Source: a virus
Taxonomy: Duplodnaviria > Caudoviricetes
IMG/VR virus record: IMGVR_UViG_3300036971_000130
Length of the DNA stretch: 64,000 bases
Reading direction: 5' to 3' (one strand)
Part shown: piece by piece, positions 1-64,000 of the stretch
How positions within the stretch are numbered: position 1 is the stretch's first letter
Layout of the letters: each line of letters opens with the position of its first letter
The notes under the pieces: generated by a model
What the model saw: the letters and a program-made list of their open reading frames with translations, nothing else
Database searches by the model: none
What the model was told of the DNA's origin: nothing
Program-made: the position numbers and the translations under genes

Positions 1-1288
1 TCACGCCGAGTCCCACAAGATGGACCGAGTCATCATCACGGTGCCGTACATGGCGATCACCGAGCAGACCGCTGACACGTTGCGCTCGATCTACGGCGAC
101 GAGAACATCCTCGAACACCACTCGGGGGTGAGCGAGGCGAACGACACGCTACGTCGACGACTCACGTCCGAGCGTTGGGATGCCCCGGTCGTGGTGACCA
201 CCACCGTGCAGTTGTTCGAGTCCCTGTTCTCCTGCGAGATCCCGAAGATCCGGAAGCTTCACCATCTCGCCAACAGCGTGATCGTGGTCGACGAACCCCA
301 GACGATGCCGCCGCACCTGCTTCGCCAGATCCTCGATTCGCTGCGCTGGTTGGTCGAGCACGCCGGGTCCACTGTCGTCTTCCAGACAGCGACGCAGCCT
401 TCGTTCGGCCTGCTCGATCCGGCGTTCGAGAACGTCCCGGAGTGGGGCACGAACGACATCCCGTCAACGATGCGCCGAGTCGAGTGGAACTTCCAGGACT
501 GGTGGGATGACGACAAGATCGTCCGTGAGGTCGAGAAGCACGACCAGGTGCTCTGTATCGTGAACCAGGTTGTTGCCGCTCAACGGCTGGCGAAGTCGGT
601 TCCTGGGGCCATGTGCCTGACGACCTCGAACCATCAACAGGACCGCCGGAAGACGATCGCTGAGATCAACCGTCGTCTCGCTGCCGGGGAGCCGTGCACG
701 GTGTTCTCGACGCAGCTTGTCGAGGCTGGTGTCGACTTCGACTTCCCGGTCCTGTTCCGTTCGATGGCTCCGCTCACGTCGTTGACGCAGGCCGCTGGTC
801 GCTGCAACCGTCACGGCAAGATCGAGCGTGGAACGGTGACGGTCTTCGAGCACATCGGGTGTCACGGTCCGTCTTCTCTGGTCGGAGCCACGGAACTGAC
901 CAGGCAGATGATCAAGGCGGACAAGGACTTCGATCCGTTGGACACGAAGATCATCGACTTGTGGTACAGCCGCCTCTGGTCCTACGTGAACGCCGACGAA
1001 CATCCGATCGACAGGTCACGGAAGGCGCTGACGTACCGGGTGACCGACGATCTGTTCCGGATGATCGACGAGACCGTTCAGGTGGTCATCGACACTCCGG
1101 AGAGTCGGTCCGCCATGGACAGTGGTGACCACCGCAAGGTAGCTTCACTGACGGTGGCGATCCCACCGAAGATCGCTGCACAAGCAGCAAACCTCGGCCT
1201 TCTCATCGAAGAAGGCGACCATACGATCTGGGGTGGGAAGTACGACCCCGTGATCGGTCTGGTGAGACCTGAGACGGAAGACACATGA
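1..1288 (+). CDS. cas3: Cas3 helicase, type I-C (5' part outside window)
   Basis: SF2 motifs VVDEPQ, TATQP, STQLVEAGVDFDF, QAAGRCNRHG; frame open at window start; first gene of cas operon. Confidence 0.92.
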   Translation, partial: HAESHKMDRVIITVPYMAITEQTADTLRSIYGDENILEHHSGVSEANDTLRRRLTSERWDAPVVVTTTVQLFESLFSCEIPKIRKLHHLANSVIVVDEPQTMPPHLLRQILDSLRWLVEHAGSTVVFQTATQPSFGLLDPAFENVPEWGTNDIPSTMRRVEWNFQDWWDDDKIVREVEKHDQVLCIVNQVVAAQRLAKSVPGAMCLTTSNHQQDRRKTIAEINRRLAAGEPCTVFSTQLVEAGVDFDFPVLFRSMAPLTSLTQAAGRCNRHGKIERGTVTVFEHIGCHGPSSLVGATELTRQMIKADKDFDPLDTKIIDLWYSRLWSYVNADEHPIDRSRKALTYRVTDDLFRMIDETVQVVIDTPESRSAMDSGDHRKVASLTVAIPPKIAAQAANLGLLIEEGDHTIWGGKYDPVIGLVRPETEDT

Positions 1289-1905
1289 CCATTGACGTTC
1301 GCATGAGTTCTGAGTACGCATGCTTCTCACGACCGGAGTTCCCGGCGGAGAAGACCTCGTATCCGATCATCACCCCTCCCGCTGCTGTCGGAGCGATCTC
1401 GGCGGTCTTCTGGAAGCCCGAGTTCATGTGGAAGGTCCGTTCCGTGAAGCTTCTGGCCGAGCCGGAATGGATGACCTACCGGATCAACGGCGTGAAGGAG
1501 AAGCTCCCGGTCGGGCGCATCACCGACACCTTCGGGCAGATCGACGCCATCGCCAGTCAGACCCAGATCGGCCATCTCGTACTGGTGAAGCCAGCGTACG
1601 AGGTGACCTTCGACATCACCCTGAAGCCGTGGGCGACGAAGTCGAAGTTGGCGTACTTCGATCAGGCGCAACGACGACTCGATCGAGGGGCCTTCTTCAA
1701 GCCTCCGTACCTCGGGATGCGTGAGCACATGGCGGAGGTCGAACCTGGCACCGGTGAGGCCCCGGTCGCCTTCACCTTGCCGGTTGGTCCGATGGTCCAC
1801 TCGTACGAGTTCGACGCTGACGGGAACGTCTCGAAGACCCGCTTCTTCGATGCTAAGATCATCAACGGCGTGATGGATGTTCCGGATCGTGGTACCGCCC
1901 AGTGA
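1285..1905 (+). CDS. cas5: Cas5c/Cas5d
   Basis: YACFSRPEF..EKTSYPIITPPAAVG..SAVFWKPE, PYLGMRE; ATGA overlap with cas3. Confidence 0.93.
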   Translation: MTIDVRMSSEYACFSRPEFPAEKTSYPIITPPAAVGAISAVFWKPEFMWKVRSVKLLAEPEWMTYRINGVKEKLPVGRITDTFGQIDAIASQTQIGHLVLVKPAYEVTFDITLKPWATKSKLAYFDQAQRRLDRGAFFKPPYLGMREHMAEVEPGTGEAPVAFTLPVGPMVHSYEFDADGNVSKTRFFDAKIINGVMDVPDRGTAQ

Positions 1906-3527
1906 CGATCTACCGTGACCTCGTGGCGTGGACCCACACCGACGAAGGCAGAGAAGTCGCAGGTGAGACCCAGATCGGGTTCAAGCTGAAGACCCTCTCC
2001 GGGATCATCCACATCGAGTCCGCTCCTGATGGGGCGATCAAGGGCACTCCGACGATGACCTTCATCGACCCCGATGAGAAGGTCAGGGCGCTGATGCCTC
2101 ACGTCAAGAGGTCCGTGAACGTGGAGCCCGCTCTCGGTGACGACACCGTCGACTACCTGTTCGGTGGCTTCGTGCCGATGCCGAACGACTCTGAGGCGAA
2201 GATCAGCCGAGGGGCGGAACGGGCCGAGAAGCTTCACGAAGCTGCCGTAGCCCTCGCCCGCCGGTGGTCCGACGAGACCGACTCACCGATCGCCCGTACC
2301 GTCGTCGACTTCATGGAGGGCGACTGGGGGTTCGATCTCACGAACACCAAGAGCCGCTCGAACCCGTACCGACTGGTCGTGAACGGCGAAGTCGTGACCG
2401 AGACGGCCGAGTTCCGGACCTGGTGGTCCGACTACATGAGCCGGGATCTCGACACCGGGATCTGCTGGGCGTGTGACCGTGAAGCGAAGCTCGTGAGGCT
2501 GCTCACCCAGGTGACGATCCCTGGTGCCAGCACGACCGGCACGACCCTGTCGACGATCGACAAGACCTACGCCGAATCCTGGGGTCGCAAGGCCGCAGCC
2601 GACATCTGCGTCGACTGCGACAGCAGGATCAGCAAGGCGATCACCGGTCTGGCCCGAAGCAGAGACCACCAGCGCATCGTCGGTGGTCGAGTCATCCTCT
2701 GGTGGTCGATGAACCACGTCACCGAGTCGTTGATCCCGAACCTGATCTCCGGCGACCTCAGCTTCGGTGATCTCGTGAAGATGGCTGAGAACGGCCTCGG
2801 CGGGAACACGGACTTGGACGCACTACATGTCCTGGTCCTGAAGCCGAACGCTGGTCGCACCTCGATCTACGGGTATCAGACGATCACGTTCGAGCAGATG
2901 GTCGACAGGTTCGCTGAATGGTCTGAGATCGCCACTGTCGACGAGGTCAACTACCCGCTGTGGAAGATCGCCAAAGCGATCCCGACCAACGGCACGTCAG
3001 ATCCTCTCCCTGGCCGGTTCGAGGCCGAGATGTTGACGTGGATCATGTCCATGTCGAAGGGGTTCGAGATCAACCCTGCCGTCATCCGGCGCATCCAGAA
3101 CTTCGACCCGAAGCCTCTGACGGGACCGGAGATCATCCTCCTGAACGCCTACCTGAAGGACACCATGAACGAGCAAGCCGAGAAGTGGGGCGAGATGTTC
3201 TTCCTCTACGCCCAAGCTTCCTTCCGGGCGAACGGATCTGACCGCACGATCCTGAGCCGGTATCGCATGGCGATGAGGAACCCTCGTCGAGCGATGGTGG
3301 TGCTCGAACCTGGGTTCCAGCGGAATCTTCAGACGGCTCTCAGCCGAGGACGACCGTCCACGTTCCTCGCCAAGCGGATGGCGGAACTGTCGATCGACCT
3401 AGGTGAACTCCCATCGAACGCCGATGAGCGTTTCCAGTCAGCGTTCGTCCTCGGATTCCACTCCGCCAAGCACGCCCACTTCCAGTACATCCAGCAGAAG
3501 GACTCCACTGATGACCTCCCCGAATGA
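1902..3527 (+). CDS. cas8c: Cas8c/Csd1 large subunit
   Basis: Position between cas5 and cas7; CxxC pairs, ESWG, PNAGRTSI, AFVLGF. Confidence 0.85.
   Translation: MTIYRDLVAWTHTDEGREVAGETQIGFKLKTLSGIIHIESAPDGAIKGTPTMTFIDPDEKVRALMPHVKRSVNVEPALGDDTVDYLFGGFVPMPNDSEAKISRGAERAEKLHEAAVALARRWSDETDSPIARTVVDFMEGDWGFDLTNTKSRSNPYRLVVNGEVVTETAEFRTWWSDYMSRDLDTGICWACDREAKLVRLLTQVTIPGASTTGTTLSTIDKTYAESWGRKAAADICVDCDSRISKAITGLARSRDHQRIVGGRVILWWSMNHVTESLIPNLISGDLSFGDLVKMAENGLGGNTDLDALHVLVLKPNAGRTSIYGYQTITFEQMVDRFAEWSEIATVDEVNYPLWKIAKAIPTNGTSDPLPGRFEAEMLTWIMSMSKGFEINPAVIRRIQNFDPKPLTGPEIILLNAYLKDTMNEQAEKWGEMFFLYAQASFRANGSDRTILSRYRMAMRNPRRAMVVLEPGFQRNLQTALSRGRPSTFLAKRMAELSIDLGELPSNADERFQSAFVLGFHSAKHAHFQYIQQKDSTDDLPE
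3165..3527 (+). CDS. cas11: Probable internally translated Cas11 (in-frame within cas8c)
   Basis: AAGGA SD 4 nt before in-frame ATG 3165; 120-aa C-terminal product; known I-C arrangement. Confidence 0.6.
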   Translation: MNEQAEKWGEMFFLYAQASFRANGSDRTILSRYRMAMRNPRRAMVVLEPGFQRNLQTALSRGRPSTFLAKRMAELSIDLGELPSNADERFQSAFVLGFHSAKHAHFQYIQQKDSTDDLPE

Positions 3528-4362
3528 CCCGACTGTCCGCCACGACTTCACCTTGCTGGTGGAGGCCGTCGACGCCAACCCGAACGGTGACCCGGATCTC
3601 GACAACGAGCCCCGCCGTGATCCGACGACCGGCCACGGGCTCATCACCGACGTGTCCGTGAAGCGTCGCCTCCGTGACTTCGTCCTCGTCGCCAAGGACG
3701 GTGACGACAGGTTCGACATCCAGGTGAAGCGAGGGCAGGCCCTCAACACGATCTCCGAGGAAGCTCGGGCAGCGATCCCGGAGAAGGCCGAGGACCGGGC
3801 CGAGAAGATCGTCGAGTGGCTTCAGAACCGCTACTTCGACATCCGGATGTTCGGCGCTGTCCTCGGAACCGGCAACGCCAAGCCGAGGCTCCCGAGCCTC
3901 ACCGGCCCTGTCCAGATCGGCATGGGGCGCTCCGTCGACCCGATCGAGACCTACGACATCTGCATCACCCGTCTGGTCGTCACCGACGAGAAGGACAAGG
4001 AGAAGGAGCAGACGATGGGCCGCAAGTGGGTGACCCCGTACGGTCTCTACGTCGTCCACGGCACCTACTCCGGCATCCTCGGTGCGAAGTCGGGTGTCAC
4101 CGAAGAAGACCTCGACTGCATGTGGCAGGGTCTCTCCGGTCCCATGTTCGACCTGGCAGCGTCGACCTCGAAGTTCGGTGTCTCGACTCGTGGCCTCATC
4201 GTCCACTCGCACGAGACCCCGATGGGCAACGCTTCCCGTGCCGCTGTCCAGGCGACCACGAAGATCACCCCGAACCACGATGGCGCTCCCCGATCCTTCG
4301 AGGACTACACCATCACCTTCGAAGACATGCCGTCGAAGGTGACCCGGACGATTCTCGTCTGA
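3511..4362 (+). CDS. cas7: Cas7c/Csd2
   Basis: ANPNGDPD..NEPRRD, ITDVSVKRRLRD, DIRMFGAV, TMGRKW. Confidence 0.95.
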   Translation: MTSPNDPTVRHDFTLLVEAVDANPNGDPDLDNEPRRDPTTGHGLITDVSVKRRLRDFVLVAKDGDDRFDIQVKRGQALNTISEEARAAIPEKAEDRAEKIVEWLQNRYFDIRMFGAVLGTGNAKPRLPSLTGPVQIGMGRSVDPIETYDICITRLVVTDEKDKEKEQTMGRKWVTPYGLYVVHGTYSGILGAKSGVTEEDLDCMWQGLSGPMFDLAASTSKFGVSTRGLIVHSHETPMGNASRAAVQATTKITPNHDGAPRSFEDYTITFEDMPSKVTRTILV

Positions 4363-4514
4363 GTTGCGAGAGGTCCGATGACGACCCGACCGTTCACCGC
4401 ACCACCCCAGATCACAGACCTGCTGGTGAGGCAGATGATCAGTGAATCAGGGACCTCTCGCAACAACGGTCGTTCCCGCAGGTCAGAGATGACCGAAACC
4501 AGGAACGGTCGAAA

Positions 4515-4774
4515 CGCCGTCTACGGACGGCGAGGATTTCAACGGACGGCGAGGATCGGAACATCATCACGTCGATGCGACCGAGTCGCATTGCGCCGTC
4601 ACCAGACGGCGAGAATCGCAACAAGCCATCTGCCTCCGCAAGAGGTCCCGTCCCTACCGGGGCGGGAGAATTGGAACTACCCTGCCGAATCCACGTCGTC
4701 ACCAGGCGACGAGAATCGAAACATGGACCATGTCAACCCACTGTCCGCCGTCTCCGGGCGGCGAGGATCGCAAC
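4515..4774 (+). CRISPR. Degenerate type I-C mini-array: 5 full + 1 half repeat, intervals 16-31 nt
   Basis: Repeats 4515-43, 4544-62 (half), 4594-4622, 4646-77, 4694-4722, 4746-74: 7-9 bp hairpin plus tail resembling GAGGATCGCAAC. Confidence 0.85.
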
Positions 4775-4962
4775 ACCGACGGCAGGGACCACGAGAAGGA
4801 GACGATCGGCAGCCGGGACATCCCCGGTTACCGCCCAGTCAAGGTGGCCGACGACGAGGACGAGGACGAGGTGCTGGACGCCATCGGCCCCATCAGCATC
4901 CACGACCTGATCAACCAGTTCTTCGGCTGACGCCCGGTCAGATCCTCGATCTGACGTTTCGC

Positions 4963-4997
4963 ACGACGACCCCGGACGCTATGTTCGGGGTCGTCGT
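4963..4997. terminator. Long GC hairpin after the array, probable terminator
   Basis: ACGACGACCCCGGAC-gctat-GTTCGGGGTCGTCGT. Confidence 0.6.
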
Positions 4998-5112
4998 CGT
5001 TCACCACCCATGATGGGTGTGCACCATTCGCATCAACCAAGAGAGCCCGAAATCCAGACATAGCGCCCAGGCGGGGACATACCACCCATGATGGGTGGAG
5101 GAAAGCATCACC

Positions 5113-5916
5113 ATGAGCATCACCAAAGAGCGAGTCCCCATCAACCAAACACCCGTCGGACCACCGGAGTACCTCTCCCACTCGTCGCTGTCCGCCTACG
5201 ACTTCTGCCCCGAATCCTGGTGGCTCTCGAAGGTGGCGCACGTCGAATCGGAGGTCAGGGGCTCCGACATGGTCGGTCAGGCGATCCACCGTGTCTCGGA
5301 GACCGCCGGAACCGAAGAAGACGCAGAGAAGGTCATCGAGGACATCCTCGCCAGCACCGACGACGATGCAGTCGTCAGCGACTTCGAGGATGTCCTCCGG
5401 TCGGTGATGAACTGGGACATGACGAACCCGTTGGACAAGAGGGCCGAGACCGAGGTCCCGATCCACGGAACGATCGCCGGGTACCGGCTGCGAGGTGAGA
5501 TCGACTCCATCGTCGATGATCCGGACGGATGCCGTGTTATCGAGGATCTGAAGACCACGAAGCGTCTTCCCACGCCGGTCTCGAAGCTCGGGTACGGGGA
5601 CAACGAGTCCGATCCGATCTACGCCGCTCGGGTGACTCGCCAGGTGATGATCTACGCCCTGATGGCCCGATCGAACGGGCAGCGGATCGACAAGGTGAGG
5701 ATGCTGTACCCTCGGTACCAGCACGTCATCGAGGTGGACCTCAGGACGGAACGTGGGAAGAACCTCCTGATCGAAGCGGAACGCTTCGTCAAGGACAACG
5801 CTGACCGCATCAAGCGTTCGTGCCTCGAAGGTCGTGTGGTCGCAACCCCGACTCCTAGGAAGTGCGACTCGTGCAACGTGCGCCAGCACTGCACTGCCTC
5901 GATGGCATCGACCTAA
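5113..5916 (+). CDS. Cas4/RecB-like PD-(D/E)XK nuclease with 4-Cys cluster
   Basis: LSHSSLSAYDFCP, GEIDSIV, IEDLKT, QxxxY, CDSCxxxxxC; GGAGG SD. Confidence 0.8.
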   Translation: MSITKERVPINQTPVGPPEYLSHSSLSAYDFCPESWWLSKVAHVESEVRGSDMVGQAIHRVSETAGTEEDAEKVIEDILASTDDDAVVSDFEDVLRSVMNWDMTNPLDKRAETEVPIHGTIAGYRLRGEIDSIVDDPDGCRVIEDLKTTKRLPTPVSKLGYGDNESDPIYAARVTRQVMIYALMARSNGQRIDKVRMLYPRYQHVIEVDLRTERGKNLLIEAERFVKDNADRIKRSCLEGRVVATPTPRKCDSCNVRQHCTASMAST

Positions 5917-6236
5917 CCCAGAAGGAACGCCCATGAAGATCCCCGAAGCAACGCCTCGCTCGGTTCTGTGCGGGTCGGTCGGTGAACGAAAGCGCATCGC
6001 CATGCTGACGCTCTTGGCTGCGAACCCGAACGCTGTGGTCCTGAACCCAAGACCATGGACCTGACCCGGTAGCTCGGGTATGGTGGGCGGTCCGACTACC
6101 ACACCAAGGAATTCCATGTCTCCATCGACCGGTTACGCCGTCGGCATGTCTGGCCTCGCAAACTGACGGCGGTCCTCTACCGTCCAGTTGACCGGTGTGG
6201 CTATACTCGATTCACTCCCGACGGAAGGCATTCGAG

Positions 6237-6431
6237 ATGGCTGACAAGGAACAGAAGCAGCAGGAGGTCCAAGACTTCCTGGAAGGCAACGGTCGCTACA
6301 TCGTCACCGGGTTCGCCATCCTGATCGCCTTGGGTCTCGCCTGGACGGTCATCGACACAGGGATCGTCCTGTTCGTCGTGCTCGTGGCGATCGGAGCGAT
6401 GGCCTGGTACGTGTGGGGGACCAAGGAATGA
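6237..6431 (+). CDS. Small two-TM membrane protein
   Basis: Hydrophobic hairpin; coupled to next gene. Confidence 0.6.
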   Translation: MADKEQKQQEVQDFLEGNGRYIVTGFAILIALGLAWTVIDTGIVLFVVLVAIGAMAWYVWGTKE

Positions 6432-6982
6432 CGATGAACGTGCTCGGCAAGGTCGCCGGGTCCCTCAACGACAAGTCCGCTCGGAAGTGGGCGAAGAACG
6501 ACAAGGTCATCGAGGCTGGTGCCCGAGGCGAAGCCCGTACTGCCGATGCGCTCCTGAACGGGCGTGACGGAACCATCATGCACGACATGAGGATTCCTGG
6601 TGAGCGAGCCAACATCGACCACATCGTCGTGTCCGGCAACAAGGTCTGGCTCATCGACTCGAAGTGGTGGAAGGGCGGTCGGTACATGACCGTCTTCGGG
6701 AAGACCTACCGTGGCTTCACCCGTGTCCCCCACACCGAGAAGGACACGATGGCTCGGGCCTACGAGAAGGTCGAACGCCACCTGCACGAGAAGGGGGTCG
6801 ACTTCGACTTGCAGACGCCGATCATCGTCGTCTGGTCGCATGAGCCTCTGAAGCTCGGTCTCGCCAAGATCCCCGGTGCTCGCCTCATCGCAGGCGGCAG
6901 CTTCCGTGGTCAGGCCAGGAAGCTGTTCAAGGCCGACGCCAACAACGAGATCATCGACGCCCTGAGGGAACTCGTGATCTGA
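6428..6982 (+). CDS. NERD-domain nuclease-like protein
   Basis: GARGE, HDMRIPG, NIDHIVV, LIDSKWW. Confidence 0.85.
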   Translation: MTMNVLGKVAGSLNDKSARKWAKNDKVIEAGARGEARTADALLNGRDGTIMHDMRIPGERANIDHIVVSGNKVWLIDSKWWKGGRYMTVFGKTYRGFTRVPHTEKDTMARAYEKVERHLHEKGVDFDLQTPIIVVWSHEPLKLGLAKIPGARLIAGGSFRGQARKLFKADANNEIIDALRELVI

Positions 6983-9900
6983 TGGCACAGCCATTTCAGC
7001 AACCGTCACATGCACCTCTGATCATCGGCGTCTCCGCTCTGATCGGGTGCGGCTTCGCCTACCTCGGGTTCCCAGCCTTCGCCATCATCTGGCTGGGGTT
7101 CGTGGTCGCCGCCTACTTGGAACCACCGGTGATCCTCACCGGGAAGAAAGACCAGTACGGCTCTCCGACCCCACTCCACGATGGAGAGTCGAAGCGGCTC
7201 AGATCGTTTGCGTTCTGGCGTGAACTTCGCACGTCCCTTATTGTGCCGAATGCATCTTGGCTCCCAGGATGGCCGATCCTGGGTTCGTTCATCGGGGCTG
7301 TTGTAGCGGCACTCATCGGCTGGTCCTTGCCGGTGATGTTCGTTCAGCTTCAGCCGGTGAACGCTGTGTGCGGCTTCATCGTCATCTCGGCGGTCATGTC
7401 CGCTCGACGCAAGACGATGGCCGACGGCGACGTGTACGGAGGCGCTCGCCTCAACACCCTCGATGACTACCTGAAGGAGAATCGGCCGATCGCCGTGATC
7501 TCCGTGCTGCTGGGGATCGTCGTTGCAGTCCTCGTTGCAACGAAGGTGCCGCAGTGGCAGGAGACCTCCGCCAAGCAGGTGTTGACGGATCAGAAGACCG
7601 GTGAGGTTGTTCCTCACTCGGCTACGACCATGCCTCCGCCGCAGACGACCGAGGCGGGATCGCCACCGACGATCGAGTACGTGATCCCGACGGTCGACAT
7701 CACTCCGGACCCGAAAGCGACGGCAACGAAGAACCCTGACCTCATCGTCTCCGGTCTCGTCGATTACGGCACTCGATCCATCATCCCACTGACCATCGCA
7801 GGTTTCTTCATCGGGTTCTTCGCTCTGACCGCCCGGCCGTGGTCGAAGCGTTCGATCGAGCACTGGAAGGAGGTTGTCGCTGCCCGAGCGGAGTGGCAGC
7901 CTCGTTGGCGTGCCGCCGGGCTGAAGGACGACACCTTCCCGTGGCTGGTCGAACGTGAGCGGGTCGGCCAGTTCCAGGTGGACACGTTCATCGCTGATCC
8001 ATCGCTGGCCGCTCAGACGATCATCGACACGAAGGCGAACGCCATCAGGCCGACGATCGGCGCTGGCATGAACATGGTGGCCTTGTCGACCCCCGATGCT
8101 CGCAACGGTGAGCCGGTTCCCGGCACCGTGCATCTCCGTCGGTTCCAGATCGTCGTGTGGGACGGTGACCTCACGGACTTCTCGGACCCGGACGCCGACA
8201 TGGACGAGTTGACGCTCTCCGCCCGGATCGGGTTCGCTGAAGCGTGTGATGCTTCGGGGATGCTTCGCTCGGAGATCGTCGAGATCACCCCGATGCACGA
8301 CCTGTCCCCGGTCCCCTCGGACGAGGACGAAGACGACGAAGGCGATGACCTTCCGGCGATTCCCGACATCACCCCGCAGAAGAACTACGGTGCCGTCTGG
8401 GCTGTCCAAACCACGATGGGTGGCGCAACCCGGACGTTCCGGGAGAACTCCCGTGGGGCGATCGCAGGTCGCTTCGGAGTCGACTGCATCATCGACGACC
8501 GTCGCCCCGACCTGAACGGCGTCCTGTTCCTCGGGACCCTGCTCGAAGACGGCGTCACCGGACGTGACGTGCCCGAGCGGTTCACGATGCCGTCGCCTGA
8601 CCGTGAGCCCAACTGGCCGTCCATGTTCCGTCACATCGACATGGAGGACCACTACCGGACGACCTGGCAGCAGTTCCTCCCGCAGCCCGAGATGTACCCC
8701 ACCCCGCACTGGGACTTGGAGATGGACCGGGAGATCATCACGAAGAAGGGCAAGTCTGTCGTGCACGGCCTGGCCTTCGTCTGTCGCCAGGGTGTCCCGC
8801 CGAACACCTTCACGAACGCCAAGACGGAGAAGAACCTCGCCACCACCTGGGAGGCTCCGCTCATGGTCAACATGAACTCCTTCCGGCACAACATCGGCAC
8901 CGGCCAGTCAGCCAAGCGCCAGGACATCGTCAGCCACGCTCAGGCTATCTTCCTGTCCTGGTCGACCGATCACATCCCGTCCTCGATCGTCAACCTCCCG
9001 TTGCAGGTCCAGGGGAACTCTCCGGGCAGCACGTCGGTGAAGTACAGCGCCTCGGTGCCTTCGGAGCCGATCATCTGGGTGATCCAGCACTACGTGAACA
9101 AGGCGTTCGACCAGGTGAAGAAGCCTCGTCCGGACGTGATGACGGCGAAGTGCCTGACCCGCAAGGACTCGCCGGAAGCTCTCTGGGAGATCGAACTGAA
9201 GGTCGTCGGTGGCGAGACCATCGAGACCCTCCGTTCCGCCACTGAGCGTCTCCGAGTAGCTTTCCAGGTGCCGTGGTGCCTGGTGACCACCTGGGAGAGC
9301 GGTGTCACGATCTTCGTCGGAGGCGACCCGTTCAACCCGAAGACGAACCTGGTGAACCCTGACCGTGACGCTGCCCGCCTGAAGGGCTACTCGTGGGAGC
9401 AGGCGTTCATCTCCTGTGGCATCTCCGGCTCCGACGGTGTCATGCCGAAGTTGCAGGACTACAAGCTCCTACCGTCGAACAACGACATCGAGGTACTGAA
9501 GTTCTCGCTGCCGCCCGGCATTTCCCCGACGACGTTCAAGGAGAAGAAGGACAAGCTCTCCACAGCGAAGGGGTACACCTACATCGAGATCGTAGACTCG
9601 GCTGACCCGAAGGTTCTCGAAATGATGGTCTGCGCCGAAGATCCGACTCCGACGGCTGTGATGATCGGCCCCGCTGAACTCGACATCATCGAGAACTCGT
9701 CCGGCGTCCCGTTCGCCACGAACATCCTCGGTGAGGTCGTCGCCTACGACCCGAAGGAATCGCCTCACCTGCTCCTGGCTGGTTCCTCAGGAGGTGGAAA
9801 AAGCGTCTTGGCTCAGGTGTTGCTCTACGGCGCTCTGAAGCGTGGCTGGGACATCTACGTGATGGACCCGATGAAGGGCGCTGCCGACTTCAGCTTCACG

Positions 9901-11103
9901 AAGGACTACGCCCTCGGGTTCTGCACCACGTACTTCGAGGCAGCGGGCACGCTCATGCACATCTACGAGAACGTGGTTCGTGCTCGTGTGGCCTTGAACG
10001 GCCAGTACGGCGCTTCGTCGTTCATGGATCTGCCGGAGGAAGTCCGCCCGAACCGAGTGCTCATCTTCATCGACGAGTTCACGTCGCTCCTTCAGATGGA
10101 TGCAGTCCCGAAGGGCGATGACCCGGACACGATCCAGGAAGCCGAGATCATGTCCGAGCGCAACGAGGCTCGTCGGGCCATCTCGTCGATGGTCGGCAAG
10201 ATCGTTCGTGAAGCTCGATCCGCTGGTGTCACCATCGCCATCGGTGCTCAGGCGATGAAGTCCGACTTCCTGAAGACGCTCCCTGGTGGTGCTGGCATGA
10301 AGGACTCGATGGCTCGTATCCTCATGGGTAACGCAAGCCACGGCGAACGTGCGTCGGCGCTCCGGATGGGCCACAAGGCTCAGGCGATGCCGACAGCGAT
10401 CATCCCGAAGGGCCGAGGCTGGTGGGAGTCTTCCACGGCTGGTTCAGCTTCGGTCATCCAGGTGTGGTTCGCCACGCAGAGCACGTACGCTGCCGCTCTC
10501 GAAGGCATGCCTCTCGCTGACCCGGATCGGATCATCGACCAGGAGCAGTTCTCCGAGCCGGTCGTCCACTCGTTCATGCAAGAGGCCGAGGAAGGCACCT
10601 CGTTCACTGATGGCGTCTTCGTCGAGGACGATGACGAGGTCATCGAACTCGGTTCGTTCCAGGGGTTCACGATCCCTGACGCCCCGGATGACGAGCGTGT
10701 CGCTCCGTTCGTGATCGAGACCGTCGACGACGATGACGAAGGGTTCTCGTCCTTCGATGACCTCCCAGAGATCGTCGTCGACGAACCTGTCCGTCCGGCG
10801 GTGGTGACGGTCGGGTTCGCCGGTGAGGCTGGTGACGTGCAGATCCAGTCGATCGACGAGTTCCTGGCGTGGCTGGACACGGCTGTCGGTTCTGACGTGG
10901 TCGTGAACGTCGCCTCGGACCAGGCGGATGAACTGGTTGGCACGGTGGAGGCGATCTTCGGCCCTGGCATGGTCAGCTTCGTCGTGACCGAACCGGAACC
11001 AGAGCCCGAACCAGAACCGGTACGTCGAGTCTCGCCGTCCAGAATGACGTGGGGAGCCGAGATCGGCAACGGTGGGTTCGATGATGACGACTTCCTGTCC
11101 TGA
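6982..11103 (+). CDS. Membrane-anchored FtsK/SpoIIIE-family ATPase
   Basis: N-terminal TMs; PHLLLAGSSGGGKS, MDPMKG, IFIDEF, EARSAGV, PKGRG; acidic tail. Confidence 0.85.
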   Translation: MAQPFQQPSHAPLIIGVSALIGCGFAYLGFPAFAIIWLGFVVAAYLEPPVILTGKKDQYGSPTPLHDGESKRLRSFAFWRELRTSLIVPNASWLPGWPILGSFIGAVVAALIGWSLPVMFVQLQPVNAVCGFIVISAVMSARRKTMADGDVYGGARLNTLDDYLKENRPIAVISVLLGIVVAVLVATKVPQWQETSAKQVLTDQKTGEVVPHSATTMPPPQTTEAGSPPTIEYVIPTVDITPDPKATATKNPDLIVSGLVDYGTRSIIPLTIAGFFIGFFALTARPWSKRSIEHWKEVVAARAEWQPRWRAAGLKDDTFPWLVERERVGQFQVDTFIADPSLAAQTIIDTKANAIRPTIGAGMNMVALSTPDARNGEPVPGTVHLRRFQIVVWDGDLTDFSDPDADMDELTLSARIGFAEACDASGMLRSEIVEITPMHDLSPVPSDEDEDDEGDDLPAIPDITPQKNYGAVWAVQTTMGGATRTFRENSRGAIAGRFGVDCIIDDRRPDLNGVLFLGTLLEDGVTGRDVPERFTMPSPDREPNWPSMFRHIDMEDHYRTTWQQFLPQPEMYPTPHWDLEMDREIITKKGKSVVHGLAFVCRQGVPPNTFTNAKTEKNLATTWEAPLMVNMNSFRHNIGTGQSAKRQDIVSHAQAIFLSWSTDHIPSSIVNLPLQVQGNSPGSTSVKYSASVPSEPIIWVIQHYVNKAFDQVKKPRPDVMTAKCLTRKDSPEALWEIELKVVGGETIETLRSATERLRVAFQVPWCLVTTWESGVTIFVGGDPFNPKTNLVNPDRDAARLKGYSWEQAFISCGISGSDGVMPKLQDYKLLPSNNDIEVLKFSLPPGISPTTFKEKKDKLSTAKGYTYIEIVDSADPKVLEMMVCAEDPTPTAVMIGPAELDIIENSSGVPFATNILGEVVAYDPKESPHLLLAGSSGGGKSVLAQVLLYGALKRGWDIYVMDPMKGAADFSFTKDYALGFCTTYFEAAGTLMHIYENVVRARVALNGQYGASSFMDLPEEVRPNRVLIFIDEFTSLLQMDAVPKGDDPDTIQEAEIMSERNEARRAISSMVGKIVREARSAGVTIAIGAQAMKSDFLKTLPGGAGMKDSMARILMGNASHGERASALRMGHKAQAMPTAIIPKGRGWWESSTAGSASVIQVWFATQSTYAAALEGMPLADPDRIIDQEQFSEPVVHSFMQEAEEGTSFTDGVFVEDDDEVIELGSFQGFTIPDAPDDERVAPFVIETVDDDDEGFSSFDDLPEIVVDEPVRPAVVTVGFAGEAGDVQIQSIDEFLAWLDTAVGSDVVVNVASDQADELVGTVEAIFGPGMVSFVVTEPEPEPEPEPVRRVSPSRMTWGAEIGNGGFDDDDFLS

Positions 11104-11123
11104 CACATCCCTCGGTGAGCCTG

Positions 11124-11132
11124 CAATAGTTC
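11124..11132 (+). promoter_or_regulatory. Class II promoter motif CAATAGTTC (also 54934, 61623, 63239)
   Basis: Start codon begins exactly 13 nt after the motif's first base in all four copies. Confidence 0.7.
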
Positions 11133-11136
11133 AGAC

Positions 11137-11640
11137 ATGACGCAGACCTTCAACCCGAACGAACACCCACGGAACGCAGTCGGCAGGTTCACCGAGGCCT
11201 ACTTCGAGAAGGCGTCCGTCGATCTCGGCGCAACGCTGAATCCGATATTCGTCCCATTTGATCCGGAGCAGATCAACCGTGCTCAGACCCGGATCGCCGG
11301 GGCCGAGGACGCAAAGCTGAATCGGTTCGTGGCTCGCCGTGCCCGAGGCACGATGAGCGTTCGGAAGATGGAAGACCTGCTCGATCAGCGAGTGTCGATG
11401 CTCGTGCTTCAGGATGATGGCTCCGTCGAAGCGTGGGAGGGGACGCTCGTCAAGGGCGTTGGCTCGCTCTGGGGCTTCAAGAAGAAGCGTGAGCGGAACT
11501 TCGGTGGCCCCCGTTCGGTCCATATCGAGGGTGATGTCGACCGGGTATTCGCTATCGAGTCCGGCTACGGAAGCTCCGAGGCGATGACCCGGAAGTTCCA
11601 CCAGGATTCGGCCAAGTGGGACGAAGCAGGAGTTGGGTGA
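11137..11640 (+). CDS. Hypothetical protein with N-terminal HPRxxxGRF motif
   Basis: Leaderless ORF; MTQTFNPNEHPRNAVGRFT. Confidence 0.7.
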   Translation: MTQTFNPNEHPRNAVGRFTEAYFEKASVDLGATLNPIFVPFDPEQINRAQTRIAGAEDAKLNRFVARRARGTMSVRKMEDLLDQRVSMLVLQDDGSVEAWEGTLVKGVGSLWGFKKKRERNFGGPRSVHIEGDVDRVFAIESGYGSSEAMTRKFHQDSAKWDEAGVG

Positions 11641-11641
11641 A

Positions 11642-12238
11642 ATGGCAGACCAGACTGGCAAGACCAGGGATCAGCCCCGTGACTCGGGAAGGTTCGGGAA
11701 CAAGGATCGTGGCAGCGGACCGAACCTGACCCTCGACAGCCCCTCGCCTGGGTACGACACCGGTGGAATCAAGGTGGTACCGGACATCCCGGTCATCCTG
11801 AAGTTCGAGGAAGCCAAGTGGCAGACGCCGCACATCCGCCCAGTCGACTACCGGAACATCGACTCGTACTCGGGCTACGACGAGGACGACGCCGAGTGGG
11901 TCGGTGAGGTCATCGTGATGAACCACCCCCAGTACGGGCCTGTGGCCTTCCTCGCCAAGAGGCAGCGTCTCGGGTCTGTGTCCGGGACCGTCGTCTCCCC
12001 GGACGGCTACGTCAAGGGTGACGTGTTCTCGAAGGACCTGATCGACGAGCGTGGCGCTGCCGTCGATGGCTACCGCATCGGCAACATCGACAGCGATTCG
12101 ATCGCTGAACTCCGGAGCCAGATCGACAAGGACAGCGGCGGGTACGACCCGGACGACCCGTACACGCCTCCGCAGTCCCCAGCGGCAACCCAGAAGTTCT
12201 GGGGCATGGTCATGGAAGGGTGCGATCAGCAGGCATGA
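11642..12238 (+). CDS. Hypothetical protein with N-terminal QPRxxGRF motif
   Basis: MADQTGKTRDQPRDSGRFG; adjacent to previous gene. Confidence 0.65.
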   Translation: MADQTGKTRDQPRDSGRFGNKDRGSGPNLTLDSPSPGYDTGGIKVVPDIPVILKFEEAKWQTPHIRPVDYRNIDSYSGYDEDDAEWVGEVIVMNHPQYGPVAFLAKRQRLGSVSGTVVSPDGYVKGDVFSKDLIDERGAAVDGYRIGNIDSDSIAELRSQIDKDSGGYDPDDPYTPPQSPAATQKFWGMVMEGCDQQA

Positions 12239-12525
12239 ACGTCGACCTCGAAGACGCCATCTCCGACCACTCCTACCTTGGTGAAGACCATGTGGAGACC
12301 CTCCGGAACGAGGGCGGTGCGGTGTTCATCAACCAGGACGATGTCATCGAGTGTCGTTGGCGTGATGAGGACACCGGGGTCGTCTTCTCGGTGTGGTTCG
12401 AGTCGGGGCACTTCGAGACGTACTGGTGGTCGAAGGACGACGGCGTCTACGACGAGGTCGAGTCCGACTACGACTGCGACTTCGTCACCGTGATCCTCGA
12501 ACTGAGGTCTGACGGCGCAGGCTGA
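12235..12525 (+). CDS. Small acidic protein, paralog of next gene
   Basis: Shared ETYW.S...GV.DE motif. Confidence 0.6.
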   Translation: MNVDLEDAISDHSYLGEDHVETLRNEGGAVFINQDDVIECRWRDEDTGVVFSVWFESGHFETYWWSKDDGVYDEVESDYDCDFVTVILELRSDGAG

Positions 12526-12538
12526 CTATGCTGCGTGT

Positions 12539-12832
12539 ATGGAACCCACCGTCGAAGACATCGTCGCATCTCATCCCCATGTCACGGCCGAGGACATCGC
12601 CATGTTCAAGGCTGCTGGTGCTGGCGTGTTCGTCGGTGAGGACGGGCGCTCGATCAACCTTCGATGGTCGAGGCTGAAGCCTCGGCTGGTGTTCGATGCC
12701 CTGCTTCCAACAGAGGGGATCGAGACCTACTGGTTCTCCGAGGAACACGGTGTCCACGATGAGCGTGAAGTCGGCTACGATGGCTCCGTGATCGAGTCTG
12801 TCCTGCGGATCAAGGCTGATCGCAAGGTCTGA
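12539..12832 (+). CDS. Small acidic protein, paralog of previous gene
   Basis: ETYWFSEEHGVHDE; TATGCT -10-like upstream. Confidence 0.6.
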   Translation: MEPTVEDIVASHPHVTAEDIAMFKAAGAGVFVGEDGRSINLRWSRLKPRLVFDALLPTEGIETYWFSEEHGVHDEREVGYDGSVIESVLRIKADRKV

Positions 12833-12886
12833 CCGGCAGCGTTTCCCCAGGTCAGAGACCTATTTCTCAGAAAACGGAGAAATGGT

Positions 12887-12915
12887 TGGACAGGGAGGGC
12901 TCCACCACCCATACT
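12887..12915 (+). promoter_or_regulatory. Promoter of main tRNA array (class I)
   Basis: TGGACA-N17-CATACT, motif repeated >20 times in window. Confidence 0.75.
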
Positions 12916-13005
12916 GTTCACCGTCAGCCAGCAACCGCCGGTTTGACATCACCTCGGTGACCGACTAGTGTCACCGCCAACACCCACCAGAGAGACCCGC
13001 CTCAA

Positions 13006-13128
13006 ATGTTCACCATCTTCGCCGCCGAGACCATGGAAGGATCGCCCATCACGGGCATCACCTCCCATGTCTGTGCGTCGAAGCCGGTGAGCCGAGACTG
13101 GAATCAGCCGGAAAGGGTGGCGAAGTAG
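13006..13128 (+). CDS. Putative attenuator leader peptide, 40 aa, uses 18 amino acids (no Leu/Tyr)
   Basis: MFTIFAAETMEGSPITGITSHVCASKPVSRDWNQPERVAK; last codons overlap an antiterminator strand. Confidence 0.7.
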   Translation: MFTIFAAETMEGSPITGITSHVCASKPVSRDWNQPERVAK

Positions 13129-13159
13129 CAGAATCCGACCACAAGTCGATCTGATACCG

Positions 13160-13194
13160 AAGCCACTCCTTCCGGGGAGTGGCTTTCTGGTTTT
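13160..13194 (+). terminator. Intrinsic terminator (attenuator) upstream of tRNA array
   Basis: AAGCCACTCCT-TCCG-GGGAGTGGCTT then TCTGGTTTT; left arm can instead pair with 13108-13121. Confidence 0.8.
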
Positions 13195-13464
13195 GGAAAC
13201 ACACTGAAACAGATCGAACGGAACGAACGCCCGCTGGGAGCCAGAAATCTCAGCAACTCTCGAACTTGGAATCCCGAGCCGTGTGGAAGCGGCGGAGGTA
13301 GCTAGAGGGCATATGTACAGGACCAAGGGAAGCCAGGTTGGACCCGCTAGGAAGCCTCCCCAATGAGTCCGGGACTGTGCAGTAGAGACGCCACAAGGCA
13401 GGGGGTCAGGATGCCAGTCCTGACCCGTCTGCCAACCGGTCACCGGTTCGCCGGTGACCGTCCT

Positions 13465-13535
13465 GGGGGTATGTTCCAATGGTAGGATGACGGTCTCCAA
13501 AACCGACAGTCCGGGTTCGATTCCTGGTACCCCTG
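13465..13535 (+). tRNA. tRNA-Trp(CCA)
   Basis: Cloverleaf, loop CTCCAAA. Confidence 0.9.
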
Positions 13536-13712
13536 CAAAGGCGTGAGAATACGGGTGTCGAGGCCCGTCCGACTTCCCCAAGCTGTCGGTCATCTAAGGA
13601 AGATACACGTCACTATTCCTCTCTCGGTTGGCCGTCAACCTGATCGAGTAACGTGGAAGTCGTCGTAGGCGACAAGGCTCGTTCCGTGCCGAACGGAGCA
13701 GTTGACAGCCAT

Positions 13713-13786
<74 letters not shown>

Positions 13787-13788
13787 CT

Positions 13789-13865
13789 GGCGGGGTAGAG
13801 CAGTTTGGTAGCTCGACAGCCTCATAAGCTGTAGGTCACGGGATCGAAGCCCGTCCCCGCACCCA
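13789..13865 (+). tRNA. tRNA-Met(CAT), initiator-like
   Basis: 1:72 mismatch and fMet-type D arm, but no 3GC anticodon pairs; T loop ATCGAAG. Confidence 0.8.
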
Positions 13866-14178
13866 TCTCGTCATCGCCGGATCGGCAAAATCCGGGTCTC
13901 GGAAAACCGGGGTATGCTGCCAGCCTCACAGGCTGGTTAGCTCTCGGCCAGTACGAGGCAGATGACACAACCACAGCAACTCACTGCGTCCTTGCCAGGT
14001 GAGGTGGGTCGCTGTGGAAGTTCTCTGTCAGCCGGGACGGCAATCCCGGTGCTTGGAAGGGGACCCTGGTCGGCGCTTCGGCGTATCAGAAGGGGTCCCT
14101 GGTCCTGGCACGATAGGCAACCGAGCGAAGGAGGCTCCGCACTTGCCGGTGCGGAGCCGATCTCCCTCGGAAGTTCTT

Positions 14179-14251
14179 GGGGTCGTAGCTCAGTTGGTAG
14201 AGCACCTGCCTTGCAAGCAGGATGTCAGGGGTTCGATTCCCCTCGGCTCCA
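14179..14251 (+). tRNA. tRNA-Ala(TGC)
   Basis: loop CTTGCAA, G3:U70. Confidence 0.93.
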
Positions 14252-14533
14252 CAGGGACCGTGATGGTCCAAACAGAACAACCCGTCATCTCTTGCGTAGG
14301 GGTAAGTTGGCACTTCCTCAAAGCCACCGCTATCGGGCGGCAATGCTGGGGTCGGACCCAGCCCGGCGGCTGAAACCGTCGGTCGGCTAAATCGGACGTG
14401 GGAGAAGTCGTTTCGTCAGGGAACGACTACTGTCGAGCGTGAACCCAGGGCGATGTCCTGGGAGGTGTAGGAACGGGAATGGCTGACCGGAGGGTCGTAG
14501 ATGCCAAGCTACGGCCACTGGAAGGCCCCTCAT

Positions 14534-14611
14534 GGTGTTCGTAGCTCAGTTGGCTAGAGCGCAGCGTTGTGGTCGCTGAGGTCGCGGGTTCGAACCCCGT
14601 CGTTCACCCCA
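14534..14611 (+). tRNA. tRNA-His(GTG)
   Basis: G-1, loop TTGTGGT, CCA. Confidence 0.88.
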
Positions 14612-14748
14612 ATCGTCAGGTCGGAAGACCTTGGACGTAGAACATCCTGCATCGAAAGTGATCGAGCAGGTTGCTTCCTGACCGCCGACAGGGAAGCGTA
14701 ATGCCGTGGACAAGGGAGCTAGCCCCAACTCCACAAAGTCGGCTCCAT

Positions 14749-14821
14749 GCCCGGATAGCTCAGTTGGCAGAGCGTCCGTCTGAAAAGCGGAAGGTCACCG
14801 GATCGACTCCGGTTCCGGGCA
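14749..14821 (+). tRNA. tRNA-Phe(GAA)
   Basis: loop CTGAAAA. Confidence 0.92.
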
Positions 14822-14954
14822 CGCAAACCGGCCGCAAGCCGGTGGAGGTCGGAGGCATCCGACACAACGGGTTCGCTGACACCCCGTAGTCACGGTCGAC
14901 CGTGAAGAACTGGTCGGCGGGTAGGTATACCCGTCGATACGGAGTCAGTGCCAT

Positions 14955-15030
14955 GCGGTTGTAGCTCAGTCTGGTTAGAGCGTCTCGTTGCCAAAGAAGG
15001 TCGAGGGTTCGAATCCCTCCTGCCGCTCCA
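14955..15030 (+). tRNA. tRNA-Gly(GCC), anticodon stem defective
   Basis: TCTCG-TTGCCAA-AGA: 3' strand about 2 nt short. Confidence 0.7.
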
Positions 15031-15223
15031 TGACCCCCGCAAGGGAGCAGCGTCGGGTTGATCTCCGACAGGTGAAGGACCGTCGTAGTCCTTCGTGAGA
15101 CGGTGTCGAAACCGTCGACCATCCGTGAACGTGACGGGAAGGTGAAGTGGCCGTCTTGCACCGGTCCGGCTTCCGTAAGGGGGTCGAGATGAAGTGAAGC
15201 ATCGTCACCGATACGACACACAT

Positions 15224-15296
15224 GGGGGTGTAGCTCAGTTGGTAGAGCGCCTGGCTCTTAACCAGGATGTCGTGGGTTCGATCCCCTCCGCCCCTA
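15224..15296 (+). tRNA. tRNA-Lys(CTT)
   Basis: loop CTCTTAA. Confidence 0.92.
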
Positions 15297-15333
15297 CCGC
15301 TCTTGTGGACAGAGCCGAAACGTCCACCTTCCT

Positions 15334-15406
15334 TCCCAGGTAGCTCAACTGGTAGAGCATCCGGCTGTTAACCGGAGGGTTGCAGGTTCGAACCCTGCCC
15401 TGGGAG
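15334..15406 (+). tRNA. tRNA-Asn(GTT)
   Basis: loop CTGTTAA. Confidence 0.93.
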
Positions 15407-15557
15407 CTTGCAGTGATCTCCTTCACGACGGTGTTCCGCCATCGAAGTGAAGTCCGGTGAGCGACGACGTGAGAAACCGTTGCGATCCAACAAGGAACGT
15501 AGGTTCCTGGTATGCGGAGACAGGATGTCTCGATCCGGCCAGATCGAACGACCTGTA

Positions 15558-15635
15558 GTGTCTGTAGCTCAGTTCGGTCAGAGCGCCTGTCGTCGAGACA
15601 GGAGGTCGCTGGTTCGATTCCAGTCAGGTCCACCA
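15558..15635 (+). tRNA. Atypical tRNA, anticodon TCG (Arg?), G33, weak acceptor stem
   Basis: CCTGT-CGTCGAG-ACAGG; D and T arms normal; ACCA end. Confidence 0.6.
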
Positions 15636-15636
15636 T

Positions 15637-15710
15637 GCCGGTATAGCTCAGTTGGCTAGAGCGTCCCGCTCATAACGGGGAGGCCACTGGTTCGAGTCCA
15701 GTTACCGGTA
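15637..15710 (+). tRNA. tRNA-CAT (elongator Met or Ile2)
   Basis: loop CTCATAA. Confidence 0.88.
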
Positions 15711-15741
15711 CTGGTCCGCCGCAGACCTACTGCGACAACAA

Positions 15742-15818
15742 CGGGACGTGGCTCAGCTTGGTAGAGCGGGCGCTTCGGGGGCGTCAGGTCGTGGGTTCAA
15801 ATCCCGCCGTCCCGACCA
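15742..15818 (+). tRNA. tRNA-Pro(CGG)
   Basis: loop TTCGGGG. Confidence 0.9.
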
Positions 15819-15866
15819 AAGGTCAGTCGCAGACCTTGTGCCCATTCGGGCCAACTGCGACAACAA

Positions 15867-15941
15867 CGGGACGTAGCTCAGTTTGGCTAGAGCGGGCGCT
15901 TTGGGAGCGTCAGGCCGTCGGTTCGAGTCCGGCCGTCCCGA
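15867..15941 (+). tRNA. tRNA-Pro(TGG)
   Basis: loop TTTGGGA. Confidence 0.92.
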
Positions 15942-15977
15942 CAAGGTCAGCACGAACCTCGATCGTGCAAGGAACAA

Positions 15978-16051
15978 CCCTGGTTAGCTCAGAGGTAGAG
16001 CGCCGCCATGTCAGGCGGAGGTCAGTGTATCGAAAGCACTACTGGGGGCCA
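15978..16051 (+). tRNA. Atypical tRNA-Asp(GTC)-like, 6-nt anticodon loop
   Basis: CCGCC-ATGTCA-GGCGG; T loop ATCGAAA; GCCA end. Confidence 0.6.
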
Positions 16052-16052
16052 T

Positions 16053-16127
16053 GCACGTATAGCTCAGCGGCAGAGCGGCTCCCTTACAAGGAGTTGGTCG
16101 GGGGTTCGAGTCCCTCTGCGTGTACCA
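16053..16127 (+). tRNA. tRNA-Val(TAC)
   Basis: loop CTTACAA. Confidence 0.92.
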
Positions 16128-16226
16128 AAGTCAGCGGACAGGCTTCGGTATCCGCCATCCCCGGTGATGTCAAAATCCGGCGCTTCGTGGGAAGCGACAG
16201 CGTCCAGAAGGTCGCACCCACACTGA

Positions 16227-16300
16227 CCGGATGTAGCTCAATTGGAGAGAGTGCCTGACTACGAATCAGGAGGTTGGGGGTTCGAGTCCCTCCGTCCGGG
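16227..16300 (+). tRNA. tRNA-Arg(ACG)
   Basis: loop CTACGAA. Confidence 0.9.
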
Positions 16301-16467
16301 CTAGGGGGACCAGCGGGTCGCTACCGTTGGGCGCTCCTGAACCGACATGAATCGACGACTAGCTACCGTCAGCAACTCACCCCGCATGAAGGTGAGCTTC
16401 GGTGTGAGACCCGATGTCGGTACCATCTCCCGTCGAATGACGGCCCCGAGAGTGGCACTCTCAACAC

Positions 16468-16543
16468 GCCGCTTTAGCTCAGTTGGTAGAGCGCACCCAT
16501 GGTAAGGGTGAGGTGACCGGTTCGATCCCGGTAGGCGGCTCCA
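16468..16543 (+). tRNA. tRNA-Thr(GGT)
   Basis: loop ATGGTAA. Confidence 0.9.
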
Positions 16544-16544
16544 T

Positions 16545-16617
16545 TTCGGGATAGTTCAGTTGGTAGAACGCCTGGCTCTGAACCAGGAGGTCGGAGGTTC
16601 GAACCCTTCTCCCGAAG
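16545..16617 (+). tRNA. tRNA-Gln(CTG)
   Basis: loop CTCTGAA. Confidence 0.92.
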
Positions 16618-16674
16618 CAACGCTCGGCTTGTCCGGGCAGAACACCACCTTCTTGCTCGACGGGAAGGTCTCCA

Positions 16675-16751
16675 CGGGACATGGCGCAGCTTGGTAGCGC
16701 ACCGCTCTGGGGGAGCGGGGGTCGTCGGTTCAAATCCGGCTGTCCCGACCA
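16675..16751 (+). tRNA. tRNA-Pro(GGG)
   Basis: loop CTGGGGG. Confidence 0.9.
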
Positions 16752-16843
16752 AGAGGTCTGAAGGGCGATCGTGGGCACCCGTCAACGGTCGATACCACCA
16801 CCTCTGATCCAGCCGAAGGCCGAAGATAGGTTGGGTCGACCAT

Positions 16844-16919
16844 CACAGCGTAGCCAAGGTGGTCAAGGCAACCGTCTGCAAAACGGGAGATAGGGGTTCA
16901 ACTCCCCTCGCTGTGTCCA
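16844..16919 (+). tRNA. tRNA-Cys(GCA)
   Basis: loop CTGCAAA, U73. Confidence 0.9.
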
Positions 16920-16972
16920 AGGATGTCGAAGTTGGGCATCGTCTGCAATGCCACCCATGATGGGTGTATCAA

Positions 16973-17051
16973 GTCCTCGTAGCTCAGTCTGGTCCAGAGC
17001 GCCGCCCTGTCAAGGCGGAGGTCGCCGGTTCAAATCCGGTCGGGGACGCCA
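16973..17051 (+). tRNA. tRNA-Asp(GTC)
   Basis: loop CTGTCAA; internal promoter at 16933-16961. Confidence 0.93.
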
Positions 17052-17097
17052 TCCACATCTGGTGGTCGCTTGACGAGAGCGTATCTCGTCCCAACAT

Positions 17098-17173
17098 GCC
17101 CCGTTGGTCTAGTCAGGTTCAGGACGTTGGACTCTCAATCCAAAGGTCACGGGTTCAAATCCCGTACGGGGTA
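17098..17173 (+). tRNA. tRNA-Glu(CTC)
   Basis: loop CTCTCAA. Confidence 0.92.
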
Positions 17174-17207
17174 CTCAACGCCCGGCGAGAGCGCATCTTG
17201 CCAACAG

Positions 17208-17280
17208 GCCCCGGTCGTCTAGCGGCCTAGGACGCTGGCCTTTCAAGCCGGTAGCACGGGTTCGAATCCCGTTCGGGGTG
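17208..17280 (+). tRNA. tRNA-Glu(TTC)
   Basis: loop CTTTCAA. Confidence 0.92.
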
Positions 17281-17283
17281 CTA

Positions 17284-17361
17284 CGAGAAGTTCTGGTGAA
17301 GCAACTGGTGTTGCGGCCTCTCCGAGAGAGGTGCAGGCGGGTTCGATTCCCGTCACCTCGA
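17284..17361 (+). ncRNA. tRNA-like element with broken acceptor stem
   Basis: GCGGG-TTCGATT-CCCGT T arm, D-like and anticodon-like hairpins; only 4 contiguous acceptor pairs. Confidence 0.5.
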
Positions 17362-17512
17362 ACATCGTCAAGGCACGGCACGAGCCATTCCGATCGGATG
17401 GGGAGGGTCGTCGAGTAGGGCGTGAAGGCGATGGTCCACGACTGACCGCAGACCGTACATCTGCAACCTCCACGCACCCTCCTGCTCCGTTCCAGGCAGC
17501 CATGGAACCCTT

Positions 17513-17589
17513 GCGGATGTAGCTCAGTTGGTTAGAGCGTCTGGTTCCCAACCAGAAGGTCGAGGATTCGAGTTCCTCCATCCGCTCCA
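17513..17589 (+). tRNA. tRNA-Gly(CCC)
   Basis: loop TTCCCAA. Confidence 0.92.
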
Positions 17590-17591
17590 AT

Positions 17592-17682
17592 GGAAGGTAG
17601 GTCAGATATTGGTTTGCTGCGCCAGCCTCGAAAACTGGTTGGGTGAAAGTCCATGAGGGTTCGATTCCCTTGCCTTCCGCCA
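17592..17682 (+). tRNA. tRNA-Ser(CGA)
   Basis: long variable arm, loop CTCGAAA, GCCA. Confidence 0.88.
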
Positions 17683-17696
17683 TCTCAAACACCCTT

Positions 17697-17787
17697 GGAG
17701 GGTAGGCAACTGTTGGTTCGTTGCAACGGTCTGGAAAGCCGTGGGGTCTTCGGGCTCCCAAGGGTTCGATTCCCTTACCCTCCGCCA
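17697..17787 (+). tRNA. tRNA-Ser(GGA)
   Basis: loop CTGGAAA. Confidence 0.9.
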
Positions 17788-17795
17788 GACTTCTT

Positions 17796-17886
17796 GGAGA
17801 GTAGGCGTACTACTGGTTTGTCGCGCTCGGTTGCTACCCGAGTTGGGTGAAAGTCCATGAGGGTTCGATTCCCTTGCTCTCCGCCA
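17796..17886 (+). tRNA. tRNA-Ser(GCT)
   Basis: loop TTGCTAC. Confidence 0.88.
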
Positions 17887-17896
17887 TCGCACCCTT

Positions 17897-17986
17897 GGAG
17901 GGTAGGCAGATATTGGCGAGTTGCTGCGGCAGTCTTGAAAACTGTTTGGGTGAAAGCCCATGAGGGTTCGATTCCCTTGCCCTCCG
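17897..17986 (+). tRNA. tRNA-Ser(TGA)
   Basis: loop CTTGAAA. Confidence 0.9.
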
Positions 17987-18011
17987 CTCGCTTGGTGACT
18001 AGGTTGAGGCC

Positions 18012-18323
18012 ATGAAGTTCCTCGCCATCATCGTCGCATCTCTGGCTCTCGTTTCCTGCTCGTCAGGGACCGAGGCTGCGAAGCCGGACATCTGCACGAC
18101 CTCGTTGCGCTCCGGTGAGGCTATGTCCGCATCGGCCATCAAGGACTGCGGCTCCGACAGGATCATGGCCGACAAGATCGTCGTGTCTGAGTCCTGCGGT
18201 TCCGTGACCTGGTTCACCGTGCAGGACGACTCCGATGTCTTCCTGTTCCGTCAGGGTGTCCCAGCCATCCAACTTCCGGCAGGAACCGAGTTCTCGTTCC
18301 CAGACAAGACACCGGACTGCTGA
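18012..18323 (+). CDS. Small lipoprotein
   Basis: Signal peptide with lipobox LVSC. Confidence 0.7.
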   Translation: MKFLAIIVASLALVSCSSGTEAAKPDICTTSLRSGEAMSASAIKDCGSDRIMADKIVVSESCGSVTWFTVQDDSDVFLFRQGVPAIQLPAGTEFSFPDKTPDC

Positions 18324-18356
18324 ACAACCACCAACCGATCGAGAAAGGATCGCCCG

Positions 18357-18401
18357 ATGCTGAACGCCAAATCGCCCTCACGGGCGACCTCCTGCGTCTG
18401 A
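18357..18401 (+). CDS. Putative 14-aa leader peptide (AAA and CGG codons)
   Basis: GAAAGGA SD, MLNAKSPSRATSCV, directly before tRNA-Lys(TTT)/Arg(CCG). Confidence 0.5.
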   Translation: MLNAKSPSRATSCV

Positions 18402-18426
18402 CGCAGATCGTCCGTACTCCCGTCTC

Positions 18427-18502
18427 GGGGGTCTAGCTCCAATGGTAGAGCAGCGGACTTTTAATCCGACGGTTGAGGGTTCGACCCCCTCGGCCCCCAC
18501 CA
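18427..18502 (+). tRNA. tRNA-Lys(TTT)
   Basis: loop CTTTTAA. Confidence 0.9.
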
Positions 18503-18503
18503 T

Positions 18504-18580
18504 GCCTGCATAGCTCAGTTGGACAGAGCGTCTGGTTCCGGACCAGAAGGTCGGAGGTTCGAGTCCTCCTGTGGGCACCA
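18504..18580 (+). tRNA. tRNA-Arg(CCG)
   Basis: loop TTCCGGA. Confidence 0.92.
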
Positions 18581-19287
18581 GCCCGAAGACGGGAGGCAAG
18601 GGAGGCGGGTCTCCGTTCGAGCAGACCACAACCACCGGCAAGAAGCCGGTCCCGACGACCGCTGCCGAGCAGACCACGACTTCCGAGGCCACCACGACCA
18701 CCGAAGCCGCCTCCTACGACGAGAACTCGCCTTCCGCCGACCTCGATCGTGTGCTCACGAAGAACGATGTCGTCGCTGCGATCTCGCTCGTCGGTGACGA
18801 GGGCACGGATGTCAGCGAGTACCAGAAGATCGACTCCGACTTCGCTTCGCTGTTCGACATCTGCCCCGGCACCTCGGACGTGATCCCGAACGGGACGCTC
18901 GTCGGCAAGGAGTGGAAGAAGCCCTCCGGCGATGTCCTCCTGATCGTCGCTGGGATCGACTCGGACACGCTCGTCGATGACGACCAGAACGAGATCCTCG
19001 TCGACAAGTTCAACAACTGCAAGATCGACGGCGACGATGACGAAGGCAACAGCGTCTACGTGAGCGCCTTCGCCAACAAGTCCTACCAGGACAACTCGTT
19101 CTCGTGGGACATCTCCGCTCGTTCCTACCTGGTCGACGGCACCACCAAGAAGTTCGCCACGGACGGCTACTCGTTCCGCTACGGGAACGTCTCGGTCCTC
19201 GTCATGCGAGCCTCCATCGAGGATCGCTACGACCAGGATGTCACGGACATGGCACGGGAACTTCGTGCCGAGTTGGTGATGTCCTGA
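18571..19287 (+). CDS. Thr-linker extracellular-type protein, 5' end uncertain or truncated by tRNA
   Basis: Coding-like codon usage; no signal peptide; start overlaps tRNA-Arg 3' end. Confidence 0.55.
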   Translation: MGTSPKTGGKGGGSPFEQTTTTGKKPVPTTAAEQTTTSEATTTTEAASYDENSPSADLDRVLTKNDVVAAISLVGDEGTDVSEYQKIDSDFASLFDICPGTSDVIPNGTLVGKEWKKPSGDVLLIVAGIDSDTLVDDDQNEILVDKFNNCKIDGDDDEGNSVYVSAFANKSYQDNSFSWDISARSYLVDGTTKKFATDGYSFRYGNVSVLVMRASIEDRYDQDVTDMARELRAELVMS

Positions 19288-19340
19288 CCCACCACCCATG
19301 ATGTAGGTGTCCCGGTTTCGGCCGGGACCCGCATCATCCT

Positions 19341-19411
19341 GCGGGCGTAGCTCAATGGTAGAGCATCTGGCTTCCAACCAGAGTATGAGGGTTCGATTCC
19401 CTTCGCCCGCT
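19341..19411 (+). tRNA. tRNA-Gly(TCC)
   Basis: loop CTTCCAA. Confidence 0.92.
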
Positions 19412-19565
19412 CTCGGAACTGGCCGTGCGGCCCTTAACCAACGGCCGGTTCCTACTTTCGCCACATCGGTACGCCGATGGTCGTCGACCCTGAAGCCGAC
19501 GGGGGTCGTGAAGCGAGATACCCACCCACCCTGGTACCAAGGGAGGGATGGCACGTCGGCTCCAT

Positions 19566-19641
19566 GCCTGGTTAGCTCAGTTGGTAGAGCATCCCCCTCG
19601 TAAGGGGAAGGCCGTCGGTTCGATCCCGACACCAGGCTCCA
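19566..19641 (+). tRNA. tRNA-Thr(CGT)
   Basis: loop CTCGTAA. Confidence 0.93.
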
Positions 19642-19643
19642 AA

Positions 19644-20000
<357 letters not shown>

Positions 20001-20044
20001 TTCGACCTAGGACACAGGTCATCTCACCACCCATGATGGGTGAC

Positions 20045-20260
20045 ATGCAGACGACCTACGCATCACCCTTCCACCTTCGTGCCGGAGACAAGGTTCTCGA
20101 AACCGATGGTTCGGTTCTCGAAGTCATCAATGTCGGCCAGGTCTTCGATGTGATCACCTGCGGTCTGCACGCTAAGATCGAGCTTCGTGACCAGAACGGT
20201 GAGACCATCACGGAGAACGTGCCGGGCAACGCCAAGGTGAAGAAGGTCATTCCGGAGTAG
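20045..20260 (+). CDS. Small hypothetical protein; stop codon lies inside tRNA-Gln
   Basis: Leaderless after class I promoter. Confidence 0.65.
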   Translation: MQTTYASPFHLRAGDKVLETDGSVLEVINVGQVFDVITCGLHAKIELRDQNGETITENVPGNAKVKKVIPE

Positions 20261-20323
20261 TTCAACTGGCAGAACGACGGGTTTTGGACCCGTTTGTTGC
20301 GGGTTCGAATCCTGCCTCCGGAT
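20251..20323 (+). tRNA. tRNA-Gln(TTG)
   Basis: loop TTTTGGA. Confidence 0.9.
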
Positions 20324-20359
20324 CTAGGTTGGACATCGTCCAGCCCACCACCCATAATG

Positions 20360-20960
20360 GGTTCGTAAGATAGAGCGATCCGATCAGCTTCTTGCGGGAA
20401 GCTGTTAGGACGGCGGACCAGGCCGCAACCTGGTTGGGTGCCCAGCAATGGGGTCCGCCGCCGGTCAGCTTGATCCCCTTCGGGGTAGGGTTGGCGAGCA
20501 CGAACGGAGATACCTTCGACGATTCGTTCGTAGTACCAGTCGAGGGTCGGAGCGGTAAGCTCCGGCAGTCGGGTGTCATGGGCACGTAACGCCTTCGGCA
20601 CCCGACCGGAACACCCAAGTCGTCGCAGCGACTCAAAACAGTGCTTAGGCTGCGAGCGTTCGCTGAACAGCGAGGTGCACTGACCGATCGGATTGCAGTC
20701 CGAGAGGCGGTAGAACAGAGAGACTGCAATCTCTCCGTGATGCCGGTTCACCTGCGTGGTGAGCGAAGGGGTCCAGTCCGAATCCAAGGTCTGGGTCTAG
20801 TGACTTATCGGAGCAGTCCAAGTACATGGGCTGTGTGTGAAATCCCCCAGGGCGACCCCTGGGGGACGAAGCGAGATGGCTACATCACGAACCTAGACGG
20901 CAGTCGAAGTTCGAGGTGGGAGCCACAAACCGGGGGAGGACCCATGTCCTCCCCCGGTAC
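20360..20960 (+). ncRNA. Large structured ncRNA candidate (ROOL/GOLLD size class)
   Basis: Own promoter TGGACA-N17-CATAAT (20330-58); many nested helices; no credible ORF; closing hairpin 20929-58. Confidence 0.65.
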
Positions 20961-20967
20961 ATTTCAG

Positions 20968-21041
20968 GCCGAAATAGCTCAGTTGGCTAGAGCGGCCGTC
21001 TTGTAATCGGCAGGCCATGGGTTCGATTCCCATTTTCGGCT
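20968..21041 (+). tRNA. tRNA-Thr(TGT)
   Basis: loop CTTGTAA. Confidence 0.9.
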
Positions 21042-21259
21042 CAAACCGGTCCTACAGCGGAACTCTGTAGGGGTGTCAGGTGAAACCCAGCCGGGAAGAT
21101 GGTCCGAGAGGGCCGGACTTGCTGGTGGAACCACCTGGCTAGAATCGGAAGGTCGTCCCGATGGCTCCACGGAGCACAGGGCCATAGCACCGACACTCCC
21201 CGGATATGCTGGCGGGGAAGCCACCAACAGGACAGTCAACCCCTGGTGGTGGCACATAA

Positions 21260-21336
21260 CGACCCGTGGCTCAGCCCGGTAGAGCAGCACCATGACGCGG
21301 TGAAGGTCGGAGGTTCGAATCCTCTCGGGTCGACCA
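21260..21336 (+). tRNA. tRNA-Val(GAC)
   Basis: loop ATGACGC, ACCA. Confidence 0.8.
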
Positions 21337-21380
21337 ACTCCCCCTTCCAAGGGGAGTGAAGACGTGGCGTCTCTACTAGC

Positions 21381-21409
21381 TTGCCCTACATCACCAAGTG
21401 GTGTAGGGT
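21381..21409 (+). promoter_or_regulatory. Promoter of Y-RNA/Ro60 unit overlapped by palindrome
   Basis: TTGCCC-N17-TAGGGT; CCCTACAtCAC-caa-GTGgTGTAGGG. Confidence 0.6.
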
Positions 21410-21421
21410 GAGCAAGAACTC

Positions 21422-21568
21422 TCTGCGAGCCAAAGGTTCCCTGTTACCTACACTGCGAATGTACCCCAATCGGGGGACCATCAATCGCCCGCAGAACACT
21501 CTCAGATCAAGCCAAGATCGTCTGATTACCCTTCTGTCACCTCAGACCATCGCCATCGCCTGATCCGA
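21422..21568 (+). ncRNA. Two tandem Y-RNA-like units (21422-95, 21502-68)
   Basis: 5'/3' end pairing, shared AGCCAA..TTACC..ATCGCC; directly 5' of Ro60. Confidence 0.55.
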
Positions 21569-21635
21569 ACCCAACTGAACACCGCCAGGACACGCCAGAT
21601 CGGCGGTCCGAGCCACGATCCCAAAGGGACACACC

Positions 21636-23228
21636 ATGACGTACAAGAACCTCGCCACCCGCCCGCACCTCACTTCGACGCCGCAGACGAAGCAGTCCGA
21701 TCCTCGTCAGGTGAAGAACGCCGCCGGTGGCTACGTGTTCACGATCTCAGACGAAGACCTCCTGCGCCGGTTCCTGATCCTCGGGACGACCGCCGGGACG
21801 TACTACGTGAACGGCACGAAGCACACAGCCGACACGTTCGAGAAACTGCGAGGTGTTTTGGACCGCCTGGGTGCCCGGTTCGTGGACATCGTCGTCGAGG
21901 TCTCCGATGGAGGTCTCGCTCCGAAGAACGACGAAGCGATCCTCATGTTGGCTCTCGCCACCTCGGCGGAGGACCCGGTCGTGAGGAAGTACGCTCTCGA
22001 TGCGCTGCCGAAGGTGGTCCGCATCGGAACGCACATGTTCCAGTTCTCGACCTTCGTGCAGCAGTTCCGTGGCAACGGCCCGGCGCTGATGAAGGCCATG
22101 CGTCGTTGGTACACCGATCGTTCGCCGGAGTCCTTGGCGTACCAGTTGGTGAAGTACCAGCGTCGGAACGGCGTGAGCACGAAGACGGTCCTCGGGGTCG
22201 TCCGACCGAAGCCGAAGAACCCGGAACAGGGAGTCGCCTTCGAATGGGCTGTCGGGAAGCGTGGTGACCAGAAGACCGGTCTCCGTGCGATCGACGGCTA
22301 CATCGCCGCTCACACCGAGGGTGCGGACATCCCTGCTCTCGTCCGTGAGTTCGGACTGACCCACGAGATGCTGCCGTCGCAGTCACTCAGCGATCCCGCT
22401 GTGTGGGTCGCCCTGGTCGAGAAGATGGGCCTCACCGCTCTGATCCGGAACCTGGGTCGTCTCACGAAGCTCGGCGTCCTCGACGACCGTGCGATCCGTG
22501 CTGACGTGATCTCCCGCATCACCGACCACGAGAGCATCCGTGCTGCTCGTGTCCACCCGATCGCCTTCCTGTTCGCTCTCACGGCGTACAAGTCCGGTGC
22601 AGGGCGTTCCGGCACGGAGTGGACCCCGATCCCGTCGATCATCGACGCTCTGGACAAGGGCTTCGTCGAGGCGTTCGTGAACGTGGAGTCCACCGGGAAG
22701 CGTCGTCTCATCGCTCTGGACGTGTCCGGCTCGATGGGGATTGAGTTCATCGCCAACTCGAAGCTCTCCGCTCGGGATGCTTCGGCGGCTCTGACGAAGA
22801 TCGCTCTCACCGTCGACGACTGCGATGTCATCGCTTTCACCAGCGGTGATCGCCGAACCCACCGGGACGCTGTCGCTCCGTTGACGATCTCCGCCAACCA
22901 GCGGCTCGACGACATCATCGACGACATCTCGGACCTCCCGTTCGGTCACACGAACTGTGCTCTGCCGTTCGAGTGGGCTTTGGAGAACGACCGTGTCTAC
23001 GACTCGGTCGAGGTCTACACGGACTGCGAGACGTGGGGTGGGAACCAGCACGTCCACGAGGCGCTGGCGAAGTACCGTCGCAAGACGGGCGTCAACACCA
23101 AGCTGATCGTGGTCGGGATGACCGCCACCGATGCGTCGATCGCTGACCCGAACGACCCCGATTCGTTGGATGTCGTCGGGTTCGATGCGTCGGCTCCGGC
23201 TGCCATCTCCCGCTTCATCTCGGCATGA
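21636..23228 (+). CDS. Ro60/Rsr (TROVE + vWA) RNA-binding protein
   Basis: QVKNAAGGYVF, LRRFLILGT..GTYY, LAYQLVKYQRR, ALIRNLGR, ALDVSGSM, YTDCETW. Confidence 0.95.
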   Translation: MTYKNLATRPHLTSTPQTKQSDPRQVKNAAGGYVFTISDEDLLRRFLILGTTAGTYYVNGTKHTADTFEKLRGVLDRLGARFVDIVVEVSDGGLAPKNDEAILMLALATSAEDPVVRKYALDALPKVVRIGTHMFQFSTFVQQFRGNGPALMKAMRRWYTDRSPESLAYQLVKYQRRNGVSTKTVLGVVRPKPKNPEQGVAFEWAVGKRGDQKTGLRAIDGYIAAHTEGADIPALVREFGLTHEMLPSQSLSDPAVWVALVEKMGLTALIRNLGRLTKLGVLDDRAIRADVISRITDHESIRAARVHPIAFLFALTAYKSGAGRSGTEWTPIPSIIDALDKGFVEAFVNVESTGKRRLIALDVSGSMGIEFIANSKLSARDASAALTKIALTVDDCDVIAFTSGDRRTHRDAVAPLTISANQRLDDIIDDISDLPFGHTNCALPFEWALENDRVYDSVEVYTDCETWGGNQHVHEALAKYRRKTGVNTKLIVVGMTATDASIADPNDPDSLDVVGFDASAPAAISRFISA

Positions 23229-23734
23229 GCTACGGCCCGTATCCACCGTACCCTTAACAGTACGGCGGGTACGGGCCTTCTCACGTTCCGAAGCAACGTG
23301 ATCCGCTGTTGGCGTTCAAGGTGATCGCCGGTGTGTTCGGGGTGACCTGCCTGCTCGTTCTCGTCGGCTTGTTCGTGTACGGGTTCGCTGCGTCGATGAC
23401 GACTGGTTCTGACCGTGTCCTGGTCACGGCGAAGGGCGAGAGGTGCTTCGTCGACTACCGGTATCGGACGCCCCGTGACGACTGTGAGTACACGATCATC
23501 ACACGGAGTGGCGATGTCTTCATCGTGAACGGTCCGAAGTCGTCGTCTCCGGCTGGCCGGGCTGACTACGACGACTTCGTGGAGTGCTCGATCTACGAGA
23601 TCACCTACCGTGGGTTCGAGTCGAGCCGTGAGATCACGTCAGCCTCCCTCGTCGAGTCGGACAAGGCTTGGACGCCGACCTGCGCTGAGCCGGAGGTCAT
23701 CTCCCTGACGGCTCTCGCCACGGCGTTCGCCTGA
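23225..23734 (+). pseudogene. Membrane protein with in-frame TAA at 23255 (or TTG start at 23309)
   Basis: ATG overlapping Ro60 stop is in frame with the 23309 ORF. Confidence 0.5.
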
Positions 23735-23759
23735 AACATGTGTGGTAGCATGTAGGGCC

Positions 23760-24428
23760 ATGAAGCGCCTTGCAGCAACCATCACCGTCGCCGCCGCAGT
23801 TCTCCTGTCGGCGTGCCAGACGGGCACCGCACCCCTCGACAACCCGACCGGGTCGAAGGCTTCTCTTGCTGCAACACCGAGCGAGAAGAAGGCTTCGGCC
23901 CGGTCGTTCATCGCTCAGACCAAGGTCGGAGCGACCTCGTCCGGCAACGACTACGTTCGATCGAAGTTCGGTCCGTCCTGGCCGTCGATCAACGGCTGCG
24001 ACATGAGGAACGGGACCCTCACCCGTGACCTCACCGATGTGACTTACAACGACTCGAAGAAGTGCATCGTCAACACCGGCGTCCTCAACGACCCGTACTC
24101 GGGCGAGAAGATCAACTTCCAGCGGGGAGCCTCCACCTCGTCGAAGGTCCAGATCGACCACGTCATCCCGCTCTCCTACGCATGGAAGATGGGCGCACGA
24201 GGATGGACCGACACCCAGCGTCGGAACTTCGCCAACGACCCGCTGAACCTGATGGCGGTCAAGGGCTCCGTGAACGGATCGAAGTCCGACAGCGGCCCTG
24301 CTGAGTGGATGCCTCCGAAGCCCTCGATCCACTGCTCCTATAGCGTCAGGTTCGCTCAGGTCGCCCAGAAGTACAACCTCCCGATCCAGACCGTGGACCG
24401 TGCGAAGATGGACGCTTCCTGCCGGTAG
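23760..24428 (+). CDS. Secreted HNH (DUF1524-type) lipoprotein
   Basis: Lipobox LSAC; VQIDHVIPL, FANDPLNL, NGSKSD. Confidence 0.88.
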   Translation: MKRLAATITVAAAVLLSACQTGTAPLDNPTGSKASLAATPSEKKASARSFIAQTKVGATSSGNDYVRSKFGPSWPSINGCDMRNGTLTRDLTDVTYNDSKKCIVNTGVLNDPYSGEKINFQRGASTSSKVQIDHVIPLSYAWKMGARGWTDTQRRNFANDPLNLMAVKGSVNGSKSDSGPAEWMPPKPSIHCSYSVRFAQVAQKYNLPIQTVDRAKMDASCR

Positions 24429-24473
24429 CTCCATCGGTTAGTCTCCAAACGTCGACGACGAATGGAGACTGCA

Positions 24474-25373
24474 ATGTACACCTACGACGAGTACGAGGAC
24501 GAGCAGTTCGAGCGAGTCCCGAAGCGCAAAGCGAAGAAGCGGACCGCCCGGCGGTACGACAACCGGAAGGTCGAACGCCGCCGGTGCCCTCAGTCCGGCA
24601 AGGCGAAGTACGCCACGGAGGCTGAGGCCAACAAGATCGCCGCCGTCTACGCCGTCGAGTCACCGAAGGGCGTCTACCTCTGCCCGCTCTGCTCGTCGTA
24701 CCACCTGTACTCCATCCGTCGAGAGGACAGCGACGACGGGTTCCGACGTGGAGATCCCTACCGCTCCGCCATCGCCGGATCGGAGTTCACCGAGCACATG
24801 GACGTGAGGGAAGAACTCGGCAAGACCGATGTCGAAGCTCTGGCGGACCGACTCGGCATTGACGTGGTTGTCGAGGATCGGGAGGACTCGGTTCTCCGTT
24901 TCGATGGGGAGAAGTTCACCATCGTCATCAACGAGCAGACCGGACGATCGAAGCGGGTGACGATCGCCTGCGGGATCTCTCTCACGGAGGTCTCGGCCCA
25001 GCACGAGCCGGAGACCTCGATCTACGAACGCTCAGGCATCTCCGTCCACGTTCGAGCGTTCGCACGAGGCATCCTCGCTGACCCGACGCTCTTGGAGACC
25101 CTCTACAACCACAACCCAGCGTCCAAGAGACTCCTGATGAACCGCTTCGACGTGACGGAACGGGTTGCTTCGACGATGCTCAACCAGTTCCCTGCCGAGC
25201 GGCAACCCATGATGGGGGCACGAGCACCAAGAGGTACACCATCGCCATCATCGAAGTCGACGACGGAGATATCGAGCGTCCAGATCCGTTCATGGCCCAG
25301 GCAGCCGCCTAGTACCTGGCCGGGAAGACCAAGGGAGGCCGGGTCTCCTTGGAGTTCTACGGCGGAACGATGA
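24474..25373 (+). CDS. Zn-finger plus degenerate ImmA/IrrE-like protein (C-terminus doubtful)
   Basis: YLCPLCSSYHL; DVEALADRLGI..IVINE..RVTIA; no HExxH. Confidence 0.55.
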   Translation: MYTYDEYEDEQFERVPKRKAKKRTARRYDNRKVERRRCPQSGKAKYATEAEANKIAAVYAVESPKGVYLCPLCSSYHLYSIRREDSDDGFRRGDPYRSAIAGSEFTEHMDVREELGKTDVEALADRLGIDVVVEDREDSVLRFDGEKFTIVINEQTGRSKRVTIACGISLTEVSAQHEPETSIYERSGISVHVRAFARGILADPTLLETLYNHNPASKRLLMNRFDVTERVASTMLNQFPAERQPMMGARAPRGTPSPSSKSTTEISSVQIRSWPRQPPSTWPGRPREAGSPWSSTAER

Positions 25374-25444
25374 CCAAGAAGGAAGCCGAGGAAGCTGTCG
25401 CCGGACTCCAACGCAACGGCTTCACCGTGGTGCCGACCCGCTGA
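25220..25444 (+). pseudogene. Small gene with ACG at start position and internal TAG (25310)
   Basis: CATGAT+6 nt then ACG; coding-like frame continues past TAG. Confidence 0.5.
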
Positions 25445-25490
25445 GTTTGACACGAACGTGTTCGCCACCCATGATAGGATCGAGCAACAC

Positions 25491-25567
25491 GCCTCTGTAG
25501 CTCAGTTGGATAGAGCGTCCGCCTTCTAAGCGGAGGGTCACGGGTTCGATTCCTGTCGGGGGCACCA
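25491..25567 (+). tRNA. tRNA-Arg(TCT)
   Basis: loop CTTCTAA; promoter TTGACA-N17-CATGAT upstream. Confidence 0.93.
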
Positions 25568-25574
25568 AAATCTA

Positions 25575-25646
25575 GCCCCTGTGGTGAAATGGATATCGCA
25601 TCCCTCTCCTAAAGGGAAGTTCCAGGTTCGATTCCTGGCAGGGGCG
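25575..25646 (+). tRNA. tRNA-Arg(CCT)
   Basis: loop CTCCTAA. Confidence 0.9.
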
Positions 25647-25685
25647 CTCTTGGACGTGTCGTTGTCGACCATCCATGATGGTGAC

Positions 25686-25958
25686 ATGGACATCACCACC
25701 AAGGACATGCTGAAGATCCGAGGCTTCCTGGCTGACTTCCACGGAGTCGAGGTCACCGAGGACGAAGCCAGGGAAGCCTACCGGGGAGCCTGGAACTCGC
25801 CGGAGGACTTCGCTCTCTCGACCGTCGACGTTCCCGCCGAGGTCTTCGCCTTCGTCGACTGGACGAAGATGGCGGAGGACATGGTCGAGTCGGGCGACTA
25901 CTTCCTCGCCTTCGACGAGGAAGCCCTGACTCACCACGCCTTCCTCGTGGCCGACTGA
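25686..25958 (+). CDS. ArdA-like acidic antirestriction protein (short)
   Basis: YRGAWNSPEDFA..FVDWTKMAEDM..GDYF. Confidence 0.65.
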   Translation: MDITTKDMLKIRGFLADFHGVEVTEDEAREAYRGAWNSPEDFALSTVDVPAEVFAFVDWTKMAEDMVESGDYFLAFDEEALTHHAFLVAD

Positions 25959-26044
25959 TGGTTGCGGGGCACGCCCGCCCCGACTACATTTCTGAGAAGG
26001 GAGACCCTGACGGGTCTCCCTTCTTCGTTCAACGAGAGGACACC

Positions 26045-26344
26045 ATGTACGACCGTGACCCGGATGCGCTCCATCGGATCAACGAAGCCCATCGACGCTT
26101 CGTCGTGACAGGGCAGGTGTCCGGCTGGACCCTGCTCGATCGTCCGTTCACTCACGCCGAGATGAACCAGGTGACGAACGACGACGGGACCTTCGATGTC
26201 GTGCGCCTGGTTCCCGACGACACACAGGAGGCGGACCTCATCGGTCTCGTGACGGACGAGACGGCCAGGTTCCTCGGTCACCGCCGGATCGACCGGTCCA
26301 GCGGGATGGACATGGCCGTCGTGAGCGGTGTGGTGGTCCGATGA
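26045..26344 (+). CDS. Hypothetical protein
   Basis: GAGGA SD; related to 28965 and 30377 ORFs. Confidence 0.55.
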   Translation: MYDRDPDALHRINEAHRRFVVTGQVSGWTLLDRPFTHAEMNQVTNDDGTFDVVRLVPDDTQEADLIGLVTDETARFLGHRRIDRSSGMDMAVVSGVVVR

Positions 26345-26724
26345 GCTTCTGGCGTCGCTTCTGGTCGATCGTGGACCCGGTCGGAGAACGAAACCGGGAG
26401 TTCGACAACATGATGAGCGGCACCGCCAAGCTCGGAGGGGCTCGGCCGGAGAGGGTCGACTACTCGTTGATCCTCGCACCGCTGTCGACTGAGGAACTCG
26501 CCTCCTGGAAGCTTCATCGCTCTGGTGTGATCCGAGCGTCGGTGATGGTCGTCGAGCCGTGGAAGTTCTCCGCAGATTCCGTCCCGTCCCTGATCGCTCT
26601 CGAACCGTGGAGAGTCGAGATTGTGGAGGTCAAGCCGTTCATTCAGGCCCCTGGGAACGAAGGCCAGTTGTTCCACGTCCACTTCCGGTTCCATCTCGAC
26701 CCACAACCCATGCTGGGGCCATGA
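26341..26724 (+). CDS. Hypothetical protein
   Basis: ATGA-coupled ORF. Confidence 0.55.
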   Translation: MSFWRRFWSIVDPVGERNREFDNMMSGTAKLGGARPERVDYSLILAPLSTEELASWKLHRSGVIRASVMVVEPWKFSADSVPSLIALEPWRVEIVEVKPFIQAPGNEGQLFHVHFRFHLDPQPMLGP

Positions 26725-27167
26725 CCACCTCAGCATCCATCCTGAAGGCCGACGGCTCGATCGTCGAACTCGACTTCTACAGCCAGACTGACGCTGTCAC
26801 CGGTGATGTCGTCGTCTCCTGCCGAGGTCTCTACGCTCGGCTTCTCACCGAAGGAGATCCGGCGGAGACCGACTCCGTGCGACTCGCTGTCGATCTCGTG
26901 GACGATGTCCTGACGAACGGTGCCGAGGTCCCGATCATCGACTACTTCGACCAGGAGCACCTCACGGTGAACGACTGGCCGACGATCCGAGGTGACCTGC
27001 TCGACGGTTACCTCGGGACCTTCGCTGACACGGCGGAGGCTGCTCGATCCATCTGCCCACTCGACGGCGAGTTCATCGACTACGAGAAGGTGTGGGAGAG
27101 TGTGTCGTCCGAACACATCGTCGTCGATGCCGACGGACGAATCCATGTCTTCTGTTATCAGAGTTGA
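26721..27167 (+). CDS. ArdA-like acidic protein
   Basis: YLGTFADTAEAA..FIDYEKVW..GRIHVF. Confidence 0.55.
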   Translation: MTTSASILKADGSIVELDFYSQTDAVTGDVVVSCRGLYARLLTEGDPAETDSVRLAVDLVDDVLTNGAEVPIIDYFDQEHLTVNDWPTIRGDLLDGYLGTFADTAEAARSICPLDGEFIDYEKVWESVSSEHIVVDADGRIHVFCYQS

Positions 27168-27182
27168 GGTAGACTTCCCGGC

Positions 27183-27583
27183 ACGAAGAAGATCGCTCTC
27201 GCCATCATTGCCGTGTGCATCGCCTTCGGTGCCGCTGCCTGCAAGCCGTGGCCGTACTCGAACACGGCCACGCCGAACCAGTTCCAGTTGGAGAAGCACG
27301 TCCTCGAAGATCGGTTTGCGAACCACTGGGTCGACACCAAGGGCAAGGTGACCCGCAAGGTCACGTCCCAGCAGTCGAACACCGGCGGCTACGAGAAGCG
27401 GTACAAGGGGTACTGCACGGACTCCCGTGGTGTCCGCACCTATACTTCCAGTCGGACTACAACCTCGGCAGCAAGAAGACGAACGAGCTTTGGTTCGGGA
27501 AGACCCCGAGCAAGATGCTGTTCTACTCCCTCTACGGCAACGCCAACACCAATAGCTGGCAGCGGACCTGGACGCTCGTCTGA
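27183..27583 (+). pseudogene. Lipoprotein with ACG start and frameshift near 27441
   Basis: ACG AAG AAG ATC GCT CTC mirrors ATG AAG AAG ATC GCT CTC of 28473; paralog of 39856-40230. Confidence 0.6.
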
Positions 27584-27661
27584 CCTGGCTTTGACATCTC
27601 CCTGCTGACCATCCATGTTTATGGTCAGCAGGTGAAAGTCGCCTGAAGCAAGGAGACCGAG

Positions 27662-28351
27662 ATGTCGAAGTACGAGTGGGAGCGTGGCAGCATCAAGCTG
27701 TCCACCGTCGAGTGGACCAAGTTCCGCAAGGAGATGGAGCGGTACGCTCATCGTGCCTACGTGGAAGCGTTCGAGATGACCCAGAAGGTCTGGAAGGGCC
27801 TGAAGGCGTCCGACAAGGCCAAGGGCGATCTCAGGATCACCGACCACGTCAAGCGCCCCGTCTTCGGACGCTACAGTTCGGATGGCGAGGCGTTCTACGA
27901 CTGGGTCGTGGACCTCGCTGAGTTGATGTTCTGGCAGGCGAAGGTGAACGGCAAGTTGGCCCGCCCGCAGAAGACGAAAGTCGACTTCCCGACAAACAAG
28001 ACGACCTGCTTCATCCACGATGACGCATCCATCTCCTTCGATCGTACATCCAAGACCGTGACTTGGGACGTGGGCGAGAACAATCACGCCTGCGAGCGTG
28101 CTAGGGAGTCGGCTCTCGGCTCGAAGTTCTTCGGCCTGCTCAACAAGATCGTGTGGAGCCGTGGCACCGGTGGTGTCATCGTCGGCAACGACGAGTACAC
28201 CCGAGAAGCCGACTACGCCGGTGGCGGTGGCAACTACGTGGTCGCCGCCTACGGCCCGATCGGGGAGCGGTTGTACCCGCACCAGTTCGTGCCCTTCGTG
28301 GACACGTCCGGCAAGCAGCATGGCAAGCAGCATGGCACGCCGTGGCCGTGA
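27662..28351 (+). CDS. Hypothetical protein
   Basis: AAGGAG SD, class I promoter upstream. Confidence 0.75.
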   Translation: MSKYEWERGSIKLSTVEWTKFRKEMERYAHRAYVEAFEMTQKVWKGLKASDKAKGDLRITDHVKRPVFGRYSSDGEAFYDWVVDLAELMFWQAKVNGKLARPQKTKVDFPTNKTTCFIHDDASISFDRTSKTVTWDVGENNHACERARESALGSKFFGLLNKIVWSRGTGGVIVGNDEYTREADYAGGGGNYVVAAYGPIGERLYPHQFVPFVDTSGKQHGKQHGTPWP

Positions 28352-28472
28352 CCGACCGCATGGCACGCCGTACAAGCGATACGGCTACGGGATGTCGTCC
28401 TTCACCTGGTGATCAGAAGGTCCTGGACTCCGGTCTGGGGCCTTCGCCATCGGTGGCTGGTATGATTGCGGC

Positions 28473-28919
28473 ATGAAGAAGATCGCTCTCCTGCTCGTCG
28501 CTGTCGTGTCCATCGGCGTCCTCGCCGGTTGTCGGCAGACCCGTATCCCCTACGACGACACGCTCGTCACCAAGTCCATGAACTCGATCGCTCAGAGCGT
28601 CGGAGCCGGGAAGTGGTCCTGCGACTTCAAGAGCGAGAAGACCATCGGTGAGGACGGGGCACAGGTCGACATCAACTACCAGTGCAAGTCCCCGAGCGTC
28701 GCTGGTGCGAACTCCGTGAAGGCCACGTTCTACGAGAAGACCCTGAGTGGGCTGACGAAGGACAACAAGAGCTTCTCCTACAACGGCCGGGCAGGGATCA
28801 TCGTGTCGAAGAAGGTCGGCAACAAGACCCGTCACTGGATCGGGGACTGCTTCTACAAGATGTCCCCGAAGGGCCAGACCTGGACGCAGGTCTACTGCAC
28901 CCCGCTGGTGGTGCAGTAG
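28473..28919 (+). CDS. Lipoprotein
   Basis: Lipobox LAGC; paralog of 54304. Confidence 0.75.
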   Translation: MKKIALLLVAVVSIGVLAGCRQTRIPYDDTLVTKSMNSIAQSVGAGKWSCDFKSEKTIGEDGAQVDINYQCKSPSVAGANSVKATFYEKTLSGLTKDNKSFSYNGRAGIIVSKKVGNKTRHWIGDCFYKMSPKGQTWTQVYCTPLVVQ

Positions 28920-28964
28920 ACCTACTGATTGGACAGACCGTGGCCGACCACCCATGATGGTGGC

Positions 28965-29564
28965 ATGGACCTCACCGGCTTCGTCAACGTCAACGACCTG
29001 ATCTCCGTCACCAAGTCCACCGGTGGATGCGGAGCCAAGCCTCACGGTCACATCTTCGACTCACGGATGAGCGATGCCGATTTGGCGGCTCACACGGACG
29101 AGGATGGCGTCCTGACCTTCGCCTGCATGGTACCGGTCGACGGAGATCCCATCGTCTTCGATGTCGCCAACGAGGTCCGTCGGATCAGCGGCAACTCGGG
29201 GACGTACACATCTCGGGTCGTCGGTCACTTCGGTTCGGAGTACCAGATCATCCTGGCTCAGTTCGGCGGGGTCGACTTCCGACCGGTCATCTTCGAGGAT
29301 GTCGTTCTGGCGCAGATGGGGTACGACCAGGGGATTCGGAGGGGCCTTGCTCTGACCCGGAAGCCGATGACGAAGAAGGAGATCGAGGAACGGACCGAGA
29401 ACGGCCGGACCGTCTTCTACTTCTCGTCCGACCCGGAGCCGCTCGGCACCCTGACGATGCTCTGCTGGGAACTCGTCAGGGGAGAGCCTATGCATCTCCA
29501 CGTCGTCCCTGTCGGAGTGCTCAACGAGCAGATCGTGTACCGGGCCTCCTGCGAGATCCGGTGA
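28965..29564 (+). CDS. Hypothetical protein
   Basis: Leaderless after class I promoter. Confidence 0.65.
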   Translation: MDLTGFVNVNDLISVTKSTGGCGAKPHGHIFDSRMSDADLAAHTDEDGVLTFACMVPVDGDPIVFDVANEVRRISGNSGTYTSRVVGHFGSEYQIILAQFGGVDFRPVIFEDVVLAQMGYDQGIRRGLALTRKPMTKKEIEERTENGRTVFYFSSDPEPLGTLTMLCWELVRGEPMHLHVVPVGVLNEQIVYRASCEIR

Positions 29565-30358
29565 TCCGCACCTGCGAGTGCTGCGGCGACACCCACGAGG
29601 ATGTGGGTGAGTTCGACGGCATGATGCTCTGCTTCCTCTGTCAGCCGTGCGTCGAGTGCGGTGAGACCGGAGGCGACTGCGATCCGTACGGTGTGGGCGG
29701 GGGCGGCATCTGCTACCGAGGCAGCCCCAGGACCACCGTGGACCGAATCCTCGCCGCCGCCGGAGTCGACCGGATCATCGCCACCTTGGTGTCCGAGAGT
29801 GTCGTTCGGCGCATGGGGAGAAACAACCTCCCGTACCACAACATCTGGCACATCATCGACGTGCTGAACGAGGCGCTTCGTCTCTTGCCGTTCGAGCCGG
29901 AAGCGAACCAGATCGCTGTTCTGCTCGCCGCCGCCTACCATGACGTTGTCTATGACATCGACCTTCGGCACGGGGCCAACGAAGAAGCGAGCGCCGTTGT
30001 GGCTGTGGCCGAGTTGTCGGCGCTGAACAGCGGTCTGGTGGCCGAGGTCGGTCGGTTGATCCGGCTGACCGATGACCACAACATCGACCCTGCCGATCGT
30101 TCGGGTGCGGTCCTCGTCGATGCCGACCTCGGCATCCTTGCCGCCGATCCGACGGTCTACGCCGACTACACCGTGCGAGTGCGAGGCGACTACCGGAAGT
30201 TCAGCGACGAACAGTGGAAGGCCGGACGACCGGTGGTGCTCAGGAAGTTCCTCGACAACCTGGGCAGCTACTTCCTCGCTGGCCCCACCGAGGATCGACT
30301 GTTCCGTCGAGCTTCGGCCAGACGGAACATCGACTTCGAGTTGGTCAACTTCGACTGA
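29561..30358 (+). CDS. HD-domain phosphohydrolase with N-terminal Cys cluster
   Basis: YHNIWHI, AAYHDVVYD, NEEASA, DADLGIL. Confidence 0.85.
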   Translation: MIRTCECCGDTHEDVGEFDGMMLCFLCQPCVECGETGGDCDPYGVGGGGICYRGSPRTTVDRILAAAGVDRIIATLVSESVVRRMGRNNLPYHNIWHIIDVLNEALRLLPFEPEANQIAVLLAAAYHDVVYDIDLRHGANEEASAVVAVAELSALNSGLVAEVGRLIRLTDDHNIDPADRSGAVLVDADLGILAADPTVYADYTVRVRGDYRKFSDEQWKAGRPVVLRKFLDNLGSYFLAGPTEDRLFRRASARRNIDFELVNFD

Positions 30359-30376
30359 CCCACCCATGATGGTCGC

Positions 30377-30685
30377 ATGCAGATCCAAGACATCATCTCC
30401 GCCACCGAAGCCCACGAGAGCGGTCCTCGTCCTCGCAACGTCATGGTCCACACCCCGATGACCCGAGAAGAACTGGAAGCTCGGGTCACCAACCGTTCGG
30501 ACCAGACCGAGACCGAGGTCCAGTTCGTCATCCTCATCGACCCGTTCGACTACGACAGCGAGTCGATGTGGGACCACCTCAGCGACCTGGCTGGCACGAT
30601 CGTGAGCGCCTGGCATCTGACCCCGATCGGGGTCTACCAGGAGAACGTCGTCTACCTCGTCGACTGTGTCGTCGACCTGGACTGA
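30377..30685 (+). CDS. Hypothetical protein
   Basis: Leaderless; resembles C-half of 28965. Confidence 0.6.
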   Translation: MQIQDIISATEAHESGPRPRNVMVHTPMTREELEARVTNRSDQTETEVQFVILIDPFDYDSESMWDHLSDLAGTIVSAWHLTPIGVYQENVVYLVDCVVDLD

Positions 30686-30725
30686 AAACCTGGTTGACCT
30701 GGTCTTTCTCGGGTATCATCCCCGC

Positions 30726-31283
30726 ATGGAACAGACCACGACCGTCATCCCTCTGGGCGTCTTCGACCCGGACAAGAGGACCGTCATCTACCTCGATGTC
30801 GATGGCGTCCTCAACTCTTTCCAGTCGCCGGAGGTGCTGAAGAAGCACTGGCCGGACTTCGAGGTCGTCTCCAAGGAGTCGCCGGAGAGGTTCGTGTCGA
30901 TCTCGATGGTCCTGTCCCGTCGACTCGGGACAGCGATCCGGGCGTACGCCGAGACGATCGGAGCCGAGATCGTCTGGGCGACCTCGCACGGTTCCTACGT
31001 CGACATGTTCGATCAGGAGTCGGGTATGACCTCCCACATGCGCTCGATCGAGTGCTACGGCGAGGAAGTCGAACCCGGTCTGATCTGGAAGATGGGACCG
31101 GTGTCCGAGGACTTCGATGACCGGAACGTCATCTGGGTGGACGATGAACTCACCGAGGAAGACGCCGTCTACCTCACCCGTCAAGGTATCAGCGGCTTCC
31201 TGGTCATCCCTGACCCGTTCAACGGGATCACGAACGGTGACCTTGAAACGCTTGACGTGGTCACGGTCACGCCCCATGATTGA
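30726..31283 (+). CDS. HAD phosphatase (Swiss-army-knife RNA-repair type)
   Basis: IYLDVDGVLN, IVWATS, IWVDDE. Confidence 0.8.
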   Translation: MEQTTTVIPLGVFDPDKRTVIYLDVDGVLNSFQSPEVLKKHWPDFEVVSKESPERFVSISMVLSRRLGTAIRAYAETIGAEIVWATSHGSYVDMFDQESGMTSHMRSIECYGEEVEPGLIWKMGPVSEDFDDRNVIWVDDELTEEDAVYLTRQGISGFLVIPDPFNGITNGDLETLDVVTVTPHD

Positions 31284-31364
31284 GGTCTGGCGGAACACCT
31301 GACCTGTCGTGCATCAACCGACAGGTTGGACATCCCCTACCTCCCGACCCATGATCTGAGCACT

Positions 31365-31985
31365 ATGACCATGCAACGAGTCGAGGCGCTGAAGCTCCCC
31401 GACGATCCCGACACCATCATCGAGAACCTCCTGAAGAAGCTCGGCATCGCCATGCTCCCCCAGAAGGTGAACGCTCTCGAACTCCTGGACCTGCTCGGCG
31501 GTTCGGTCAAGCTGACCTCCGACCCAGCCCCGTACGACATCCACGTCTCAGCCCCCGGCAAGTTCGTCGCCCAGGTGGAGAAGAAGCGCACGGCCATGTG
31601 GGTGACCGCTCAGAACCGAGCGTGGATCGCTCGTGCCATCGTTCGGTACCTGCTCGGCTACGGCTGGGTCGGCGGCACCGGTGACCGGTACCTCCTGACC
31701 GTCGAGTCCGATGCAGCGGAGCGGCAGATCAACGCTCTCGTCGCCGCTCTCCTGATCCCGAACGACCTGTTTAAGATCGCCCACAAGAAGCTGAACCCGA
31801 AGGACGAGAAGGGCAACTACCTCGACGACCTCTGGGACCCCATCATCTTCGGCCCTGACGGCGAGTCCGATCGCTTCGACAAGCAGATCCGACGTGAGAG
31901 CAACGTGAAGGAGTTCGCCAAGATGTTCGATGTCCCGGCGAAGTACGTCGAGGCTCGCCTCTTGCTCAACGGGTTGCGCTTCTAG
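31365..31985 (+). CDS. Degenerate ImmA/IrrE-like protein
   Basis: AERQINALVAALLIP, FAKMFDV..VEARL; no HExxH. Confidence 0.55.
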   Translation: MTMQRVEALKLPDDPDTIIENLLKKLGIAMLPQKVNALELLDLLGGSVKLTSDPAPYDIHVSAPGKFVAQVEKKRTAMWVTAQNRAWIARAIVRYLLGYGWVGGTGDRYLLTVESDAAERQINALVAALLIPNDLFKIAHKKLNPKDEKGNYLDDLWDPIIFGPDGESDRFDKQIRRESNVKEFAKMFDVPAKYVEARLLLNGLRF

Positions 31986-32017
31986 TCGTCGACCTGGTAG
32001 AACTGGCCTACCTTCTC

Positions 32018-32121
32018 GGGGAGGTTGGATACTGGCAAATCCAGCCTTGGCACCCAAACCAACGGTCAGCATGTGACATCGAAGTCGCTGCATGGGGGTT
32101 CGAGTCCCTCCCTCCCCGCCA
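32018..32121 (+). ncRNA. Atypical 104-nt tRNA-like RNA
   Basis: GGGGAGG/CCTCCCC-GCCA acceptor, canonical T arm, bulged anticodon arm with 8-nt loop CACCCAAA, long variable arm. Confidence 0.7.
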
Positions 32122-32203
32122 GACTCACGAAGACCCGGACCGATCGGTCCGGGTCTTCTCGTTCCAGTTGGACATCCGTTTGGGTCCCACCCATACTGAA
32201 GGC

Positions 32204-32455
32204 ATGTCCCGCACCCTCGCTCACGCACCCAAGCAGGTCCAGCGCCGTCGAGCCGATCGAACTGGTCAGATCACCGATCGGACCAAGCTCGTCGAACTCG
32301 ATGATGCCACCACGCCTGCATGGAACAAGGCGGAGCGGAAGGTGCGCTACAGCGCATTCAAGTGCGGAGCTATCGACGCTCGGAGCCGCAACCGGACCCG
32401 TCGCCAGAAGGACCGTCAGGACCACATCAACGGCAATCTCGGAGAATGGGCTTGA
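32204..32455 (+). CDS. Small basic protein
   Basis: Leaderless after TGGACA-N17-CATACT. Confidence 0.6.
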   Translation: MSRTLAHAPKQVQRRRADRTGQITDRTKLVELDDATTPAWNKAERKVRYSAFKCGAIDARSRNRTRRQKDRQDHINGNLGEWA

Positions 32456-32486
32456 CACCAGTTGTCAGACCTGTAGGATGGCCGAC

Positions 32487-32576
32487 ATGAACACCGCAGC
32501 CCGCACCCTATCGAAGACTGGACGCCTGACCGGCGTTCGACTTCTGTGCGTCCTGCCGGGCCGCTTGTATCGCTGA
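32487..32576 (+). CDS. Putative Leu/Tyr-sensing leader peptide, 29 aa
   Basis: Leaderless after TTGACA-N16-TAGGAT; MNTAARTLSKTGRLTGVRLLCVLPGRLYR; codons CTA, CTG, CTT, TTG, TAT. Confidence 0.7.
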   Translation: MNTAARTLSKTGRLTGVRLLCVLPGRLYR

Positions 32577-32668
32577 TCTCTGACGCTCTCGTCGGGATTC
32601 GACGATAGAGCGAACGGGCAGGACGACAGTCCACGTTGGACCGAGCAGAAGCTCGTCGACCAACTCAT

Positions 32669-32744
32669 GTCTGCGTAGCCCAATGGCAGAGGCAACGGTC
32701 TGAGGGGCCGTTCAGTGGAGGTTCGAGTCCTCTCGCAGACACCA
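32669..32744 (+). tRNA. tRNA-Leu(GAG), short variable loop
   Basis: loop CTGAGGG, ACCA. Confidence 0.88.
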
Positions 32745-32745
32745 A

Positions 32746-32821
32746 GCTCACGTAGCCCAACGGCAGAGGCAGCAGGTTCAGGACTTGTTCAGTGGAGGTT
32801 CGAATCCTCTCGTGAGCACCA
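32746..32821 (+). tRNA. tRNA-Leu(CAG), short variable loop
   Basis: loop TTCAGGA. Confidence 0.88.
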
Positions 32822-32854
32822 CACATAGGCCGAGGAAACCCGGTCGTAGATCAA

Positions 32855-32939
32855 GCTGATGTATCCAAGAGGCGAAGGGCGCTGGCTGTAAACCAGTTAC
32901 GAAGACACACCGGGGGTTCGACTCCCTCCATCAGCACCA
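32855..32939 (+). tRNA. tRNA-Tyr(GTA)
   Basis: loop CTGTAAA, extended variable region. Confidence 0.88.
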
Positions 32940-32973
32940 ACACATAGACCGAGAACACCCGGTCGCAGATCAT

Positions 32974-33059
32974 GCTTCGGTAACCAAGCGGACGAAGGTA
33001 GCTGGCTGTAAACCAGTGACGTAGACACATCGCAGGTTCGAATCATGCCCGGAGCACCA
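32974..33059 (+). tRNA. tRNA-Tyr(GTA)
   Basis: loop CTGTAAA. Confidence 0.85.
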
Positions 33060-33060
33060 A

Positions 33061-33138
33061 GCCTGTGTAGCCCAATCGGCAGAGGCACCGGATTCAAACC
33101 CCGGAAAGGTGTGGGTTCAAGTCCCACTACAGGCACCA
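33061..33138 (+). tRNA. tRNA-Leu(CAA)
   Basis: loop TTCAAAC. Confidence 0.85.
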
Positions 33139-33149
33139 CATCACATCTA

Positions 33150-33226
33150 GCTCACGTAGCCCAATCGGCAGAGGCGACGGTCTGAGAGGCCGTTCAGTGG
33201 AGGTTCGAGTCCTCTCGTGAGCACCA
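33150..33226 (+). tRNA. tRNA-Leu(GAG)
   Basis: loop CTGAGAG. Confidence 0.88.
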
Positions 33227-33227
33227 A

Positions 33228-33300
33228 GCCTGCGTAGCCCAATGGCAGAGGCACCGGTTTTAGGTACCGGCCAGTGAGGGTTCGACCCCCTCCGCAGGTA
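33228..33300 (+). tRNA. tRNA-Leu(TAG)
   Basis: loop TTTAGGT. Confidence 0.88.
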
Positions 33301-33320
33301 CTCCGACCCATGATGGGACA

Positions 33321-33851
33321 ATGGACATCGAACGCCGCCCGAGGGCGACAACCATCATCAAGAACTTCACCCTGCCGCCGCTGGCGATCGCCGTCATCGT
33401 GGTCGGCCTGTTCGGGTTCCTGTCCGGGTCGTTCTCGTCGGAGCGGCTCAAAGCAGTGAGCTACGGCAAGAACAACAACATCGTGGTCGAGTCGACGAAG
33501 GGCGACACGATGACCTTCACGTCCAACGGCGTTCGATGTGCTGCGAAGTTCAGCACCACGAGCGGGAGCTACGTCTTCCGTGACTCGAAGTGCGAGGATG
33601 GTTCGACGCCGAGCCTGAAGCCGTCCAAGGTCGAGTACGTGTTCAACTTCGCCTCGTTGGTCTTCGGTGGGGTGGTTGCGCTCATCGGGGTGGTGCTTCT
33701 GGCGCTGACCCTACCGAGCCCACTTCGTGAGACGGGGGCGATCATCGCTCTGCTCATCGTCTTCATCCTCATAACGATCGTTGCGGAGATCGGTGTCGGC
33801 ACGTCCATCAGGTACTACGAGAGCGGCGACATCATCACCACGAACGAGTGA
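33321..33851 (+). CDS. Three-TM membrane protein
   Basis: Hydrophobic segments; leaderless. Confidence 0.65.
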   Translation: MDIERRPRATTIIKNFTLPPLAIAVIVVGLFGFLSGSFSSERLKAVSYGKNNNIVVESTKGDTMTFTSNGVRCAAKFSTTSGSYVFRDSKCEDGSTPSLKPSKVEYVFNFASLVFGGVVALIGVVLLALTLPSPLRETGAIIALLIVFILITIVAEIGVGTSIRYYESGDIITTNE

Positions 33852-34199
33852 TCAGTCGGTGACGGCTTCTCGGAACACCCCGACGATGGCGACGAACAGC
33901 TTGTCCTTCAACTTCTGGTCCTCGGGAAGCTCGTCGTAGGGGACCAGGGACGGATGCGTTCTCGCTTCCTCGTCCTTGGTCGGTCCGTAGACCCACCCGT
34001 CAGCGATCCTCTGGTCCATCCAGAGTTCGTGGGAAGCCTCCGGGTCGAGTGGGCCTTGGACGCCAGCCATCGTGAGCAGGCGGTCTTCTTCGCCCGTCTC
34101 GTCCCATCCAGCGGACACACCGATTGTCTCGTCCTTCTGGGACATCTGGATCGCACGGTTGGCTTCGTGAAGGACTCTGGCTGCCTGGTCGATGTCCAT
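33852..34199 (-). CDS. RyR-domain protein
   Basis: HELWM..GWVYG..HPSLVPYDELPEDQKLKD. Confidence 0.85.
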   Translation of the reverse strand: MDIDQAARVLHEANRAIQMSQKDETIGVSAGWDETGEEDRLLTMAGVQGPLDPEASHELWMDQRIADGWVYGPTKDEEARTHPSLVPYDELPEDQKLKDKLFVAIVGVFREAVTD

Positions 34200-34281
34200 G
34201 AACGGAACCGTACCATCCTGGTTGGTCCAACCGTTGACAACGGGTGTAACATGAGTGCGACCACGTCAAAGGAATGACCAG

Positions 34282-35559
34282 ATGAAGATTCTCAACCGGG
34301 GCTTCGGCGCTGCCGCCATCACCGCCGCTGTTCTTCTCGGAACCGCCTGCCCGAGTTCTGCGGTCGATGCCGTACCGAAGGACCAGTGGCAGAAGAAGGA
34401 GACGCTGATCTCCGCCAACCTCTACAGCAAGCGCAACACCAACTTCGAGGCCGACCCGGTCGTGGCGATCTACGCCCGTCAGGAGGCGAAGCTGTGGGCC
34501 ACCACGCTCGCCAACAACACCCCGAAGGTGGAGCAGTCCAGGATCAACACCTGGCGCTCGGGCCTCGGGGCCAGCAACATCAAGATGAACGTCGTCAAGA
34601 TCGCCGCTGACCAGTCGCCGGCCGCTGTCCACGCAGCGAAGGCTTCTGCCGCCGGAACCTTCCGTGACAACGCCATGTGGTCCTCCGGTCGCCGGTTCGG
34701 CATCGGCGTCTACCCCCACAAGAACGGCGGCTGGATTCTCGTCGAACTGTTCGTGGACGGTGGACCGACCTCGTCGAACCGGAGGATCAGTCAGTTCCGC
34801 ACCGCTGATGGGTTCCTCGCCCAGAACTACACCGACTTCTACGTCAAGGACGGCAACTGGACGATGGGCCGGGCACAGCCTGGCGTGAAGAACTCCGATG
34901 GACGTGACTGGGGCAACATCACCGGATCCATCTCCGGCAACACCGGGCGTGGCTCGAACGACGGTGCTCCCTACGCCCTCTGGGCCGACATCATCCTCGC
35001 TGGTCAGTCCGCTGGTGCCCAGTCGGTCGTGACGAAGTGCGCCGTGGGCAACACGAAGGCGATCCTCGCCACCACCGGTACCGCACCGAACAAGGCTGCG
35101 TACAACGACATGGTGAACTCCTGCCGTTCGGTGGCCCAGACCGTCCAGAACTACTCGGGCACCAACGCCTACAAGACGAAGTACCCGGCCTCGATGACGA
35201 ACGCCCAGTTCGTCATCGCCGTCTACAAGACCGTGAATCAGAACCAGACGCCGTCGACCGCATGGGTCAACGCTTCGGTCGCCAAGCTGAACGCTGGCAA
35301 GACCCGTCAGGCGTTCATCTCCGAGTTCGTGGTCTCCGCTGACGCCAAGAACGGCGGTCAGGCTCTCGTCTCGATCCTGACCGCCACGATGCTCGATCGT
35401 CCGGCCACCGCCGCCGAGCGGTCCAACGTCGACGTTCGGTCCTTTGACAACAACGGCAAGTGGAACCTCGCAAGCTGGGGCTTCGCCAAGCCGGTTCTGA
35501 ACAAGGTGCTCACCTCGAACGAGTACGCCACTCGGGCGAGCAACCTCGGCCTCCGGTAA
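34282..35559 (+). CDS. Secreted protein with DUF4214-like C-terminus
   Basis: Signal peptide; NAQFVIAVYK, LDRPA, SNEY. Confidence 0.7.
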   Translation: MKILNRGFGAAAITAAVLLGTACPSSAVDAVPKDQWQKKETLISANLYSKRNTNFEADPVVAIYARQEAKLWATTLANNTPKVEQSRINTWRSGLGASNIKMNVVKIAADQSPAAVHAAKASAAGTFRDNAMWSSGRRFGIGVYPHKNGGWILVELFVDGGPTSSNRRISQFRTADGFLAQNYTDFYVKDGNWTMGRAQPGVKNSDGRDWGNITGSISGNTGRGSNDGAPYALWADIILAGQSAGAQSVVTKCAVGNTKAILATTGTAPNKAAYNDMVNSCRSVAQTVQNYSGTNAYKTKYPASMTNAQFVIAVYKTVNQNQTPSTAWVNASVAKLNAGKTRQAFISEFVVSADAKNGGQALVSILTATMLDRPATAAERSNVDVRSFDNNGKWNLASWGFAKPVLNKVLTSNEYATRASNLGLR

Positions 35560-36343
35560 CCAGATCGACCTCTCCCGGTAAAGGGCCGGGAGAGGTCGAG
35601 GTCAACCGTCGACGCATGACCTCGATGGCTTCCGGGTTCGAGTCGATGAGCGTGAATGGCAGACCCCGCTTCTTCGCTGCGACCCCGGCCGTTCCCGAAC
35701 CGGCACAGAAGTCGAGCACCTCGCCGTCTGAAGCTGAAGCGGAAAGCGCCCTGTCGACAAGCTCCACCGGCTTCTGCGTCGGGTAGCCGGTCCTCTCGCT
35801 GCTCCTGGTCGGCACAATCGTCTGCCACCACACGTCGGTCGGAAGCTTCCCGGCTGCCAAGCGTTCCTCGGACTGCCAGCCCGGCGACATGTACGGGATG
35901 CGATCAACCGCCCCCTGGTCGAAGTGGTGGTCGCCCATCGACCTCGTGTACACGAGGATGCTGTCGTGCTTCCGAGGCCACGATGACCTGCCTCGACCGC
36001 CGAAGTCGTAGGCCCATATGATCTTGTTCAGGAAGTTCTCCCGACCGAAGACCTCGTCGAGCCAGACCTTGCAGTAATGCGACTCACGCTGGTCGATGTG
36101 GAAGTAGAGCGTGCCGTCGTTGCGAAGAAGACGCCGAGCTTCGATCATCAGCGGAACGATGAAGGACCGGAAGTCTCCGAAGCTGTCCTCGTAGGACGCC
36201 CCAGACGCCCCTGTCTGCCTCTGTCCGGTGTGGAACGGAGGATCGACGTAGATCACCTGGTAACGGCCGTCAGCAAGCTCAGGAAGCACCTGAGCGGCAT
36301 CACCGAGGATGATCTGGTCAGCCGCCCTTGTTCGGTCGGCCAC
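35510..36343 (-). CDS. N4/N6 DNA methyltransferase, beta class
   Basis: IYVDPPF, YPTQKP, VLDFCAGSGT. Confidence 0.9.
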   Translation of the reverse strand: MADRTRAADQIILGDAAQVLPELADGRYQVIYVDPPFHTGQRQTGASGASYEDSFGDFRSFIVPLMIEARRLLRNDGTLYFHIDQRESHYCKVWLDEVFGRENFLNKIIWAYDFGGRGRSSWPRKHDSILVYTRSMGDHHFDQGAVDRIPYMSPGWQSEERLAAGKLPTDVWWQTIVPTRSSERTGYPTQKPVELVDRALSASASDGEVLDFCAGSGTAGVAAKKRGLPFTLIDSNPEAIEVMRRRLTSTSPGPLPGEVDLVTGGRGCSPEWRTRSR

Positions 36344-36478
36344 TGTTGCGCTTGTGGGTCTTGGACTGGCGCTTCCGCTTCGTCTGAGGGTGAAGCGTCT
36401 GCCCTACCCATTCCTCCGGGATCTCGACGAGCTTGCTTCGCCGCATCCGGTAGAACTTGCCGTCCTTCTCGATCCGCT

Positions 36479-36763
36479 TCATCCGTACTCCTTGATCCTC
36501 TCGATGTCGTTCAGCAGAGCGTCCCCTTCCGGACCGATGAAGGTCACCGTGCGGATCTTCCGGACCATCAGGCACCCGCCGGAGAGCTTCACCGGCTCCG
36601 AGGTCGGCAGGAACCGGTAGAGGACCATGTGGATGCGGAGGCCCTCGTAGTAGCACGACGCCGAGAACCCCCGGCTGTCCCCTCGGTCCAGTCCGAACTC
36701 GTAGACCGAGTCGAAGATGGACCGGCGAGTCCTCATGTTCAGCTTGATCATTACGACCTTCAT
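36479..36763 (-). CDS. Hypothetical protein
   Basis: Coupled in operon downstream of AlkB. Confidence 0.5.
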   Translation of the reverse strand: MKVVMIKLNMRTRRSIFDSVYEFGLDRGDSRGFSASCYYEGLRIHMVLYRFLPTSEPVKLSGGCLMVRKIRTVTFIGPEGDALLNDIERIKEYG

Positions 36764-36968
36764 GCCGCCTCCTGAATCGACCTCATCAGAGGATACGGGT
36801 CAGGGCCATCCTCGTCCACACGGAGCTTTCGGCCCGTCAGGACCAGCGTCTCACCTCCGGAGAGTCGGAGCCGATCTCCCTCAGCAGTCGTAGGAGGATG
36901 CCTCAGACCGCCGTAGCACGCCGAGTAGACCGAGAAGAAGTTCTTGCCGGTGATCTTGACCGACTTCA

Positions 36969-37556
36969 TCAGACCGCCCGGTAACCACGGTAGGTGAGGC
37001 TGATCCGGGGACCGCACTTGAACGACGCCTTCGGGATGCGGTGGTAGTGCGTCTGCTGCATGCCGGGGAGCATGAACATGGCGGAGCCCGACCCGAGGCG
37101 GAAGCTCTCGATCAGCGGGCTGCCGATCCTCAGCATCCCGTCACGGTTGGCTTCGATCGAGGACACGAGGATGTCCCGCTCGGCACCGAAGGACACGGTG
37201 ACGACGGAACGCTCCGGGTCCATCTCGGGCGAATCGTCAGCGTGCCACCCGAGGGCGTTGCGCTCGTTCTCGTAGAGGTTGGCGAAGCAGACCTCGTATT
37301 CCTCACCTCGGACGCCAGAGAGCATGTCCCCGATCAAGGTGACGAGCGGGTGCGGGTCCTGCTGCTCGTAGGTGCGTGCTCGTTCGCCGGTGCCGTAGGT
37401 GTACGGGACCGGGACCTTGTTCGTGTACCACTCCCGACGAGCAGGGGTGACGCTCACCCACGGAAGCTCGTGGTACAGCGTCTCGAACGCCTGCTCGGCG
37501 TTCGGGTAGAAGTCGGGGACGTAGAGGACTGGGGCGGGTGGGTATTCGGTGCTCAT
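36969..37556 (-). CDS. AlkB-family 2OG-Fe(II) dioxygenase
   Basis: NLYE..LGWHADD, HRIPK, RISLTYR. Confidence 0.9.
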   Translation of the reverse strand: MSTEYPPAPVLYVPDFYPNAEQAFETLYHELPWVSVTPARREWYTNKVPVPYTYGTGERARTYEQQDPHPLVTLIGDMLSGVRGEEYEVCFANLYENERNALGWHADDSPEMDPERSVVTVSFGAERDILVSSIEANRDGMLRIGSPLIESFRLGSGSAMFMLPGMQQTHYHRIPKASFKCGPRISLTYRGYRAV

Positions 37557-37885
37557 GGGTTCTGGTTCTGGTTCTGGTTCAGGATTCGGTCGATGTCAGC
37601 CTGCAAGGCTTCTTCCCGATCGCTGCGACCCTGGGTCATGCGGGTGATGCGGATGGTGTGCTTCTCGAAGAAGGTGTCACGGGAGTGGATGCGGAGCTTC
37701 CACATGAACGCAGCGTCGAGGTAGAAGGACGGGTCGATGTTGCCTTCGCAACGCTCGCTGTCTCGAAGCCAGTCCATGAAGATGTCGAAGGTCTGCTCGT
37801 TCATCTCGAAGGTGGTTCTGATCAACTCGGTGAACTCGGCGTTCTCCGAGGCGAGGGGCTTCTGCGTCTTGCGGTTGCGGAACAT
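37553..37885 (-). CDS. Hypothetical protein
   Basis: GAGG SD, coupled to AlkB. Confidence 0.5.
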   Translation of the reverse strand: MFRNRKTQKPLASENAEFTELIRTTFEMNEQTFDIFMDWLRDSERCEGNIDPSFYLDAAFMWKLRIHSRDTFFEKHTIRITRMTQGRSDREEALQADIDRILNQNQNQNP

Positions 37886-38067
37886 CAGTTGACCTCGTGG
37901 TTGTTCAGGGCGGCGACGATGAAGTCGGCCCTGGCTTCCTTGGCGATCACGACGGGGTCCGTCAGATCGAGCGGTCCACGGTGGCGGTGGACGATGACGG
38001 CGAACTCGTCGTCGTCCTGGAGATCGTGATGATGGACTTGTTCGGGAGGGCAACTTCTCGATGTGCT

Positions 38068-38310
38068 TCACGAGAAGACCCCGGTCGGGATCGGCCACTT
38101 CAGGTTCCACCGGTCCGTGAAGGTCTTGGCCTGGTGATCGAACTTCCCGAAGTAGTCGGAGCCCGAGTAGACCATGTCCTTCTCGCCGGGAGCGCCGACG
38201 GCCGACGGGGTCTTCAGGAGGTACACGTACCCGTGGGGGTTCGGGCGGTTGCCGACGCTGCGGTCGACGTTGCCGAGGAACTCGTTGAGGGCTGCCTGGT
38301 CGATCTTCAT
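38068..38310 (-). CDS. Small hypothetical protein
   Basis: Leaderless after TGGACA-N17-CATGAT on minus strand. Confidence 0.6.
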   Translation of the reverse strand: MKIDQAALNEFLGNVDRSVGNRPNPHGYVYLLKTPSAVGAPGEKDMVYSGSDYFGKFDHQAKTFTDRWNLKWPIPTGVFS

Positions 38311-38705
38311 GGCACCATCATGGGTCGGTTCTCGTGGGCTGTCCAATCCTTCGTCCGAGATGCGACACGAAGGGACGGAGCGTGTCAGGACTCTGCTTCC
38401 GACCGATGAACCCGAACGACTGGACCGGTTCCCCGTCGAAGGAGATGGTTCCTCCGGTCTGGGAAGCCCACTTCACCTTGTCGAGCAACCTGACGACCTT
38501 CGACCACGCCTTCGTCCGGTAGAGCGATGCAGGTGTGCCATCGAAGGACAAGGAGAGCGTCCTCATCCGCCGGTCCATCGAGACCTCGAACCTGTCGGAC
38601 TTCCACCAGGAAGCCCCGACGTAGGGGGTCATCTCACGATCGAAGACCTTGTTGAGTTCGATCCGAAGTCTCGGAGCGTCGCTGTCGGGAACGACGAGCA
38701 TCATC

Positions 38706-39404
38706 GACGAGGACGATCGTGTCTGGTTGGTCCTGCACTCGGGTTCCCGTGGGCCGGGCAACCAGTTGGCTTCCGGCCACATCGCCAACGCCAAGCTCAT
38801 CGAGCGGCTCTACGCCGACGGCACCGAGGTCGACCCCGACCTCCGCTGGTTCGTGGAGAGCACGCCGGAGTTCGCTCACTACGTGGCCGACCTCCGTTGG
38901 GCTCAGGCGTTCGCCTGGGAGAACCGGGAGATCATGCTGGACAACGCTCTGGCATCGCTGTTCCGCTTCATCGGTCACGGTGAGGCTGACGAGCGGGTCT
39001 CCTGCCACCACAACTACGCCGAGTGCGAGAACCACGGTGGCCGTGACATGTGGATCACCCGCAAGGGTGCGATCCGTGTCGCAGAGGGCCAGCTTGGCAT
39101 CATCCCCGGCTCGATGGGCACGGAGACCTTCATCGTGCGTGGCCTCGGCAACCCCGAGTCCTACGAGTCGGCGTCGCATGGCGCTGGCCGTGTGCTCTCC
39201 CGCAACCAGGCTCGCAAGATCCTGACGGTGGAGTCGCTGCACGAGGCGATGGCGGGTCGTACGTGGCTCGACGGCAAGGCCGAGAAGCTGCTCGATGAGC
39301 ACCCGAAGGCGTACAAGGACATCCGGAAGGTCATCGCCCGCCAGGCGGACCTGGTGACCCCGGTCCACACGCTGAAGGCGGTGCTGAACTACAAGGGCGC
39401 TTGA
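38706..39404 (+). pseudogene. rtcB: RtcB RNA ligase, C-terminal half only
   Basis: HSGSRG, CHHNY, RKGA, IPGSMG, SHGAGR, AYKDI present; N-terminal DIGCG and GNHF motifs absent. Confidence 0.8.
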
Positions 39405-39465
39405 TGTTGGGATGGGGTCTCCACTCAGGAGGCCCCATCTTGACCACCCCAAGACCCGTGTGTTC

Positions 39466-39858
39466 ATGGCTGTCGCTGTTGCAGCGATCGCCGTTCTCGT
39501 GTCGGCGTGTTCGCCGTCCGGCGACTCGATCGAGAACGCCACCCTCGACCGTGTGATCTCTTGACGGAACCTCCCGGCGAGGTCGAACTGGGAGTACACC
39601 CAGACGAAGAACACCGTCTCGAACGGAGTCGGAACCCTGCTCCGGCAGTGCAAGCTGAAGTCCGATCCGTCCGAGACCATCTTCCTCGCCACCTTCTACG
39701 AGGGGCCGGGCAAGAGGACGCAGTCCCAGGCCGGATGGCACAACGACCCCGAGGGCTACGGCATCATCTTTGACTGGTCTCGTTCGGACGCTTCCGGCGA
39801 GCCAGGTCTACACGATGATCCCGAGAGGCGACTACCAGGGTTGCTCCTTCACCAGCTA
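39466..39858 (+). pseudogene. Disrupted lipoprotein
   Basis: Lipobox VSAC, in-frame TGA near 39562, probable later frameshift. Confidence 0.45.
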
Positions 39859-40230
39859 GAAGTCCCTCGGGGCGCAGCGGTAGAGCGACGTGCCCTTGTA
39901 GATGCAGTACGACTCGGTGTTCGTGTTGGCCTTCGGGGCGACGTACACCTCGTTGCCTCTGGTCGGGTTGTAGCCTGACGAGAAGAACCTGCGTCCCCAT
40001 GACGTGTCGCAGTACCCCTGGTACTCGATCTTGTAGTCCGTCGGCCGTGCTGCGGTCCGTCGGTTGCCGGTGACCTTGCAGTTCTTCGGTGTCCCGCCGT
40101 AGAAGAAGTCGATGGTGCGCTTCTCCAAGCCGAAGTTGTTGGGTGGCGTCGTCTTCTCGTACTTGGGTTCGCAGGCTGCGAGACCGGCGACGACGAGCAG
40201 GGCCATGAGCGGAACGATGAGCTTCTTCAT
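39856..40230 (-). CDS. Lipoprotein
   Basis: MKKLIV..LAAC. Confidence 0.75.
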   Translation of the reverse strand: MKKLIVPLMALLVVAGLAACEPKYEKTTPPNNFGLEKRTIDFFYGGTPKNCKVTGNRRTAARPTDYKIEYQGYCDTSWGRRFFSSGYNPTRGNEVYVAPKANTNTESYCIYKGTSLYRCAPRDF

Positions 40231-40241
40231 GGCGTTCGAGC

Positions 40242-40508
40242 CTACCATTCGGTGAAGTTGGAGGCCCATCGTGCGAGGTTCATGGTGTCGGCATCTTCTC
40301 CGAGCAGGGATGCGGCTTCGTTGAGCGACATCGCTTCGGTGTTCTTGACGGCGTTGTACGGGCAGCGGATCATCGCTGTGAGGAACATCATCTCGTGCCT
40401 GGTGAGACGATCGACGTTGAGGGCCGACCCGGTCATCCGCCGGTCGAAGATGATCGAACCGAGCTTGTCGTAGTCGATGGTGAACAGGACGTTCTTGTGC
40501 TCCGCCAT
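40242..40508 (-). CDS. Hypothetical protein
   Basis: ORF with typical codon usage. Confidence 0.5.
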   Translation of the reverse strand: MAEHKNVLFTIDYDKLGSIIFDRRMTGSALNVDRLTRHEMMFLTAMIRCPYNAVKNTEAMSLNEAASLLGEDADTMNLARWASNFTEW

Positions 40509-40564
40509 GCACGTTCTATCGGCACCTGAACCACTCTATGTGAGGTTTTCTCGCAGAAAGTGGT

Positions 40565-41311
40565 TCAGGCGACGGTGTGGATGCCGTAACCCGGTCCGTC
40601 CGTGAGGATGACGCCGACAGCACCCGGCAACGTGTTGGCCGACATCGTCTCGACCCTCGTGCCCTCGAAGAAGTTGGTGCGGCGCTGGTGCCAGTGACCG
40701 GTCACGAACAGCTTCGGCCTCGTGTTCCTGACCGCCTGCTGAAGCAGGTCGTTGACTGCATGGAGATCGTCGACGCAGTCCGCTGGGGGCCAGAAGGTCC
40801 GCTGAGGGAGAGCCCCGGTGATCGCTTCGTGAGCGATCAGGATGTCGAGCGGCTCATGGCCGAGACGTGCCAGGTCGCCACGGTGAGGCGCTTCATCGAG
40901 GAACACGCTGACTCCGAGAGGCCGACGGTTCCGGTCAGCGGACACCGCACCTCCGAGTCCACCGAAGCGGTGACCGTCGATGGTGAACCTGCCACCCCGA
41001 CGGATGTGGAACACCCCTGGAACGATCTCGCTCAGGTCTCGGTCGTGAGATCCGATGATCGGCCCGAGAAGGTCGTGGTTCTCGTGGTTGCCGTCGACCC
41101 AGTAGAAGGTGATCCCGTGCTCGACGCAGAAGTCCGAGATGTCGGTGATGTACGAAACGGGGATCTTCGGCATGGCGAACCCGAAGTCACCGACCTGGAC
41201 GACGTGCTTGACACCGAACGGAAGCAGGGCATCAAGGGAGCGCATCATGTCGACTCCGTTGCCGTGCATGTCTCCGATGACTCCGGCAACAACCTGATGG
41301 GTCTGGTCCAT
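40565..41311 (-). CDS. Calcineurin-like metallophosphoesterase
   Basis: GDMHG, VGDFG, DGNHE, GHWH. Confidence 0.9.
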   Translation of the reverse strand: MDQTHQVVAGVIGDMHGNGVDMMRSLDALLPFGVKHVVQVGDFGFAMPKIPVSYITDISDFCVEHGITFYWVDGNHENHDLLGPIIGSHDRDLSEIVPGVFHIRRGGRFTIDGHRFGGLGGAVSADRNRRPLGVSVFLDEAPHRGDLARLGHEPLDILIAHEAITGALPQRTFWPPADCVDDLHAVNDLLQQAVRNTRPKLFVTGHWHQRRTNFFEGTRVETMSANTLPGAVGVILTDGPGYGIHTVA

Positions 41312-41437
41312 CTTGCTCTCTCGATTCGGCGGCAAAGCGACATGGTAGCCTATCTGGACAAAGGCGACACGGACATGAAATGCCTGAGTTGTCCGTCATC
41401 GTCTTCTATGTCCGGTTAGGCCACCCATAGTGTAGGC

Positions 41438-42181
41438 ATGAAGAAGATCATCCCAGTCCTCATCGCTCTCGTCGCCATCACGATGACGGCAGCAGCATGT
41501 CAGCCCGGCAGCGCAGGACAGTCCTCGGTCGACAGGCCACCGAGTGGTGGAGCGAGGGTTCTCGTCCTCGGTGACTCGCTCACCGCCGAAGCCTGGAAGT
41601 CCGGCAGGCCCGAACTCACCCTGAAGTCCTGGAAGATGGACTGGGCCGGGTCGAAGTTCGGATCAACGGCATGCGACGGGTACGCCGTTGCCCGCAGCGT
41701 CCCGCTCCCCGATGTCGTCATCGTCTCCTACTCCGGCAACGCCGGTCTGTACTCCTGCGTGACGAAGGGCAACACCCTCTCGGAGAAGTACCAGTACGAC
41801 CTCAACCGGATCATCGACTTCTACAAGGGCAAGGGTGTCCGGATCGTCGTGGTCGGAGCACCGAAGCGTGCGACCGAGGGAACCGAGGCCGTGTACAAGG
41901 CGATGAAGTCGACGGCTGCCGCCAGAGGCGTGCCGTGGATGGACGGCGGCAACACGATCACCCCGAACCGAGCAGCAACCGTGCCTCGCACCGCAACCTG
42001 CCTCGCCGGTGAACCGTCGTGCCGGAGCAACGGCACGAACATCATCCGGAACGCCGACCTCACCCACTTCTGCCCAACGGATGTGGACTTCTACGGTCGC
42101 TGTGGTACATACTCGTCGGGTGCGTACCGTTTCAACCTCGCTCTCAACCACGCCGTGACCATCTCCAAGGCCGTGAAGTGA
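41438..42181 (+). CDS. SGNH/GDSL hydrolase lipoprotein
   Basis: Lipobox AAAC, GDSL, DxxH. Confidence 0.8.
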   Translation: MKKIIPVLIALVAITMTAAACQPGSAGQSSVDRPPSGGARVLVLGDSLTAEAWKSGRPELTLKSWKMDWAGSKFGSTACDGYAVARSVPLPDVVIVSYSGNAGLYSCVTKGNTLSEKYQYDLNRIIDFYKGKGVRIVVVGAPKRATEGTEAVYKAMKSTAAARGVPWMDGGNTITPNRAATVPRTATCLAGEPSCRSNGTNIIRNADLTHFCPTDVDFYGRCGTYSSGAYRFNLALNHAVTISKAVK

Positions 42182-42882
42182 CCGGACATCCGTTCCCCGG
42201 ATTCCAAGCCGAGATCACCTACTTGGGCGACCGTGTGCTGAAGCGGCATCACCACCACGGTGCGGCGCTCGCTGAGGTCGATGGTCTCCGTCGGTTCGAG
42301 CCCACCGGTGACTTCGTTCCCGTCCTGGACTTCGACGGCGACCGTCTGATCACGCTGGACTACGTCGAGCCGTTCCCCTACGAAGCTGCCAGCATCGGAG
42401 CGAACGTCTCCAACCTGATCCGCAAGATGTCGGAGGTCGACCCTCACGATCTCATGGAGACCCCGTGGCCGTTCCAGATTCCTGTGCTGAACTCGGAGTT
42501 CCACGTCAAGCTCGTGAACCAGGTGATGCGCCAGATCAAGGTCCCGAAGCAGAAGCCGGTCCCCGCTCACGGCGATCTGTGGCAGGGCAACATCATCATG
42601 GACGCCGACGGTGTGCTCCGCCTCATCGACCCGATCGCCTGCCTCCGCAAGCCGATCTTCTCGAAGGCGGAGTTCGCCGCTCGGGTCGTCGCCTATGACG
42701 GCATCAGCTACGCCGAGTTCGAGAAGCTGGCCGAGGACATGGGGGTCAGCGACATGCGGACCTTCAGCGATCTCGTCCTGGCGTTCTCCCTCGCCTCCTA
42801 CTTCTCGTACCAGCAGATGGACTGGATCGAGAAGATGAAGTCCTGGTCCACGGCTGTCGAGACCGTTCAGGGTTTGACCTGA
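42178..42882 (+). CDS. APH/fructosamine-kinase-like phosphotransferase
   Basis: HGDLWQGNII, LIDP. Confidence 0.75.
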   Translation: MTGHPFPGFQAEITYLGDRVLKRHHHHGAALAEVDGLRRFEPTGDFVPVLDFDGDRLITLDYVEPFPYEAASIGANVSNLIRKMSEVDPHDLMETPWPFQIPVLNSEFHVKLVNQVMRQIKVPKQKPVPAHGDLWQGNIIMDADGVLRLIDPIACLRKPIFSKAEFAARVVAYDGISYAEFEKLAEDMGVSDMRTFSDLVLAFSLASYFSYQQMDWIEKMKSWSTAVETVQGLT

Positions 42883-42908
42883 CCGTTCCAGCGACCCATG
42901 TTGACGAC

Positions 42909-43283
42909 ATGGCTTACTCGACGCTCACCAAGACCAACAACTTCGCTTCCGTCGGAGCCGTCAACCAGAAGGACGGCAGCAAGCGCATCCACATCTGCGA
43001 CCGCTGCCACTCCGAGGTCGTCTGGGTGAAGTCCGAGAAGACCGGGAAGTCCTACCTCTGCCTCGTCAGCAAGGGCTACCACGACCAGCGGTTCTACGTC
43101 GGCCGCAACTTCCACAACTGCGACGAGATCGTCGCCCGTCAGGAAGCGGAGACGGCCTTCTACGGTCGTGCGGAGAAGTCGGCTGAGTTCGTCACCGCCA
43201 TCCAGAAGGCGAACGCCGAAGGCGACACCGCCGAGGTGGAGCGCCTCATGGCCGAGTACGACGAGTGGGTCGAGTCGCTCTGA
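42909..43283 (+). CDS. Small Zn-binding protein
   Basis: CDRC..HNC; leaderless. Confidence 0.65.
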   Translation: MAYSTLTKTNNFASVGAVNQKDGSKRIHICDRCHSEVVWVKSEKTGKSYLCLVSKGYHDQRFYVGRNFHNCDEIVARQEAETAFYGRAEKSAEFVTAIQKANAEGDTAEVERLMAEYDEWVESL

Positions 43284-43315
43284 CGAAGAACGCCCGGCCG
43301 ATCGGCCGGGCGTTG

Positions 43316-43714
43316 TCAGTTCTGGGCGATGACGTGGGTCAGGTGGGAGATCGAGGCTGAGAGAAGCCACTCGACTCGGTCGTAGCCGTGGTCTCCGTGG
43401 TAGTCGCACTCGTGGCTGAGAGCGCATCGTTCGAGGTACTCGACCATGTGCGGGAAGTACCCGATCGCCTCGTCGAGATCCTTCTGACGGTTCGCCGGAT
43501 GGAACGCCACCAGGTTCACCCCGAGAGCCGAAGCGGCCACCATGAGGTTCATCCGAGCCTTCACCGGGTCGTCGTTCTTGACGGCATCGACGACCGCCGG
43601 GATCGAGATGACGGCCAGAGCGAGACCTTCTTCTCCGGTCAGCGTCTCGTCGATCTTCCTCATGGCCTCGGCTGACTCGTTCAGCTTCTTCGACCTGATG
43701 TCCAGTGGGATCAT
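43316..43714 (-). CDS. Hypothetical protein
   Basis: Leaderless after CATGAT. Confidence 0.6.
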   Translation of the reverse strand: MIPLDIRSKKLNESAEAMRKIDETLTGEEGLALAVISIPAVVDAVKNDDPVKARMNLMVAASALGVNLVAFHPANRQKDLDEAIGYFPHMVEYLERCALSHECDYHGDHGYDRVEWLLSASISHLTHVIAQN

Positions 43715-43767
43715 GTCACCATCATGGGTTGTGGTCGGACGACCTCGTTGTCGCCCGACCACTCACC

Positions 43768-44436
43768 CTACCGCATGACGTAGACGACTGCCGGACGGCC
43801 GCTGCCCGCCGGGTTCGGCCAGGTCTGACCGTTCGGCTCGATCCAGTCGAGCGAGTCCATCTTGCGACGGACGTTCGACGGGTCGACATCGGCTCTGGTC
43901 AGGACACGCTGGACCATCGCCACCCGGCTCGCTGTGGTGATCGGGTTCCCGTCGTCGTCGACCCCGATGTGTGTCAGGGAACGGAACAGGTCCGACTCGT
44001 TCCAGAACCGATCCCGGTACCAGGACATCACGTCGTCGACGATCCGGTGATGGTCGAACGCCAGACCGCTGTTGCGGTAGACGTTCTTCCAGAACCCCGT
44101 CTGCACTCCGGTTCCGACCTTCGGTGCGGTCACCACCGAGATCGACAGGACGTGACCTCGTGGGTCCCGGTCGTCACAGTCAGAGACCCCGACCTGCCGA
44201 ACCGACAGGAGGTTCTCGGGGCACAGACCGGCCTTGTTCAAGACCGCCCGATCGCTGGCGTTGACGATGGACTCACCACGGCCGAGGTAGACGCCGGGGA
44301 GGGCGTGAACACCGGCGAAGGGCTCCTGGTCACGGATGACGGTCAGGAACTCCAAGCGGTTGAGCCGCTCGTTGAACCTGAGGACCACAGCGTCGACGGT
44401 CACGATCGGACCGACGTAGGTGTCGTGCCCGCTCAT
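43768..44436 (-). CDS. nrtR: NrtR-family Nudix-wHTH regulator
   Basis: TVDAVV, degenerate Nudix box, RDPRG, LAFDH, DPSNVRRK, GRPAVVY. Confidence 0.8.
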   Translation of the reverse strand: MSGHDTYVGPIVTVDAVVLRFNERLNRLEFLTVIRDQEPFAGVHALPGVYLGRGESIVNASDRAVLNKAGLCPENLLSVRQVGVSDCDDRDPRGHVLSISVVTAPKVGTGVQTGFWKNVYRNSGLAFDHHRIVDDVMSWYRDRFWNESDLFRSLTHIGVDDDGNPITTASRVAMVQRVLTRADVDPSNVRRKMDSLDWIEPNGQTWPNPAGSGRPAVVYVMR

Positions 44437-45956
44437 CCGAGGGTTCCGTTGTGCAGGCCGACCCGGTCGACCACGTCCTCCCAGTCCTGCCACATCTTGA
44501 ACTTGCCGTTCTCGTAGGCCACGATGAACTGGTCGTCGGGGTCGTAGAAGGGCTGATCGGCCTGGTGCAGCGTGTAGACGCCGTCGTTCAGGTGGACGGT
44601 GAGGTAGCCACGGCCCGACTTCTTCGTGCCGTTGTCGGTGGCCGGGTCCTTGAAGATCGGCTTCCAGACGCCGTCGATCTTGACGAGGGTGGCCTTCATG
44701 GCGAAGCCGAAGGTGTCACGGGTGACGTACTGGTACGTGTAGCTGCCGATGCCGAAGACGACGTTGGTGCTGGCGTACCCGAGAGCCATGAGACCTTCGC
44801 AGATGGCCGTGGCCCGGTCGTAGGTGATGCTGTCGCCGTAGATGAGGCCGATGTGGGGGTCGAGTTCCTTGTACCCCTTGCTGTTGACGGTCGATCCGAA
44901 GATGCCGTCGAGCACCTGGATGCTACCGAGACGAGCGGGGCTGCCATCGGGGGCGTCGGGGTCACCGCAGATGATCTTGACCGGATCGCCCGAGTCGGGG
45001 CGGATGACGAGCTTGCCGTCACGGGCCATGATCGTGTCCTTGATGTCCGGGAGAAGCTCGGTGAGCACCTTCCAGTAGTCCCAGGTGTCCGAGACGACCG
45101 AGAGGATGCCAGCCGGGTAGGTGGCGAGCAGACGGAGGTACGTCTCCTTCTCGTCGTCCTTGCCACCGGCGCACATCACGGCGTGCTCGGTGGCCGGGAC
45201 GGTGATGCCGACGAGCCGATCGAGGTGGTTCCGGCCGTAGTAGTAGTCGATGTAGTCGACCGCTGCGACATCATCGGTGCCGATGAAGGCGGTGAGGTGA
45301 CCGACCGCCGATGCGACACCGGCTTCGCTGCCAGCCATCCCTCGGGCCGAGAAGTCGTGGCCCTGGATCGCCGCCAGGAACGGCACGTCCGAGGTCTTCT
45401 CGGCGTAGCCATCGAGCAGGGTCCGGAAGCGGTACGCCTGTGTGGCCGTGGTGATCGGCTGCCAGAGTTCCTGCGAGAGCCAGGTCTCGATGTAGTTCGT
45501 GAGCCAGAAGGTCTCGGGGACCGTGTTGCGGACCTTCAGCATCGGGACACCGATGGGTAGCTTCGTGCCGTCGGGCAGCACCTCGAAGCGAAGGGGAAGC
45601 TCCTGAAGGTCCCAGAGGAACTTGATGTGGTCGACCGGGAACTCGGCATCGCCCAGCATGTTCAGGCAGCGAGCCTTGTAGCGGGCCTCGACGACCTCCC
45701 ACGGGGTCTCGAAGAACCGTCGCCAGCCCTTGTCGAGTTTGACGAGGGTCGGCTGGACCATCGTGATGATGTAGTCGATCCCGGTGATCCGGCTGGTCCG
45801 GGCCGTGAAGTTCGACTCCACTACCTCGGTGCCCTCCGGGTACTGTAAGATGTGACCGAGCTTGTAGGCGTCGATCAGCATTTCGATGGGGAGGAAGAAG
45901 TCCTCGTCCAGCCGTGCCGGGCGGAGGTCTGCTTCGGGGTTGGTGGTGATCTGCAT
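44433..45956 (-). CDS. NAMPT-like enzyme (Namat/NadV)
   Basis: DAYKLGH..QYP, HDFSARG, PATEH, VSDTWD, IRPDSGDP, IYGDSI, TRDTFGFAMK. Confidence 0.93.
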   Translation of the reverse strand: MQITTNPEADLRPARLDEDFFLPIEMLIDAYKLGHILQYPEGTEVVESNFTARTSRITGIDYIITMVQPTLVKLDKGWRRFFETPWEVVEARYKARCLNMLGDAEFPVDHIKFLWDLQELPLRFEVLPDGTKLPIGVPMLKVRNTVPETFWLTNYIETWLSQELWQPITTATQAYRFRTLLDGYAEKTSDVPFLAAIQGHDFSARGMAGSEAGVASAVGHLTAFIGTDDVAAVDYIDYYYGRNHLDRLVGITVPATEHAVMCAGGKDDEKETYLRLLATYPAGILSVVSDTWDYWKVLTELLPDIKDTIMARDGKLVIRPDSGDPVKIICGDPDAPDGSPARLGSIQVLDGIFGSTVNSKGYKELDPHIGLIYGDSITYDRATAICEGLMALGYASTNVVFGIGSYTYQYVTRDTFGFAMKATLVKIDGVWKPIFKDPATDNGTKKSGRGYLTVHLNDGVYTLHQADQPFYDPDDQFIVAYENGKFKMWQDWEDVVDRVGLHNGTLG

Positions 45957-45988
45957 GGTGTTGCTCTTTCTGTTTGGGTTGGTTGGGA

Positions 45989-46807
45989 TTACAGGTAGTC
46001 GGCCGGGTTGAGGTTCACGACCTGGATGTCGACGCCGACGACATCGGCAGCACCCATGTCATCGGCGCTCTGGAACGAGTCGGTGCAGGCGATGGTGCTG
46101 AACCGTTCTGCGAGGGAATCGAAGCCCTGCGAGAAGATCCCGTGGGTGACCCACAGGGCGGTGTTCTCCCACGGGTGGTTCATGGCGTCGGCCAGACCGA
46201 GGAAGGTGCCGCCGCCGTCGCAGATGTCGTCGACGACGAGGACCAGACGGCCGGGGTCGATCTCGGGGCACGAGAAGCCGGTGAGCTTCCCGGTGAGACG
46301 GTCACGGATCTTGTCGGCCTGCACGGTCTCCACACCGAAGTGGTTGGCGACTCGGGTGGCCCGCTTCACCGCTCCCTTGTCGGGGATGACGATGACGGTG
46401 TCGGGCGTGACGAGGTCGGCGGGGATCACGGTCTCCGGCTCGATGACCTTGCGGCCGAGGATGCGACCAGGCATGTAGTCGCTGTGGGGGTCGACGCAGA
46501 TGACCTCGTCGAACTCGACGGTGTTGATGATCTTGGCGTAGACCTTGGCCGAGAGCGACGGGGCGTGGTCGCCTCGTGCGGCGGGGAGGTAGGGGGCGAA
46601 CAGGACGACCCGCTCGGCTCCGAGTTGGCGAACGGTCTCACCTGCGAGGCAGGCCGAGACGATCTCGTGCGAGTTGGCTCCACGGAGGTCGACGATGACG
46701 GTCTGACCGGTGAGGTCGGTGGCGGGGTCGACGTTGTAGTGGGGCTCCCCGGCGGGGAAGGTGACGTGCTCCATGTCGAGCGGAGCTTCGGTGATGATGG
46801 TGAGCAT
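45989..46807 (-). CDS. PRPP-synthetase-like enzyme (Adps-like)
   Basis: FPAGE, PYLPAARGD, DPHS, PDKGA, VDDICDGGGTF, VTHGIFS. Confidence 0.9.
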   Translation of the reverse strand: MLTIITEAPLDMEHVTFPAGEPHYNVDPATDLTGQTVIVDLRGANSHEIVSACLAGETVRQLGAERVVLFAPYLPAARGDHAPSLSAKVYAKIINTVEFDEVICVDPHSDYMPGRILGRKVIEPETVIPADLVTPDTVIVIPDKGAVKRATRVANHFGVETVQADKIRDRLTGKLTGFSCPEIDPGRLVLVVDDICDGGGTFLGLADAMNHPWENTALWVTHGIFSQGFDSLAERFSTIACTDSFQSADDMGAADVVGVDIQVVNLNPADYL

Positions 46808-46851
46808 GGCGTGTTCCTTTCGGTCGGGGTGACCTTATCATGGGTGGCGGG

Positions 46852-46872
46852 TAATGGTCAAGCTGACTGTTA
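46852..46872. promoter_or_regulatory. NrtR operator
   Basis: 21-bp palindrome TAATGGTCA-AGC-TGACTGTTA with GT-N7-AC core at predicted TSS of minus-strand promoter 46878-46906. Confidence 0.75.
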
Positions 46873-46924
46873 TTCCTAACATGGGTGGTGTGACACGGCC
46901 GGTCCAACCGCCCATGATGAAGGC

Positions 46925-47389
46925 ATGAGCATCCACATCAGCGACACCGAAGACCTGACCGCCGAACGAGAGATCGTCGGGGCTCTCGCCTCGGTCGCCT
47001 CCCTGATCGGTGAGGTCGAGAAGCGCAGCAACCCGACGAACGCCGCCAAGATCGAGAAGCTCCGCACCTCGATCCTGGCCTTCATCGAGAGGGGAGCGGG
47101 CTTCCGCAACGTCAGCGACCTCTCCGAAGAACTCGGAGACGGCTCCTGGACCCAGGGCACCGCCGAGCAGAACTCGACCGCCCTCGCCGCCATCGACATC
47201 CGAGAGATCGGGTTCTACGTCTCGAAGCAGGTCCGCAAGATCGCTCACCGTCGAGGTGTCCGGGCCAAGCAGCGTGACCAGATCATCACCATCGCTGACG
47301 AGATGAAGGCGTTGGCTCGTGAAGGCTTCGCTGCGATCCAGCCCGGCAACTACACGGGGACGATCTCCTGGGCCAAGGAGGAAGCGTGA
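46925..47389 (+). CDS. Hypothetical protein
   Basis: Leaderless from divergent promoter. Confidence 0.65.
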   Translation: MSIHISDTEDLTAEREIVGALASVASLIGEVEKRSNPTNAAKIEKLRTSILAFIERGAGFRNVSDLSEELGDGSWTQGTAEQNSTALAAIDIREIGFYVSKQVRKIAHRRGVRAKQRDQIITIADEMKALAREGFAAIQPGNYTGTISWAKEEA

Positions 47390-47808
47390 ACATCTACATC
47401 CGGTGCACCAACGGAACGCACCTCGATCAGTGGGGCCTTCCCCAGCAGGTCAAGGTCATCGAGGAAATCGACCTGTTCACGTACGGTCGAGACGACAACA
47501 ACGAGTCGATCGCCACGAGCGTGACCAACGGGAAGGTCATCCACACCTTCTCGATGTACGCCTACCACGATGGGGTCCGAGGTGAGACGTGGCAGCAGCC
47601 GATGTTCGAGCGGTACGTGTTCTTCGGCAAGCCGATGTCGTGCTTCGACATCCACCAGTTCGTCCGGGTGACCTTCGGCATCGAAGATCCGGAGCCGACG
47701 AACCTCCACGATCTCCGTCAAGCTCTTGTTGACGAAGCGCCCGAAGACACCTGGGTCGACTGTGTGAAGGTCCGTTGGCCGGACCTGGTGATCGAGGACT
47801 TGACCTGA
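47386..47808 (+). CDS. Hypothetical protein
   Basis: GTGA overlap, GGAGG SD. Confidence 0.6.
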   Translation: MNIYIRCTNGTHLDQWGLPQQVKVIEEIDLFTYGRDDNNESIATSVTNGKVIHTFSMYAYHDGVRGETWQQPMFERYVFFGKPMSCFDIHQFVRVTFGIEDPEPTNLHDLRQALVDEAPEDTWVDCVKVRWPDLVIEDLT

Positions 47809-48059
47809 CCTTCGAGGTCAGGTACCTTGTCCTGCAATCCGGAGCCGTCATGGGCTAAGGAGGGCCTACGGGCCACATCGGTACTCCAAAGCCGCCCCGC
47901 TTCTACTCACGATCTTGGGATGCTTGCCGGGTGAGTGTTCAGTGCCGAGAGGAAGGGAAGGCCACGGATGCGTCCGGGCCTTTTCTTCGTTTTCCGGTAT
48001 GTCCGAACTGCCCAAGATGGATGTTCTGAGCGGTTCGTCCGGTCTGCTATGCTGGCTCG

Positions 48060-48548
48060 ATCCACCCCACCAGACGAGCCACCCCTCTCGTCCTCATCGC
48101 CATGTTCCTCGTGTGCCTTCTTTCGGCATGCGACCCCGGCGTTGGGGACCCAAGCACCCGAGCACGGGCAGCTATCAACGTTCACGTTCCCCAGCGGCTT
48201 CGAGATAGCACCCCGTACCGACTGATGAACGTCCCCGGCCAGACCTCGTACTCGAACACGAACGGCACGATCAGTGTCAGCTACGGCCAGTTCGACGACA
48301 CCTGGGATCACGCCCGCTTCATCGCCTTGCACGAGTTCGGTCATCAGGTGGCGTTCCGTCACGGCGCTGGCCGATACCTCGGAGATCCACCAGCCGGGTT
48401 CCCGTACCGTGGTGTGAAGCCAGAGGAAGTCTGGGGCGAATGCTTCGCCACCGCACTCACCGGCGTTGTCTGGCCGAGCTACGGGTACCCGGCGTGCGAC
48501 TCCACGTCGCTCAGATGGACTCGCCAGTGGATCGACCGCTGGCGCTGA
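48060..48548 (+). CDS. HExxH metallopeptidase lipoprotein (start anomalous)
   Basis: Lipobox LSAC, ALHEFGH; ATC at expected start, first ATG 48102. Confidence 0.6.
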   Translation: MHPTRRATPLVLIAMFLVCLLSACDPGVGDPSTRARAAINVHVPQRLRDSTPYRLMNVPGQTSYSNTNGTISVSYGQFDDTWDHARFIALHEFGHQVAFRHGAGRYLGDPPAGFPYRGVKPEEVWGECFATALTGVVWPSYGYPACDSTSLRWTRQWIDRWR

Positions 48549-48563
48549 GGAAATCGTCGACCG

Positions 48564-49025
48564 TCAGGTCCCAACCTTGGCTCCGAGCCGATCGAGATGG
48601 GCCAGGACGGCTTCGATCTGATAGTGGGGGTCCTCGTGGTCCGAGCCGTAGCCACAGGAGCAGAAGGACGATGTGGTGTAGTCCTCGTTGGCGACGACCT
48701 CGATCCTGTGGCTCCGCATGAAGGAGGCGACCTTCTTGGTGATCTCGGAGGCACGGACCTTCTCGTCGATCAGGTTGTAGCGGTCCGCTGACGGCACCTC
48801 GGTCCACCGGAATCCAGGCTCATCCGGGCAGACGAAGAACGTGCCGTCTCGGACGAACTTCCGTCCTGGGTGGTCTCGGTCCACGATCTCCGTCTTGTCG
48901 GTCGTCGGGTCCCAATCGAATGCGAGGTGAGCGAGATCGACGATCTCCACGACGGGAACGGATACACCCCACTCATCGTGGTCGATGGTCGTGAATGACC
49001 TGACGATCGTTGGCGGCTGGTTCAT
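48564..49025 (-). CDS. CxCG..H family protein
   Basis: DEWGVSV..FCSCG..AH. Confidence 0.65.
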   Translation of the reverse strand: MNQPPTIVRSFTTIDHDEWGVSVPVVEIVDLAHLAFDWDPTTDKTEIVDRDHPGRKFVRDGTFFVCPDEPGFRWTEVPSADRYNLIDEKVRASEITKKVASFMRSHRIEVVANEDYTTSSFCSCGYGSDHEDPHYQIEAVLAHLDRLGAKVGT

Positions 49026-49486
49026 GCGTCCCCCTCGGATCGGTGGGCCTCGACTTCTTCGACGATCTGCTCGTAGGTCCGAGACTCGTAGAAGGCAGGA
49101 TGCCATCCGCAGGAGCAGACCAGGACGTAGTACCCGTCATCGTCGAGTTCGACCACGACCTGATGGCTGTCCTTGTACGCCCAGATCGCTTCGTAGACCG
49201 GCTTCACGTCAAGGACAGGTTCGCCCTTGTAGGAGTACCTGCTGTTCTCGAAGTCAGGTTCCTCCCAGCGGTCGATCGAGTAGTCGCCGGGCACATCCCA
49301 GACACCTTCGTCGACGCCTGCGAGTGTGACACCGTGTCGAGTCGTCACCAGTTGAGGTACGGCGTAGTTGGTCTGCTTGACGATGTCGTCGTCCTCGATG
49401 AAGTCCATGTCCTCGATGACCGTGACCGGGACTCGAACGCCGAACTCGTCTGGTGTCCATTCGGTGTGGCCTTGGATGATGAACAT
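49022..49486 (-). CDS. CxCG..H family protein
   Basis: DEFGVRV..VCSCGW..AH; AAAGGA SD. Confidence 0.7.
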   Translation of the reverse strand: MFIIQGHTEWTPDEFGVRVPVTVIEDMDFIEDDDIVKQTNYAVPQLVTTRHGVTLAGVDEGVWDVPGDYSIDRWEEPDFENSRYSYKGEPVLDVKPVYEAIWAYKDSHQVVVELDDDGYYVLVCSCGWHPAFYESRTYEQIVEEVEAHRSEGDA

Positions 49487-49496
49487 GGCGGTCCTT

Positions 49497-50090
49497 TCAG
49501 GTCCACTCGGTCAAGGTCGACTCGGCAGACTCCTTAATCGCCTGGATGGCGACCAGACGACCTTTCGTGAGGCGTTCCTTGCTCTCGAACCCCATGAAGC
49601 AGTTGTAGGCGTAGCGCAGGAACCCGAGGTAGAAGTCGGCGGTCGTTGTGAGGTGCAGCTTCAGACCATCGGCAGACATCCCGTCAGCGATCTTGACGAT
49701 GCGACGATCGGTGTTGCCGACGATGGTCGTCCAACCATCGAAGTCGAGGTCGGACGGCGGGTTCCAGGTCGTTTCGAGGTCCATCAGGCCGTTGGCTGAG
49801 GCTGACGGTGACGAGAACCGGATGCCGGTGTTCAGGAAGTCGGTGAACTCGACCATGACGAGCCGCATGGCCTCGCTGCGCCCCTTGCCGAGCTTCGTGC
49901 GGACCGACTTCACCGAGAGCATCTCGCCCATGAACTCGACCATCATCTCGATCACCGATGCGGTGGCGGAGATCGGGTTCTCACCGAGCGGGAGTTCCGA
50001 ATCACCTACGGACACGGGTTCGTCGGAGTGCCAGTCGACGAAGACTCGCTCGAAGGACTCAGCATCATGGATCTTGGTCGTGAACTGCAT
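49497..50090 (-). CDS. Hypothetical protein
   Basis: Leaderless after class I promoter. Confidence 0.6.
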   Translation of the reverse strand: MQFTTKIHDAESFERVFVDWHSDEPVSVGDSELPLGENPISATASVIEMMVEFMGEMLSVKSVRTKLGKGRSEAMRLVMVEFTDFLNTGIRFSSPSASANGLMDLETTWNPPSDLDFDGWTTIVGNTDRRIVKIADGMSADGLKLHLTTTADFYLGFLRYAYNCFMGFESKERLTKGRLVAIQAIKESAESTLTEWT

Positions 50091-50110
50091 GTCCGTCATC
50101 ATGGGTCGGA

Positions 50111-50572
50111 TCAGCCGACCTGTCCTGCGTGCAGGTTCGCCTCACGGACAGCGTCCTGGTTGTTGCCGAAGCTGAACAGGTAGGCGAAGTCACCACATGA
50201 GCACTGGAACCGGTGGGTGAACCCAGAGTCGTCCCGCTTGATGAGGGCGATCTCGTGGATGGACGAGCAAACCCGTTCGAGTTCTTCCTGAAGGCAGCGA
50301 CCATCCAACGGCCTCCCGTCGAACATGTACCTGTCTTCCTTTGGGAAGACCCACACCCCGTCGGCCTCGTCTTCTGGGACCAGGACGCCACCACCGTCGG
50401 GGAACGGTTCCAGGTGGAAGGCTCGGCCGACCGAGTTCACGTACAGGAGCGGATCATCGAAGTCGAACTGGTCGGCCTGTTCCAGCCGAGTGATCTTGGT
50501 GATCCGACGGACCTCGACGGTGCGCCCCCACGCATCGGTGTGATTGGAGAGGTCGAACTGGACAACGAACAT
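50111..50572 (-). CDS. CxCG..H family protein
   Basis: DAWGRTV..QCSCG..LH. Confidence 0.65.
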   Translation of the reverse strand: MFVVQFDLSNHTDAWGRTVEVRRITKITRLEQADQFDFDDPLLYVNSVGRAFHLEPFPDGGGVLVPEDEADGVWVFPKEDRYMFDGRPLDGRCLQEELERVCSSIHEIALIKRDDSGFTHRFQCSCGDFAYLFSFGNNQDAVREANLHAGQVG

Positions 50573-50601
50573 GGTGGCACCTTAGCCGTGGGGTGTGACG
50601 G

Positions 50602-50787
50602 TCAGCGGTCGAGCGCCTGACGTTCTGCGACCTCACAGTCGTGCTCACGGAGAGCCACAGAGATCCGGAGAACGTCGTAGATCCTCGCCCATCCGCAGAG
50701 ATCGCAGCGAACGAAGAACTGCTCCTGACCGACGATCACGAGGTGATCCCCAGGCTCAGGGTAATCGCTGGCGATGATCGTGCTCAT
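50602..50787 (-). CDS. Short CxxCG..H protein
   Basis: CDLCGW..REH. Confidence 0.5.
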   Translation of the reverse strand: MSTIIASDYPEPGDHLVIVGQEQFFVRCDLCGWARIYDVLRISVALREHDCEVAERQALDR

Positions 50788-50796
50788 CGCTCGATC

Positions 50797-51774
50797 CTAG
50801 CTCGGGTGCTTCACCCAGTCCACCTCGAAGGTGGACGTGCGAGGGTCGTTCCAATCGACTCGACGGATGTTGGCGGTCGGGCAGTTCGGCGGGAACTTGC
50901 CCCATGTCGAGCACCGGTTCAGGTTCGGGAGCAGCCCGAGTTCACCGTCAGGTTCGCCAGCCCAGTTGCCGCCCACGGCCATGTTGACGGCCATGTCCCA
51001 GGACTCGTTCGGGTCAGCGGTGTTCCACTTCCATGCGCTGTAGTCGACGTAGCGCATGGTCTCGACGCCATCGGTGTAGAAGATGAACCGGATGGCGTTG
51101 CCCTCGACCTTGCGGATGTCGACCGCCCAGGTGTGCCATCCGGGGCTCACCGTCGGAGCCTCGAAGGCGTCGTTGGTCTTGGCGATGTTCTGCTGACCGG
51201 CGAGGTGGAGCGTCTGGCTGGTCCTGCCGGGCGCTGCGCTGTGGAAGTATTCCATCACGTCGACCTCGGCAGTGGAAGCTCCGTAGCGGTGACGAAGCCA
51301 GAAGGCGGGCCACATGCCCTGTGCGTGAGGCACCTTCGCCCGGATCTCGTAGCGTCCCTCCAACGGGTAGTAGTTCCCGGTCTCACGGGAGCCGATGAAC
51401 CCGGACGTGTAGTTCCGCACCGCCCCGGAGGGGCACTTGACGGTCTCCTTCTTCGCTGCGATCTTCAGCGTTCCTCCGCTGACGATGAGGTTGTCCGGCG
51501 TCAGGCAGGCCATCTCCTTGTTTCCGTCGCCGTAGGTGTTGTGGTACGGCTTCCACTTCGACGTGTCCAGGGAGTCGCCGGAGAAGTCGATGGTCGTGGT
51601 CTGGCCTGGTGCCGAGGTCACGATCGTGGTCGTCGTCGCTGGTGCCGCTGTTGTCGTTGTGACCTGCGGCTTCGTTGTCGTCGACGGCGTCCCCGTCTTC
51701 GGCTGGCAGGCGGTGGTCGCTGCGACTCCGAGAACCAGAGCGAGCGAGATCAACTTCGACTTCAGGGCGGTCAT
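50797..51774 (-). CDS. GH16 glycoside hydrolase lipoprotein
   Basis: Signal peptide + Cys, Thr linker, YTSG, MWPAFW, EVDVME. Confidence 0.88.
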   Translation of the reverse strand: MTALKSKLISLALVLGVAATTACQPKTGTPSTTTKPQVTTTTAAPATTTTIVTSAPGQTTTIDFSGDSLDTSKWKPYHNTYGDGNKEMACLTPDNLIVSGGTLKIAAKKETVKCPSGAVRNYTSGFIGSRETGNYYPLEGRYEIRAKVPHAQGMWPAFWLRHRYGASTAEVDVMEYFHSAAPGRTSQTLHLAGQQNIAKTNDAFEAPTVSPGWHTWAVDIRKVEGNAIRFIFYTDGVETMRYVDYSAWKWNTADPNESWDMAVNMAVGGNWAGEPDGELGLLPNLNRCSTWGKFPPNCPTANIRRVDWNDPRTSTFEVDWVKHPS

Positions 51775-51973
51775 CGTGCGATGGTACTCCCATCCATGTT
51801 GAGATTCAACTACCGTCTGGACAAGTCGTCTCTGACCAGCAAGGATGGGGACGGTTTTGCCGTCCGCATGGAGGGTTTGACCTGTCCAGGTCGCCAACCC
51901 ATGTTGGGTAGGCCAGCGCAGCTACCTGCTGCATCCGTACCGATGCTCACCAAGAACGAAAGGAGGGAGCATC

Positions 51974-52489
51974 ATGTCAGTCCTCGTCCTCAACGCAGAC
52001 GGAACGCCGATCAACGTCGTCTCCGACCAGCGTGCCGTCGTCATGGTCCACGAAGACATCGTCTTCGTGATCGCCAAGAGCGACAAGGTGTTCCGCTCCC
52101 CGTCGACCACGATCGAGGTCCCCTCGGTCGTGATGGTGACCCGGTACATCCCGAAGCCCTACCGCCCCCTCGCCAACCTCACTCGGAAGAACCTGCTCGC
52201 CAGGGACAACTACGAGTGCTGCTACTGCGAGGCTCGGCGGGGTACCACCGTCGACCACGTCATCCCAAGAGCCAAGGGCGGCAAGCACGAGTGGGACAAC
52301 GTCGTTGCTGCATGCGAGCCGTGCAACAACAAGAAGTCCGACACCTTGCTGAAGGATCTCGGCTGGAAGATGCGGTTCTCGCCGTACCGCCCGACCCCGC
52401 TCGACGAGGTCAGGTGGGGGCGTGGCTGGACCAACCCGGACTGGCTGCCGTACCTGCCCGAGACGCAGAGGCCCAAGGTCAAGGCGTAA
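51974..52489 (+). CDS. HNH endonuclease (McrA-like)
   Basis: VLVLNA, ARDNYECCYC, TVDHVIPR, NVVAACEPCNNKK. Confidence 0.92.
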   Translation: MSVLVLNADGTPINVVSDQRAVVMVHEDIVFVIAKSDKVFRSPSTTIEVPSVVMVTRYIPKPYRPLANLTRKNLLARDNYECCYCEARRGTTVDHVIPRAKGGKHEWDNVVAACEPCNNKKSDTLLKDLGWKMRFSPYRPTPLDEVRWGRGWTNPDWLPYLPETQRPKVKA

Positions 52490-52527
52490 CGAAGAAGTCC
52501 CCGGTCGATGGCCGGGGGCTTCTTGTT

Positions 52528-52950
52528 TCAGGGCTTGGCGACTGCATCCTTCGGGGTCGACTTGGCGTGCTCACGCACCTTCGCTTCGACATCGCTGAAC
52601 ATCGTCGACTCAACGGTGAACTTCCACCCGCACATGCAGTTGAGGTAGGTCTTGCCGTTGCGGGTGCCGATCGACAGCGGATGGGAACGATCCAGATGGC
52701 GGAAGATCCGGTAGATGTCCGACTTCGTTTTCGGGTCACCCCGGTAGACGTAGTCGACTCCTGAGCGCACGGTCGTCCACTCACCGTCACCACGAACGAG
52801 ATCGTCATGGTCGTACTGGTTGCCGTTGTCGTCGTACTGGAATCCGTCTTCGTCCATCTCCACGTTCTTCGCTTCGAGCACGTCGAGAACATCAACTTCG
52901 ACGCCCCATCGGTCGACGAAGGTGGCGTGGTTGGTTCGGATGATCAGCAT
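52528..52950 (-). CDS. CxCG..H family protein
   Basis: DRWGVEV..NCMCGW..EH. Confidence 0.65.
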   Translation of the reverse strand: MLIIRTNHATFVDRWGVEVDVLDVLEAKNVEMDEDGFQYDDNGNQYDHDDLVRGDGEWTTVRSGVDYVYRGDPKTKSDIYRIFRHLDRSHPLSIGTRNGKTYLNCMCGWKFTVESTMFSDVEAKVREHAKSTPKDAVAKP

Positions 52951-53402
52951 GGCATCGACTTCCAGGTCGGGAGTCCACAGCGTGACAGGTGAGCGTTGGC
53001 GGACTCAATGATGCTGTCCAAGCTCTCCATGTCAATCTCGATGGAGAGGTCATGGAACGACCCACAGGAGCACCAGAGGCCGTTGGGAGAGAGGCGGATG
53101 GAGTGGGGAGCGACGTTCGCATCGAGATGGGCCAACAGGTCGTCGTAGACGATCGGTCGACCATCGAGCGAGTAGCGAACCTCTCTGCTGGGGGGCTTCC
53201 ACCTCGGCACCGGACTGACCCAGACGCCGTTCTCGACCCAGTCTCCGGTTCGATCGTCCCGTGAGAAGGCTCGTCCATGATCGGAGATGAGGCCGGACTT
53301 GGGCATCTCAACGATGCGGACCCAGGAGATCACGACGGCTTCGGTCGTCCTCCGGCCCCACTGGTCTTTGGTCTCTCTCGCGACTGAGTGAATCAGGTGC
53401 AT
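52944..53402 (-). CDS. CxCG..H family protein
   Basis: DQWGRR..WCSCG..AH. Confidence 0.6.
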   Translation of the reverse strand: MHLIHSVARETKDQWGRRTTEAVVISWVRIVEMPKSGLISDHGRAFSRDDRTGDWVENGVWVSPVPRWKPPSREVRYSLDGRPIVYDDLLAHLDANVAPHSIRLSPNGLWCSCGSFHDLSIEIDMESLDSIIESANAHLSRCGLPTWKSMPC

Positions 53403-53409
53403 GCCATCA

Positions 53410-54300
53410 TCATGGGTGGTCGAAGGTGATGATCTCATTCGTGAGCGGATGACGGCCTGACACGAACTTCTCCATCCCGTCGAATCTGTCGGGGCCGTGG
53501 ACTGCGCCGACGAGAGCACCGGCGATCGCAGCGACCGTATCGGTGTCTCCGCCTGCCATGATTGCCAACCTGATCGACTGAACGGGATGGCCTTGTGCTG
53601 TCTCGATCGCTCTCCAAGCTCCGATGAACGCCCCGAGAGCGGAGCCGTTGCCGGGGACCCGGAACTCCGGATCGAAGATCCTCGGCCAGACAGGATCGTT
53701 GACGAGATCGAAGGCCACCTCGGGGTGGTGGAACCGTCCGGTGGTGTGTCCGAGCCGGACCAACTCGGACCAGATGATGCACGCTTCGACAGCGTGAGGG
53801 TCAGGGTGGGTGAGTTTCGAGACTGCTGCGGCTGCGGCAGCGGTCTTCTCCCGGTCGTGTGGGTGACGGTACCCGACAGGCCAGGTCCGCATCAGGGAGC
53901 CGTTGCCGCTCTTGGCGAACCGCTTCTTCGAGTGGATGACCTCCGAGACCTCGGTCATCTTCGACGGGTCCTCTGTTCCACGGAAGACCGACTTGATGGT
54001 GCTCCCGATGTCGGGCGGGCCGTGGGACCGCCAGGTCAGGAAGTTCTCAGCGACCTTGGTGAGCGACTCCGGGGAGATCAGGTCACCTTCAGCTTCGAGG
54101 ACGCAGATCGACATGGCGGTGTCGTCGGTGAAGGTGCCAGCGGGATCGCCGGAGAGCCGCCCTGGCAGGAACACCGGGTTGCTCGTCCTCTCCCGTAGGC
54201 CCTCGTATCCAGCGCCGAGAGCGTCCCCGACAGCGCATCCGATGAGACTTCCTGAATGAGAAATTTCACCAGCGTATCTCACATATGTGATAGCGTCCAT
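53410..54300 (-). CDS. ADP-ribosylglycohydrolase (DraG/ARH), start uncertain
   Basis: GDALG, TDDT, GNGSLMR, GDTDT. Confidence 0.9.
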   Translation of the reverse strand: MDAITYVRYAGEISHSGSLIGCAVGDALGAGYEGLRERTSNPVFLPGRLSGDPAGTFTDDTAMSICVLEAEGDLISPESLTKVAENFLTWRSHGPPDIGSTIKSVFRGTEDPSKMTEVSEVIHSKKRFAKSGNGSLMRTWPVGYRHPHDREKTAAAAAAVSKLTHPDPHAVEACIIWSELVRLGHTTGRFHHPEVAFDLVNDPVWPRIFDPEFRVPGNGSALGAFIGAWRAIETAQGHPVQSIRLAIMAGGDTDTVAAIAGALVGAVHGPDRFDGMEKFVSGRHPLTNEIITFDHP

Positions 54301-54303
54301 CGG

Positions 54304-54726
54304 ATGAAGAAGACCGTGATCGTTCTCGTTGCTCTCGTCGCTGCTGTGACTCTCGCATCCTGTCGTCAGGACAAGATCCCGGTCAACGACAACGTCGCCT
54401 TCAGTGCGATGAAGACCGTCGAGAAGAAGCACGCTCTGGCGAATGCCAAGTGCTCATTCAAGTCCGAGAGGGCCACCGGCGATTACGTCGAAGTTCTGTA
54501 CTCGTGTGTTCGAGGCTCCGACAAGAACATCTCTATCCGAGCCCACTTCTACGCAGCGAAGCAACGTGGTTTCACGATCCAGGTCAGCGGCCAGAAGATC
54601 CCTGACCACCACGTCAGTGTCAACGTCTCGGCGTGGCGGGGGTCGACCAGAGACATCGGGGAGACCTGCTGGTACAACCGGGTCTCACCGACCTCCTTCT
54701 CGTTCATCCGCTGCGAACGGTTGTGA
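54304..54726 (+). CDS. Lipoprotein
   Basis: Lipobox LASC; paralog of 28473. Confidence 0.7.
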   Translation: MKKTVIVLVALVAAVTLASCRQDKIPVNDNVAFSAMKTVEKKHALANAKCSFKSERATGDYVEVLYSCVRGSDKNISIRAHFYAAKQRGFTIQVSGQKIPDHHVSVNVSAWRGSTRDIGETCWYNRVSPTSFSFIRCERL

Positions 54727-54950
54727 TCAAGTACCTGGGATCGAAGCGTCGCCTGGTCAACGTGATCGGTGCTGCCGCTGAAGGATCTTCGACGGCCCTC
54801 GATCTGTTCACGGGGACGACAAGGGTCGCCCAGCAGTTCAAGAAGCAGGGGATCGAAACAACCGCATGTGACATCGCCACCTACTCGGAGATGTTCGGGC
54901 GGTGCTACTCGGACCATTTCGTCGGTGAGCCGCCAATAGTTCTATTGTGA
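54723..54950 (+). pseudogene. N-terminal fragment of DNA adenine methylase
   Basis: IKYLGSKRRL, DLFTGT; ends after 75 aa without DPPY. Confidence 0.75.
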
Positions 54951-54974
54951 CGACCACCAGGACGAGGTGCTGAG

Positions 54975-56111
54975 ATGCCGCAGGTACGAGGAACGGATAT
55001 CGGGCTGGTTCGTCCGGGCGTGAGCGGTGGAGCTTTCGCCCCTGGGATGAAGGCCGACGGTCAGGTCGGCAACCTCGGAGGGCCATCGACGATCTACGTG
55101 ACCGACCCGGCCAAGATCAGCGACCTCATGGACTTCGAGCACGTCATCGTCGTCGACAACAACGGTGCCACGGACTACGACGGTCAGGACCCGAGGTTCC
55201 CGAACATCTACGCCCCCGAGGTCTACGGGGACGAGTTCTCAGACCCGGACTGGGAGCCAGTCACCGGCTACAGCAACCAGTACAGCTACAGCGGTCCGCT
55301 CATGCATCCGTCGGAGTTCATCGGCAGGGGAATGGGGGCGAGCATCCTCGATGAGCCTGGCGTTTACGTCACCGTCGTCGTGGAGTGCGACGGCTCCGAA
55401 TGCGACCCAGATGTCCATGACGAAGGTGGCTGCGATGCTGACGGCTGGATGCTCCTTCGCCACAAGAGGTACGGCGATGTGTCGCCGGAGGTGGCCGAGT
55501 TGATCGGCCCGGACGCATACGACCTCGAAGGTCAGTACGAGAAGCTCACGGAGCTTCGGGACTCCATCTTGGTCGACGCTCGCACCAACGAGGATCGGGC
55601 GATGCGCCAGGAGGCGTACTATCACGTCGTGGACAACACCGCTCGGATGTTCGCTCGCTACAACCTCGACTGCGACAGCCGTCTTCTTGCCGCCAGGGCT
55701 GCAATCACCGACCCGGCGGTCGTGCAGAAGCAAGCCGAGGTGGCAGCGGGCAAGGAAACTCTCCGTGCGATCAGGATGGCTGGCTCCGATGACGAAGCAA
55801 GGGACATCGCTCTGCGTCACGGACTGCTCCACCCATCTGCCGTAGCTGGCATGTCGAAGAACGAGATCGTCGACAGGGCAGAAGCATCTCTCGCATCGTC
55901 CAGGGACCCCGAGTCGTACCGTGAAGCCCTCGCTTCGATCATCGACCCAGTCGAGCGTCCTGGCTCTCCCCGCAAGGGTGACAGGGCGGCCTTCTTGTCC
56001 GGATACCAGCCTGTATGGGCAAGCGTCAGCGACGAAGACCACAGCAGTCTGAGTGAAGCTGTCCGTGCTCTCCCGATCGACGTGTTCGTTCGTCTGACGG
56101 AGGATCACTGA
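54975..56111 (+). CDS. Paralog 1 of RPGVSGGAF family
   Basis: Shared N-terminus and DPRF/DW/PGxY/LRH motifs. Confidence 0.75.
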   Translation: MPQVRGTDIGLVRPGVSGGAFAPGMKADGQVGNLGGPSTIYVTDPAKISDLMDFEHVIVVDNNGATDYDGQDPRFPNIYAPEVYGDEFSDPDWEPVTGYSNQYSYSGPLMHPSEFIGRGMGASILDEPGVYVTVVVECDGSECDPDVHDEGGCDADGWMLLRHKRYGDVSPEVAELIGPDAYDLEGQYEKLTELRDSILVDARTNEDRAMRQEAYYHVVDNTARMFARYNLDCDSRLLAARAAITDPAVVQKQAEVAAGKETLRAIRMAGSDDEARDIALRHGLLHPSAVAGMSKNEIVDRAEASLASSRDPESYREALASIIDPVERPGSPRKGDRAAFLSGYQPVWASVSDEDHSSLSEAVRALPIDVFVRLTEDH

Positions 56112-56112
56112 G

Positions 56113-57119
56113 ATGCCACCGATCAGAGGTAAGGATGTCGGGCTCGTCAGGCCCGGCGTGAGCGGGGGTGCGTTCGCCCCAACCGGCCACGGCTTCGGCC
56201 CCGTCCCCGATCTCGGCAACCATGACCCTGAACACGTCAGGATCGTTGCTCTCTTGCAGCCCGGTTACATGGTTGTCGTCTCGGACGTCTTCACCGGCGG
56301 GTACGGCCAGGGCAACGAAGATCCCCGGTTCGTCGGTGCCTTCGTCCCCACAGCCGAGAACGGCAGTGTCCACGATGAGGACTGGAAGGTCGTAGCCGAC
56401 TTGGTCGGTTCCGACGGCATCACCGATCGGGTGACCGACGAGATGAGGGCGAACCCCGGCCTCTACGCTCTGACCGAGAGCTTCAACAACCTCGGTGTCG
56501 AGGGATACGTCCTGGTCCGCCATGAGCGTTACAGGAACATCTCGCCGGAAGCAGCCGAGATCCTCGGACCGGACAATCACTACCGACCAGACCAGTACAA
56601 GTTGATCGAGAATCTCGCCGGACGGGATGACCCTGCTGGCCGAGAAGCGCACGACCAGGCGGTCAAGGACGCTGTCCGGATGATCGAGTCGGACATCCCG
56701 GATGCTGCTTCCCGAATCCGTGCAGCCGTGGATGCCATCGACAATCCGGGCATGGTTCGTAGACTTCGGGCCGCATCCGAAGCTCGGAAGATCATCTCGA
56801 AGGTGCAGTCCACTTCCGATCTGGAAGATGCAGCGGGTGTCGCTCGTGACTACGGACTCTCCCAGCACGACACGGAATGAACCACGACGAGGTGGTCCGG
56901 TTGGTCGTGAGGGAAGCTGAGTCAAGGGACAACCCGGAGAGGGCAGATCACATTCTCGCCATCTCCGTCAGTGAAATCCTCGAACCGGGATCTGGGTCCG
57001 GCTACACGAGGTACCGATCGACTGTCGGTCTGATCGACGAGGTTGACGACAAGCAACTCAGCCAAGAGGTGAAGAAGATGCCGACTTCGGTGTTCCGCAA
57101 GATGATGGAGGGTGATTGA
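56113..57119 (+). CDS. Paralog 2, split into 56113-56880 and 56877-57119
   Basis: Second piece carries the family C-terminal P..VF motif. Confidence 0.65.
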
Positions 57120-57120
57120 G

Positions 57121-58137
57121 ATGGCTCAGGTACGAGGCAACGAGGTTGGTCTGGTCCGACCGGGCGTGAGTGGTGGCGCTTTCGCTCCGGGGATGAAGGC
57201 CGACGGTCAGGTCGGTGATCTCACGACCGGTGTGAAGGACCAGGCGACCGACTGGACTGAACTCGAAGCGTTCATGTCCTTCGATCGGGTCGTGGTCAGG
57301 AACTCGGATGGCTCTCTTACCGAGTACGACGGGGAGGATGCCAGGTTCCCCGACCTCGAAGGTCCGTTCGACTACGACCGCTACACCGACGATGACGAGT
57401 TCATCACCGGTCGTGATTGGGTGCCTGTGAGGGTCCCCAATGCGACCTTCGACGGGAGGATGTCCGGCTCTGGCTCCGATCGTGACCAGCACTTCTACGA
57501 ACTCGGAGGGGCGATCCTGGATTCTCCGGCCAACGGGGTCTACGTCCGCATCGCTCTGGCAGGCGACGAATGGATGGTCCTCCGTCACCGCAGTGCTGGC
57601 GTCTACCCCTACGAGGTCACCGAGCTTCTCGGCCCTGAGCCGAAGACGATCGACGAGCACTTCGATCGGGTGAACCGGCTGCCGACCGAGTGGAAGAACA
57701 CCCCGGAGGATGTTGCTGGCAAGCTCGCTGTCGAAGGCGCAGAGCAGGCGATCCTCGATGAGTACCCGAACATCGACTCCGTCTACTGGGACGCCAGAAA
57801 CGGGCTGAACGACCCGTGGTCGACCATGTACCTCCGAGACGTTCAGAACTTCCGTGACGCCGAGGAAGCGGTCGTGATGAAGGCACGAGGTCTGGGTGTC
57901 GATGGCAACATCCGGGGCGGTCTGAACGCTCCCGACCTGGATCTCGACGACGAAGCTGCGGTCTCAGCAGCCATCCACCGCAGGGGTCGTGAGATCCACG
58001 ATCCGAAGGTCATCAGGGCCTTCCAGTCGCTCATGGCCGACCAGATGGACAGCCACGGAGACCATGACGAGGCACACGTCGTCCGACATGCTCCCTACGA
58101 CGTGTTCCGGAAGATCATGCTCTACTCGATGGGCTGA
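57121..58137 (+). CDS. Paralog 3 of RPGVSGGAF family
   Basis: As above. Confidence 0.75.
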   Translation: MAQVRGNEVGLVRPGVSGGAFAPGMKADGQVGDLTTGVKDQATDWTELEAFMSFDRVVVRNSDGSLTEYDGEDARFPDLEGPFDYDRYTDDDEFITGRDWVPVRVPNATFDGRMSGSGSDRDQHFYELGGAILDSPANGVYVRIALAGDEWMVLRHRSAGVYPYEVTELLGPEPKTIDEHFDRVNRLPTEWKNTPEDVAGKLAVEGAEQAILDEYPNIDSVYWDARNGLNDPWSTMYLRDVQNFRDAEEAVVMKARGLGVDGNIRGGLNAPDLDLDDEAAVSAAIHRRGREIHDPKVIRAFQSLMADQMDSHGDHDEAHVVRHAPYDVFRKIMLYSMG

Positions 58138-58204
58138 ATGTCTGATTCTCCCATGGCGACAGGCTAGAAGTCACACGTTCAAGTAGACCGTCTTAGGAGA
58201 TTCC

Positions 58205-60982
58205 GTGGCTACTGAACGTGCATCGTTGCCGATCCCGTCGAACTTCGACCCTGAAGTCCACATGGCTGCACTTCAGGAGCACGTCCTGAAGACGGCTGGT
58301 GAAGGCTGGAAGATCACGACCGTCGACATCGAGAACCACAAGGTGATGATCGAGCGTCCGTCCTCGGTCACGATGACCGACAAGGGCACCGGGCAGCAGC
58401 GCAAGGCCACGCTTCAGGAAGGCGTTAAGAAGACCGACGCCGAGAAGTGGAACGCCATCTTCGCAGCCGACAACCCCGGCTACTACATGGTCTCCTTCGA
58501 CCCTCATAACCGCCAGGCGATCTTGGAGCAGATGTCCCCGGAAGCTCACCGGTGCCGTCAGTCCATCGCCAACGCCCTCGGGGTGAAGGAGTGGGAGGTC
58601 TACATCCGGCAGCGCAAGGACGGCTTCGAGTTCAAGCTCCCGCCGAACTACGTACCGTCGAAGCACCTCGACAAGATCACCGAGGTCGCCCACGACGTGA
58701 TCGGCAACATCGGTTGGCGTGTCGTGGTCAACGCCGAGAAGTTGCAGGGTCGGTTCATCATCGGTGATCCGCCGATCTTCCCGAACATGATCCCGTACCC
58801 CTTCCCGAAGGAGGCTTGGCCCTTCGATCCGAAGGGCAACTGGGCGAGCCACGGCGTCGGCCACGTCCTCGGTGGCGAGGAATTCTCCATCGACTTCAGC
58901 GCCACCCCTCACGTCGCCGTCGCCGGTACCTCCGGTGGTGGTAAGTGGCAGCCATCGCACACTCCGATCCCGGTGCCGGTCTCGGAGAAGTTCCGGAGCG
59001 GATGGGCGACGATGGGTGAGATCGAGCCAGGTGACTACGTCTTCGACCAGTTCGGCGTTCCGACGCTGGTGATCGCCAAGACCCCCGAGACCGAGCACGA
59101 GATCATCGAGGTGTCTCTCGACGATGGTCAGGTCATCGAGGTCTCCGAAGGCCACCTGTGGCGTGTCAGCACCCAGAAGGACCGGATCAACGAACTCGAC
59201 AGGGTGATGGCTCTCCGAGGCCACAACCCGACCGCCGAAGCCATCAAGCTCGTCGGCTACGGCCACCAGATGATCGAGGCGTCCCACGAGTTCGCCGGGC
59301 GATGCCTGGACGGAACCCTCGACGATCTCGTCTCGGCGCTGCCGGACGAGATCCAGCCGATCGCCCTCGAAGCTCTCAGCGGCTCCGAGTTGGACAACGA
59401 TGGCGTTGTGTCCGTGTCCGAGTGCCTCTGGACGGTCGGCACCTACCTGACGAGGACGATCCCGAACGGTGACGAGAAGACCCGTGTCGTCTCGACCAAG
59501 AACCTCTCCCCGTCGATGGGCCACGCCATCCGCCTTCCTCGTGAGGCGCTCGGCAAGCGTGCGGTGCAAGTCCCGAGCGTCTTCGAGATCAAGTCCTGGC
59601 TCTCCGCCGGGAACCTGTCCGAGAACCCCGTTCACGGCATCTACGACCGTTCCGAGATTCTCGACTCGATCGTGGCGTCCTACCGCAAGGCCACGTCCGA
59701 CGGTTCGATGATTCTGGTGTTCGAGACCGCTGAGATCGCCAGGGACGTTGTCCGCTTCGTCCGTTCTCTCGGTCGGAAGGCTCTCGTTCAGGACTGCACG
59801 GTCGAGATCGTCCAGCCACAGACCGTCGAGAGCAACACGACGATGCGAGGCCCGGTTCTCAGCCGCACCTCCGTCGGAGCTTCCTCGGCAACTCACCTCC
59901 ACATCACCGACGTTCACGCCACCGGACGCACTGCCTCCGGTCACTGCATCATGGTCGCCAACCCGTCCGGCGTCTACCTGACCAACGACTACGTGCCGAC
60001 CCACAACTCCATCCTGGTGCAGTCGCTCATCGTCTCGGCCCTCACGAAGCAGTGGGGCCTCGTCATCGTCGACCCGGTCAAGGGTGGTGTCGACTTCGCC
60101 CCGTTCCAGCAGTACGTCCGTGACAGCGGATGGGGCTGTGAGTCCCTCGAAGAAGCGGTCACCGCTCTCGACATCGTCTACCAGGAGGGCGTCAAGCGGA
60201 AGAAGATGGTCAAGGACGCCGGGGTCCAGAAGTGGTCTGAGCTTCCGCTCTCCCTCGGCATCCGTCCGATCCTGGTCGTGACCGATGAGGTCTCGTCCAT
60301 GCTCATCCCGGAGACGGTTCCGAAGCTTCCGAAGGACGACCCCATGGTGATCGAGGTCACCAACCGCAACGCCTGCAAGTCCAAGATCGGCATTCTCATG
60401 GGCAAGATCGCCCGTGAGCTTCGATTCGTCGGAGTCCACCTCGTCGTGTCCTCCCAGGTCTCCCAGTCCGCAACCGGTGTCTCCACCGAGCTTCGATCGA
60501 ACCTCGGTACCAAGCTCCTGCTCGGCGTGAACCCGACCGACGGCACCCGTGCCCTGTCGCTCAACAACAAGGACGCTGTCCCGAAGGTCCCGCAGCACAT
60601 CGCTGAGGACAAGGTGATGAACCGTGGTGTCGGTGTTTTCGAGCGTGAAGGCACGCCGCCGGTCGGCGTGATGAAGGGCTACTTCGCCAGCATGGACGAC
60701 TTCACGAACTTCCTCGTGTCCATCGGCACGAAGAAGACGGCTGTGCCACGCCCCAGTGCCCGTGAGATCCAGAGGTCGTCTCCTGGTGGCATCTCGTCGA
60801 TGGACGAGGACTACAGTGGAGGCGGGGACGATGAGCCGCCGACCAGAACGTCCGGCTCCAAGCCGATCATGGCTTCGGTGTCCGCCCCGAAGCCCGAGGC
60901 CCTTGCACGTCCAGCCGAAGTCTGCTCGACTTGCGACGGCCCCATCAACCCGCTAACCGGTGAGTGCAACTGCTCAATCTAA
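58205..60982 (+). CDS. FtsK/SpoIIIE-family ATPase with intein
   Basis: PHVAVAGTSGGGK|S, VDPVKG, VVTDEV, ELRFVGV, RGVG; C-terminal CxxC..CxC. Confidence 0.88.
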   Translation: MATERASLPIPSNFDPEVHMAALQEHVLKTAGEGWKITTVDIENHKVMIERPSSVTMTDKGTGQQRKATLQEGVKKTDAEKWNAIFAADNPGYYMVSFDPHNRQAILEQMSPEAHRCRQSIANALGVKEWEVYIRQRKDGFEFKLPPNYVPSKHLDKITEVAHDVIGNIGWRVVVNAEKLQGRFIIGDPPIFPNMIPYPFPKEAWPFDPKGNWASHGVGHVLGGEEFSIDFSATPHVAVAGTSGGGKWQPSHTPIPVPVSEKFRSGWATMGEIEPGDYVFDQFGVPTLVIAKTPETEHEIIEVSLDDGQVIEVSEGHLWRVSTQKDRINELDRVMALRGHNPTAEAIKLVGYGHQMIEASHEFAGRCLDGTLDDLVSALPDEIQPIALEALSGSELDNDGVVSVSECLWTVGTYLTRTIPNGDEKTRVVSTKNLSPSMGHAIRLPREALGKRAVQVPSVFEIKSWLSAGNLSENPVHGIYDRSEILDSIVASYRKATSDGSMILVFETAEIARDVVRFVRSLGRKALVQDCTVEIVQPQTVESNTTMRGPVLSRTSVGASSATHLHITDVHATGRTASGHCIMVANPSGVYLTNDYVPTHNSILVQSLIVSALTKQWGLVIVDPVKGGVDFAPFQQYVRDSGWGCESLEEAVTALDIVYQEGVKRKKMVKDAGVQKWSELPLSLGIRPILVVTDEVSSMLIPETVPKLPKDDPMVIEVTNRNACKSKIGILMGKIARELRFVGVHLVVSSQVSQSATGVSTELRSNLGTKLLLGVNPTDGTRALSLNNKDAVPKVPQHIAEDKVMNRGVGVFEREGTPPVGVMKGYFASMDDFTNFLVSIGTKKTAVPRPSAREIQRSSPGGISSMDEDYSGGGDDEPPTRTSGSKPIMASVSAPKPEALARPAEVCSTCDGPINPLTGECNCSI
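58946..60007 (+). mobile_element. Intein (354 aa) in Walker A, class-3 signature
   Basis: Starts WQP, GEIEPGDYVF, HLW, HCIMV, YLT..THN|S. Confidence 0.88.
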
Positions 60983-61042
60983 CCATGGACCGAGCGTCTG
61001 TGTGTAGAGATACCGGATAGCCACAACTCCACAGGAGAACCC

Positions 61043-61618
61043 ATGTTCATCGCAGCCGAAGACATCAACGCCATCGAGGATCACCCGAAGGGTGGGCTCT
61101 GGCCGTTCATCGTCGCCTTCTCCGACCACATCTACGCCGGTGATGACCGGACCGAACTCATGGGGCTCGTCTACGACGCCCTGGTGGTCGACTCGGTCGC
61201 CTACGGTGACAAGACCGTCGACGAGGCGTTCGAGGCACGCTATGACGTGTCCCTGTTCGCTGCCCAGGCGGTCCAGACGGCCGCTCTGGTCGCCGCAGCC
61301 GAGGCCGACGTGTTCGACCCCGTCGAGTGGGCTGGTGATCCGGTCAAGGACCAGCAGATGCAGGCGTTGTTCGCTCCGAGGACCGACGTGTTCGAGGGCA
61401 CCTGGGACTCGGACGTTCCGCTGACCATCGTCTCGGCCCACTACGCCCCCTTCACGCAGGTTCCGCTTCCCGAGGGCGAGAACGTCATCTGCATCGACCC
61501 TCGCAACGACGAGACGATGCTGAACACCCTCGCCGCAGTCGGCCTCATCGAGTTCTTCGAGCACGAAGACCTCGATGCCGTCTATGACCAGAGCGACCTC
61601 GACGAACCCGGCGAGTAG
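61043..61618 (+). CDS. Acidic hypothetical protein
   Basis: AGGAG SD. Confidence 0.7.
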   Translation: MFIAAEDINAIEDHPKGGLWPFIVAFSDHIYAGDDRTELMGLVYDALVVDSVAYGDKTVDEAFEARYDVSLFAAQAVQTAALVAAAEADVFDPVEWAGDPVKDQQMQALFAPRTDVFEGTWDSDVPLTIVSAHYAPFTQVPLPEGENVICIDPRNDETMLNTLAAVGLIEFFEHEDLDAVYDQSDLDEPGE

Positions 61619-61635
61619 CCTCCAATAGTTCTCAC

Positions 61636-63051
61636 ATGGGAACTGATCCGAACCTCGAAGGCCGACGCCGTGGAAACGGCGAGTTCGGCAACGCTGAACA
61701 CGCCGACGGCAACCGACCGAACCTTCTCGGACCTGGTGAAGTCGCCTGTTCCGACTGTGGCACGCCGACGAAGCGGACCTCTGGTCTCTGCCGGAAGTGC
61801 GACCCCGCTCGGAAGAAGGGTGGGGCAGCAGCGGCGACCCCCACGAGGGCTCAGAAGCAGCCGAAGAAGTCGGCCATCGTCGATGACTCCAAGCCGTCCC
61901 TGACCCCCGATCAGGTCAAGCAGTGCGAGTACGGGAACGTCCCTGTCGTACGTCGTGGAGCGATCGTCGAGGGCCAGGTCCACCGGTGCAAGCTGGCGAC
62001 CACCGGAGAGTTCTGCCACCGCCACGGAGGCACATCTGGTGAGTCACTCGGTCGCACCTACGCCAAGGCGATGGCCGAGGCCGAACGAGGCCAGTGCTTC
62101 CCGCTGAAGGACGAGCACTGGGAGCAGACCGAGGAACGGATCGAGCTTGCCGCCGCCGACCTCGTCAACATGCTCGACACCGACTTCAGCGAAAGCATGA
62201 AGGCGATCCTGGCGTTCGCCCATGCCAAGCGCACGAGTGGGAGCGGGCGCTTCTCATACAACAACCAGATGTACATGGTGGTGCAGTACGTCCACCGTGA
62301 GCGCAGGAAGGGCACCGACGAGAGCGAAGCCTGGGATCGGGCGATCGAAGCCTTCTCCGAGCCGCACCACACGAAGAAGGACTGGGAGAAGCTCGGCCGC
62401 ACCGTGAACGATGACGCCCTCGGTGTCGGTGTCGTGTGGACCACGTCGGCACGGATCAAGGAAGAAGAAGACCCGAACGACCCGACGGCTGACCCTGTGC
62501 AGACCTTCATCGGGTCCAAGGTCGGGTACCTCAACCAGTTCCCGCTCTCGGAGACCGAAGGTGAGCCGTTCGACCTTCCCGAGTACCCCGAGTTCGCCAA
62601 CACCCCTGAAGGTCACGGCGACCCGGAAGCTGCCATCGACTCGTTCGTCGACCTCGCCCACGACCTCGGCGTCGAAGTCGAGTTCTCCGACAAGCCCGTC
62701 TACGTCGGGGCGAAGAAGGTCGACGGCTACATGGATGCCGGGGCTAAGAAGATCGTGGTCGACTCCACGGTCGCCGGTGGCCGTGCATACTCCGCTCTGA
62801 CGCTGGCTCACGAACTCTCGCACTTCTGGCTCGAACACGGCACGGACGGCCAGAAGGAAACCACGGTGAAGGACCAGGAGCTTGCCGCTGAGTCGGCCGC
62901 TCACCTCATGTGTCTCCACCACGGGATCGACACATCGGACATGTCCTCCCGCTACCTCTCAGGCCACAGCCGAGGCTACCGGGAGACCGGACTTGGGCCG
63001 TTCCGTTCCGCCCTGAAGCTGTTCGACGACTACCTGACCGCCATCGACTGA
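61636..63051 (+). CDS. ArdC-like ssDNA-binding + HExxH metallopeptidase protein with Zn fingers
   Basis: FSYNNQ, KDWEKLGRTV, LAHELSH, ELAAESAA, SSRYL. Confidence 0.8.
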   Translation: MGTDPNLEGRRRGNGEFGNAEHADGNRPNLLGPGEVACSDCGTPTKRTSGLCRKCDPARKKGGAAAATPTRAQKQPKKSAIVDDSKPSLTPDQVKQCEYGNVPVVRRGAIVEGQVHRCKLATTGEFCHRHGGTSGESLGRTYAKAMAEAERGQCFPLKDEHWEQTEERIELAAADLVNMLDTDFSESMKAILAFAHAKRTSGSGRFSYNNQMYMVVQYVHRERRKGTDESEAWDRAIEAFSEPHHTKKDWEKLGRTVNDDALGVGVVWTTSARIKEEEDPNDPTADPVQTFIGSKVGYLNQFPLSETEGEPFDLPEYPEFANTPEGHGDPEAAIDSFVDLAHDLGVEVEFSDKPVYVGAKKVDGYMDAGAKKIVVDSTVAGGRAYSALTLAHELSHFWLEHGTDGQKETTVKDQELAAESAAHLMCLHHGIDTSDMSSRYLSGHSRGYRETGLGPFRSALKLFDDYLTAID

Positions 63052-63251
63052 AAGGCTCTGGTGTGACCCATGAGCGACCTGAACCCAACCACGACCGACC
63101 ACGACGAGTGGACTCCCGAGAACCCCGACTTCAGCGAGCCGTCCGAAGCCCTGAACGAGTTCATCGAAGCCGTATCCCTTGGAGCAGCCGACGGCGAACC
63201 GGACGACTGAGAAGCTGACACAGCTTCTCGATCGCCGCCAATAGTTCAGGT

Positions 63252-64000
63252 ATGGCAAAGCACACCACTCGACGCAGGGACAACGGCAAGGTCGGAAACG
63301 GCGGCATGTTCGATAAGAACATGTACGGGTTCGGCAAGCTCGACGTTCTCACCACCGACGAGCTTGCTGCACGTCGCAAGCAGTTGGAGGACCGGGGCTA
63401 CGTTCCCGCTGTGTCGTCCTCGACCAGCCTCGACCCGACCAGCACCAAGCACCTCCGTGCCTGGTGGGACGAGAAGTTCGTGACCGCCGAAGTCGGAGGG
63501 GCGAAGGGCTCCTACGCCGTCATGCCCGACGACTACACGCCCGGCATGACCTCCGGCGAGGCCCTCTCCGGCCACCGTCGCACCCACCGCATGCTGTACG
63601 AGGGTGCTGGCGTCAAGCTTCGGATGCCGTCGGCCACGTCCATCAGGAAGTTCTCGAAGGAGAACGGTGATGGCCGCACCTTCGACGTTCCCGTCTCCGC
63701 CGAGTACGACGGCGGCACCGTGCAGGGCATGGTCCGTGTCACCCGTGTCGGCAAGGAGTACCACGTCGACGGTCTCGGCTTCTCCGACGCCGCCAACGAG
63801 CAGGTCGCTGAGGCTGTCTCGGCCGTCCTCGGTTCCCGCCGGGTGACCACCGCCCTGGCTCACGCTGGCAACCTGGCCGAGCGTCGTCGTGCTCGCATCG
63901 CCGACGAGGGCACCGCTCTCGTCGACCCCAAGTCCTCCTGGATCGAGGGCATGGGCTACGAGGACGACCAGGGCATGATGGTGATGACCACGAAGCCACA
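63252..64000 (+). CDS. Hypothetical protein, runs off window; possible KTSC-like domain at end
   Basis: Open frame from leaderless ATG; MAKHTTRRRDNGKVGNGGMF; SSWIEGMGYEDD. Confidence 0.7.
   Translation, partial: MAKHTTRRRDNGKVGNGGMFDKNMYGFGKLDVLTTDELAARRKQLEDRGYVPAVSSSTSLDPTSTKHLRAWWDEKFVTAEVGGAKGSYAVMPDDYTPGMTSGEALSGHRRTHRMLYEGAGVKLRMPSATSIRKFSKENGDGRTFDVPVSAEYDGGTVQGMVRVTRVGKEYHVDGLGFSDAANEQVAEAVSAVLGSRRVTTALAHAGNLAERRRARIADEGTALVDPKSSWIEGMGYEDDQGMMVMTTKP

Follow-up and report, generated by a model that had tools for sequence, protein, structure and literature searches.

An interference-only type I-C CRISPR-Cas locus on a megaplasmid-like element, with short guides probably aimed at its own host lineage

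Huge phages and other mobile elements carry CRISPR-Cas loci that lack Cas1, Cas2 and Cas4 and have compact arrays, some of which target host transcription and translation genes; in huge phages, the host sigma-70 and glycyl-tRNA synthetase genes are among the targets (Al-Shayeb et al. 2020, PMC7162821). Similarly, adaptation modules accompany only 36% of plasmid class 1 CRISPR-Cas loci, and plasmid spacers are mostly aimed at other plasmids (Pinilla-Redondo et al. 2021, PMC9071438). A megaplasmid type IV-A guide reportedly silences the host pilN gene, which is, as far as it is summarised in PMC11656645, a precedent for a plasmid guide directed at a host chromosomal gene. In type I-F1, spacers of at least 14 nt still assemble and bind, and the shortened R-loop abolishes cutting (PMC7296934).

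The locus described here opens the window, that is, the whole 64,000-nt stretch of DNA that was analysed; with 6.5 kb upstream, 70.5 kb of the element were read. The carrier comes from an uncultured actinobacterium and resembles a conjugative megaplasmid of ~233 kb. Its RNase P RNA is closest to Acidimicrobiales, which is probably the host lineage. A (lytic) phage was considered as carrier and is disfavoured, as the element resembles a conjugative plasmid. The locus comprises an intact cas3-cas5c-cas8c-cas7 operon, followed by five non-identical type I-C-like repeats and a half repeat:

2..1288, + strand: cas3, C-terminal 428 codons (TIGR01596 cas3_HD 79.9 bits and TIGR01587 cas3_core 117.8 bits, both above cutoff)
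1285..1905, + strand: cas5c, 206 aa (PF09704 40.5 bits; TIGR01876 80.8 bits, below the cutoff of 85)
1902..3527, + strand: cas8c, 541 aa, very diverged (PF09709 120.5 bits)
3511..4362, + strand: cas7 (Csd2), 283 aa (PF05107 239 bits; TIGR02589 207.7 bits, above cutoff)
4363..4464, + strand: structured element, 102 nt, adjoining the cas7 stop (inverted repeat I5, direct repeat D12)
4486..4514, + strand: two handle-like remnants, GAGATGACCGAAAC and AACGGTCGAAAC (direct reading, weak)
4512..4543, + strand: repeat R1 (hairpin -14.4 kcal/mol, z = -4.5; sub-threshold Rfam CRISPR-DR29 match, 20.4 bits)
4544..4562, + strand: half repeat R1′, 3′ stem half and handle (19-nt tandem duplication)
4563..4593, + strand: guide S1, 28-31 nt, antisense of a short-chain dehydrogenase/reductase gene (motif R-L-G-R-I-D-V-M)
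4591..4622, + strand: repeat R2 (hairpin -13.3 kcal/mol, z = -3.3)
4623..4646, + strand: guide S2, 21-24 nt, no target above chance
4644..4677, + strand: repeat R3, with a different 8-9 bp stem (hairpin -18.1 kcal/mol)
4678..4693, + strand: guide S3, 13-16 nt, length below traceable
4691..4722, + strand: repeat R4, with a compensated C-G to T-A pair (folding and site comparison)
4723..4747, + strand: guide S4, 23-25 nt of the rpoB rifampicin-resistance region, sense strand
4730..4930, + strand: acidic ORF, 66 aa, predicted disordered (codon-position GC; gene callers in two other assemblies)
4743..4774, + strand: repeat R5, within codons 5-15 of the 66-aa ORF (folding and ORF overlap)
4937..4999, + strand: two strong hairpins past the ORF stop (-41.9 kcal/mol, z = -5.3)

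Translation of the intact effector genes is coupled: the start of cas5c, whose product we take to be the pre-crRNA endonuclease of type I-C, overlaps the cas3 stop, and the cas7 ATG at 3511 overlaps the cas8c stop. The full cas3 gene (L001:5709-7778, 689 aa) starts 781 nt upstream of the window. Aligned to the Neisseria lactamica type I-C Cas3 (8g9u_P, 253 bits), its product keeps the nuclease motifs H, HD, H, HH and D..D and the helicase motifs I, II, III and VI, so that the HD domain, a point raised by the first-pass annotation, is intact. Cas5c aligns over its full length with the 205-aa Cas5 of 8g9s/8g9t (87 bits). Among 1.8 billion representatives, the best non-self relative of Cas8c is only 27% identical (E = 1e-37), which suggests long maintenance without adaptation genes, and the searches found no close relatives of the locus. 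The nearest Cas7 relatives, 48% identical, lie inside complete type I-C loci with cas4-cas1-cas2. The Cas1, Cas2 and Cas4 proteins of these loci had no tblastn match in the window and the 6.5 kb upstream, where the Cas7 positive control reached 1.6e-77. The locus is an interference-only type I-C system without adaptation genes in the 70.5 kb read, which bears out the first-pass description of an adaptation-less effector with a small array and no cas1/cas2 in the window; a normal array could sit in the remaining 163 kb of the element.

The basal stem of the 102-nt structured element is perfect over 14 bp (4363-4376 with 4451-4464), its 3′ arm ends in the handle-like CTCTCGCAAC, and a copy of the carrier's promoter-like box lies at 4400-4412; the structure folds at -43.9 kcal/mol (z = -4.5), and none of 200 shuffles did as well. 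The handle-like remnants behind it may possibly be older, decayed repeat ends. At the other side of the array, third-position GC in the frame of the 66-aa ORF stays at 0.83-0.93 between about 4723 and 4930, and the next in-frame start after its ATG is GTG 4844; profile and homology searches with the ORF found no protein family or relative. The last repeat, R5, sits inside this coding ORF, which amends the first reading of the array. To judge from their folding, the hairpins at 4937-4999 likely mark the end of a cas-array-ORF transcription unit, and 5003-5019 and 5081-5097 hold the next promoter-like boxes.

Six non-identical repeats had been counted at first; they are non-identical, but they amount to five full repeats plus the half repeat. 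In every full repeat, 3 nt precede a 7-9 bp stem closed by a 4-nt loop, and an 11-nt tail AG[GA]AT[CT][GT]NAAC follows. As had been described, hairpin and 3′ handle are retained while other positions drift: the hairpins are perfect, and their register and the handle positions AG.AT...AAC are kept in all five full repeats, at a divergence of 19-38% (9 of 32 positions between R4 and R5, which flank S4). The 18-nt 3′ half has five exact copies in the window, all of them at the array; when up to 2 mismatches are allowed, there are eight matches, a total reached in none of 100 shuffles. The stem of R3 is wholly different from those of R1, R2, R4 and R5 and resembles the repeats of the nearest type I-C clade, whose stems end in GGGGCGGGA. 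The other four differ by one pair exchanged from C-G to T-A and by two pairs changed from U-A to U-G. These compensatory and G-U changes are real, as first noted, but the covariation is statistically weak: the hairpin survives three random transitions 21% of the time, and 3 of 14 stem sites vary versus 10 of 18 unpaired sites (Fisher p = 0.075). The half-repeat duplication is a 19-nt tandem, present in three copies in sample L002 versus two, which is the sole difference across 3.5 kb; otherwise the array is fixed as far as three near-identical samples go. The first unit (R1/R1′) has zero length and no spacer. This half repeat, on the leader side, is a hotspot of slippage, and it deprives guide 1 of a local hairpin for processing at the 5′ end.

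Measured between the end of one handle and the start of the next stem, the guide segments are 31, 24, 16 and 23 nt long (intervals of 28, 21, 13 and 20 nt under a 32-nt repeat model) versus 34-41 nt spacers in the nearest type I-C clade, and are about as short as originally reported. S4 reads as the rpoB codons M-D-(Q to H)-V-N-P-L-S, and a canonical TTC PAM directly precedes the protospacer in every natural rpoB copy found. It is identical to the rpoB of G493 at 24 of 26 positions and to that of metagenome contig L207 at 24 of 25, and all 19 of its metagenome matches are rpoB. With up to 3 mismatches, the PAM plus 20 nt of S4 is found in 115 of 251 Acidimicrobiales genomes (0 for the reversed control). 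The one mismatch to natural rpoB in 23-25 positions, at guide position 9 (T4731), recurs in every natural target seen and creates the ATG start of the 66-aa ORF. S4 pairs with the template strand inside rpoB, away from any promoter, and the TTGACA in its reverse complement, once read as a promoter-like target, is the complement of the rpoB Val-Asn codons. Since S4 copies the most conserved stretch of the RNA polymerase gene of the host lineage, this CRISPR is probably aimed at its own host.

The matches of S1 cluster on GRIDV(L/M)xNNAG genes, in the conserved NNAG-motif region. The best, in G478, is identical at 25 of 28 positions, with mismatches at guide positions 18, 24 and 28 and a 5′ flank TTG, and the underlying gene is adh_short (171 bits); across 401 genomes, S1 gave 1 match and 0 control matches. 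Cascade leaves every sixth guide position unpaired; in S1 as in S4, these positions fall on codon wobble sites, and the natural variation of the rpoB target lies mostly at guide positions 6, 12 and 18. The proposed spacer searches yielded targets for S4 (rpoB, TTC) and S1, while S2 stayed at chance level (1 match with 3 mismatches in 401 genomes versus 5 control matches; a single match, with an ACG flank, in IMG/VR) and S3 was too short to trace. The spacers of the array were originally acquired in the ordinary way, at least two of them from chromosomal genes of the host lineage, and the guides retain the PAM-proximal 16-31 nt, the PAM-distal part having been lost after acquisition. An origin of the guides in structure conserved without sequence is contradicted by these protospacers (rpoB with its TTC PAM and the short-chain dehydrogenase gene).

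The most likely reading, to which we tentatively give a probability of about 0.45, is one in which attenuated guides bind host genes and no cutting follows. A single transcript would cover the operon, the array and the small acidic ORF, Cas5c would cut the base of each conserved hairpin, and short Cascade complexes would assemble and bind their targets, rpoB above all. The short R-loop and the position-9 mismatch would fail to license Cas3, and the element would grip or dampen conserved host genes with the chromosome not being shredded. Such a fixed array would need no adaptation genes because few sequences of the host are less mutable than its targets; if true, the array is turned on conserved host genes rather than viruses. 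The single change of S4 in 23-25 positions, compared with 9 of 32 in its flanking repeats, argues against plain neutral decay. We infer repression without cutting from other type I systems (PMC7296934), the length rule being known from type I-F1. By this analogy, the first-pass suggestion of fixed guides for repression may stand, while its decoy alternative found no support. Counted against non-cutting binding are the intact Cas3, which pure repression does not need, the intragenic, template-strand position of S4, the lack of any natural rpoB matching position 9, the weak covariation, the leader-side slippage hotspot and the two guides, S2 and S3, without a traced target.

The main rival, which we hold to be rather unlikely, is a scar of autoimmunity: a complete type I-C system would have taken host spacers, survivors would have undergone spacer-shortening deletions, the position-9 point change and the loss of cas4-cas1-cas2, and the array would now be inert and slowly decaying, its cas genes not yet broken or serving an array elsewhere. 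Array degradation and the loss of cas genes are widely associated with self-targeting spacers (review PMC6990116), and here all four guides are shortened, each to a different length, the first unit has no spacer, the 19-nt slippage polymorphism marks a region still mutating, handle-like remnants lie upstream, the last repeat is absorbed into an ORF and the covariation is weak. However, losing whole units or a cas gene would be an easier escape, and four units and four intact genes persist. In addition, the hairpins are perfect in five of five full repeats, S4 is almost unchanged while the repeats diverged by 19-38%, and the divergence of Cas8c implies long retention. The earlier suggestion that the array is not decaying is supported by S4 (1 change in 23-25) and opposed by the slippage polymorphism, the zero-length first unit and the remnants.

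It is improbable that the guides trigger Cas3 on the host chromosome, be it as host takeover by a lytic giant phage or as post-segregational killing in which a labile inhibitor, e.g., the 66-aa ORF, restrains a stable Cascade-Cas3. The predicted catalytic motifs of Cas3 are intact, the PAM at the rpoB target is the canonical TTC, S1 falls short of normal length by only about 6 nt, and the small acidic ORF, directly behind the array, is predicted to be co-transcribed; self-targeting with an intact effector, the usual signature of an encoded inhibitor in anti-CRISPR screens, also counts in favour. Yet the element resembles a conjugative plasmid and not a lytic phage, nothing ties the ORF to Cascade, no natural target seen matches the guide at position 9, and the best-studied shortened R-loops do not license cutting (PMC7296934). 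Titration of Cas5c or Cascade of a host type I-C system by the varied hairpins, likened to RNA anti-CRISPRs and viral CRISPR-like regulatory RNAs, is very unlikely: repeat-only RNAs of mobile elements do inhibit host systems (PMC10651486; bioRxiv 10.1101/2024.10.29.618823), the stems are diverse and one unit has no spacer, but the array directly follows its own complete effector operon and two guides are true PAM-adjacent protospacer copies. Nor was a host array with a matching repeat found, searches for this repeat giving single chance matches in IMG/VR and, among the matches listed, in species-representative genomes. Least probable is a short guide binding the cas3 promoter by partial complementarity, like CreR and CreA. 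Degenerate short-guide mini-arrays regulate cas promoters in types I-B, I-E, I-F and V-A (bioRxiv 10.1101/2023.03.10.532045, 10.1101/2023.03.03.530964), but a PAM-flanked seed match was found for none of the guides, either within 350 nt upstream of cas3 or in the rest of the 70.5 kb, and two guides have clear targets outside the element.

The locus shares with those of huge phages (PMC7162821) a large mobile carrier, the absence of adaptation genes, an array of about six repeats, a guide to a core transcription gene of the host and a type I-C-like Cas5-dependent effector; unlike them, it has a megaplasmid-like conjugative carrier, an intact Cas3, a target in the rpoB rifampicin-resistance region, guides of 16-31 nt and non-identical repeats. 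Plasmid class 1 and type IV-A arrays differ from it by their normal spacer lengths and uniform repeats, and type IV is without a shredding nuclease whereas this locus retains Cas3. Degenerate repeats, short or partial guides and binding without cutting as the proposed action are common to the array and to CreA/CreTA, CreR and repeat-like regulatory RNAs (10.1101/2023.03.10.532045, 10.1101/2023.03.03.530964). However, these regulatory mini-arrays have one guide, on a cas or toxin promoter of their own locus, whereas there are four here, with the traced targets inside host coding regions and no match upstream of cas3. As in CRISPR autoimmunity (Wimmer and Beisel 2020, PMC6990116), there are spacers taken from the genome of the carrier cell and signs of array degeneration, but effector genes and repeat hairpins are all intact here, and conservation is higher in the self-targeting guide than in the repeats on either side of it. 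Canonical type I-C systems, for which those of Desulfovibrio vulgaris, Bacillus halodurans and Neisseria lactamica served as references (PDB 8g9s, 8g9u, 7kha), have the same order cas3-cas5-cas8c-cas7 without Cas6, the same 3′ hairpin repeat with an 11-nt handle ending in AAC and the same TTC PAM, deduced here from the rpoB target. This locus departs from them in having no cas4-cas1-cas2 in the part read, heterogeneous repeats and short spacers, and its Cas3, Cas5c, Cas8c and Cas7 measure 689, 206, 541 and 283 aa versus about 770, 238, 620 and 283 aa in the nearest clade.

The cas genes at the start of the window stand in the order cas3, cas5c, cas8c, cas7, and all four are type I-C by family searches. 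The window begins inside cas3, and the whole 689-aa gene is visible in L001, a second, identical 24-kb assembly which adds 6,490 nt upstream. The three remaining genes overlap one another:

1285-1905, + strand: cas5c, starting in the overlap with the cas3 stop
1902-3527, + strand: cas8c, its start overlapping the stop of cas5c
3511-4362, + strand: cas7, its start overlapping the stop of cas8c

The HD domain of Cas3, which the first-pass annotation had left to be checked, is present (TIGR01596, 79.9 bits) next to the TIGR01587 match (117.8 bits), both above cutoff. Alignment with the I-C Cas3 of Neisseria lactamica (8g9u_P, 253 bits) revealed that all nuclease motifs and helicase motifs I, II, III and VI are conserved, as in a Cas3 combining an HD nuclease with an SF2 helicase. 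PF09704, PF09709 and PF05107 (Cas5c, Cas8c/Csd1 and Cas7/Csd2) each match above their gathering cutoff, as does TIGR02589 above its own, while TIGR01876 (80.8 against 85) and TIGR01863 (72.8 against 218) remain below the NCBIfam cutoffs because the proteins have diverged. No Cas6-like ORF was found in the operon, which thus has the type I-C set of Cas5c, Cas8c and Cas7 without Cas6, and Cas5c aligns over its full length with the 205-aa Cas5 of a solved I-C Cascade.

The divergence of these proteins is deep. No other protein exceeds 48% identity to Cas7, and for Cas8c the ceiling is 27% in an exhaustive search of a library of 1.8 billion representatives; a word-index search returned no Cas8c relative at E < 1e-10 but itself, and the best relative (27%) is located on a 3-kb contig without an array. 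A search for close relatives to compare found none: the other samples contain the same strain, and the Cas7 relatives at 48% identity belong to ordinary complete I-C loci with cas4-cas1-cas2. The assemblies with the element derive from SRR11827187, SRR11809658 and JGI 3300036955. In type I-C, these adaptation genes are expected downstream of cas7. Here, a tblastn search with the three proteins of the nearest loci found no match of any length at E up to 1 in the 70.5 kb readable with L001, against 1.6e-77 for the Cas7 control, so that the reported absence of cas1 and cas2 from the window is borne out. A PD-(D/E)XK gene (5095-5916) was considered as the Cas4 of the system and rejected, because it has its own promoter boxes, matches phage-type exonuclease families best and is not matched by Cas4 of the nearest loci. 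The nuclease itself is weakly Cas4-like, and its pair of ACCACCCATGATGGGTG boxes lies at 5003-5019 and 5081-5097.

The array and the ORF that overlaps it are arranged as follows:

4512-4774: array of five full repeats (R1-R5) and one half repeat
4544-4562: half repeat
4563-4593, + strand: guide 1
4623-4646, + strand: guide 2
4678-4693, + strand: guide 3
4723-4747, + strand: guide 4
4730-4930, + strand: acidic 66-aa ORF starting with ATG, third-position GC 0.83-0.93

Each full repeat contains 3 nt, a stem of 7-9 bp, a loop of 4 nt and a tail of 11 nt, and the tails have AG.AT...AAC in common. This is the type I-C layout, with a 3′ stem-loop and then an 11-nt handle that closes with AAC, and the handle is comparable to GGAGTCTCAAC of the nearest clade, the complete I-C loci closest by Cas7. 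Type I-C arrays are expected to have uniform repeats, with spacers about 33-37 nt long, which is not the case here: any two repeats differ at 6-12 of 32 positions and the guide segments, measured from handle end to stem start, are 31, 24, 16 and 23 nt long. Guides span 13-31 nt across boundary definitions, against 34-41 nt for the spacers of L170, a locus of the nearest clade with uniform 37-nt repeats ending in GGAGTCTCAAC. In R1, R2, R4 and R5, three of 14 stem sites are variable compared with ten of 18 unpaired sites (Fisher p = 0.075). The earlier claim that compensatory changes keep the hairpin stands in part: all three stem changes preserve pairing, one of them being a C-G to T-A swap, but random transitions do so 21% of the time, and covariation in the stems is hence suggestive, not proof. 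The stem of R3 is different, perfect, and resembles the repeats of the nearest clade.

The half repeat is a tandem duplication of 19 nt, with three copies in a JGI assembly against two here, which is the sole difference across 3.5 kb. The array is mutable at this end, and guide 1 is without a local hairpin upstream of its handle. Searches with the repeat pattern yielded single chance matches only, and no array, in IMG/VR and, among the matches listed, in species-representative genomes. A related complete I-C locus adjoining an integrase (L171:10104-10289) has only three repeats, which are non-identical (89% and 68% to the first) and at the normal spacing of 71-77 nt, and is another small heterogeneous array of the same clade. 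Directly 3′ of the cas7 stop, a 102-nt hairpin (4363-4464; -43.9 kcal/mol, z = -4.5) is perfectly paired over its 14-bp base and has a handle-like 3′ arm (CTCTCGCAAC) and a 5′ arm that is the exact complement of CTCTCGCAAC; within it, 4400-4412 resembles a promoter-like box at 5002-5014. The role of this hairpin may be that of a promoter for the array, of a processing site or of an anti-handle structure. A complementarity of guide 2 to 4417-4437 (17 of 21) was dismissed, as by our own estimate chance alone would give about as many such pairs in 900 nt.

A 233,542-bp contig is listed in the self cluster of Cas7. The content of the window (tRNA genes, RNase P RNA, pistol ribozyme, Ro60, NAD-salvage genes and methylases) first suggested a jumbo phage. 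No near match was found in GenBank phages. The 1,373-aa FtsK/SpoIIIE protein beside the locus has relatives (32-36% identical) on Micrococcales and Bifidobacterium megaplasmids only and none in phages, and on an Arthrobacter plasmid the same NERD-FtsK pair adjoins a type IV secretion coupling protein. The carrier is therefore read as a conjugative megaplasmid-like element; a phage-plasmid is possible. The NERD nuclease and FtsK/SpoIIIE genes (6413-11103) are syntenic with conjugation regions of Micrococcales megaplasmids, and a second FtsK-like protein of 925 aa is encoded at 58205-60982. The window also contains methylases and about 39 tRNA genes, all on the + strand, in three clusters (13465-21333, 25491-25646 and 32669-33300). 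Among the tRNA genes lies a complete bacterial class A RNase P RNA (19647-20001, 181 bits), and the tRNA region includes a pistol ribozyme (20618-20680, 59.3 bits against a gathering cutoff of 34.5). A Ro60/TROVE protein with a vWA domain follows (21636-23228, PF25045, 174 bits). Nicotinamide phosphoribosyltransferase and ribose-phosphate pyrophosphokinase of NAD salvage are encoded on the - strand at 44433-46807 and 53410-54432, with an ADP-ribosylglycohydrolase, a set typical of counter-defence against NAD-depleting immunity.

The closest match of the RNase P RNA in the sampled Actinomycetota (78% identity) is from Acidimicrobiales, and the array was searched by BLAST against 121 genomes of this order. 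The matches were concentrated on guides 1 and 4. Guide 4 corresponds to the sense strand of rpoB in the rifampicin-resistance region (peptide QFMDQVNPLSGL). One genome (G493) matches at 24 of 26 positions, within a 1,202-aa ORF scoring 1,604 bits to the rpoB model. In the three genome matches found without fixing the flank, the preceding 3 nt are TTC, a Phe codon. TTC is the canonical I-C PAM, and the guide 4 protospacer has the expected 5′-TTC beside it. In the later rpoB scans, which covered metagenome contigs and 251 genomes of the order, TTC was a fixed part of the pattern. In the metagenomes, TTC followed by 20 nt of the guide with position 9 free retrieved 19 contigs, all rpoB, the best matching at 24 of 25 over 4723-4747. 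PAM and guide 4 are found with at most three mismatches in 115 of the 251 genomes, nearly always at one site per genome, with none for the reversed control, a tally that rests partly on three genomes flagged as unpublished (G440, G536 and G561), of which the named examples are independent. Judging from the names on near-identical RpoB proteins, the organisms with the site are Acidimicrobiales or Acidimicrobiia. Guide 4 is a candidate guide against a host gene: its match to rpoB in the order inferred for the host is strong, and position 9 (T in the guide) is mismatched in every copy compared, with G or A in all rpoB seen. No guide 4 protospacer was found in IMG/VR.

The reverse complement of guide 1 reads in frame R-L-G-R-I-D-V-M, part of the GRIDV(L/M)xNNAG motif of short-chain dehydrogenases, and the full motif is present at the matched site in four of 12 fetched loci. 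The best match, in genome G478, is identical at 25 of 28 positions (mismatches at 18, 24 and 28), in a gene scoring 171 bits to adh_short, and its flank is TTG, as in the copies found. With every sixth position free, this is the one match in 401 genomes, with no control matches. Because the short-chain dehydrogenase family is huge, the match reveals the kind of source gene, not which gene. No guide 1 protospacer beyond chance was found in IMG/VR, JGI metagenome contigs, GenBank phages or PLSDB. G478 was rejected as the host, sharing only tRNA-level similarities and one gene at 72% identity. Guide 2 had one match against five control matches in 401 genomes and one in IMG/VR, at chance level with an ACG flank, and neither guide 2 nor guide 3 matched rpoB or rpoC. 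The proposed short BLAST of spacers with a TTC PAM therefore succeeded for guide 4 and, with a different flank, for guide 1, and left guides 2 and 3 untraced.

Type I Cascade leaves guide positions 6, 12 and 18 unpaired, as stated for type I-F1 (bioRxiv 10.1101/2023.03.03.530964). In guide 4 these positions are codon wobble sites, where most of the natural rpoB variation in the 251-genome scan falls. Every sixth position of both traced guides (4563-4590 and 4723-4742) coincides with the third base of a codon in the source gene, a register with a chance of about 1 in 9 of occurring in both. Guides 1 and 4 would tolerate half of all synonymous target changes.

The 66-aa protein is predicted to be disordered and has no relative in Pfam, NCBIfam or Atlas. 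R5 forms codons 5-15 of its ORF, and its ATG includes T4731, the only base at which guide 4 departs from rpoB. Together with the array and this ORF, the cas genes look like a single transcription unit, because two strong hairpins follow the ORF stop and the next promoter-like boxes lie beyond. Cleavage by Cas5c at R5 would part the start codon from the remaining ORF. A very acidic 35-codon ORF (MDLMDYF...DDEGSSEGTPE) overlaps the cas3 start (L001:5605-5712, window -885 to -778), and the cas unit is hence flanked by two small acidic ORFs.

The guides are true spacers from PAM-adjacent sites, trimmed later at the PAM-distal side. Our preferred reading, to which we give a probability of about 0.45, is that they bind their target without cutting it. 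In type I-F1, guides of at least 14 nt assemble and bind, but the nuclease is not triggered when the R-loop is shortened (PMC7296934); regulatory mini-arrays likewise bind without nuclease action (bioRxiv 10.1101/2023.03.10.532045 and 10.1101/2023.03.03.530964). A plasmid cutting the rpoB of its host would kill it, and binding without cutting agrees with the machinery being intact and with the host surviving. A killing or addiction device using Cas3 is possible but improbable. The main rival, possible but on the unlikely side, is that the array is a scar of autoimmunity. Its wear is argued from the slippage polymorphism and the empty first unit, and from handle-like remnants at 4486-4514 and the last repeat absorbed into the ORF. 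That the guides are still in use is argued from the effector, intact despite deep divergence, from the hairpins, all kept, and from guide 4, changed at one of 23-25 positions against nine of 32 in the adjacent repeats. The suggestion of fixed guides for repression is thereby favoured by analogy, with signs of wear in the array on the other side.

The other explanations carry less weight. The locus might be a CRISPR-based host-control or addiction switch, which we consider quite improbable as a whole, with Cascade parked on rpoB and the 66-aa protein coupled to guide processing. The shortened guide would park Cascade at the least mutable chromosomal site of the host, the rifampicin-resistance region of rpoB, and the sole rpoB mismatch of the guide would create the start codon of the acidic protein. 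With R5 cut by Cas5c, a given transcript could yield either the mature guide or the protein, never both. This protein would be produced only if Cas5c or Cascade is scarce or blocked, and may inhibit the self-targeting complex, serve as its antidote, or sense attack by anti-CRISPRs. Decoy use, as first proposed alongside repression, found little support and is very improbable: RNA anti-CRISPRs (Racr) and viral CRISPR-like RNAs have host-mimicking repeats without cognate cas genes, whereas this array has its own effector operon directly upstream, and no array with a matching repeat is among the matches listed. Hardly to be credited is autoregulation of the cas operon as in CreA/CreR, where a guide is partly complementary to a PAM-flanked promoter site of the cas operon or a toxin; upstream of cas3 and in the rest of the 70.5 kb, the guides had chance-level self-matches only and no such site.

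If the guides are active, this would be a natural mobile element that retains CRISPR for one hard-wired job, recognising sequences which its hosts cannot change. The rpoB site and PAM occur in nearly half of the sampled genomes of one bacterial order, with synonymous variation mostly at positions that Cascade skips, and active guides would explain how an array without adaptation genes can work in the long term. The series of 16-31 nt guides could be used to probe the R-loop length checkpoint of type I-C and is relevant to I-C silencing and editing tools, and a repeat overlapping an ORF with its start codon is a simple, testable design linking RNA processing with translation.

Mobile elements whose CRISPR systems lack adaptation genes, with compact arrays and with guides directed at transcription genes of the host, are already described (PMC7162821, PMC9071438, PMC11656645). 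In the literature searched, no natural guide of a mobile element is directed at rpoB. Active guides would carry CRISPR regulation of a host by a plasmid, reported so far for type IV, over to a type I system that has Cas3. Compared with the known systems, what appears new is a putative target in the rpoB resistance region with a canonical PAM across an entire order, a natural series of guides that have been shortened although Cas3 next to them is intact, heterogeneous repeats in which the predicted hairpin is still preserved, and a repeat inside a candidate ORF whose start codon is the only mismatch of the guide.

Follow-up and report, generated by a model that had tools for sequence, protein, structure and literature searches.

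In classical attenuation, known from the trpL, hisL, leuL and pheL leaders and from the multivalent thr and ilvGMEDA leaders, slow decoding of regulatory codons leads to transcriptional read-through (PMC1183508). In the uORF attenuators of bmrCD and mef/mel, slowing of the ribosome shifts the choice between antiterminator and terminator (PMC4191407, PMC4335068). The latter sense drug-bound ribosomes and control resistance genes, unlike the leaders described below. We know of no link between peptide composition and regulated product in attenuators of that type. In T-box leaders, which sense the state of tRNA, the outcome is likewise an antiterminator or a terminator; these leaders bind one specific uncharged tRNA directly, without translation, and the 5′ strand of their antiterminator contains a GGGUGG core.

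To our knowledge, long accessory tRNA arrays are common on plasmids, phages and islands, and Anabaena, which uses a repressor, is the only case in which their control is known. The trn operon of Anabaena sp. PCC 7120 is a long tRNA array (L-array) of 26 tRNA genes on a megaplasmid; it is silent by default, being repressed by TrcR, a ribbon-helix-helix protein acting on direct repeats in the promoter, and is induced by translational stress (PMC8421152, PMC10272220). This stress induction gives a precedent for the physiological logic of the switch proposed here, although control there is exerted by a repressor and a leader-peptide attenuator is proposed for the present arrays. Other tRNA arrays, including that of the A6 plasmid considered below, have already been described (PMC4758250, PMC5966550). 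A text search of these two papers and of PMC8421152 found no mention of a leader peptide, attenuator or terminator, and our literature search returned no published account of a leader-peptide switch on tRNA arrays, in agreement with the novelty assumed in the original prediction.

The window analyzed here is a 64,000-nt stretch of DNA with a GC content of 62%, and all positions refer to its numbering. ARAGORN identified 43 tRNA genes in the window, every one on the + strand, in keeping with an L-array, for which at least 20 densely packed tRNA genes on one strand of an accessory replicon are required. The proximal array (13465–17987, + strand) comprises 27 genes, begins with tRNA-Trp and serves 18 amino acids (W, I, M, A, H, F, G, K, N, R, P, V, T, Q, C, D, E and S). 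Nine distal tRNAs (18427–25647, + strand) add no amino acid, and a further cluster (32669–33301, + strand) consists of five Leu and two Tyr genes, to which the Leu and Tyr tRNAs of the window are confined.

A putative leader unit lies ahead of the proximal array on the + strand. A promoter, a 40-codon ORF, a terminator and the tRNA array had been predicted in this order, and each element was found where it had been placed. The promoter-like site P1 (12887–12915, TGGACA-17-CATACT), detected by scan, carries the element-wide ACCCATNNT motif and is nearly identical to the ACCCATNNT copy at 32168–32197, which precedes a leaderless ATG. A second promoter-like site, P2 (12943–12971, TTGACA-17-TAGTGT), was read from the sequence about 34 nt before the leader ATG and is a better sigma-70-like site than P1. 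The 5′ untranslated stretch (12987–13005) is purine-rich, with a conserved CAAATG start context and a Shine-Dalgarno-like run that is weak, as had been cautioned, while the homologues on cultured plasmids have a strong one. The leader ORF (13006–13128) extends over 40 codons from the ATG at 13006 to the TAG at 13126–13128 and uses 18 kinds of amino acid, Leu and Tyr being absent. Its last codons include the predicted antiterminator 5′ strand (13108–13121), which contains a GGGUGG core ending 5 nt ahead of the conserved TAG stop. A small hairpin (13125–13158), enclosed by the antiterminator helix, reaches from the stop codon to the putative intrinsic terminator (13159–13196), which has a 12-bp GC-rich stem (13159–13186) with a 4-nt loop, followed by a T-rich tail to 13196. 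The scan found no other strong terminator-like site on the + strand within 11000–22000. The spacer between terminator and tRNA-Trp (13197–13464, 268 nt) includes a conserved block at about 13290–13400 and a hairpin at 13438–13460.

The segment 13108–13121 pairs with 13163–13176 at 13 of 14 positions, one of them a G-U pair, so the predicted antiterminator pairing was confirmed. It belongs to the minimum-energy fold of 12975–13200 (z = −5.5), and none of 200 shuffles folded as well. Neither an anti-antiterminator (segment 1:2) nor a pause hairpin was found in the leader, for which the antiterminator is the minimum-energy untranslated fold, and a hairpin within the ORF (13008–13092) leaves 13108–13121 unsequestered. 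The same fold of the window also contains a pairing of the 5′ untranslated region with the 3′ arm of the terminator; by eye it is not conserved in two relatives of the window (L006 and L007), and it was dismissed as purine/pyrimidine-tract pairing. To examine the switch, we folded the segment that starts 40 nt ahead of the stop codon and includes the whole terminator tail, and a ribosome at the stop codon was mimicked by barring pairing from −15 to +12 around it. The naked RNA was predicted to adopt the antiterminator and the masked RNA the terminator, both in the window, where this outcome had been anticipated, and in L006, L007 and the leaders L123, L124, L125 and L127 from plasmids described below.

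We consider it probable that this unit acts as a ribosome-dependent transcription attenuator upstream of the long tRNA array. Transcription would begin at P2 and/or P1, and the 40-codon leader, which contains every amino acid served by the array, would be translated as RNA polymerase advances. With fast decoding, a ribosome at the stop codon would cover 13108–13121, the terminator at 13159–13196 would fold and transcription would end. Should the ribosome fall behind at one of the leader codons, whichever it is, or should translation not occur, 13108–13121 would pair with the left arm of the terminator and polymerase would read through into the tRNA genes. Because no anti-antiterminator was found, the default for untranslated RNA would be read-through; with the antiterminator in the naked fold and the terminator in the masked one, the device would read whether the ribosome gets to the stop codon in time. 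The result would be a negative feedback on tRNA supply, in which the array is on when decoding of the served amino acids is slow and off upon recovery. Translation of the leader, termination at the hairpin and the switch itself are what we infer from these sequence features.

A promoter-proximal mini-ORF, an intrinsic terminator and an exclusive antiterminator placed under the stop-codon ribosome are shared with the attenuators of amino-acid operons, and cognate regulatory codons are present here at the amino-acid level. In contrast to those systems, in which biosynthetic enzymes are controlled, the regulated genes here would be tRNAs. The leaders of amino-acid operons carry runs of one to three amino acids, whereas the present leaders have about one or a few codons for each amino acid served; they also lack a segment 1 (anti-antiterminator), and their amino-acid set co-varies with the tRNA genes. 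Like bmrCD and mef/mel, they are proposed to respond to a general slowing of the ribosome on a short upstream ORF. The class of mechanism proposed is classical attenuation; what appears to be new is its target, tRNA genes, and a design in which one leader lists as many as all 20 amino acids and follows the gene content.

The amino-acid composition of the window leader bears directly on this model. The 18 amino acids of the peptide are exactly those served by the 36 tRNAs at 13465–25647, and Leu and Tyr are missing from leader and array alike. This match had been claimed up to 17986 and extends to 25647; since the distal nine tRNAs add no kind and Leu and Tyr tRNAs occur only at 32669–33301, it does not depend on where the array is taken to end. 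The chance of obtaining this exact set in one 40-codon ORF was 1.4e-4 to 1.1e-3 under six background models, and the leader was unique in having it among 335 six-frame ORFs of 30–60 codons in the window. The original prediction had called the leader codon-matched, and in this respect it needs correcting: the match is by amino acid and not by codon or anticodon, and in complete arrays readability at the codon/anticodon level was no better than codon usage predicts.

Relatives of the window were sought in several ways. The gene directly upstream of the leader unit encodes a 97-aa orphan protein and was found in five metagenome contigs, which were uninformative because the leader is 100% identical in all of them. 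Locus searches with single proteins gave no result, a search of viral contigs for the exact window terminator gave no match, no array adjoined the genes for P0004, P0005, P0006 or P0010, and comparison of the window with phage and plasmid collections returned nucleotide matches at tRNA genes only. Further proteins encoded in the window are Ro60, a NAMPT-like enzyme, a NERD protein and an FtsK-like protein of 1373 aa. Homologues of the last share about 36% identity with it, and alignment-based searches yielded more than 100 FtsK-like loci, with adjacent arrays in L006 and L007 only.

Both L006 and L007 keep the PD-(D/E)XK, NERD and FtsK-like gene order of the window and an array with tRNA-Trp first. 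They have a −10-like TAGNNN hexamer 36–37 nt before the leader ATG, the purine-rich start context is conserved, and their leader ORFs, of 79 or 121 codons, end with a TAG 5 nt past the invariant GGGUGG. Downstream of the stop codon, both relatives have a small hairpin, which differs in sequence, then a GC-rich hairpin ending in a T-rich tail, and finally the conserved block. Apart from its ends, the ORF sequence is barely conserved among the three elements. The terminator stem shows one compensatory change from A-U to G-C between the window and the two relatives, and the antiterminator U facing the changed position pairs with A or G alike. The block of about 150 nt is conserved within the spacers of the window (13197–13464), L006 (16372–16632) and L007 (15832–16104), and several of its helices show compensatory changes; it matched no Rfam family, and the leaders of Micrococcaceae and Curtobacterium do not have it.

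If the ORF were fortuitous, a structured non-coding leader (a riboswitch, for instance, or a tRNA sensor of the T-box kind) would account for the strong fold (z = −5.5), for the conservation at the nucleotide level near the stop codon and for the invariant GGGUGG, which resembles the T-box core and likewise sits in the 5′ strand of the antiterminator. Unlike in the T-box, the conserved element here lies inside an ORF. A T-box identity, prompted by this core, was rejected after Rfam searches, in which the leaders of the window and L007 matched no family, T-box (RF00230) included, at E up to 10. An ORF with the same end position is present in all 13 leaders examined, from four lineages, and the GC3 of the three leaders measured in the window lineage (0.82, 0.76 and 0.72, with 0.82 in the window) is that of the real genes of each element. 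The leaders of cultured plasmids have good ribosome-binding sites, and a fortuitous ORF leaves the composition statistics without explanation. We therefore regard a non-coding leader as highly improbable.

The leader region of L007, used as a query, matched tRNA-Trp genes of actinobacterial megaplasmids. Ten elements of cultured Micrococcaceae and Curtobacterium, namely eight megaplasmids and two matches in species genomes, have the same layout before arrays that begin with tRNA-Trp. The eight plasmids are 375–607 kb in size and each carries an array of 34–39 tRNAs with tRNA-Trp first; their hosts are Paenarthrobacter sp. YJN-5, Pseudarthrobacter chlorophenolicus A6, Pseudarthrobacter sp. BIM B-2242, Arthrobacter sp. 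zg-Y1110, A. caoxuetaonis and three Curtobacterium strains. Upstream of each array there are an ORF of 43–52 codons, with a good Shine-Dalgarno sequence 6–7 nt ahead of its ATG (GAAAGGA or GAAAGGC), and a hairpin; in one case RefSeq lists the leader as a CDS. The distance from stop codon to tRNA-Trp is 104–121 nt in Micrococcaceae. A sample of 401 Micrococcaceae genomes added three further carriers. Searching 401 genomes of the order for the Micrococcaceae terminator pattern yielded only false positives, which lay within protein genes. A match in Streptomyces was set aside as a lone tRNA-Trp. The Mycobacteriales arrays of Tsukamurella and Mycolicibacterium pCBMA213_1, in which tRNA-Trp is internal, had no convincing leader; the only upstream ORFs encode 76–89 aa and are 350–430 nt away.

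All 20 amino acids are present in seven of the eight megaplasmid leaders. The chance of this was 0.012–0.018 at 50–52 codons and 0.0013–0.0025 at 43–44 codons, and just 5 of 912 pooled six-frame ORFs of 40–55 codons contained all 20 kinds. Diverged pairs of leaders retain the full set (conditional P of 0.03–0.09 per pair), and in diverged members of the Micrococcaceae group several single-copy residues occupy non-identical aligned positions. The Micrococcaceae peptides have conserved stretches in common, and there is no obvious similarity among the peptides of Micrococcaceae, Curtobacterium and the window lineage.

The RNA structure of the plasmid leaders is less uniform. All seven Micrococcaceae homologues retain a terminator with a T tract, and the hairpin from stop codon to terminator shows compensatory changes in this family. 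Pairing between the last codons (CACCGRAG) and the left arm of the terminator (CUUCGG) is seen in L123, L124, L125 and L127. For L126, fold prediction with the stop codon masked did not produce the terminator hairpin, and the Curtobacterium leaders (L128–L130) showed a very stable hairpin, with no alternative pairing or antiterminator found; the U tract is poor in two of these three. In an alternative arrangement, the ORF would be translated and tuned to the array, and its output would not be termination. The position of the ribosome might then govern how the precursor is processed or how stable it is, for instance by way of RNase access to the first tRNA, or else the hairpin might be a processing or pause signal. 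The all-20 ORF with a large hairpin in Curtobacterium, lacking a predicted antiterminator and mostly a good U tract, is in keeping with this explanation, as are the conserved structured block after the terminator in the window lineage and a second candidate leader of the window, described below, which has alternative pairings and no canonical terminator. Against it, the window lineage and Micrococcaceae have a T-rich tail and an exclusive pairing partner placed exactly under the stop-codon ribosome, the geometry of a classical attenuator. We consider an output other than termination unlikely.

For the attenuator model, the relation between leader composition and tRNA content can be followed across elements. 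Cys is the one amino acid missing from the leader of A. caoxuetaonis, and tRNA-Cys is the one kind missing from its array. The array of element G311, reduced to 14 tRNAs, provides for W, Y, L, A, K, N, Q, R, T, P, F and G, on which ARAGORN and Rfam agree, and is without C, D, E, H, I, M, S and V; its leader of 48 codons holds all 12 served kinds, with C, D, E, I and V absent. The probability that a 47-residue peptide lacks these five was about 3e-6. Phe and Glu are absent from the A. terrae leader; the array has no tRNA-Phe, and a weak-scoring tRNA-Glu is all that it retains for Glu, which makes Glu a partial mismatch. There are also counter-cases: the Curtobacterium arrays of L128 and L130 have no detectable tRNA-Phe, and that of L130 no detectable tRNA-Val, and the leaders keep these residues. 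Over 12 elements and 19 amino acids (table cells of 9, 1, 5 and 213), absence from the leader was associated with absence from the array with a Fisher exact p of 5e-12. Full independence of such tests cannot be assumed, as the elements represent only about four lineages. Directly observed are the features of the sequence, the conservation of these features and this co-variation of composition, which is the strongest evidence for the proposed attenuator. The relatives behaved as the original prediction had expected, with the ORF kept in L006 and L007 and leader sets co-varying with arrays in the cultured carriers, and the attenuator reading gains support from this tracking over 12 elements and from the switching of the masked and unmasked folds.

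It could be argued that the unit is an independent gene for a small protein or small RNA, that the array is transcribed from another promoter, and that the composition match is a coincidence or a property of the peptide. The unit does have its own promoter and terminator, the terminator of the window is separated from tRNA-Trp by 268 nt, the Micrococcaceae peptides have conserved stretches in common, and internal promoters occur elsewhere in the array. However, neither a promoter consensus nor a ACCCATNNT copy was found between terminator and tRNA-Trp in the window (13197–13464), and the short distance from stop codon to tRNA-Trp in Micrococcaceae (104–121 nt) leaves the ORF close to the array. 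Leaders that are dissimilar between lineages are yet each maximally diverse in composition, and the amino acids lost from leaders coincide with losses of the same tRNAs. An independent gene is thus quite unlikely in our estimation.

A second candidate leader in the window (32452–32576, + strand) precedes the Leu/Tyr cluster. It consists of TTGACA-16-TAGGAT and, after 7 nt, a leaderless ATG at 32487 that opens a 29-codon ORF. The encoded peptide has six Leu and one Tyr (composition p of 0.002–0.007), and its Leu-rich segment pairs with 32617–32630, with ribosome masks altering the fold; a canonical terminator was not found in this leader. A leader for Leu and Tyr would fit a split array having split leaders.

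More generally, leaders that list the amino acids of their array may be a widespread class of sensors by which mobile elements monitor tRNA supply and which tune themselves to the array, a possibility for which we see the balance as tilting slightly in favor. In such a class, a leader would drop an amino acid upon loss of the tRNA gene and would split when the array splits. The element would then replace only tRNAs within its supply, for instance after the action of tRNA-cleaving toxins or under translational stress, and a leader without Cys, or one without Asp, Glu, Ile, Val and Cys, would be blind to their shortage. The tRNA content of an array would be predictable from about 50 codons. A multivalent attenuator, up to 20-valent, acting on tRNA genes would be a new design of a classical mechanism and would explain why arrays stay silent until decoding fails. 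The idea is open to direct tests, since carriers are in culture, among them Arthrobacter and Curtobacterium strains as well as Pseudarthrobacter chlorophenolicus A6 and Paenarthrobacter sp. YJN-5.

The reach of the proposed switch along the array may depend on internal promoter-like sites. The ACCCATNNT motif occurs in 33 copies in the window compared with 4.3 expected, an eight-fold enrichment, and stands directly upstream of tRNAs (16953, 19294 and 25467) and of leaderless genes. Promoter-like ACCCATNNT sites in the array are at 16953, 19294, 20029, 20350 and 25467, with other examples at 5006 and 32189. The internal site that had been suspected at 16933 exists (16933–16961, + strand): TTGGGC-17-CATGAT lies within ACCCATGAT, 12 nt before tRNA-Asp. 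Such sites may transcribe the distal tRNAs independently, so the leader may gate the proximal part of the array alone. The motif could serve as a promoter −10 element, an operator or both; many of its copies form the inverted repeat ACCCAT-N-ATGGGT.

The distal tRNAs (18427–25647) are mixed with further ACCCATNNT sites and with genes for other RNAs and proteins. A full-length class A bacterial RNase P RNA is located at 19647–20001 within the array (181 bits against a gathering score of 100), and a Pistol ribozyme match occupies 20618–20680 in the interval between tRNA-Gln and tRNA-Thr (59.3 bits against 34.5), downstream of the ACCCATAAT promoter-like site at 20350. Adjoining the array, the gene at 21636–23228 codes for a Ro60/TROVE protein that includes a vWA domain, and weak Y-RNA-like (YrlA) matches overlap tRNA pairs at 15247–15392, 18467–18533 and 25512–25633. 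Upstream, type I-C cas genes (cas3, csd1/cas8c and cas7) at 20–5100 precede the block of PD-(D/E)XK, NERD and FtsK-like genes.

Some of the tRNA genes are unusual in themselves. The five tRNA-Leu genes at 32669–33301 are 74–78 nt each, and those of L007 are 85–87 nt. A long variable arm is typical of bacterial tRNA-Leu, and the length of the window genes implies that it is missing. In the interval between tRNA-Pro and tRNA-Val (15978–16051), ARAGORN called a tRNA with an abnormal two-base anticodon (gt), and the A. terrae array contains a tRNA call with a four-base anticodon (L139, at about 15588). Many of the spacers between tRNAs at 13537–17512 are 100–440 nt, unusually long for a dense array, and weak tRNA-Sec-like matches at 17295–17357 and 17592–17678 suggest decayed or unusual tRNAs.

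Among the Micrococcaceae, L134 (G045:C118) has an HNH-endonuclease-like ORF in the approximately 650 nt between leader ORF and tRNA-Trp; its leader contains only 16 kinds of amino acid, and the contig is too short to show the whole array. In the plasmids L123–L131, genes in or near the arrays encode SecY/SecG, ClpX, DnaE, WhiB, thioredoxin reductase and HAD proteins, together with RtcB, an ATP-dependent RNA ligase and a Thg1-like enzyme. These array-associated genes look like a module for tRNA repair and translation support.

Follow-up and report, generated by a model that had tools for sequence, protein, structure and literature searches.

What is the stretch of some 600 nucleotides that separates two tRNA genes of a large phage-like element, and is it one RNA or several? 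The first-pass annotation of the window (i.e., the whole 64,000 nucleotides of viral DNA analysed here) took positions 20330-20960 as a candidate for one ornate non-coding RNA of about 600 nt with its own promoter, and pointed to the ROOL and GOLLD RNAs, which occur in the tRNA clusters of mobile elements. The overall explanation to which we give slightly better than an even chance is that of a promoter-driven unit of hairpins, cut by a pistol ribozyme in its middle and running on into tRNA-Thr, tRNA-Val and the Ro60 gene (rsr).

A non-coding, structured stretch between tRNA genes

The window has a G+C content of 61% and 43 tRNA genes. It also contains a class A RNase P RNA encoded by the element itself (19647-20001; Rfam, 181 bits), type I-C cas genes (Cas3 and Csd1), FtsK-like ATPases, a Ro60/TROVE gene on the + strand (rsr, 21636-23228; Pfam TROVE and vWA_Ro60) and, at 30666-31283, the HAD domain of the 'Swiss Army Knife' RNA-repair proteins. 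The Ro60 protein is 48-54% identical to its nearest relatives (P0002-P0004) and 42-44% identical to the Ro60 of Gordonia, Microbacterium and Mycobacterium phages. Its record gives a contig of 233,542 bases, i.e., an element of roughly 233 kb, the DNA of which is seen again in at least eight wastewater metagenomes and one soil metagenome. The element is a giant phage or mobile element of actinobacterial type, and the stretch does sit between two of its tRNA genes, as had been claimed, with tRNA-Gln (20251-20324) on one side and tRNA-Thr (20968-21042) on the other.

Trained on the genes of the window itself, a codon-usage score yields at most 0.02 bits per codon in all six frames of 20320-20980, compared with 0.45-0.58 bits per codon for most long genes of the window, and the same score detects a gene as short as the one of 75 amino acids at 20033-20260 (0.54 bits per codon). 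The sole sizeable open reading frame on the same strand, 65 codons at 20392-20589, reaches 0.06 bits per codon, lacks a Shine-Dalgarno sequence, matches nothing in Pfam and is without relatives in a set of 5.8 billion proteins. A protein-coding reading of the stretch is ruled out by the codon scores and by the Pfam and homologue searches.

Non-coding, the stretch is also strongly structured on the + strand, in agreement with the first-pass annotation. All helices named there are present, i.e., CAGCTTC/GAAGCTG (20385-20391/20398-20404), CGGCGGACC/GGTCCGCCG (20411-20419/20452-20460), GTCGGGTG/CACCCGAC (20568-20575/20599-20606), the 10-bp helix GATTGCAGTC/GACTGCAATC (20691-20700/20722-20731) and TCCCCCAGGG/CCCTGGGGGA (20843-20852/20857-20866), and so is the closing hairpin, which has 13 bp and not the 12 given to it earlier (arms 20929-20941/20946-20958). 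Local Watson-Crick stems of at least 8 bp number five, against 0.52 in dinucleotide shuffles (none of 200 shuffles reaches five), and those of at least 10 bp number three, against 0.03 expected from 200 such shuffles. The stretch, 643 nt long, has a folding energy of -311 kcal/mol (z = -7.8), and the + strand is ahead of the - strand by about 30 kcal/mol in the stability of its fold, as expected if the RNA is read from the + strand.

The pairing predicted for the transcript is almost wholly local, and long-range stems are not above chance (two non-local stems of at least 8 bp, against about 2.4 expected from shuffles). The single notable long-range helix, of 11 bp, would join 20375-20385 to 20686-20696 (P = 0.69) and bracket the 5′ half together with the ribozyme described below; helices of this kind are equally frequent in shuffles, and we rejected it as a significant feature. 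The 10-bp GATTGCAGTC helix is absent from the thermodynamic optimum, where competing hairpins are preferred. Two structured segments can be told apart on the + strand. The 5′ one, of about 250 nt (20365-20617), has predicted hairpins at 20386-20403, 20411-20460, 20464-20495, 20500-20531, 20546-20566 and 20568-20606 (MFE -119 kcal/mol, z = -3.8; stem probabilities 0.63-0.99). The 3′ one, of 292 nt (20676-20967), has them at 20688-20703, 20708-20745, 20746-20764, 20769-20798, 20813-20834, 20843-20866, 20877-20925 and 20929-20958 (MFE -144 kcal/mol, z = -7.5; stem probabilities mostly 0.94-0.99).

Promoter, pistol ribozyme and predicted RNA ends

The promoter proposed earlier stands, as TGGACA and CATAAT 17 nt apart (20330-20358), and turns out to be a copy of a window-wide promoter family. 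It covers 20328-20358 on the + strand, with its -35 element GTTGGACA at 20328-20335 and an extended -10 element CCACCCATAAT at 20348-20358, matches at 10 of 12 positions and is the sole such site in a generic scan of 19500-21700. The family, GTTGGACA-N13-CCACCCAT(G/A)(A/C)T, has at least nine copies on the + strand (12905, 16951, 19292, 20027, 20348, 25465, 28948, 30360 and 32187), and its 17-mer core is present in 16 copies in the window, where 0.5 would be expected. Four family copies have an ATG 6 nt behind the -10 element and apparently belong to leaderless genes; other copies on the + strand precede tRNA-Asp, tRNA-Gly, tRNA-Arg and, at 12905, the leader of the array. Judging from the fixed 6-nt spacing of the leaderless members, transcription of the stretch would start near G20365. 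Apart from the promoter motif, the stretch has no paralogues in the window. Neither a second family copy nor any other promoter-like site is found between this promoter and rsr, and so the unit most likely extends downstream, heading an operon of tRNA-Thr (20968), tRNA-Val (21260) and the Ro60 gene rsr (21636).

In the middle of the unit lies a pistol, a self-cleaving ribozyme reportedly described by Weinberg and colleagues in 2015. The Rfam model RF02679 (Pistol) matches the + strand at 20618-20680 over its whole length (positions 1-68 of 68) with 59.3 bits, against a cut-off of 34.5 and with E = 3e-8 for the 64-kb window. P1 (20618-20633, AGUCGU/GCGACU) and P2 (20639-20644 with 20677-20682, CAGUGC/GCACUG) reach probabilities of 0.91 and 0.93 in the partition function of the whole transcript, P3 (about 20659-20674) is paired in the Rfam alignment, and the GU at 20675-20676 of the + strand is aligned to the model's two junction columns. 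The core pattern that we derived from the upper-case positions of the Rfam consensus is matched too (TCGTC..., GCGA, AAA.A, TTAGGC and GAGCGT, with about ten highly conserved core nucleotides). A pseudoknot of 7 bp pairs 20623-20629 with 20649-20655 (TCGCAGC/GCTGCGA) and, being outside the covariance model, is an independent check on the assignment: its variable triplets are complementary in all 190 unique pistols drawn from three collections, in 21 types of pair, as they are here (GCA/TGC). By sequence, predicted structure and pseudoknot, the element, which with the whole of P2 covers 20618-20682 on the + strand, is a canonical pistol ribozyme. P1 and P2 dominate the pairing of their segment in the whole transcript, so that, at least in the model, the flanks do not appear to misfold the ribozyme by trapping it in an inactive form.

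Pistol ribozymes share P1, P2 and P3, a strictly conserved length of their two-nucleotide junction and a scissile bond within this junction, and the cleavage site and chemistry of the class have been described (Harris et al. 2015, PMC4604425). By analogy, the cut should fall between G20675 and U20676, giving a 5′ product with a 2′,3′-cyclic phosphate and a 3′ product with a 5′-OH. At the other end of the 3′ segment, the closing hairpin (20929-20958, + strand) is G+C-rich, has a pair probability of 0.99 and is followed by UACAUUUCAG; without a U tract it is missed by a terminator scan. Nine nt past it begins tRNA-Thr(UGU) (+ strand; ARAGORN and Rfam, 69.8 bits), which has no promoter of its own. 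RNase P cuts at the 5′ end of tRNAs. Given the lack of a U tract and the promoterless tRNA gene so close behind, we read the hairpin as protecting a 3′ end that RNase P would set between 20967 and 20968; it is likely a 3′ protective hairpin or a weak terminator. Were it a terminator, most transcripts could stop there, and the stretch would be less firmly linked to the tRNA genes and rsr.

Put together, transcription would start near 20365 at the element-specific promoter and run into tRNA-Thr, tRNA-Val and rsr, while the pistol would fold during transcription and cut at the predicted bond. The 5′ product (20365-20675, about 311 nt) would carry the ribozyme and end in the cyclic phosphate, whereas the downstream product would begin with its 5′-OH at U20676, until RNase P frees from it an RNA of 292 nt with a 3′ end shielded by the 13-bp hairpin. 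Two ribozymes would in this case have excised the 3′ half, and the pistol would have separated this RNA, together with the tRNAs that follow, from a 5′ leader bearing the triphosphate. The primary transcript should be split by the fast self-cleaving ribozyme in its middle, and the stretch is probably not a single 600-nt molecule.

Four sequencing runs were compared over 19600-21700. An RNA-seq run from activated sludge (X11) has a contig of 157 nt identical to 20688-20844, at a depth of 3.6x and in a kind of library that can contain DNA, so that carry-over is possible. The same run does not cover 20381-20664, the 75-aa gene or the start of rsr, and what else it covers are the RNase P RNA and the tRNA genes, which contigs of other organisms match too. 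This pattern fits a separate accumulation of the 3′ piece and is a weak hint of it; as to the discrete transcript that the first-pass annotation had called for, what it offers is this one contig, on part of the 3′ half.

What the flanking RNAs could be

Of the roles that the two flanking RNAs may have, that of RNA partners or substrates for the adjacent Ro60 seems to us the likeliest. According to Chen et al. (2014, PMC4201824), the Y RNAs of bacteria and phages are encoded within 4 kb of rsr and on its strand, and have near their 5′ end a motif, GNCGAAN0-1G, similar to the GGUCCGA that Ro60 of Xenopus contacts. The flanks are on the same strand as rsr too, 0.7-1.3 kb upstream, with the stretch ending 670 nt before the gene, and a sequence similar to the Ro60 contact, AGUCCGAGAGG, stands at 20697-20707 on the + strand, 21 nt past the predicted new 5′ end. 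It matches GGUCCGA at six of seven positions, and a GUCGAAG is found at 20903. GTCCGAG, moreover, is found in all three non-coding segments that separate the pistol from rsr, with one copy in each (20698, 21102 and 21606). Three copies against 0.28 expected (P = 0.003) are a modest and in part post hoc enrichment; the copies at 20698 and 21102 have the 10-mer GTCCGAGAGG in common. CAGTC occurs six times in the stretch against 0.6 expected, which is marginal after correction for all 5-mers (about 0.04). The YrlA model (RF02553) matches the Ro60-encoding actinophages Mareelih, TinyTim and Big4 with 52, 36 and 32 bits, respectively, and the match in TinyTim has GGCCGAGAG near its 5′ end, but the window, in spite of its Ro60, has no match to this model at E ≤ 1, nor has 19600-21700 at E ≤ 10, so a Ro60 of this kind is here without a recognisable YrlA.

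We suggest, tentatively and with the odds against it, that the flanks, and especially the 292-nt 3′ piece, are Y-RNA-like ligands or scaffolds of Ro60 released by the pistol and RNase P. Several observations speak against it. The motif within the stretch reads AGUCCGAG and not GGUCCGAG, as the copies at 21102 and 21606 do, and no bulged Ro-binding helix formed by the RNA ends was found around it, nor any tRNA-like domain. At 292 nt the 3′ piece is well above the 80-130 nt of known Y RNAs, and the 80 Ro60 loci found in viral contigs have no pistol or anything similar. The narrower proposal that the 3′ piece is a stable phage RNA, with a 5′ end made by the pistol and a 3′ end made by the element's own RNase P, and a Y-RNA-like Ro60 partner lacking the tRNA-like domain, strikes us as decidedly doubtful.

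The flanks might instead be a functionless structured spacer in the tRNA array, decayed or captured, with the pistol alone functional and merely segmenting the transcript, which we consider unlikely. It would agree with the isolation of the flanks. No homologue of them was found by blastn of the region against phages and plasmids, and the pistol segment alone gave chance matches only against phages. Core-pattern scans of viral, genome and metagenome contigs led to at least 285 pistol contexts, none of which has flank sequence in common with the stretch (blastn, nhmmer). A search for Ro60-based loci in viral contigs found no close relatives, and the 80 distant loci it did find showed no pistol under a relaxed core pattern; the three Ro60 phages named above have no pistol either, no relatives of the neighbouring 238-aa protein turned up in viral contigs, and the matches in 401 Actinomycetota genomes, of 25-45 nt, were all at chance level. 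A scan for the P4 variant of the RNase P RNA returned one host-type RNase P of 73% G+C (L157), with nothing related downstream. The DNA runs X4, X7 and X9 hold identical pieces of the element only and hence neither variants nor covariation. With no homologue of either flank found in these collections, the flanks are orphans in which no covariation can be counted, and that they are selected RNAs rather than structured spacer is unproven. The purely local pairing would suit a spacer as well, and so would the contexts of other pistols: about a third of the unique ones have the start of an open reading frame within 60 nt downstream, and another third or so precede stretches of about 450 nt without any. 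A mere spacer, however, would hardly be expected to be preceded at once by a promoter dedicated to it and belonging to the element's family, or to have an excess of structure so extreme for neutral sequence (z = -7.5 for the 3′ segment, besides the excess of stems of at least 10 bp) and specific to one strand, or an RNA contig on its 3′ half only. The flanking RNAs may accordingly be functional, with the 3′ piece as the better candidate.

Much less probable is that the stretch acts in cis, as an attenuator or sensor in a leader that controls how often transcription passes the 13-bp hairpin to reach tRNA-Thr, tRNA-Val and rsr. Its position between the promoter and the first tRNA, with a strong hairpin 9 nt before the latter, would suit such a leader, and an open reading frame of six codons (MATSRT, 20876-20896) even contains ACA, the codon of tRNA-Thr(UGU). 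This frame has no free Shine-Dalgarno sequence, though, and is short enough to be expected by chance, the hairpin has no U tract and no pairing that competes with it was found, 600 nt would be very long for a leader, and there is no riboswitch or T-box match. An attenuator working through a leader peptide in particular was rejected, there being just the six-codon frame and no competing helix.

That the stretch is after all one large ornate RNA of some 600 nt, of the ROOL or GOLLD kind or of a new class of that size, has next to no chance in our view: size, density of hairpins and location in a tRNA cluster of a mobile element would fit, and the 11-bp helix could join the two halves after cleavage, but a canonical self-cleaving ribozyme in the middle should cut the transcript, the pairing is a string of local hairpins with long-range stems at chance level, and the RNA contig lies on the 3′ half only. 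As to the families named by the first-pass annotation, cmscan of 19600-21400 against all 4227 Rfam families gave no match to ROOL, GOLLD or any other large RNA at E ≤ 10, and a scan of the whole window at E ≤ 1 gave neither of the two and nothing further. Other candidates were also discarded, 6S RNA for want of a meaningful Rfam match in 19600-21400 at E ≤ 10, and a tmRNA, a decayed tRNA, a group I intron and a second ribozyme for want of any ARAGORN or Rfam signal.

Comparison with known systems and with other pistols

Pistol ribozymes, discovered in 2015, are not known to have an established biological role. The present locus offers a simple layout in which to look for one, with a promoter, structured RNA on either side of a pistol and a tRNA behind, and with genes for RNase P RNA, Ro60 and an RNA-repair domain near by. 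If the predicted cut is made, a self-cleaving ribozyme would be the step that makes RNA ends in a phage RNA operon, and the locus would point to candidate RNA partners for a Ro60 without recognisable YrlA. Should the 3′ piece indeed be a Ro60 partner excised by two ribozymes, this would be the first concrete biological job for the pistol class; should the flanks be mere spacer, the locus would simply add one more pistol, in an unusual high-G+C host group.

Of the known Ro60-associated RNAs, Y RNAs and YrlA (RF02553) resemble the stretch in being non-coding RNAs on the same strand as the Ro60 gene and within 4 kb of it, and in the likeness of GUCCGAG to the GGUCCGA contacted by Ro60; the YrlA of M. 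smegmatis is, in addition, an RNase P substrate, a role for RNase P that we predict here as well (PMC4201824). Unlike YrlA, the RNA studied here does not match RF02553, has no tRNA-like T and D arms and no stem joining its ends, and is more than twice the known size. With ROOL and GOLLD it has in common a length of several hundred nucleotides, dense helices and a place among the tRNA genes of a mobile element, but it differs from both in base composition and host group and in matching neither model at E ≤ 10, and it is predicted to be cut in two and has no detectable long-range architecture.

The theta (HDV-like) ribozymes next to phage tRNAs (PMC10879173) are another case of a small self-cleaving ribozyme in the tRNA region of phages, and with them, as with the pistol here, the cut would set an RNA end without a protein nuclease. 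They are of another class and are reported to adjoin tRNAs and trim their 3′ ends, whereas the pistol lies 292 nt upstream of the tRNA and would set the 5′ end of the structured RNA in between. Stable structured non-coding RNAs are also known from the tRNA operon of phage T4, where the species 1 and species 2 RNAs are freed by the tRNA-processing enzymes. There is no sequence relation between these and the stretch, which comes with a promoter of its own and would have one of its ends made by a self-cleaving ribozyme.

As a pistol, the ribozyme itself is ordinary, i.e., it agrees with its class in the full-length match, in P1, P2 and P3, in the pseudoknot between the P1 loop and the P2-P3 junction, in the GU junction and in the core letters. 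Its host and surroundings are less so. Most of the members described (PMC4604425) are from Firmicutes or from environmental DNA, whereas the element here is one of 61% G+C, of actinobacterial type and from wastewater. The pistols of the other high-G+C contigs L013, L023, L025, L041 and L067 lie between protein genes, whereas this one belongs to a promoter-driven non-coding unit in a tRNA array. Such a layout is atypical, as just 4 of the at least 285 pistol contexts listed have a tRNA within 600 nt. These four show, in this order, an upstream gene, the pistol, a non-coding spacer of 150-200 nt and the tRNA, so that the sequence of pistol, spacer RNA and tRNA has a precedent in unrelated phage contigs (L028, L045 and L180); in L028 the terminal hairpin of the spacer stands directly before a tRNA-Lys, much as the closing hairpin does here before tRNA-Thr. 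In other phage contigs of high G+C content the ribozyme comes after a stop codon and before a ribosome-binding site, and at a Streptomyces locus three pistols are found together with four type II hammerheads, placed between small genes.

Promoter family and the folded unit before tRNA-Thr

A motif scan of the window delimits an element-specific promoter family, GTTGGACA-N13-CCACCCAT(G/A)(A/C)T, with copies at 12905, 16951, 19292, 20027, 20348, 25465, 28948, 30360 and 32187 on the plus strand and at 53419 and 46847 on the minus strand. Several copies are followed, exactly 6 nt behind, by an ATG and head leaderless genes; others are located before tRNAs. Since the core of the family, ACCCATGATGGGT, is palindromic, the motif could alternatively serve as an operator. 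The copy at 20348 heads the unit with the pistol ribozyme, whose last irregular hairpin holds, in its 5′ strand, a six-codon ORF (MATSRT, 20876-20896) including ACA, which is the codon that tRNA-Thr(UGU) further downstream decodes; this is probably due to chance.

Pistol ribozymes at other loci

The same order, with an upstream gene followed by a pistol ribozyme, 40-200 nt of non-coding spacer and a tRNA, is found in three unrelated phage contigs (L028, at 8919-9204, L045 and L180). In the first, a hairpin carrying a U tract closes the spacer right in front of tRNA-Lys, and in the last the tRNA behind the ribozyme and spacer is tRNA-Thr(UGU), as it is in the window. Among the matches listed, 158 of the 270 pistol contexts in genome and metagenome contigs (L052-L282) have a common downstream sequence, and these loci, again among the matches listed, are mostly on gut Clostridia contigs; with more than half of the listed loci being of this kind, one widespread element family therefore dominates the known pistol census. 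A Streptomyces sp. genome contig (L067, 4111-7628) carries three pistol and four type II hammerhead ribozymes within 3.5 kb, all seven on a single strand and interspersed with small ORFs, making up a dense cluster of ribozymes in an actinobacterium of high G+C content.

RNase P RNA, Ro60 and a possible RNA-repair island

The element has its own copy of class A RNase P RNA (19647-20001, 181 bits). Its P4 strand, GAGGAAGGTCGGGGCT, recurs in the host-like RNase P RNA of a viral contig (L157, 1-352; 73% G+C), which is 75% identical to it overall, so the P4 variant is not unique to the element. Between this RNA and tRNA-Gln lies a 75-aa gene (20033-20260) with a strong coding signal. Its start coincides with, or lies close to, a promoter copy of the leaderless type, its stop codon is 10 nt inside the tRNA-Gln gene, and it gives no match in PHROG.

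Both non-coding gaps upstream of the Ro60 gene contain an exact GGUCCGAG, the Ro60-contact motif found in vertebrate Y RNAs, at 21101 (gap 21043-21259) and at 21605 (gap 21337-21635). Rfam YrlA has zero matches across the entire window; the two gaps are candidates for Y RNAs that would lack the tRNA-like domain. Close to the Ro60 gene are also a GmrSD_C/HNH nuclease domain (23742-24428) and a HAD domain of ‘Swiss Army Knife’ RNA-repair proteins (30666-31283), which, taken with the tRNAs and RNase P RNA, look like an island of RNA repair and translation autonomy. Between tRNA-Pro and tRNA-Val, ARAGORN reports a tRNA (15978-16051) with a two-base ‘anticodon’ (gt) and without definite identity.
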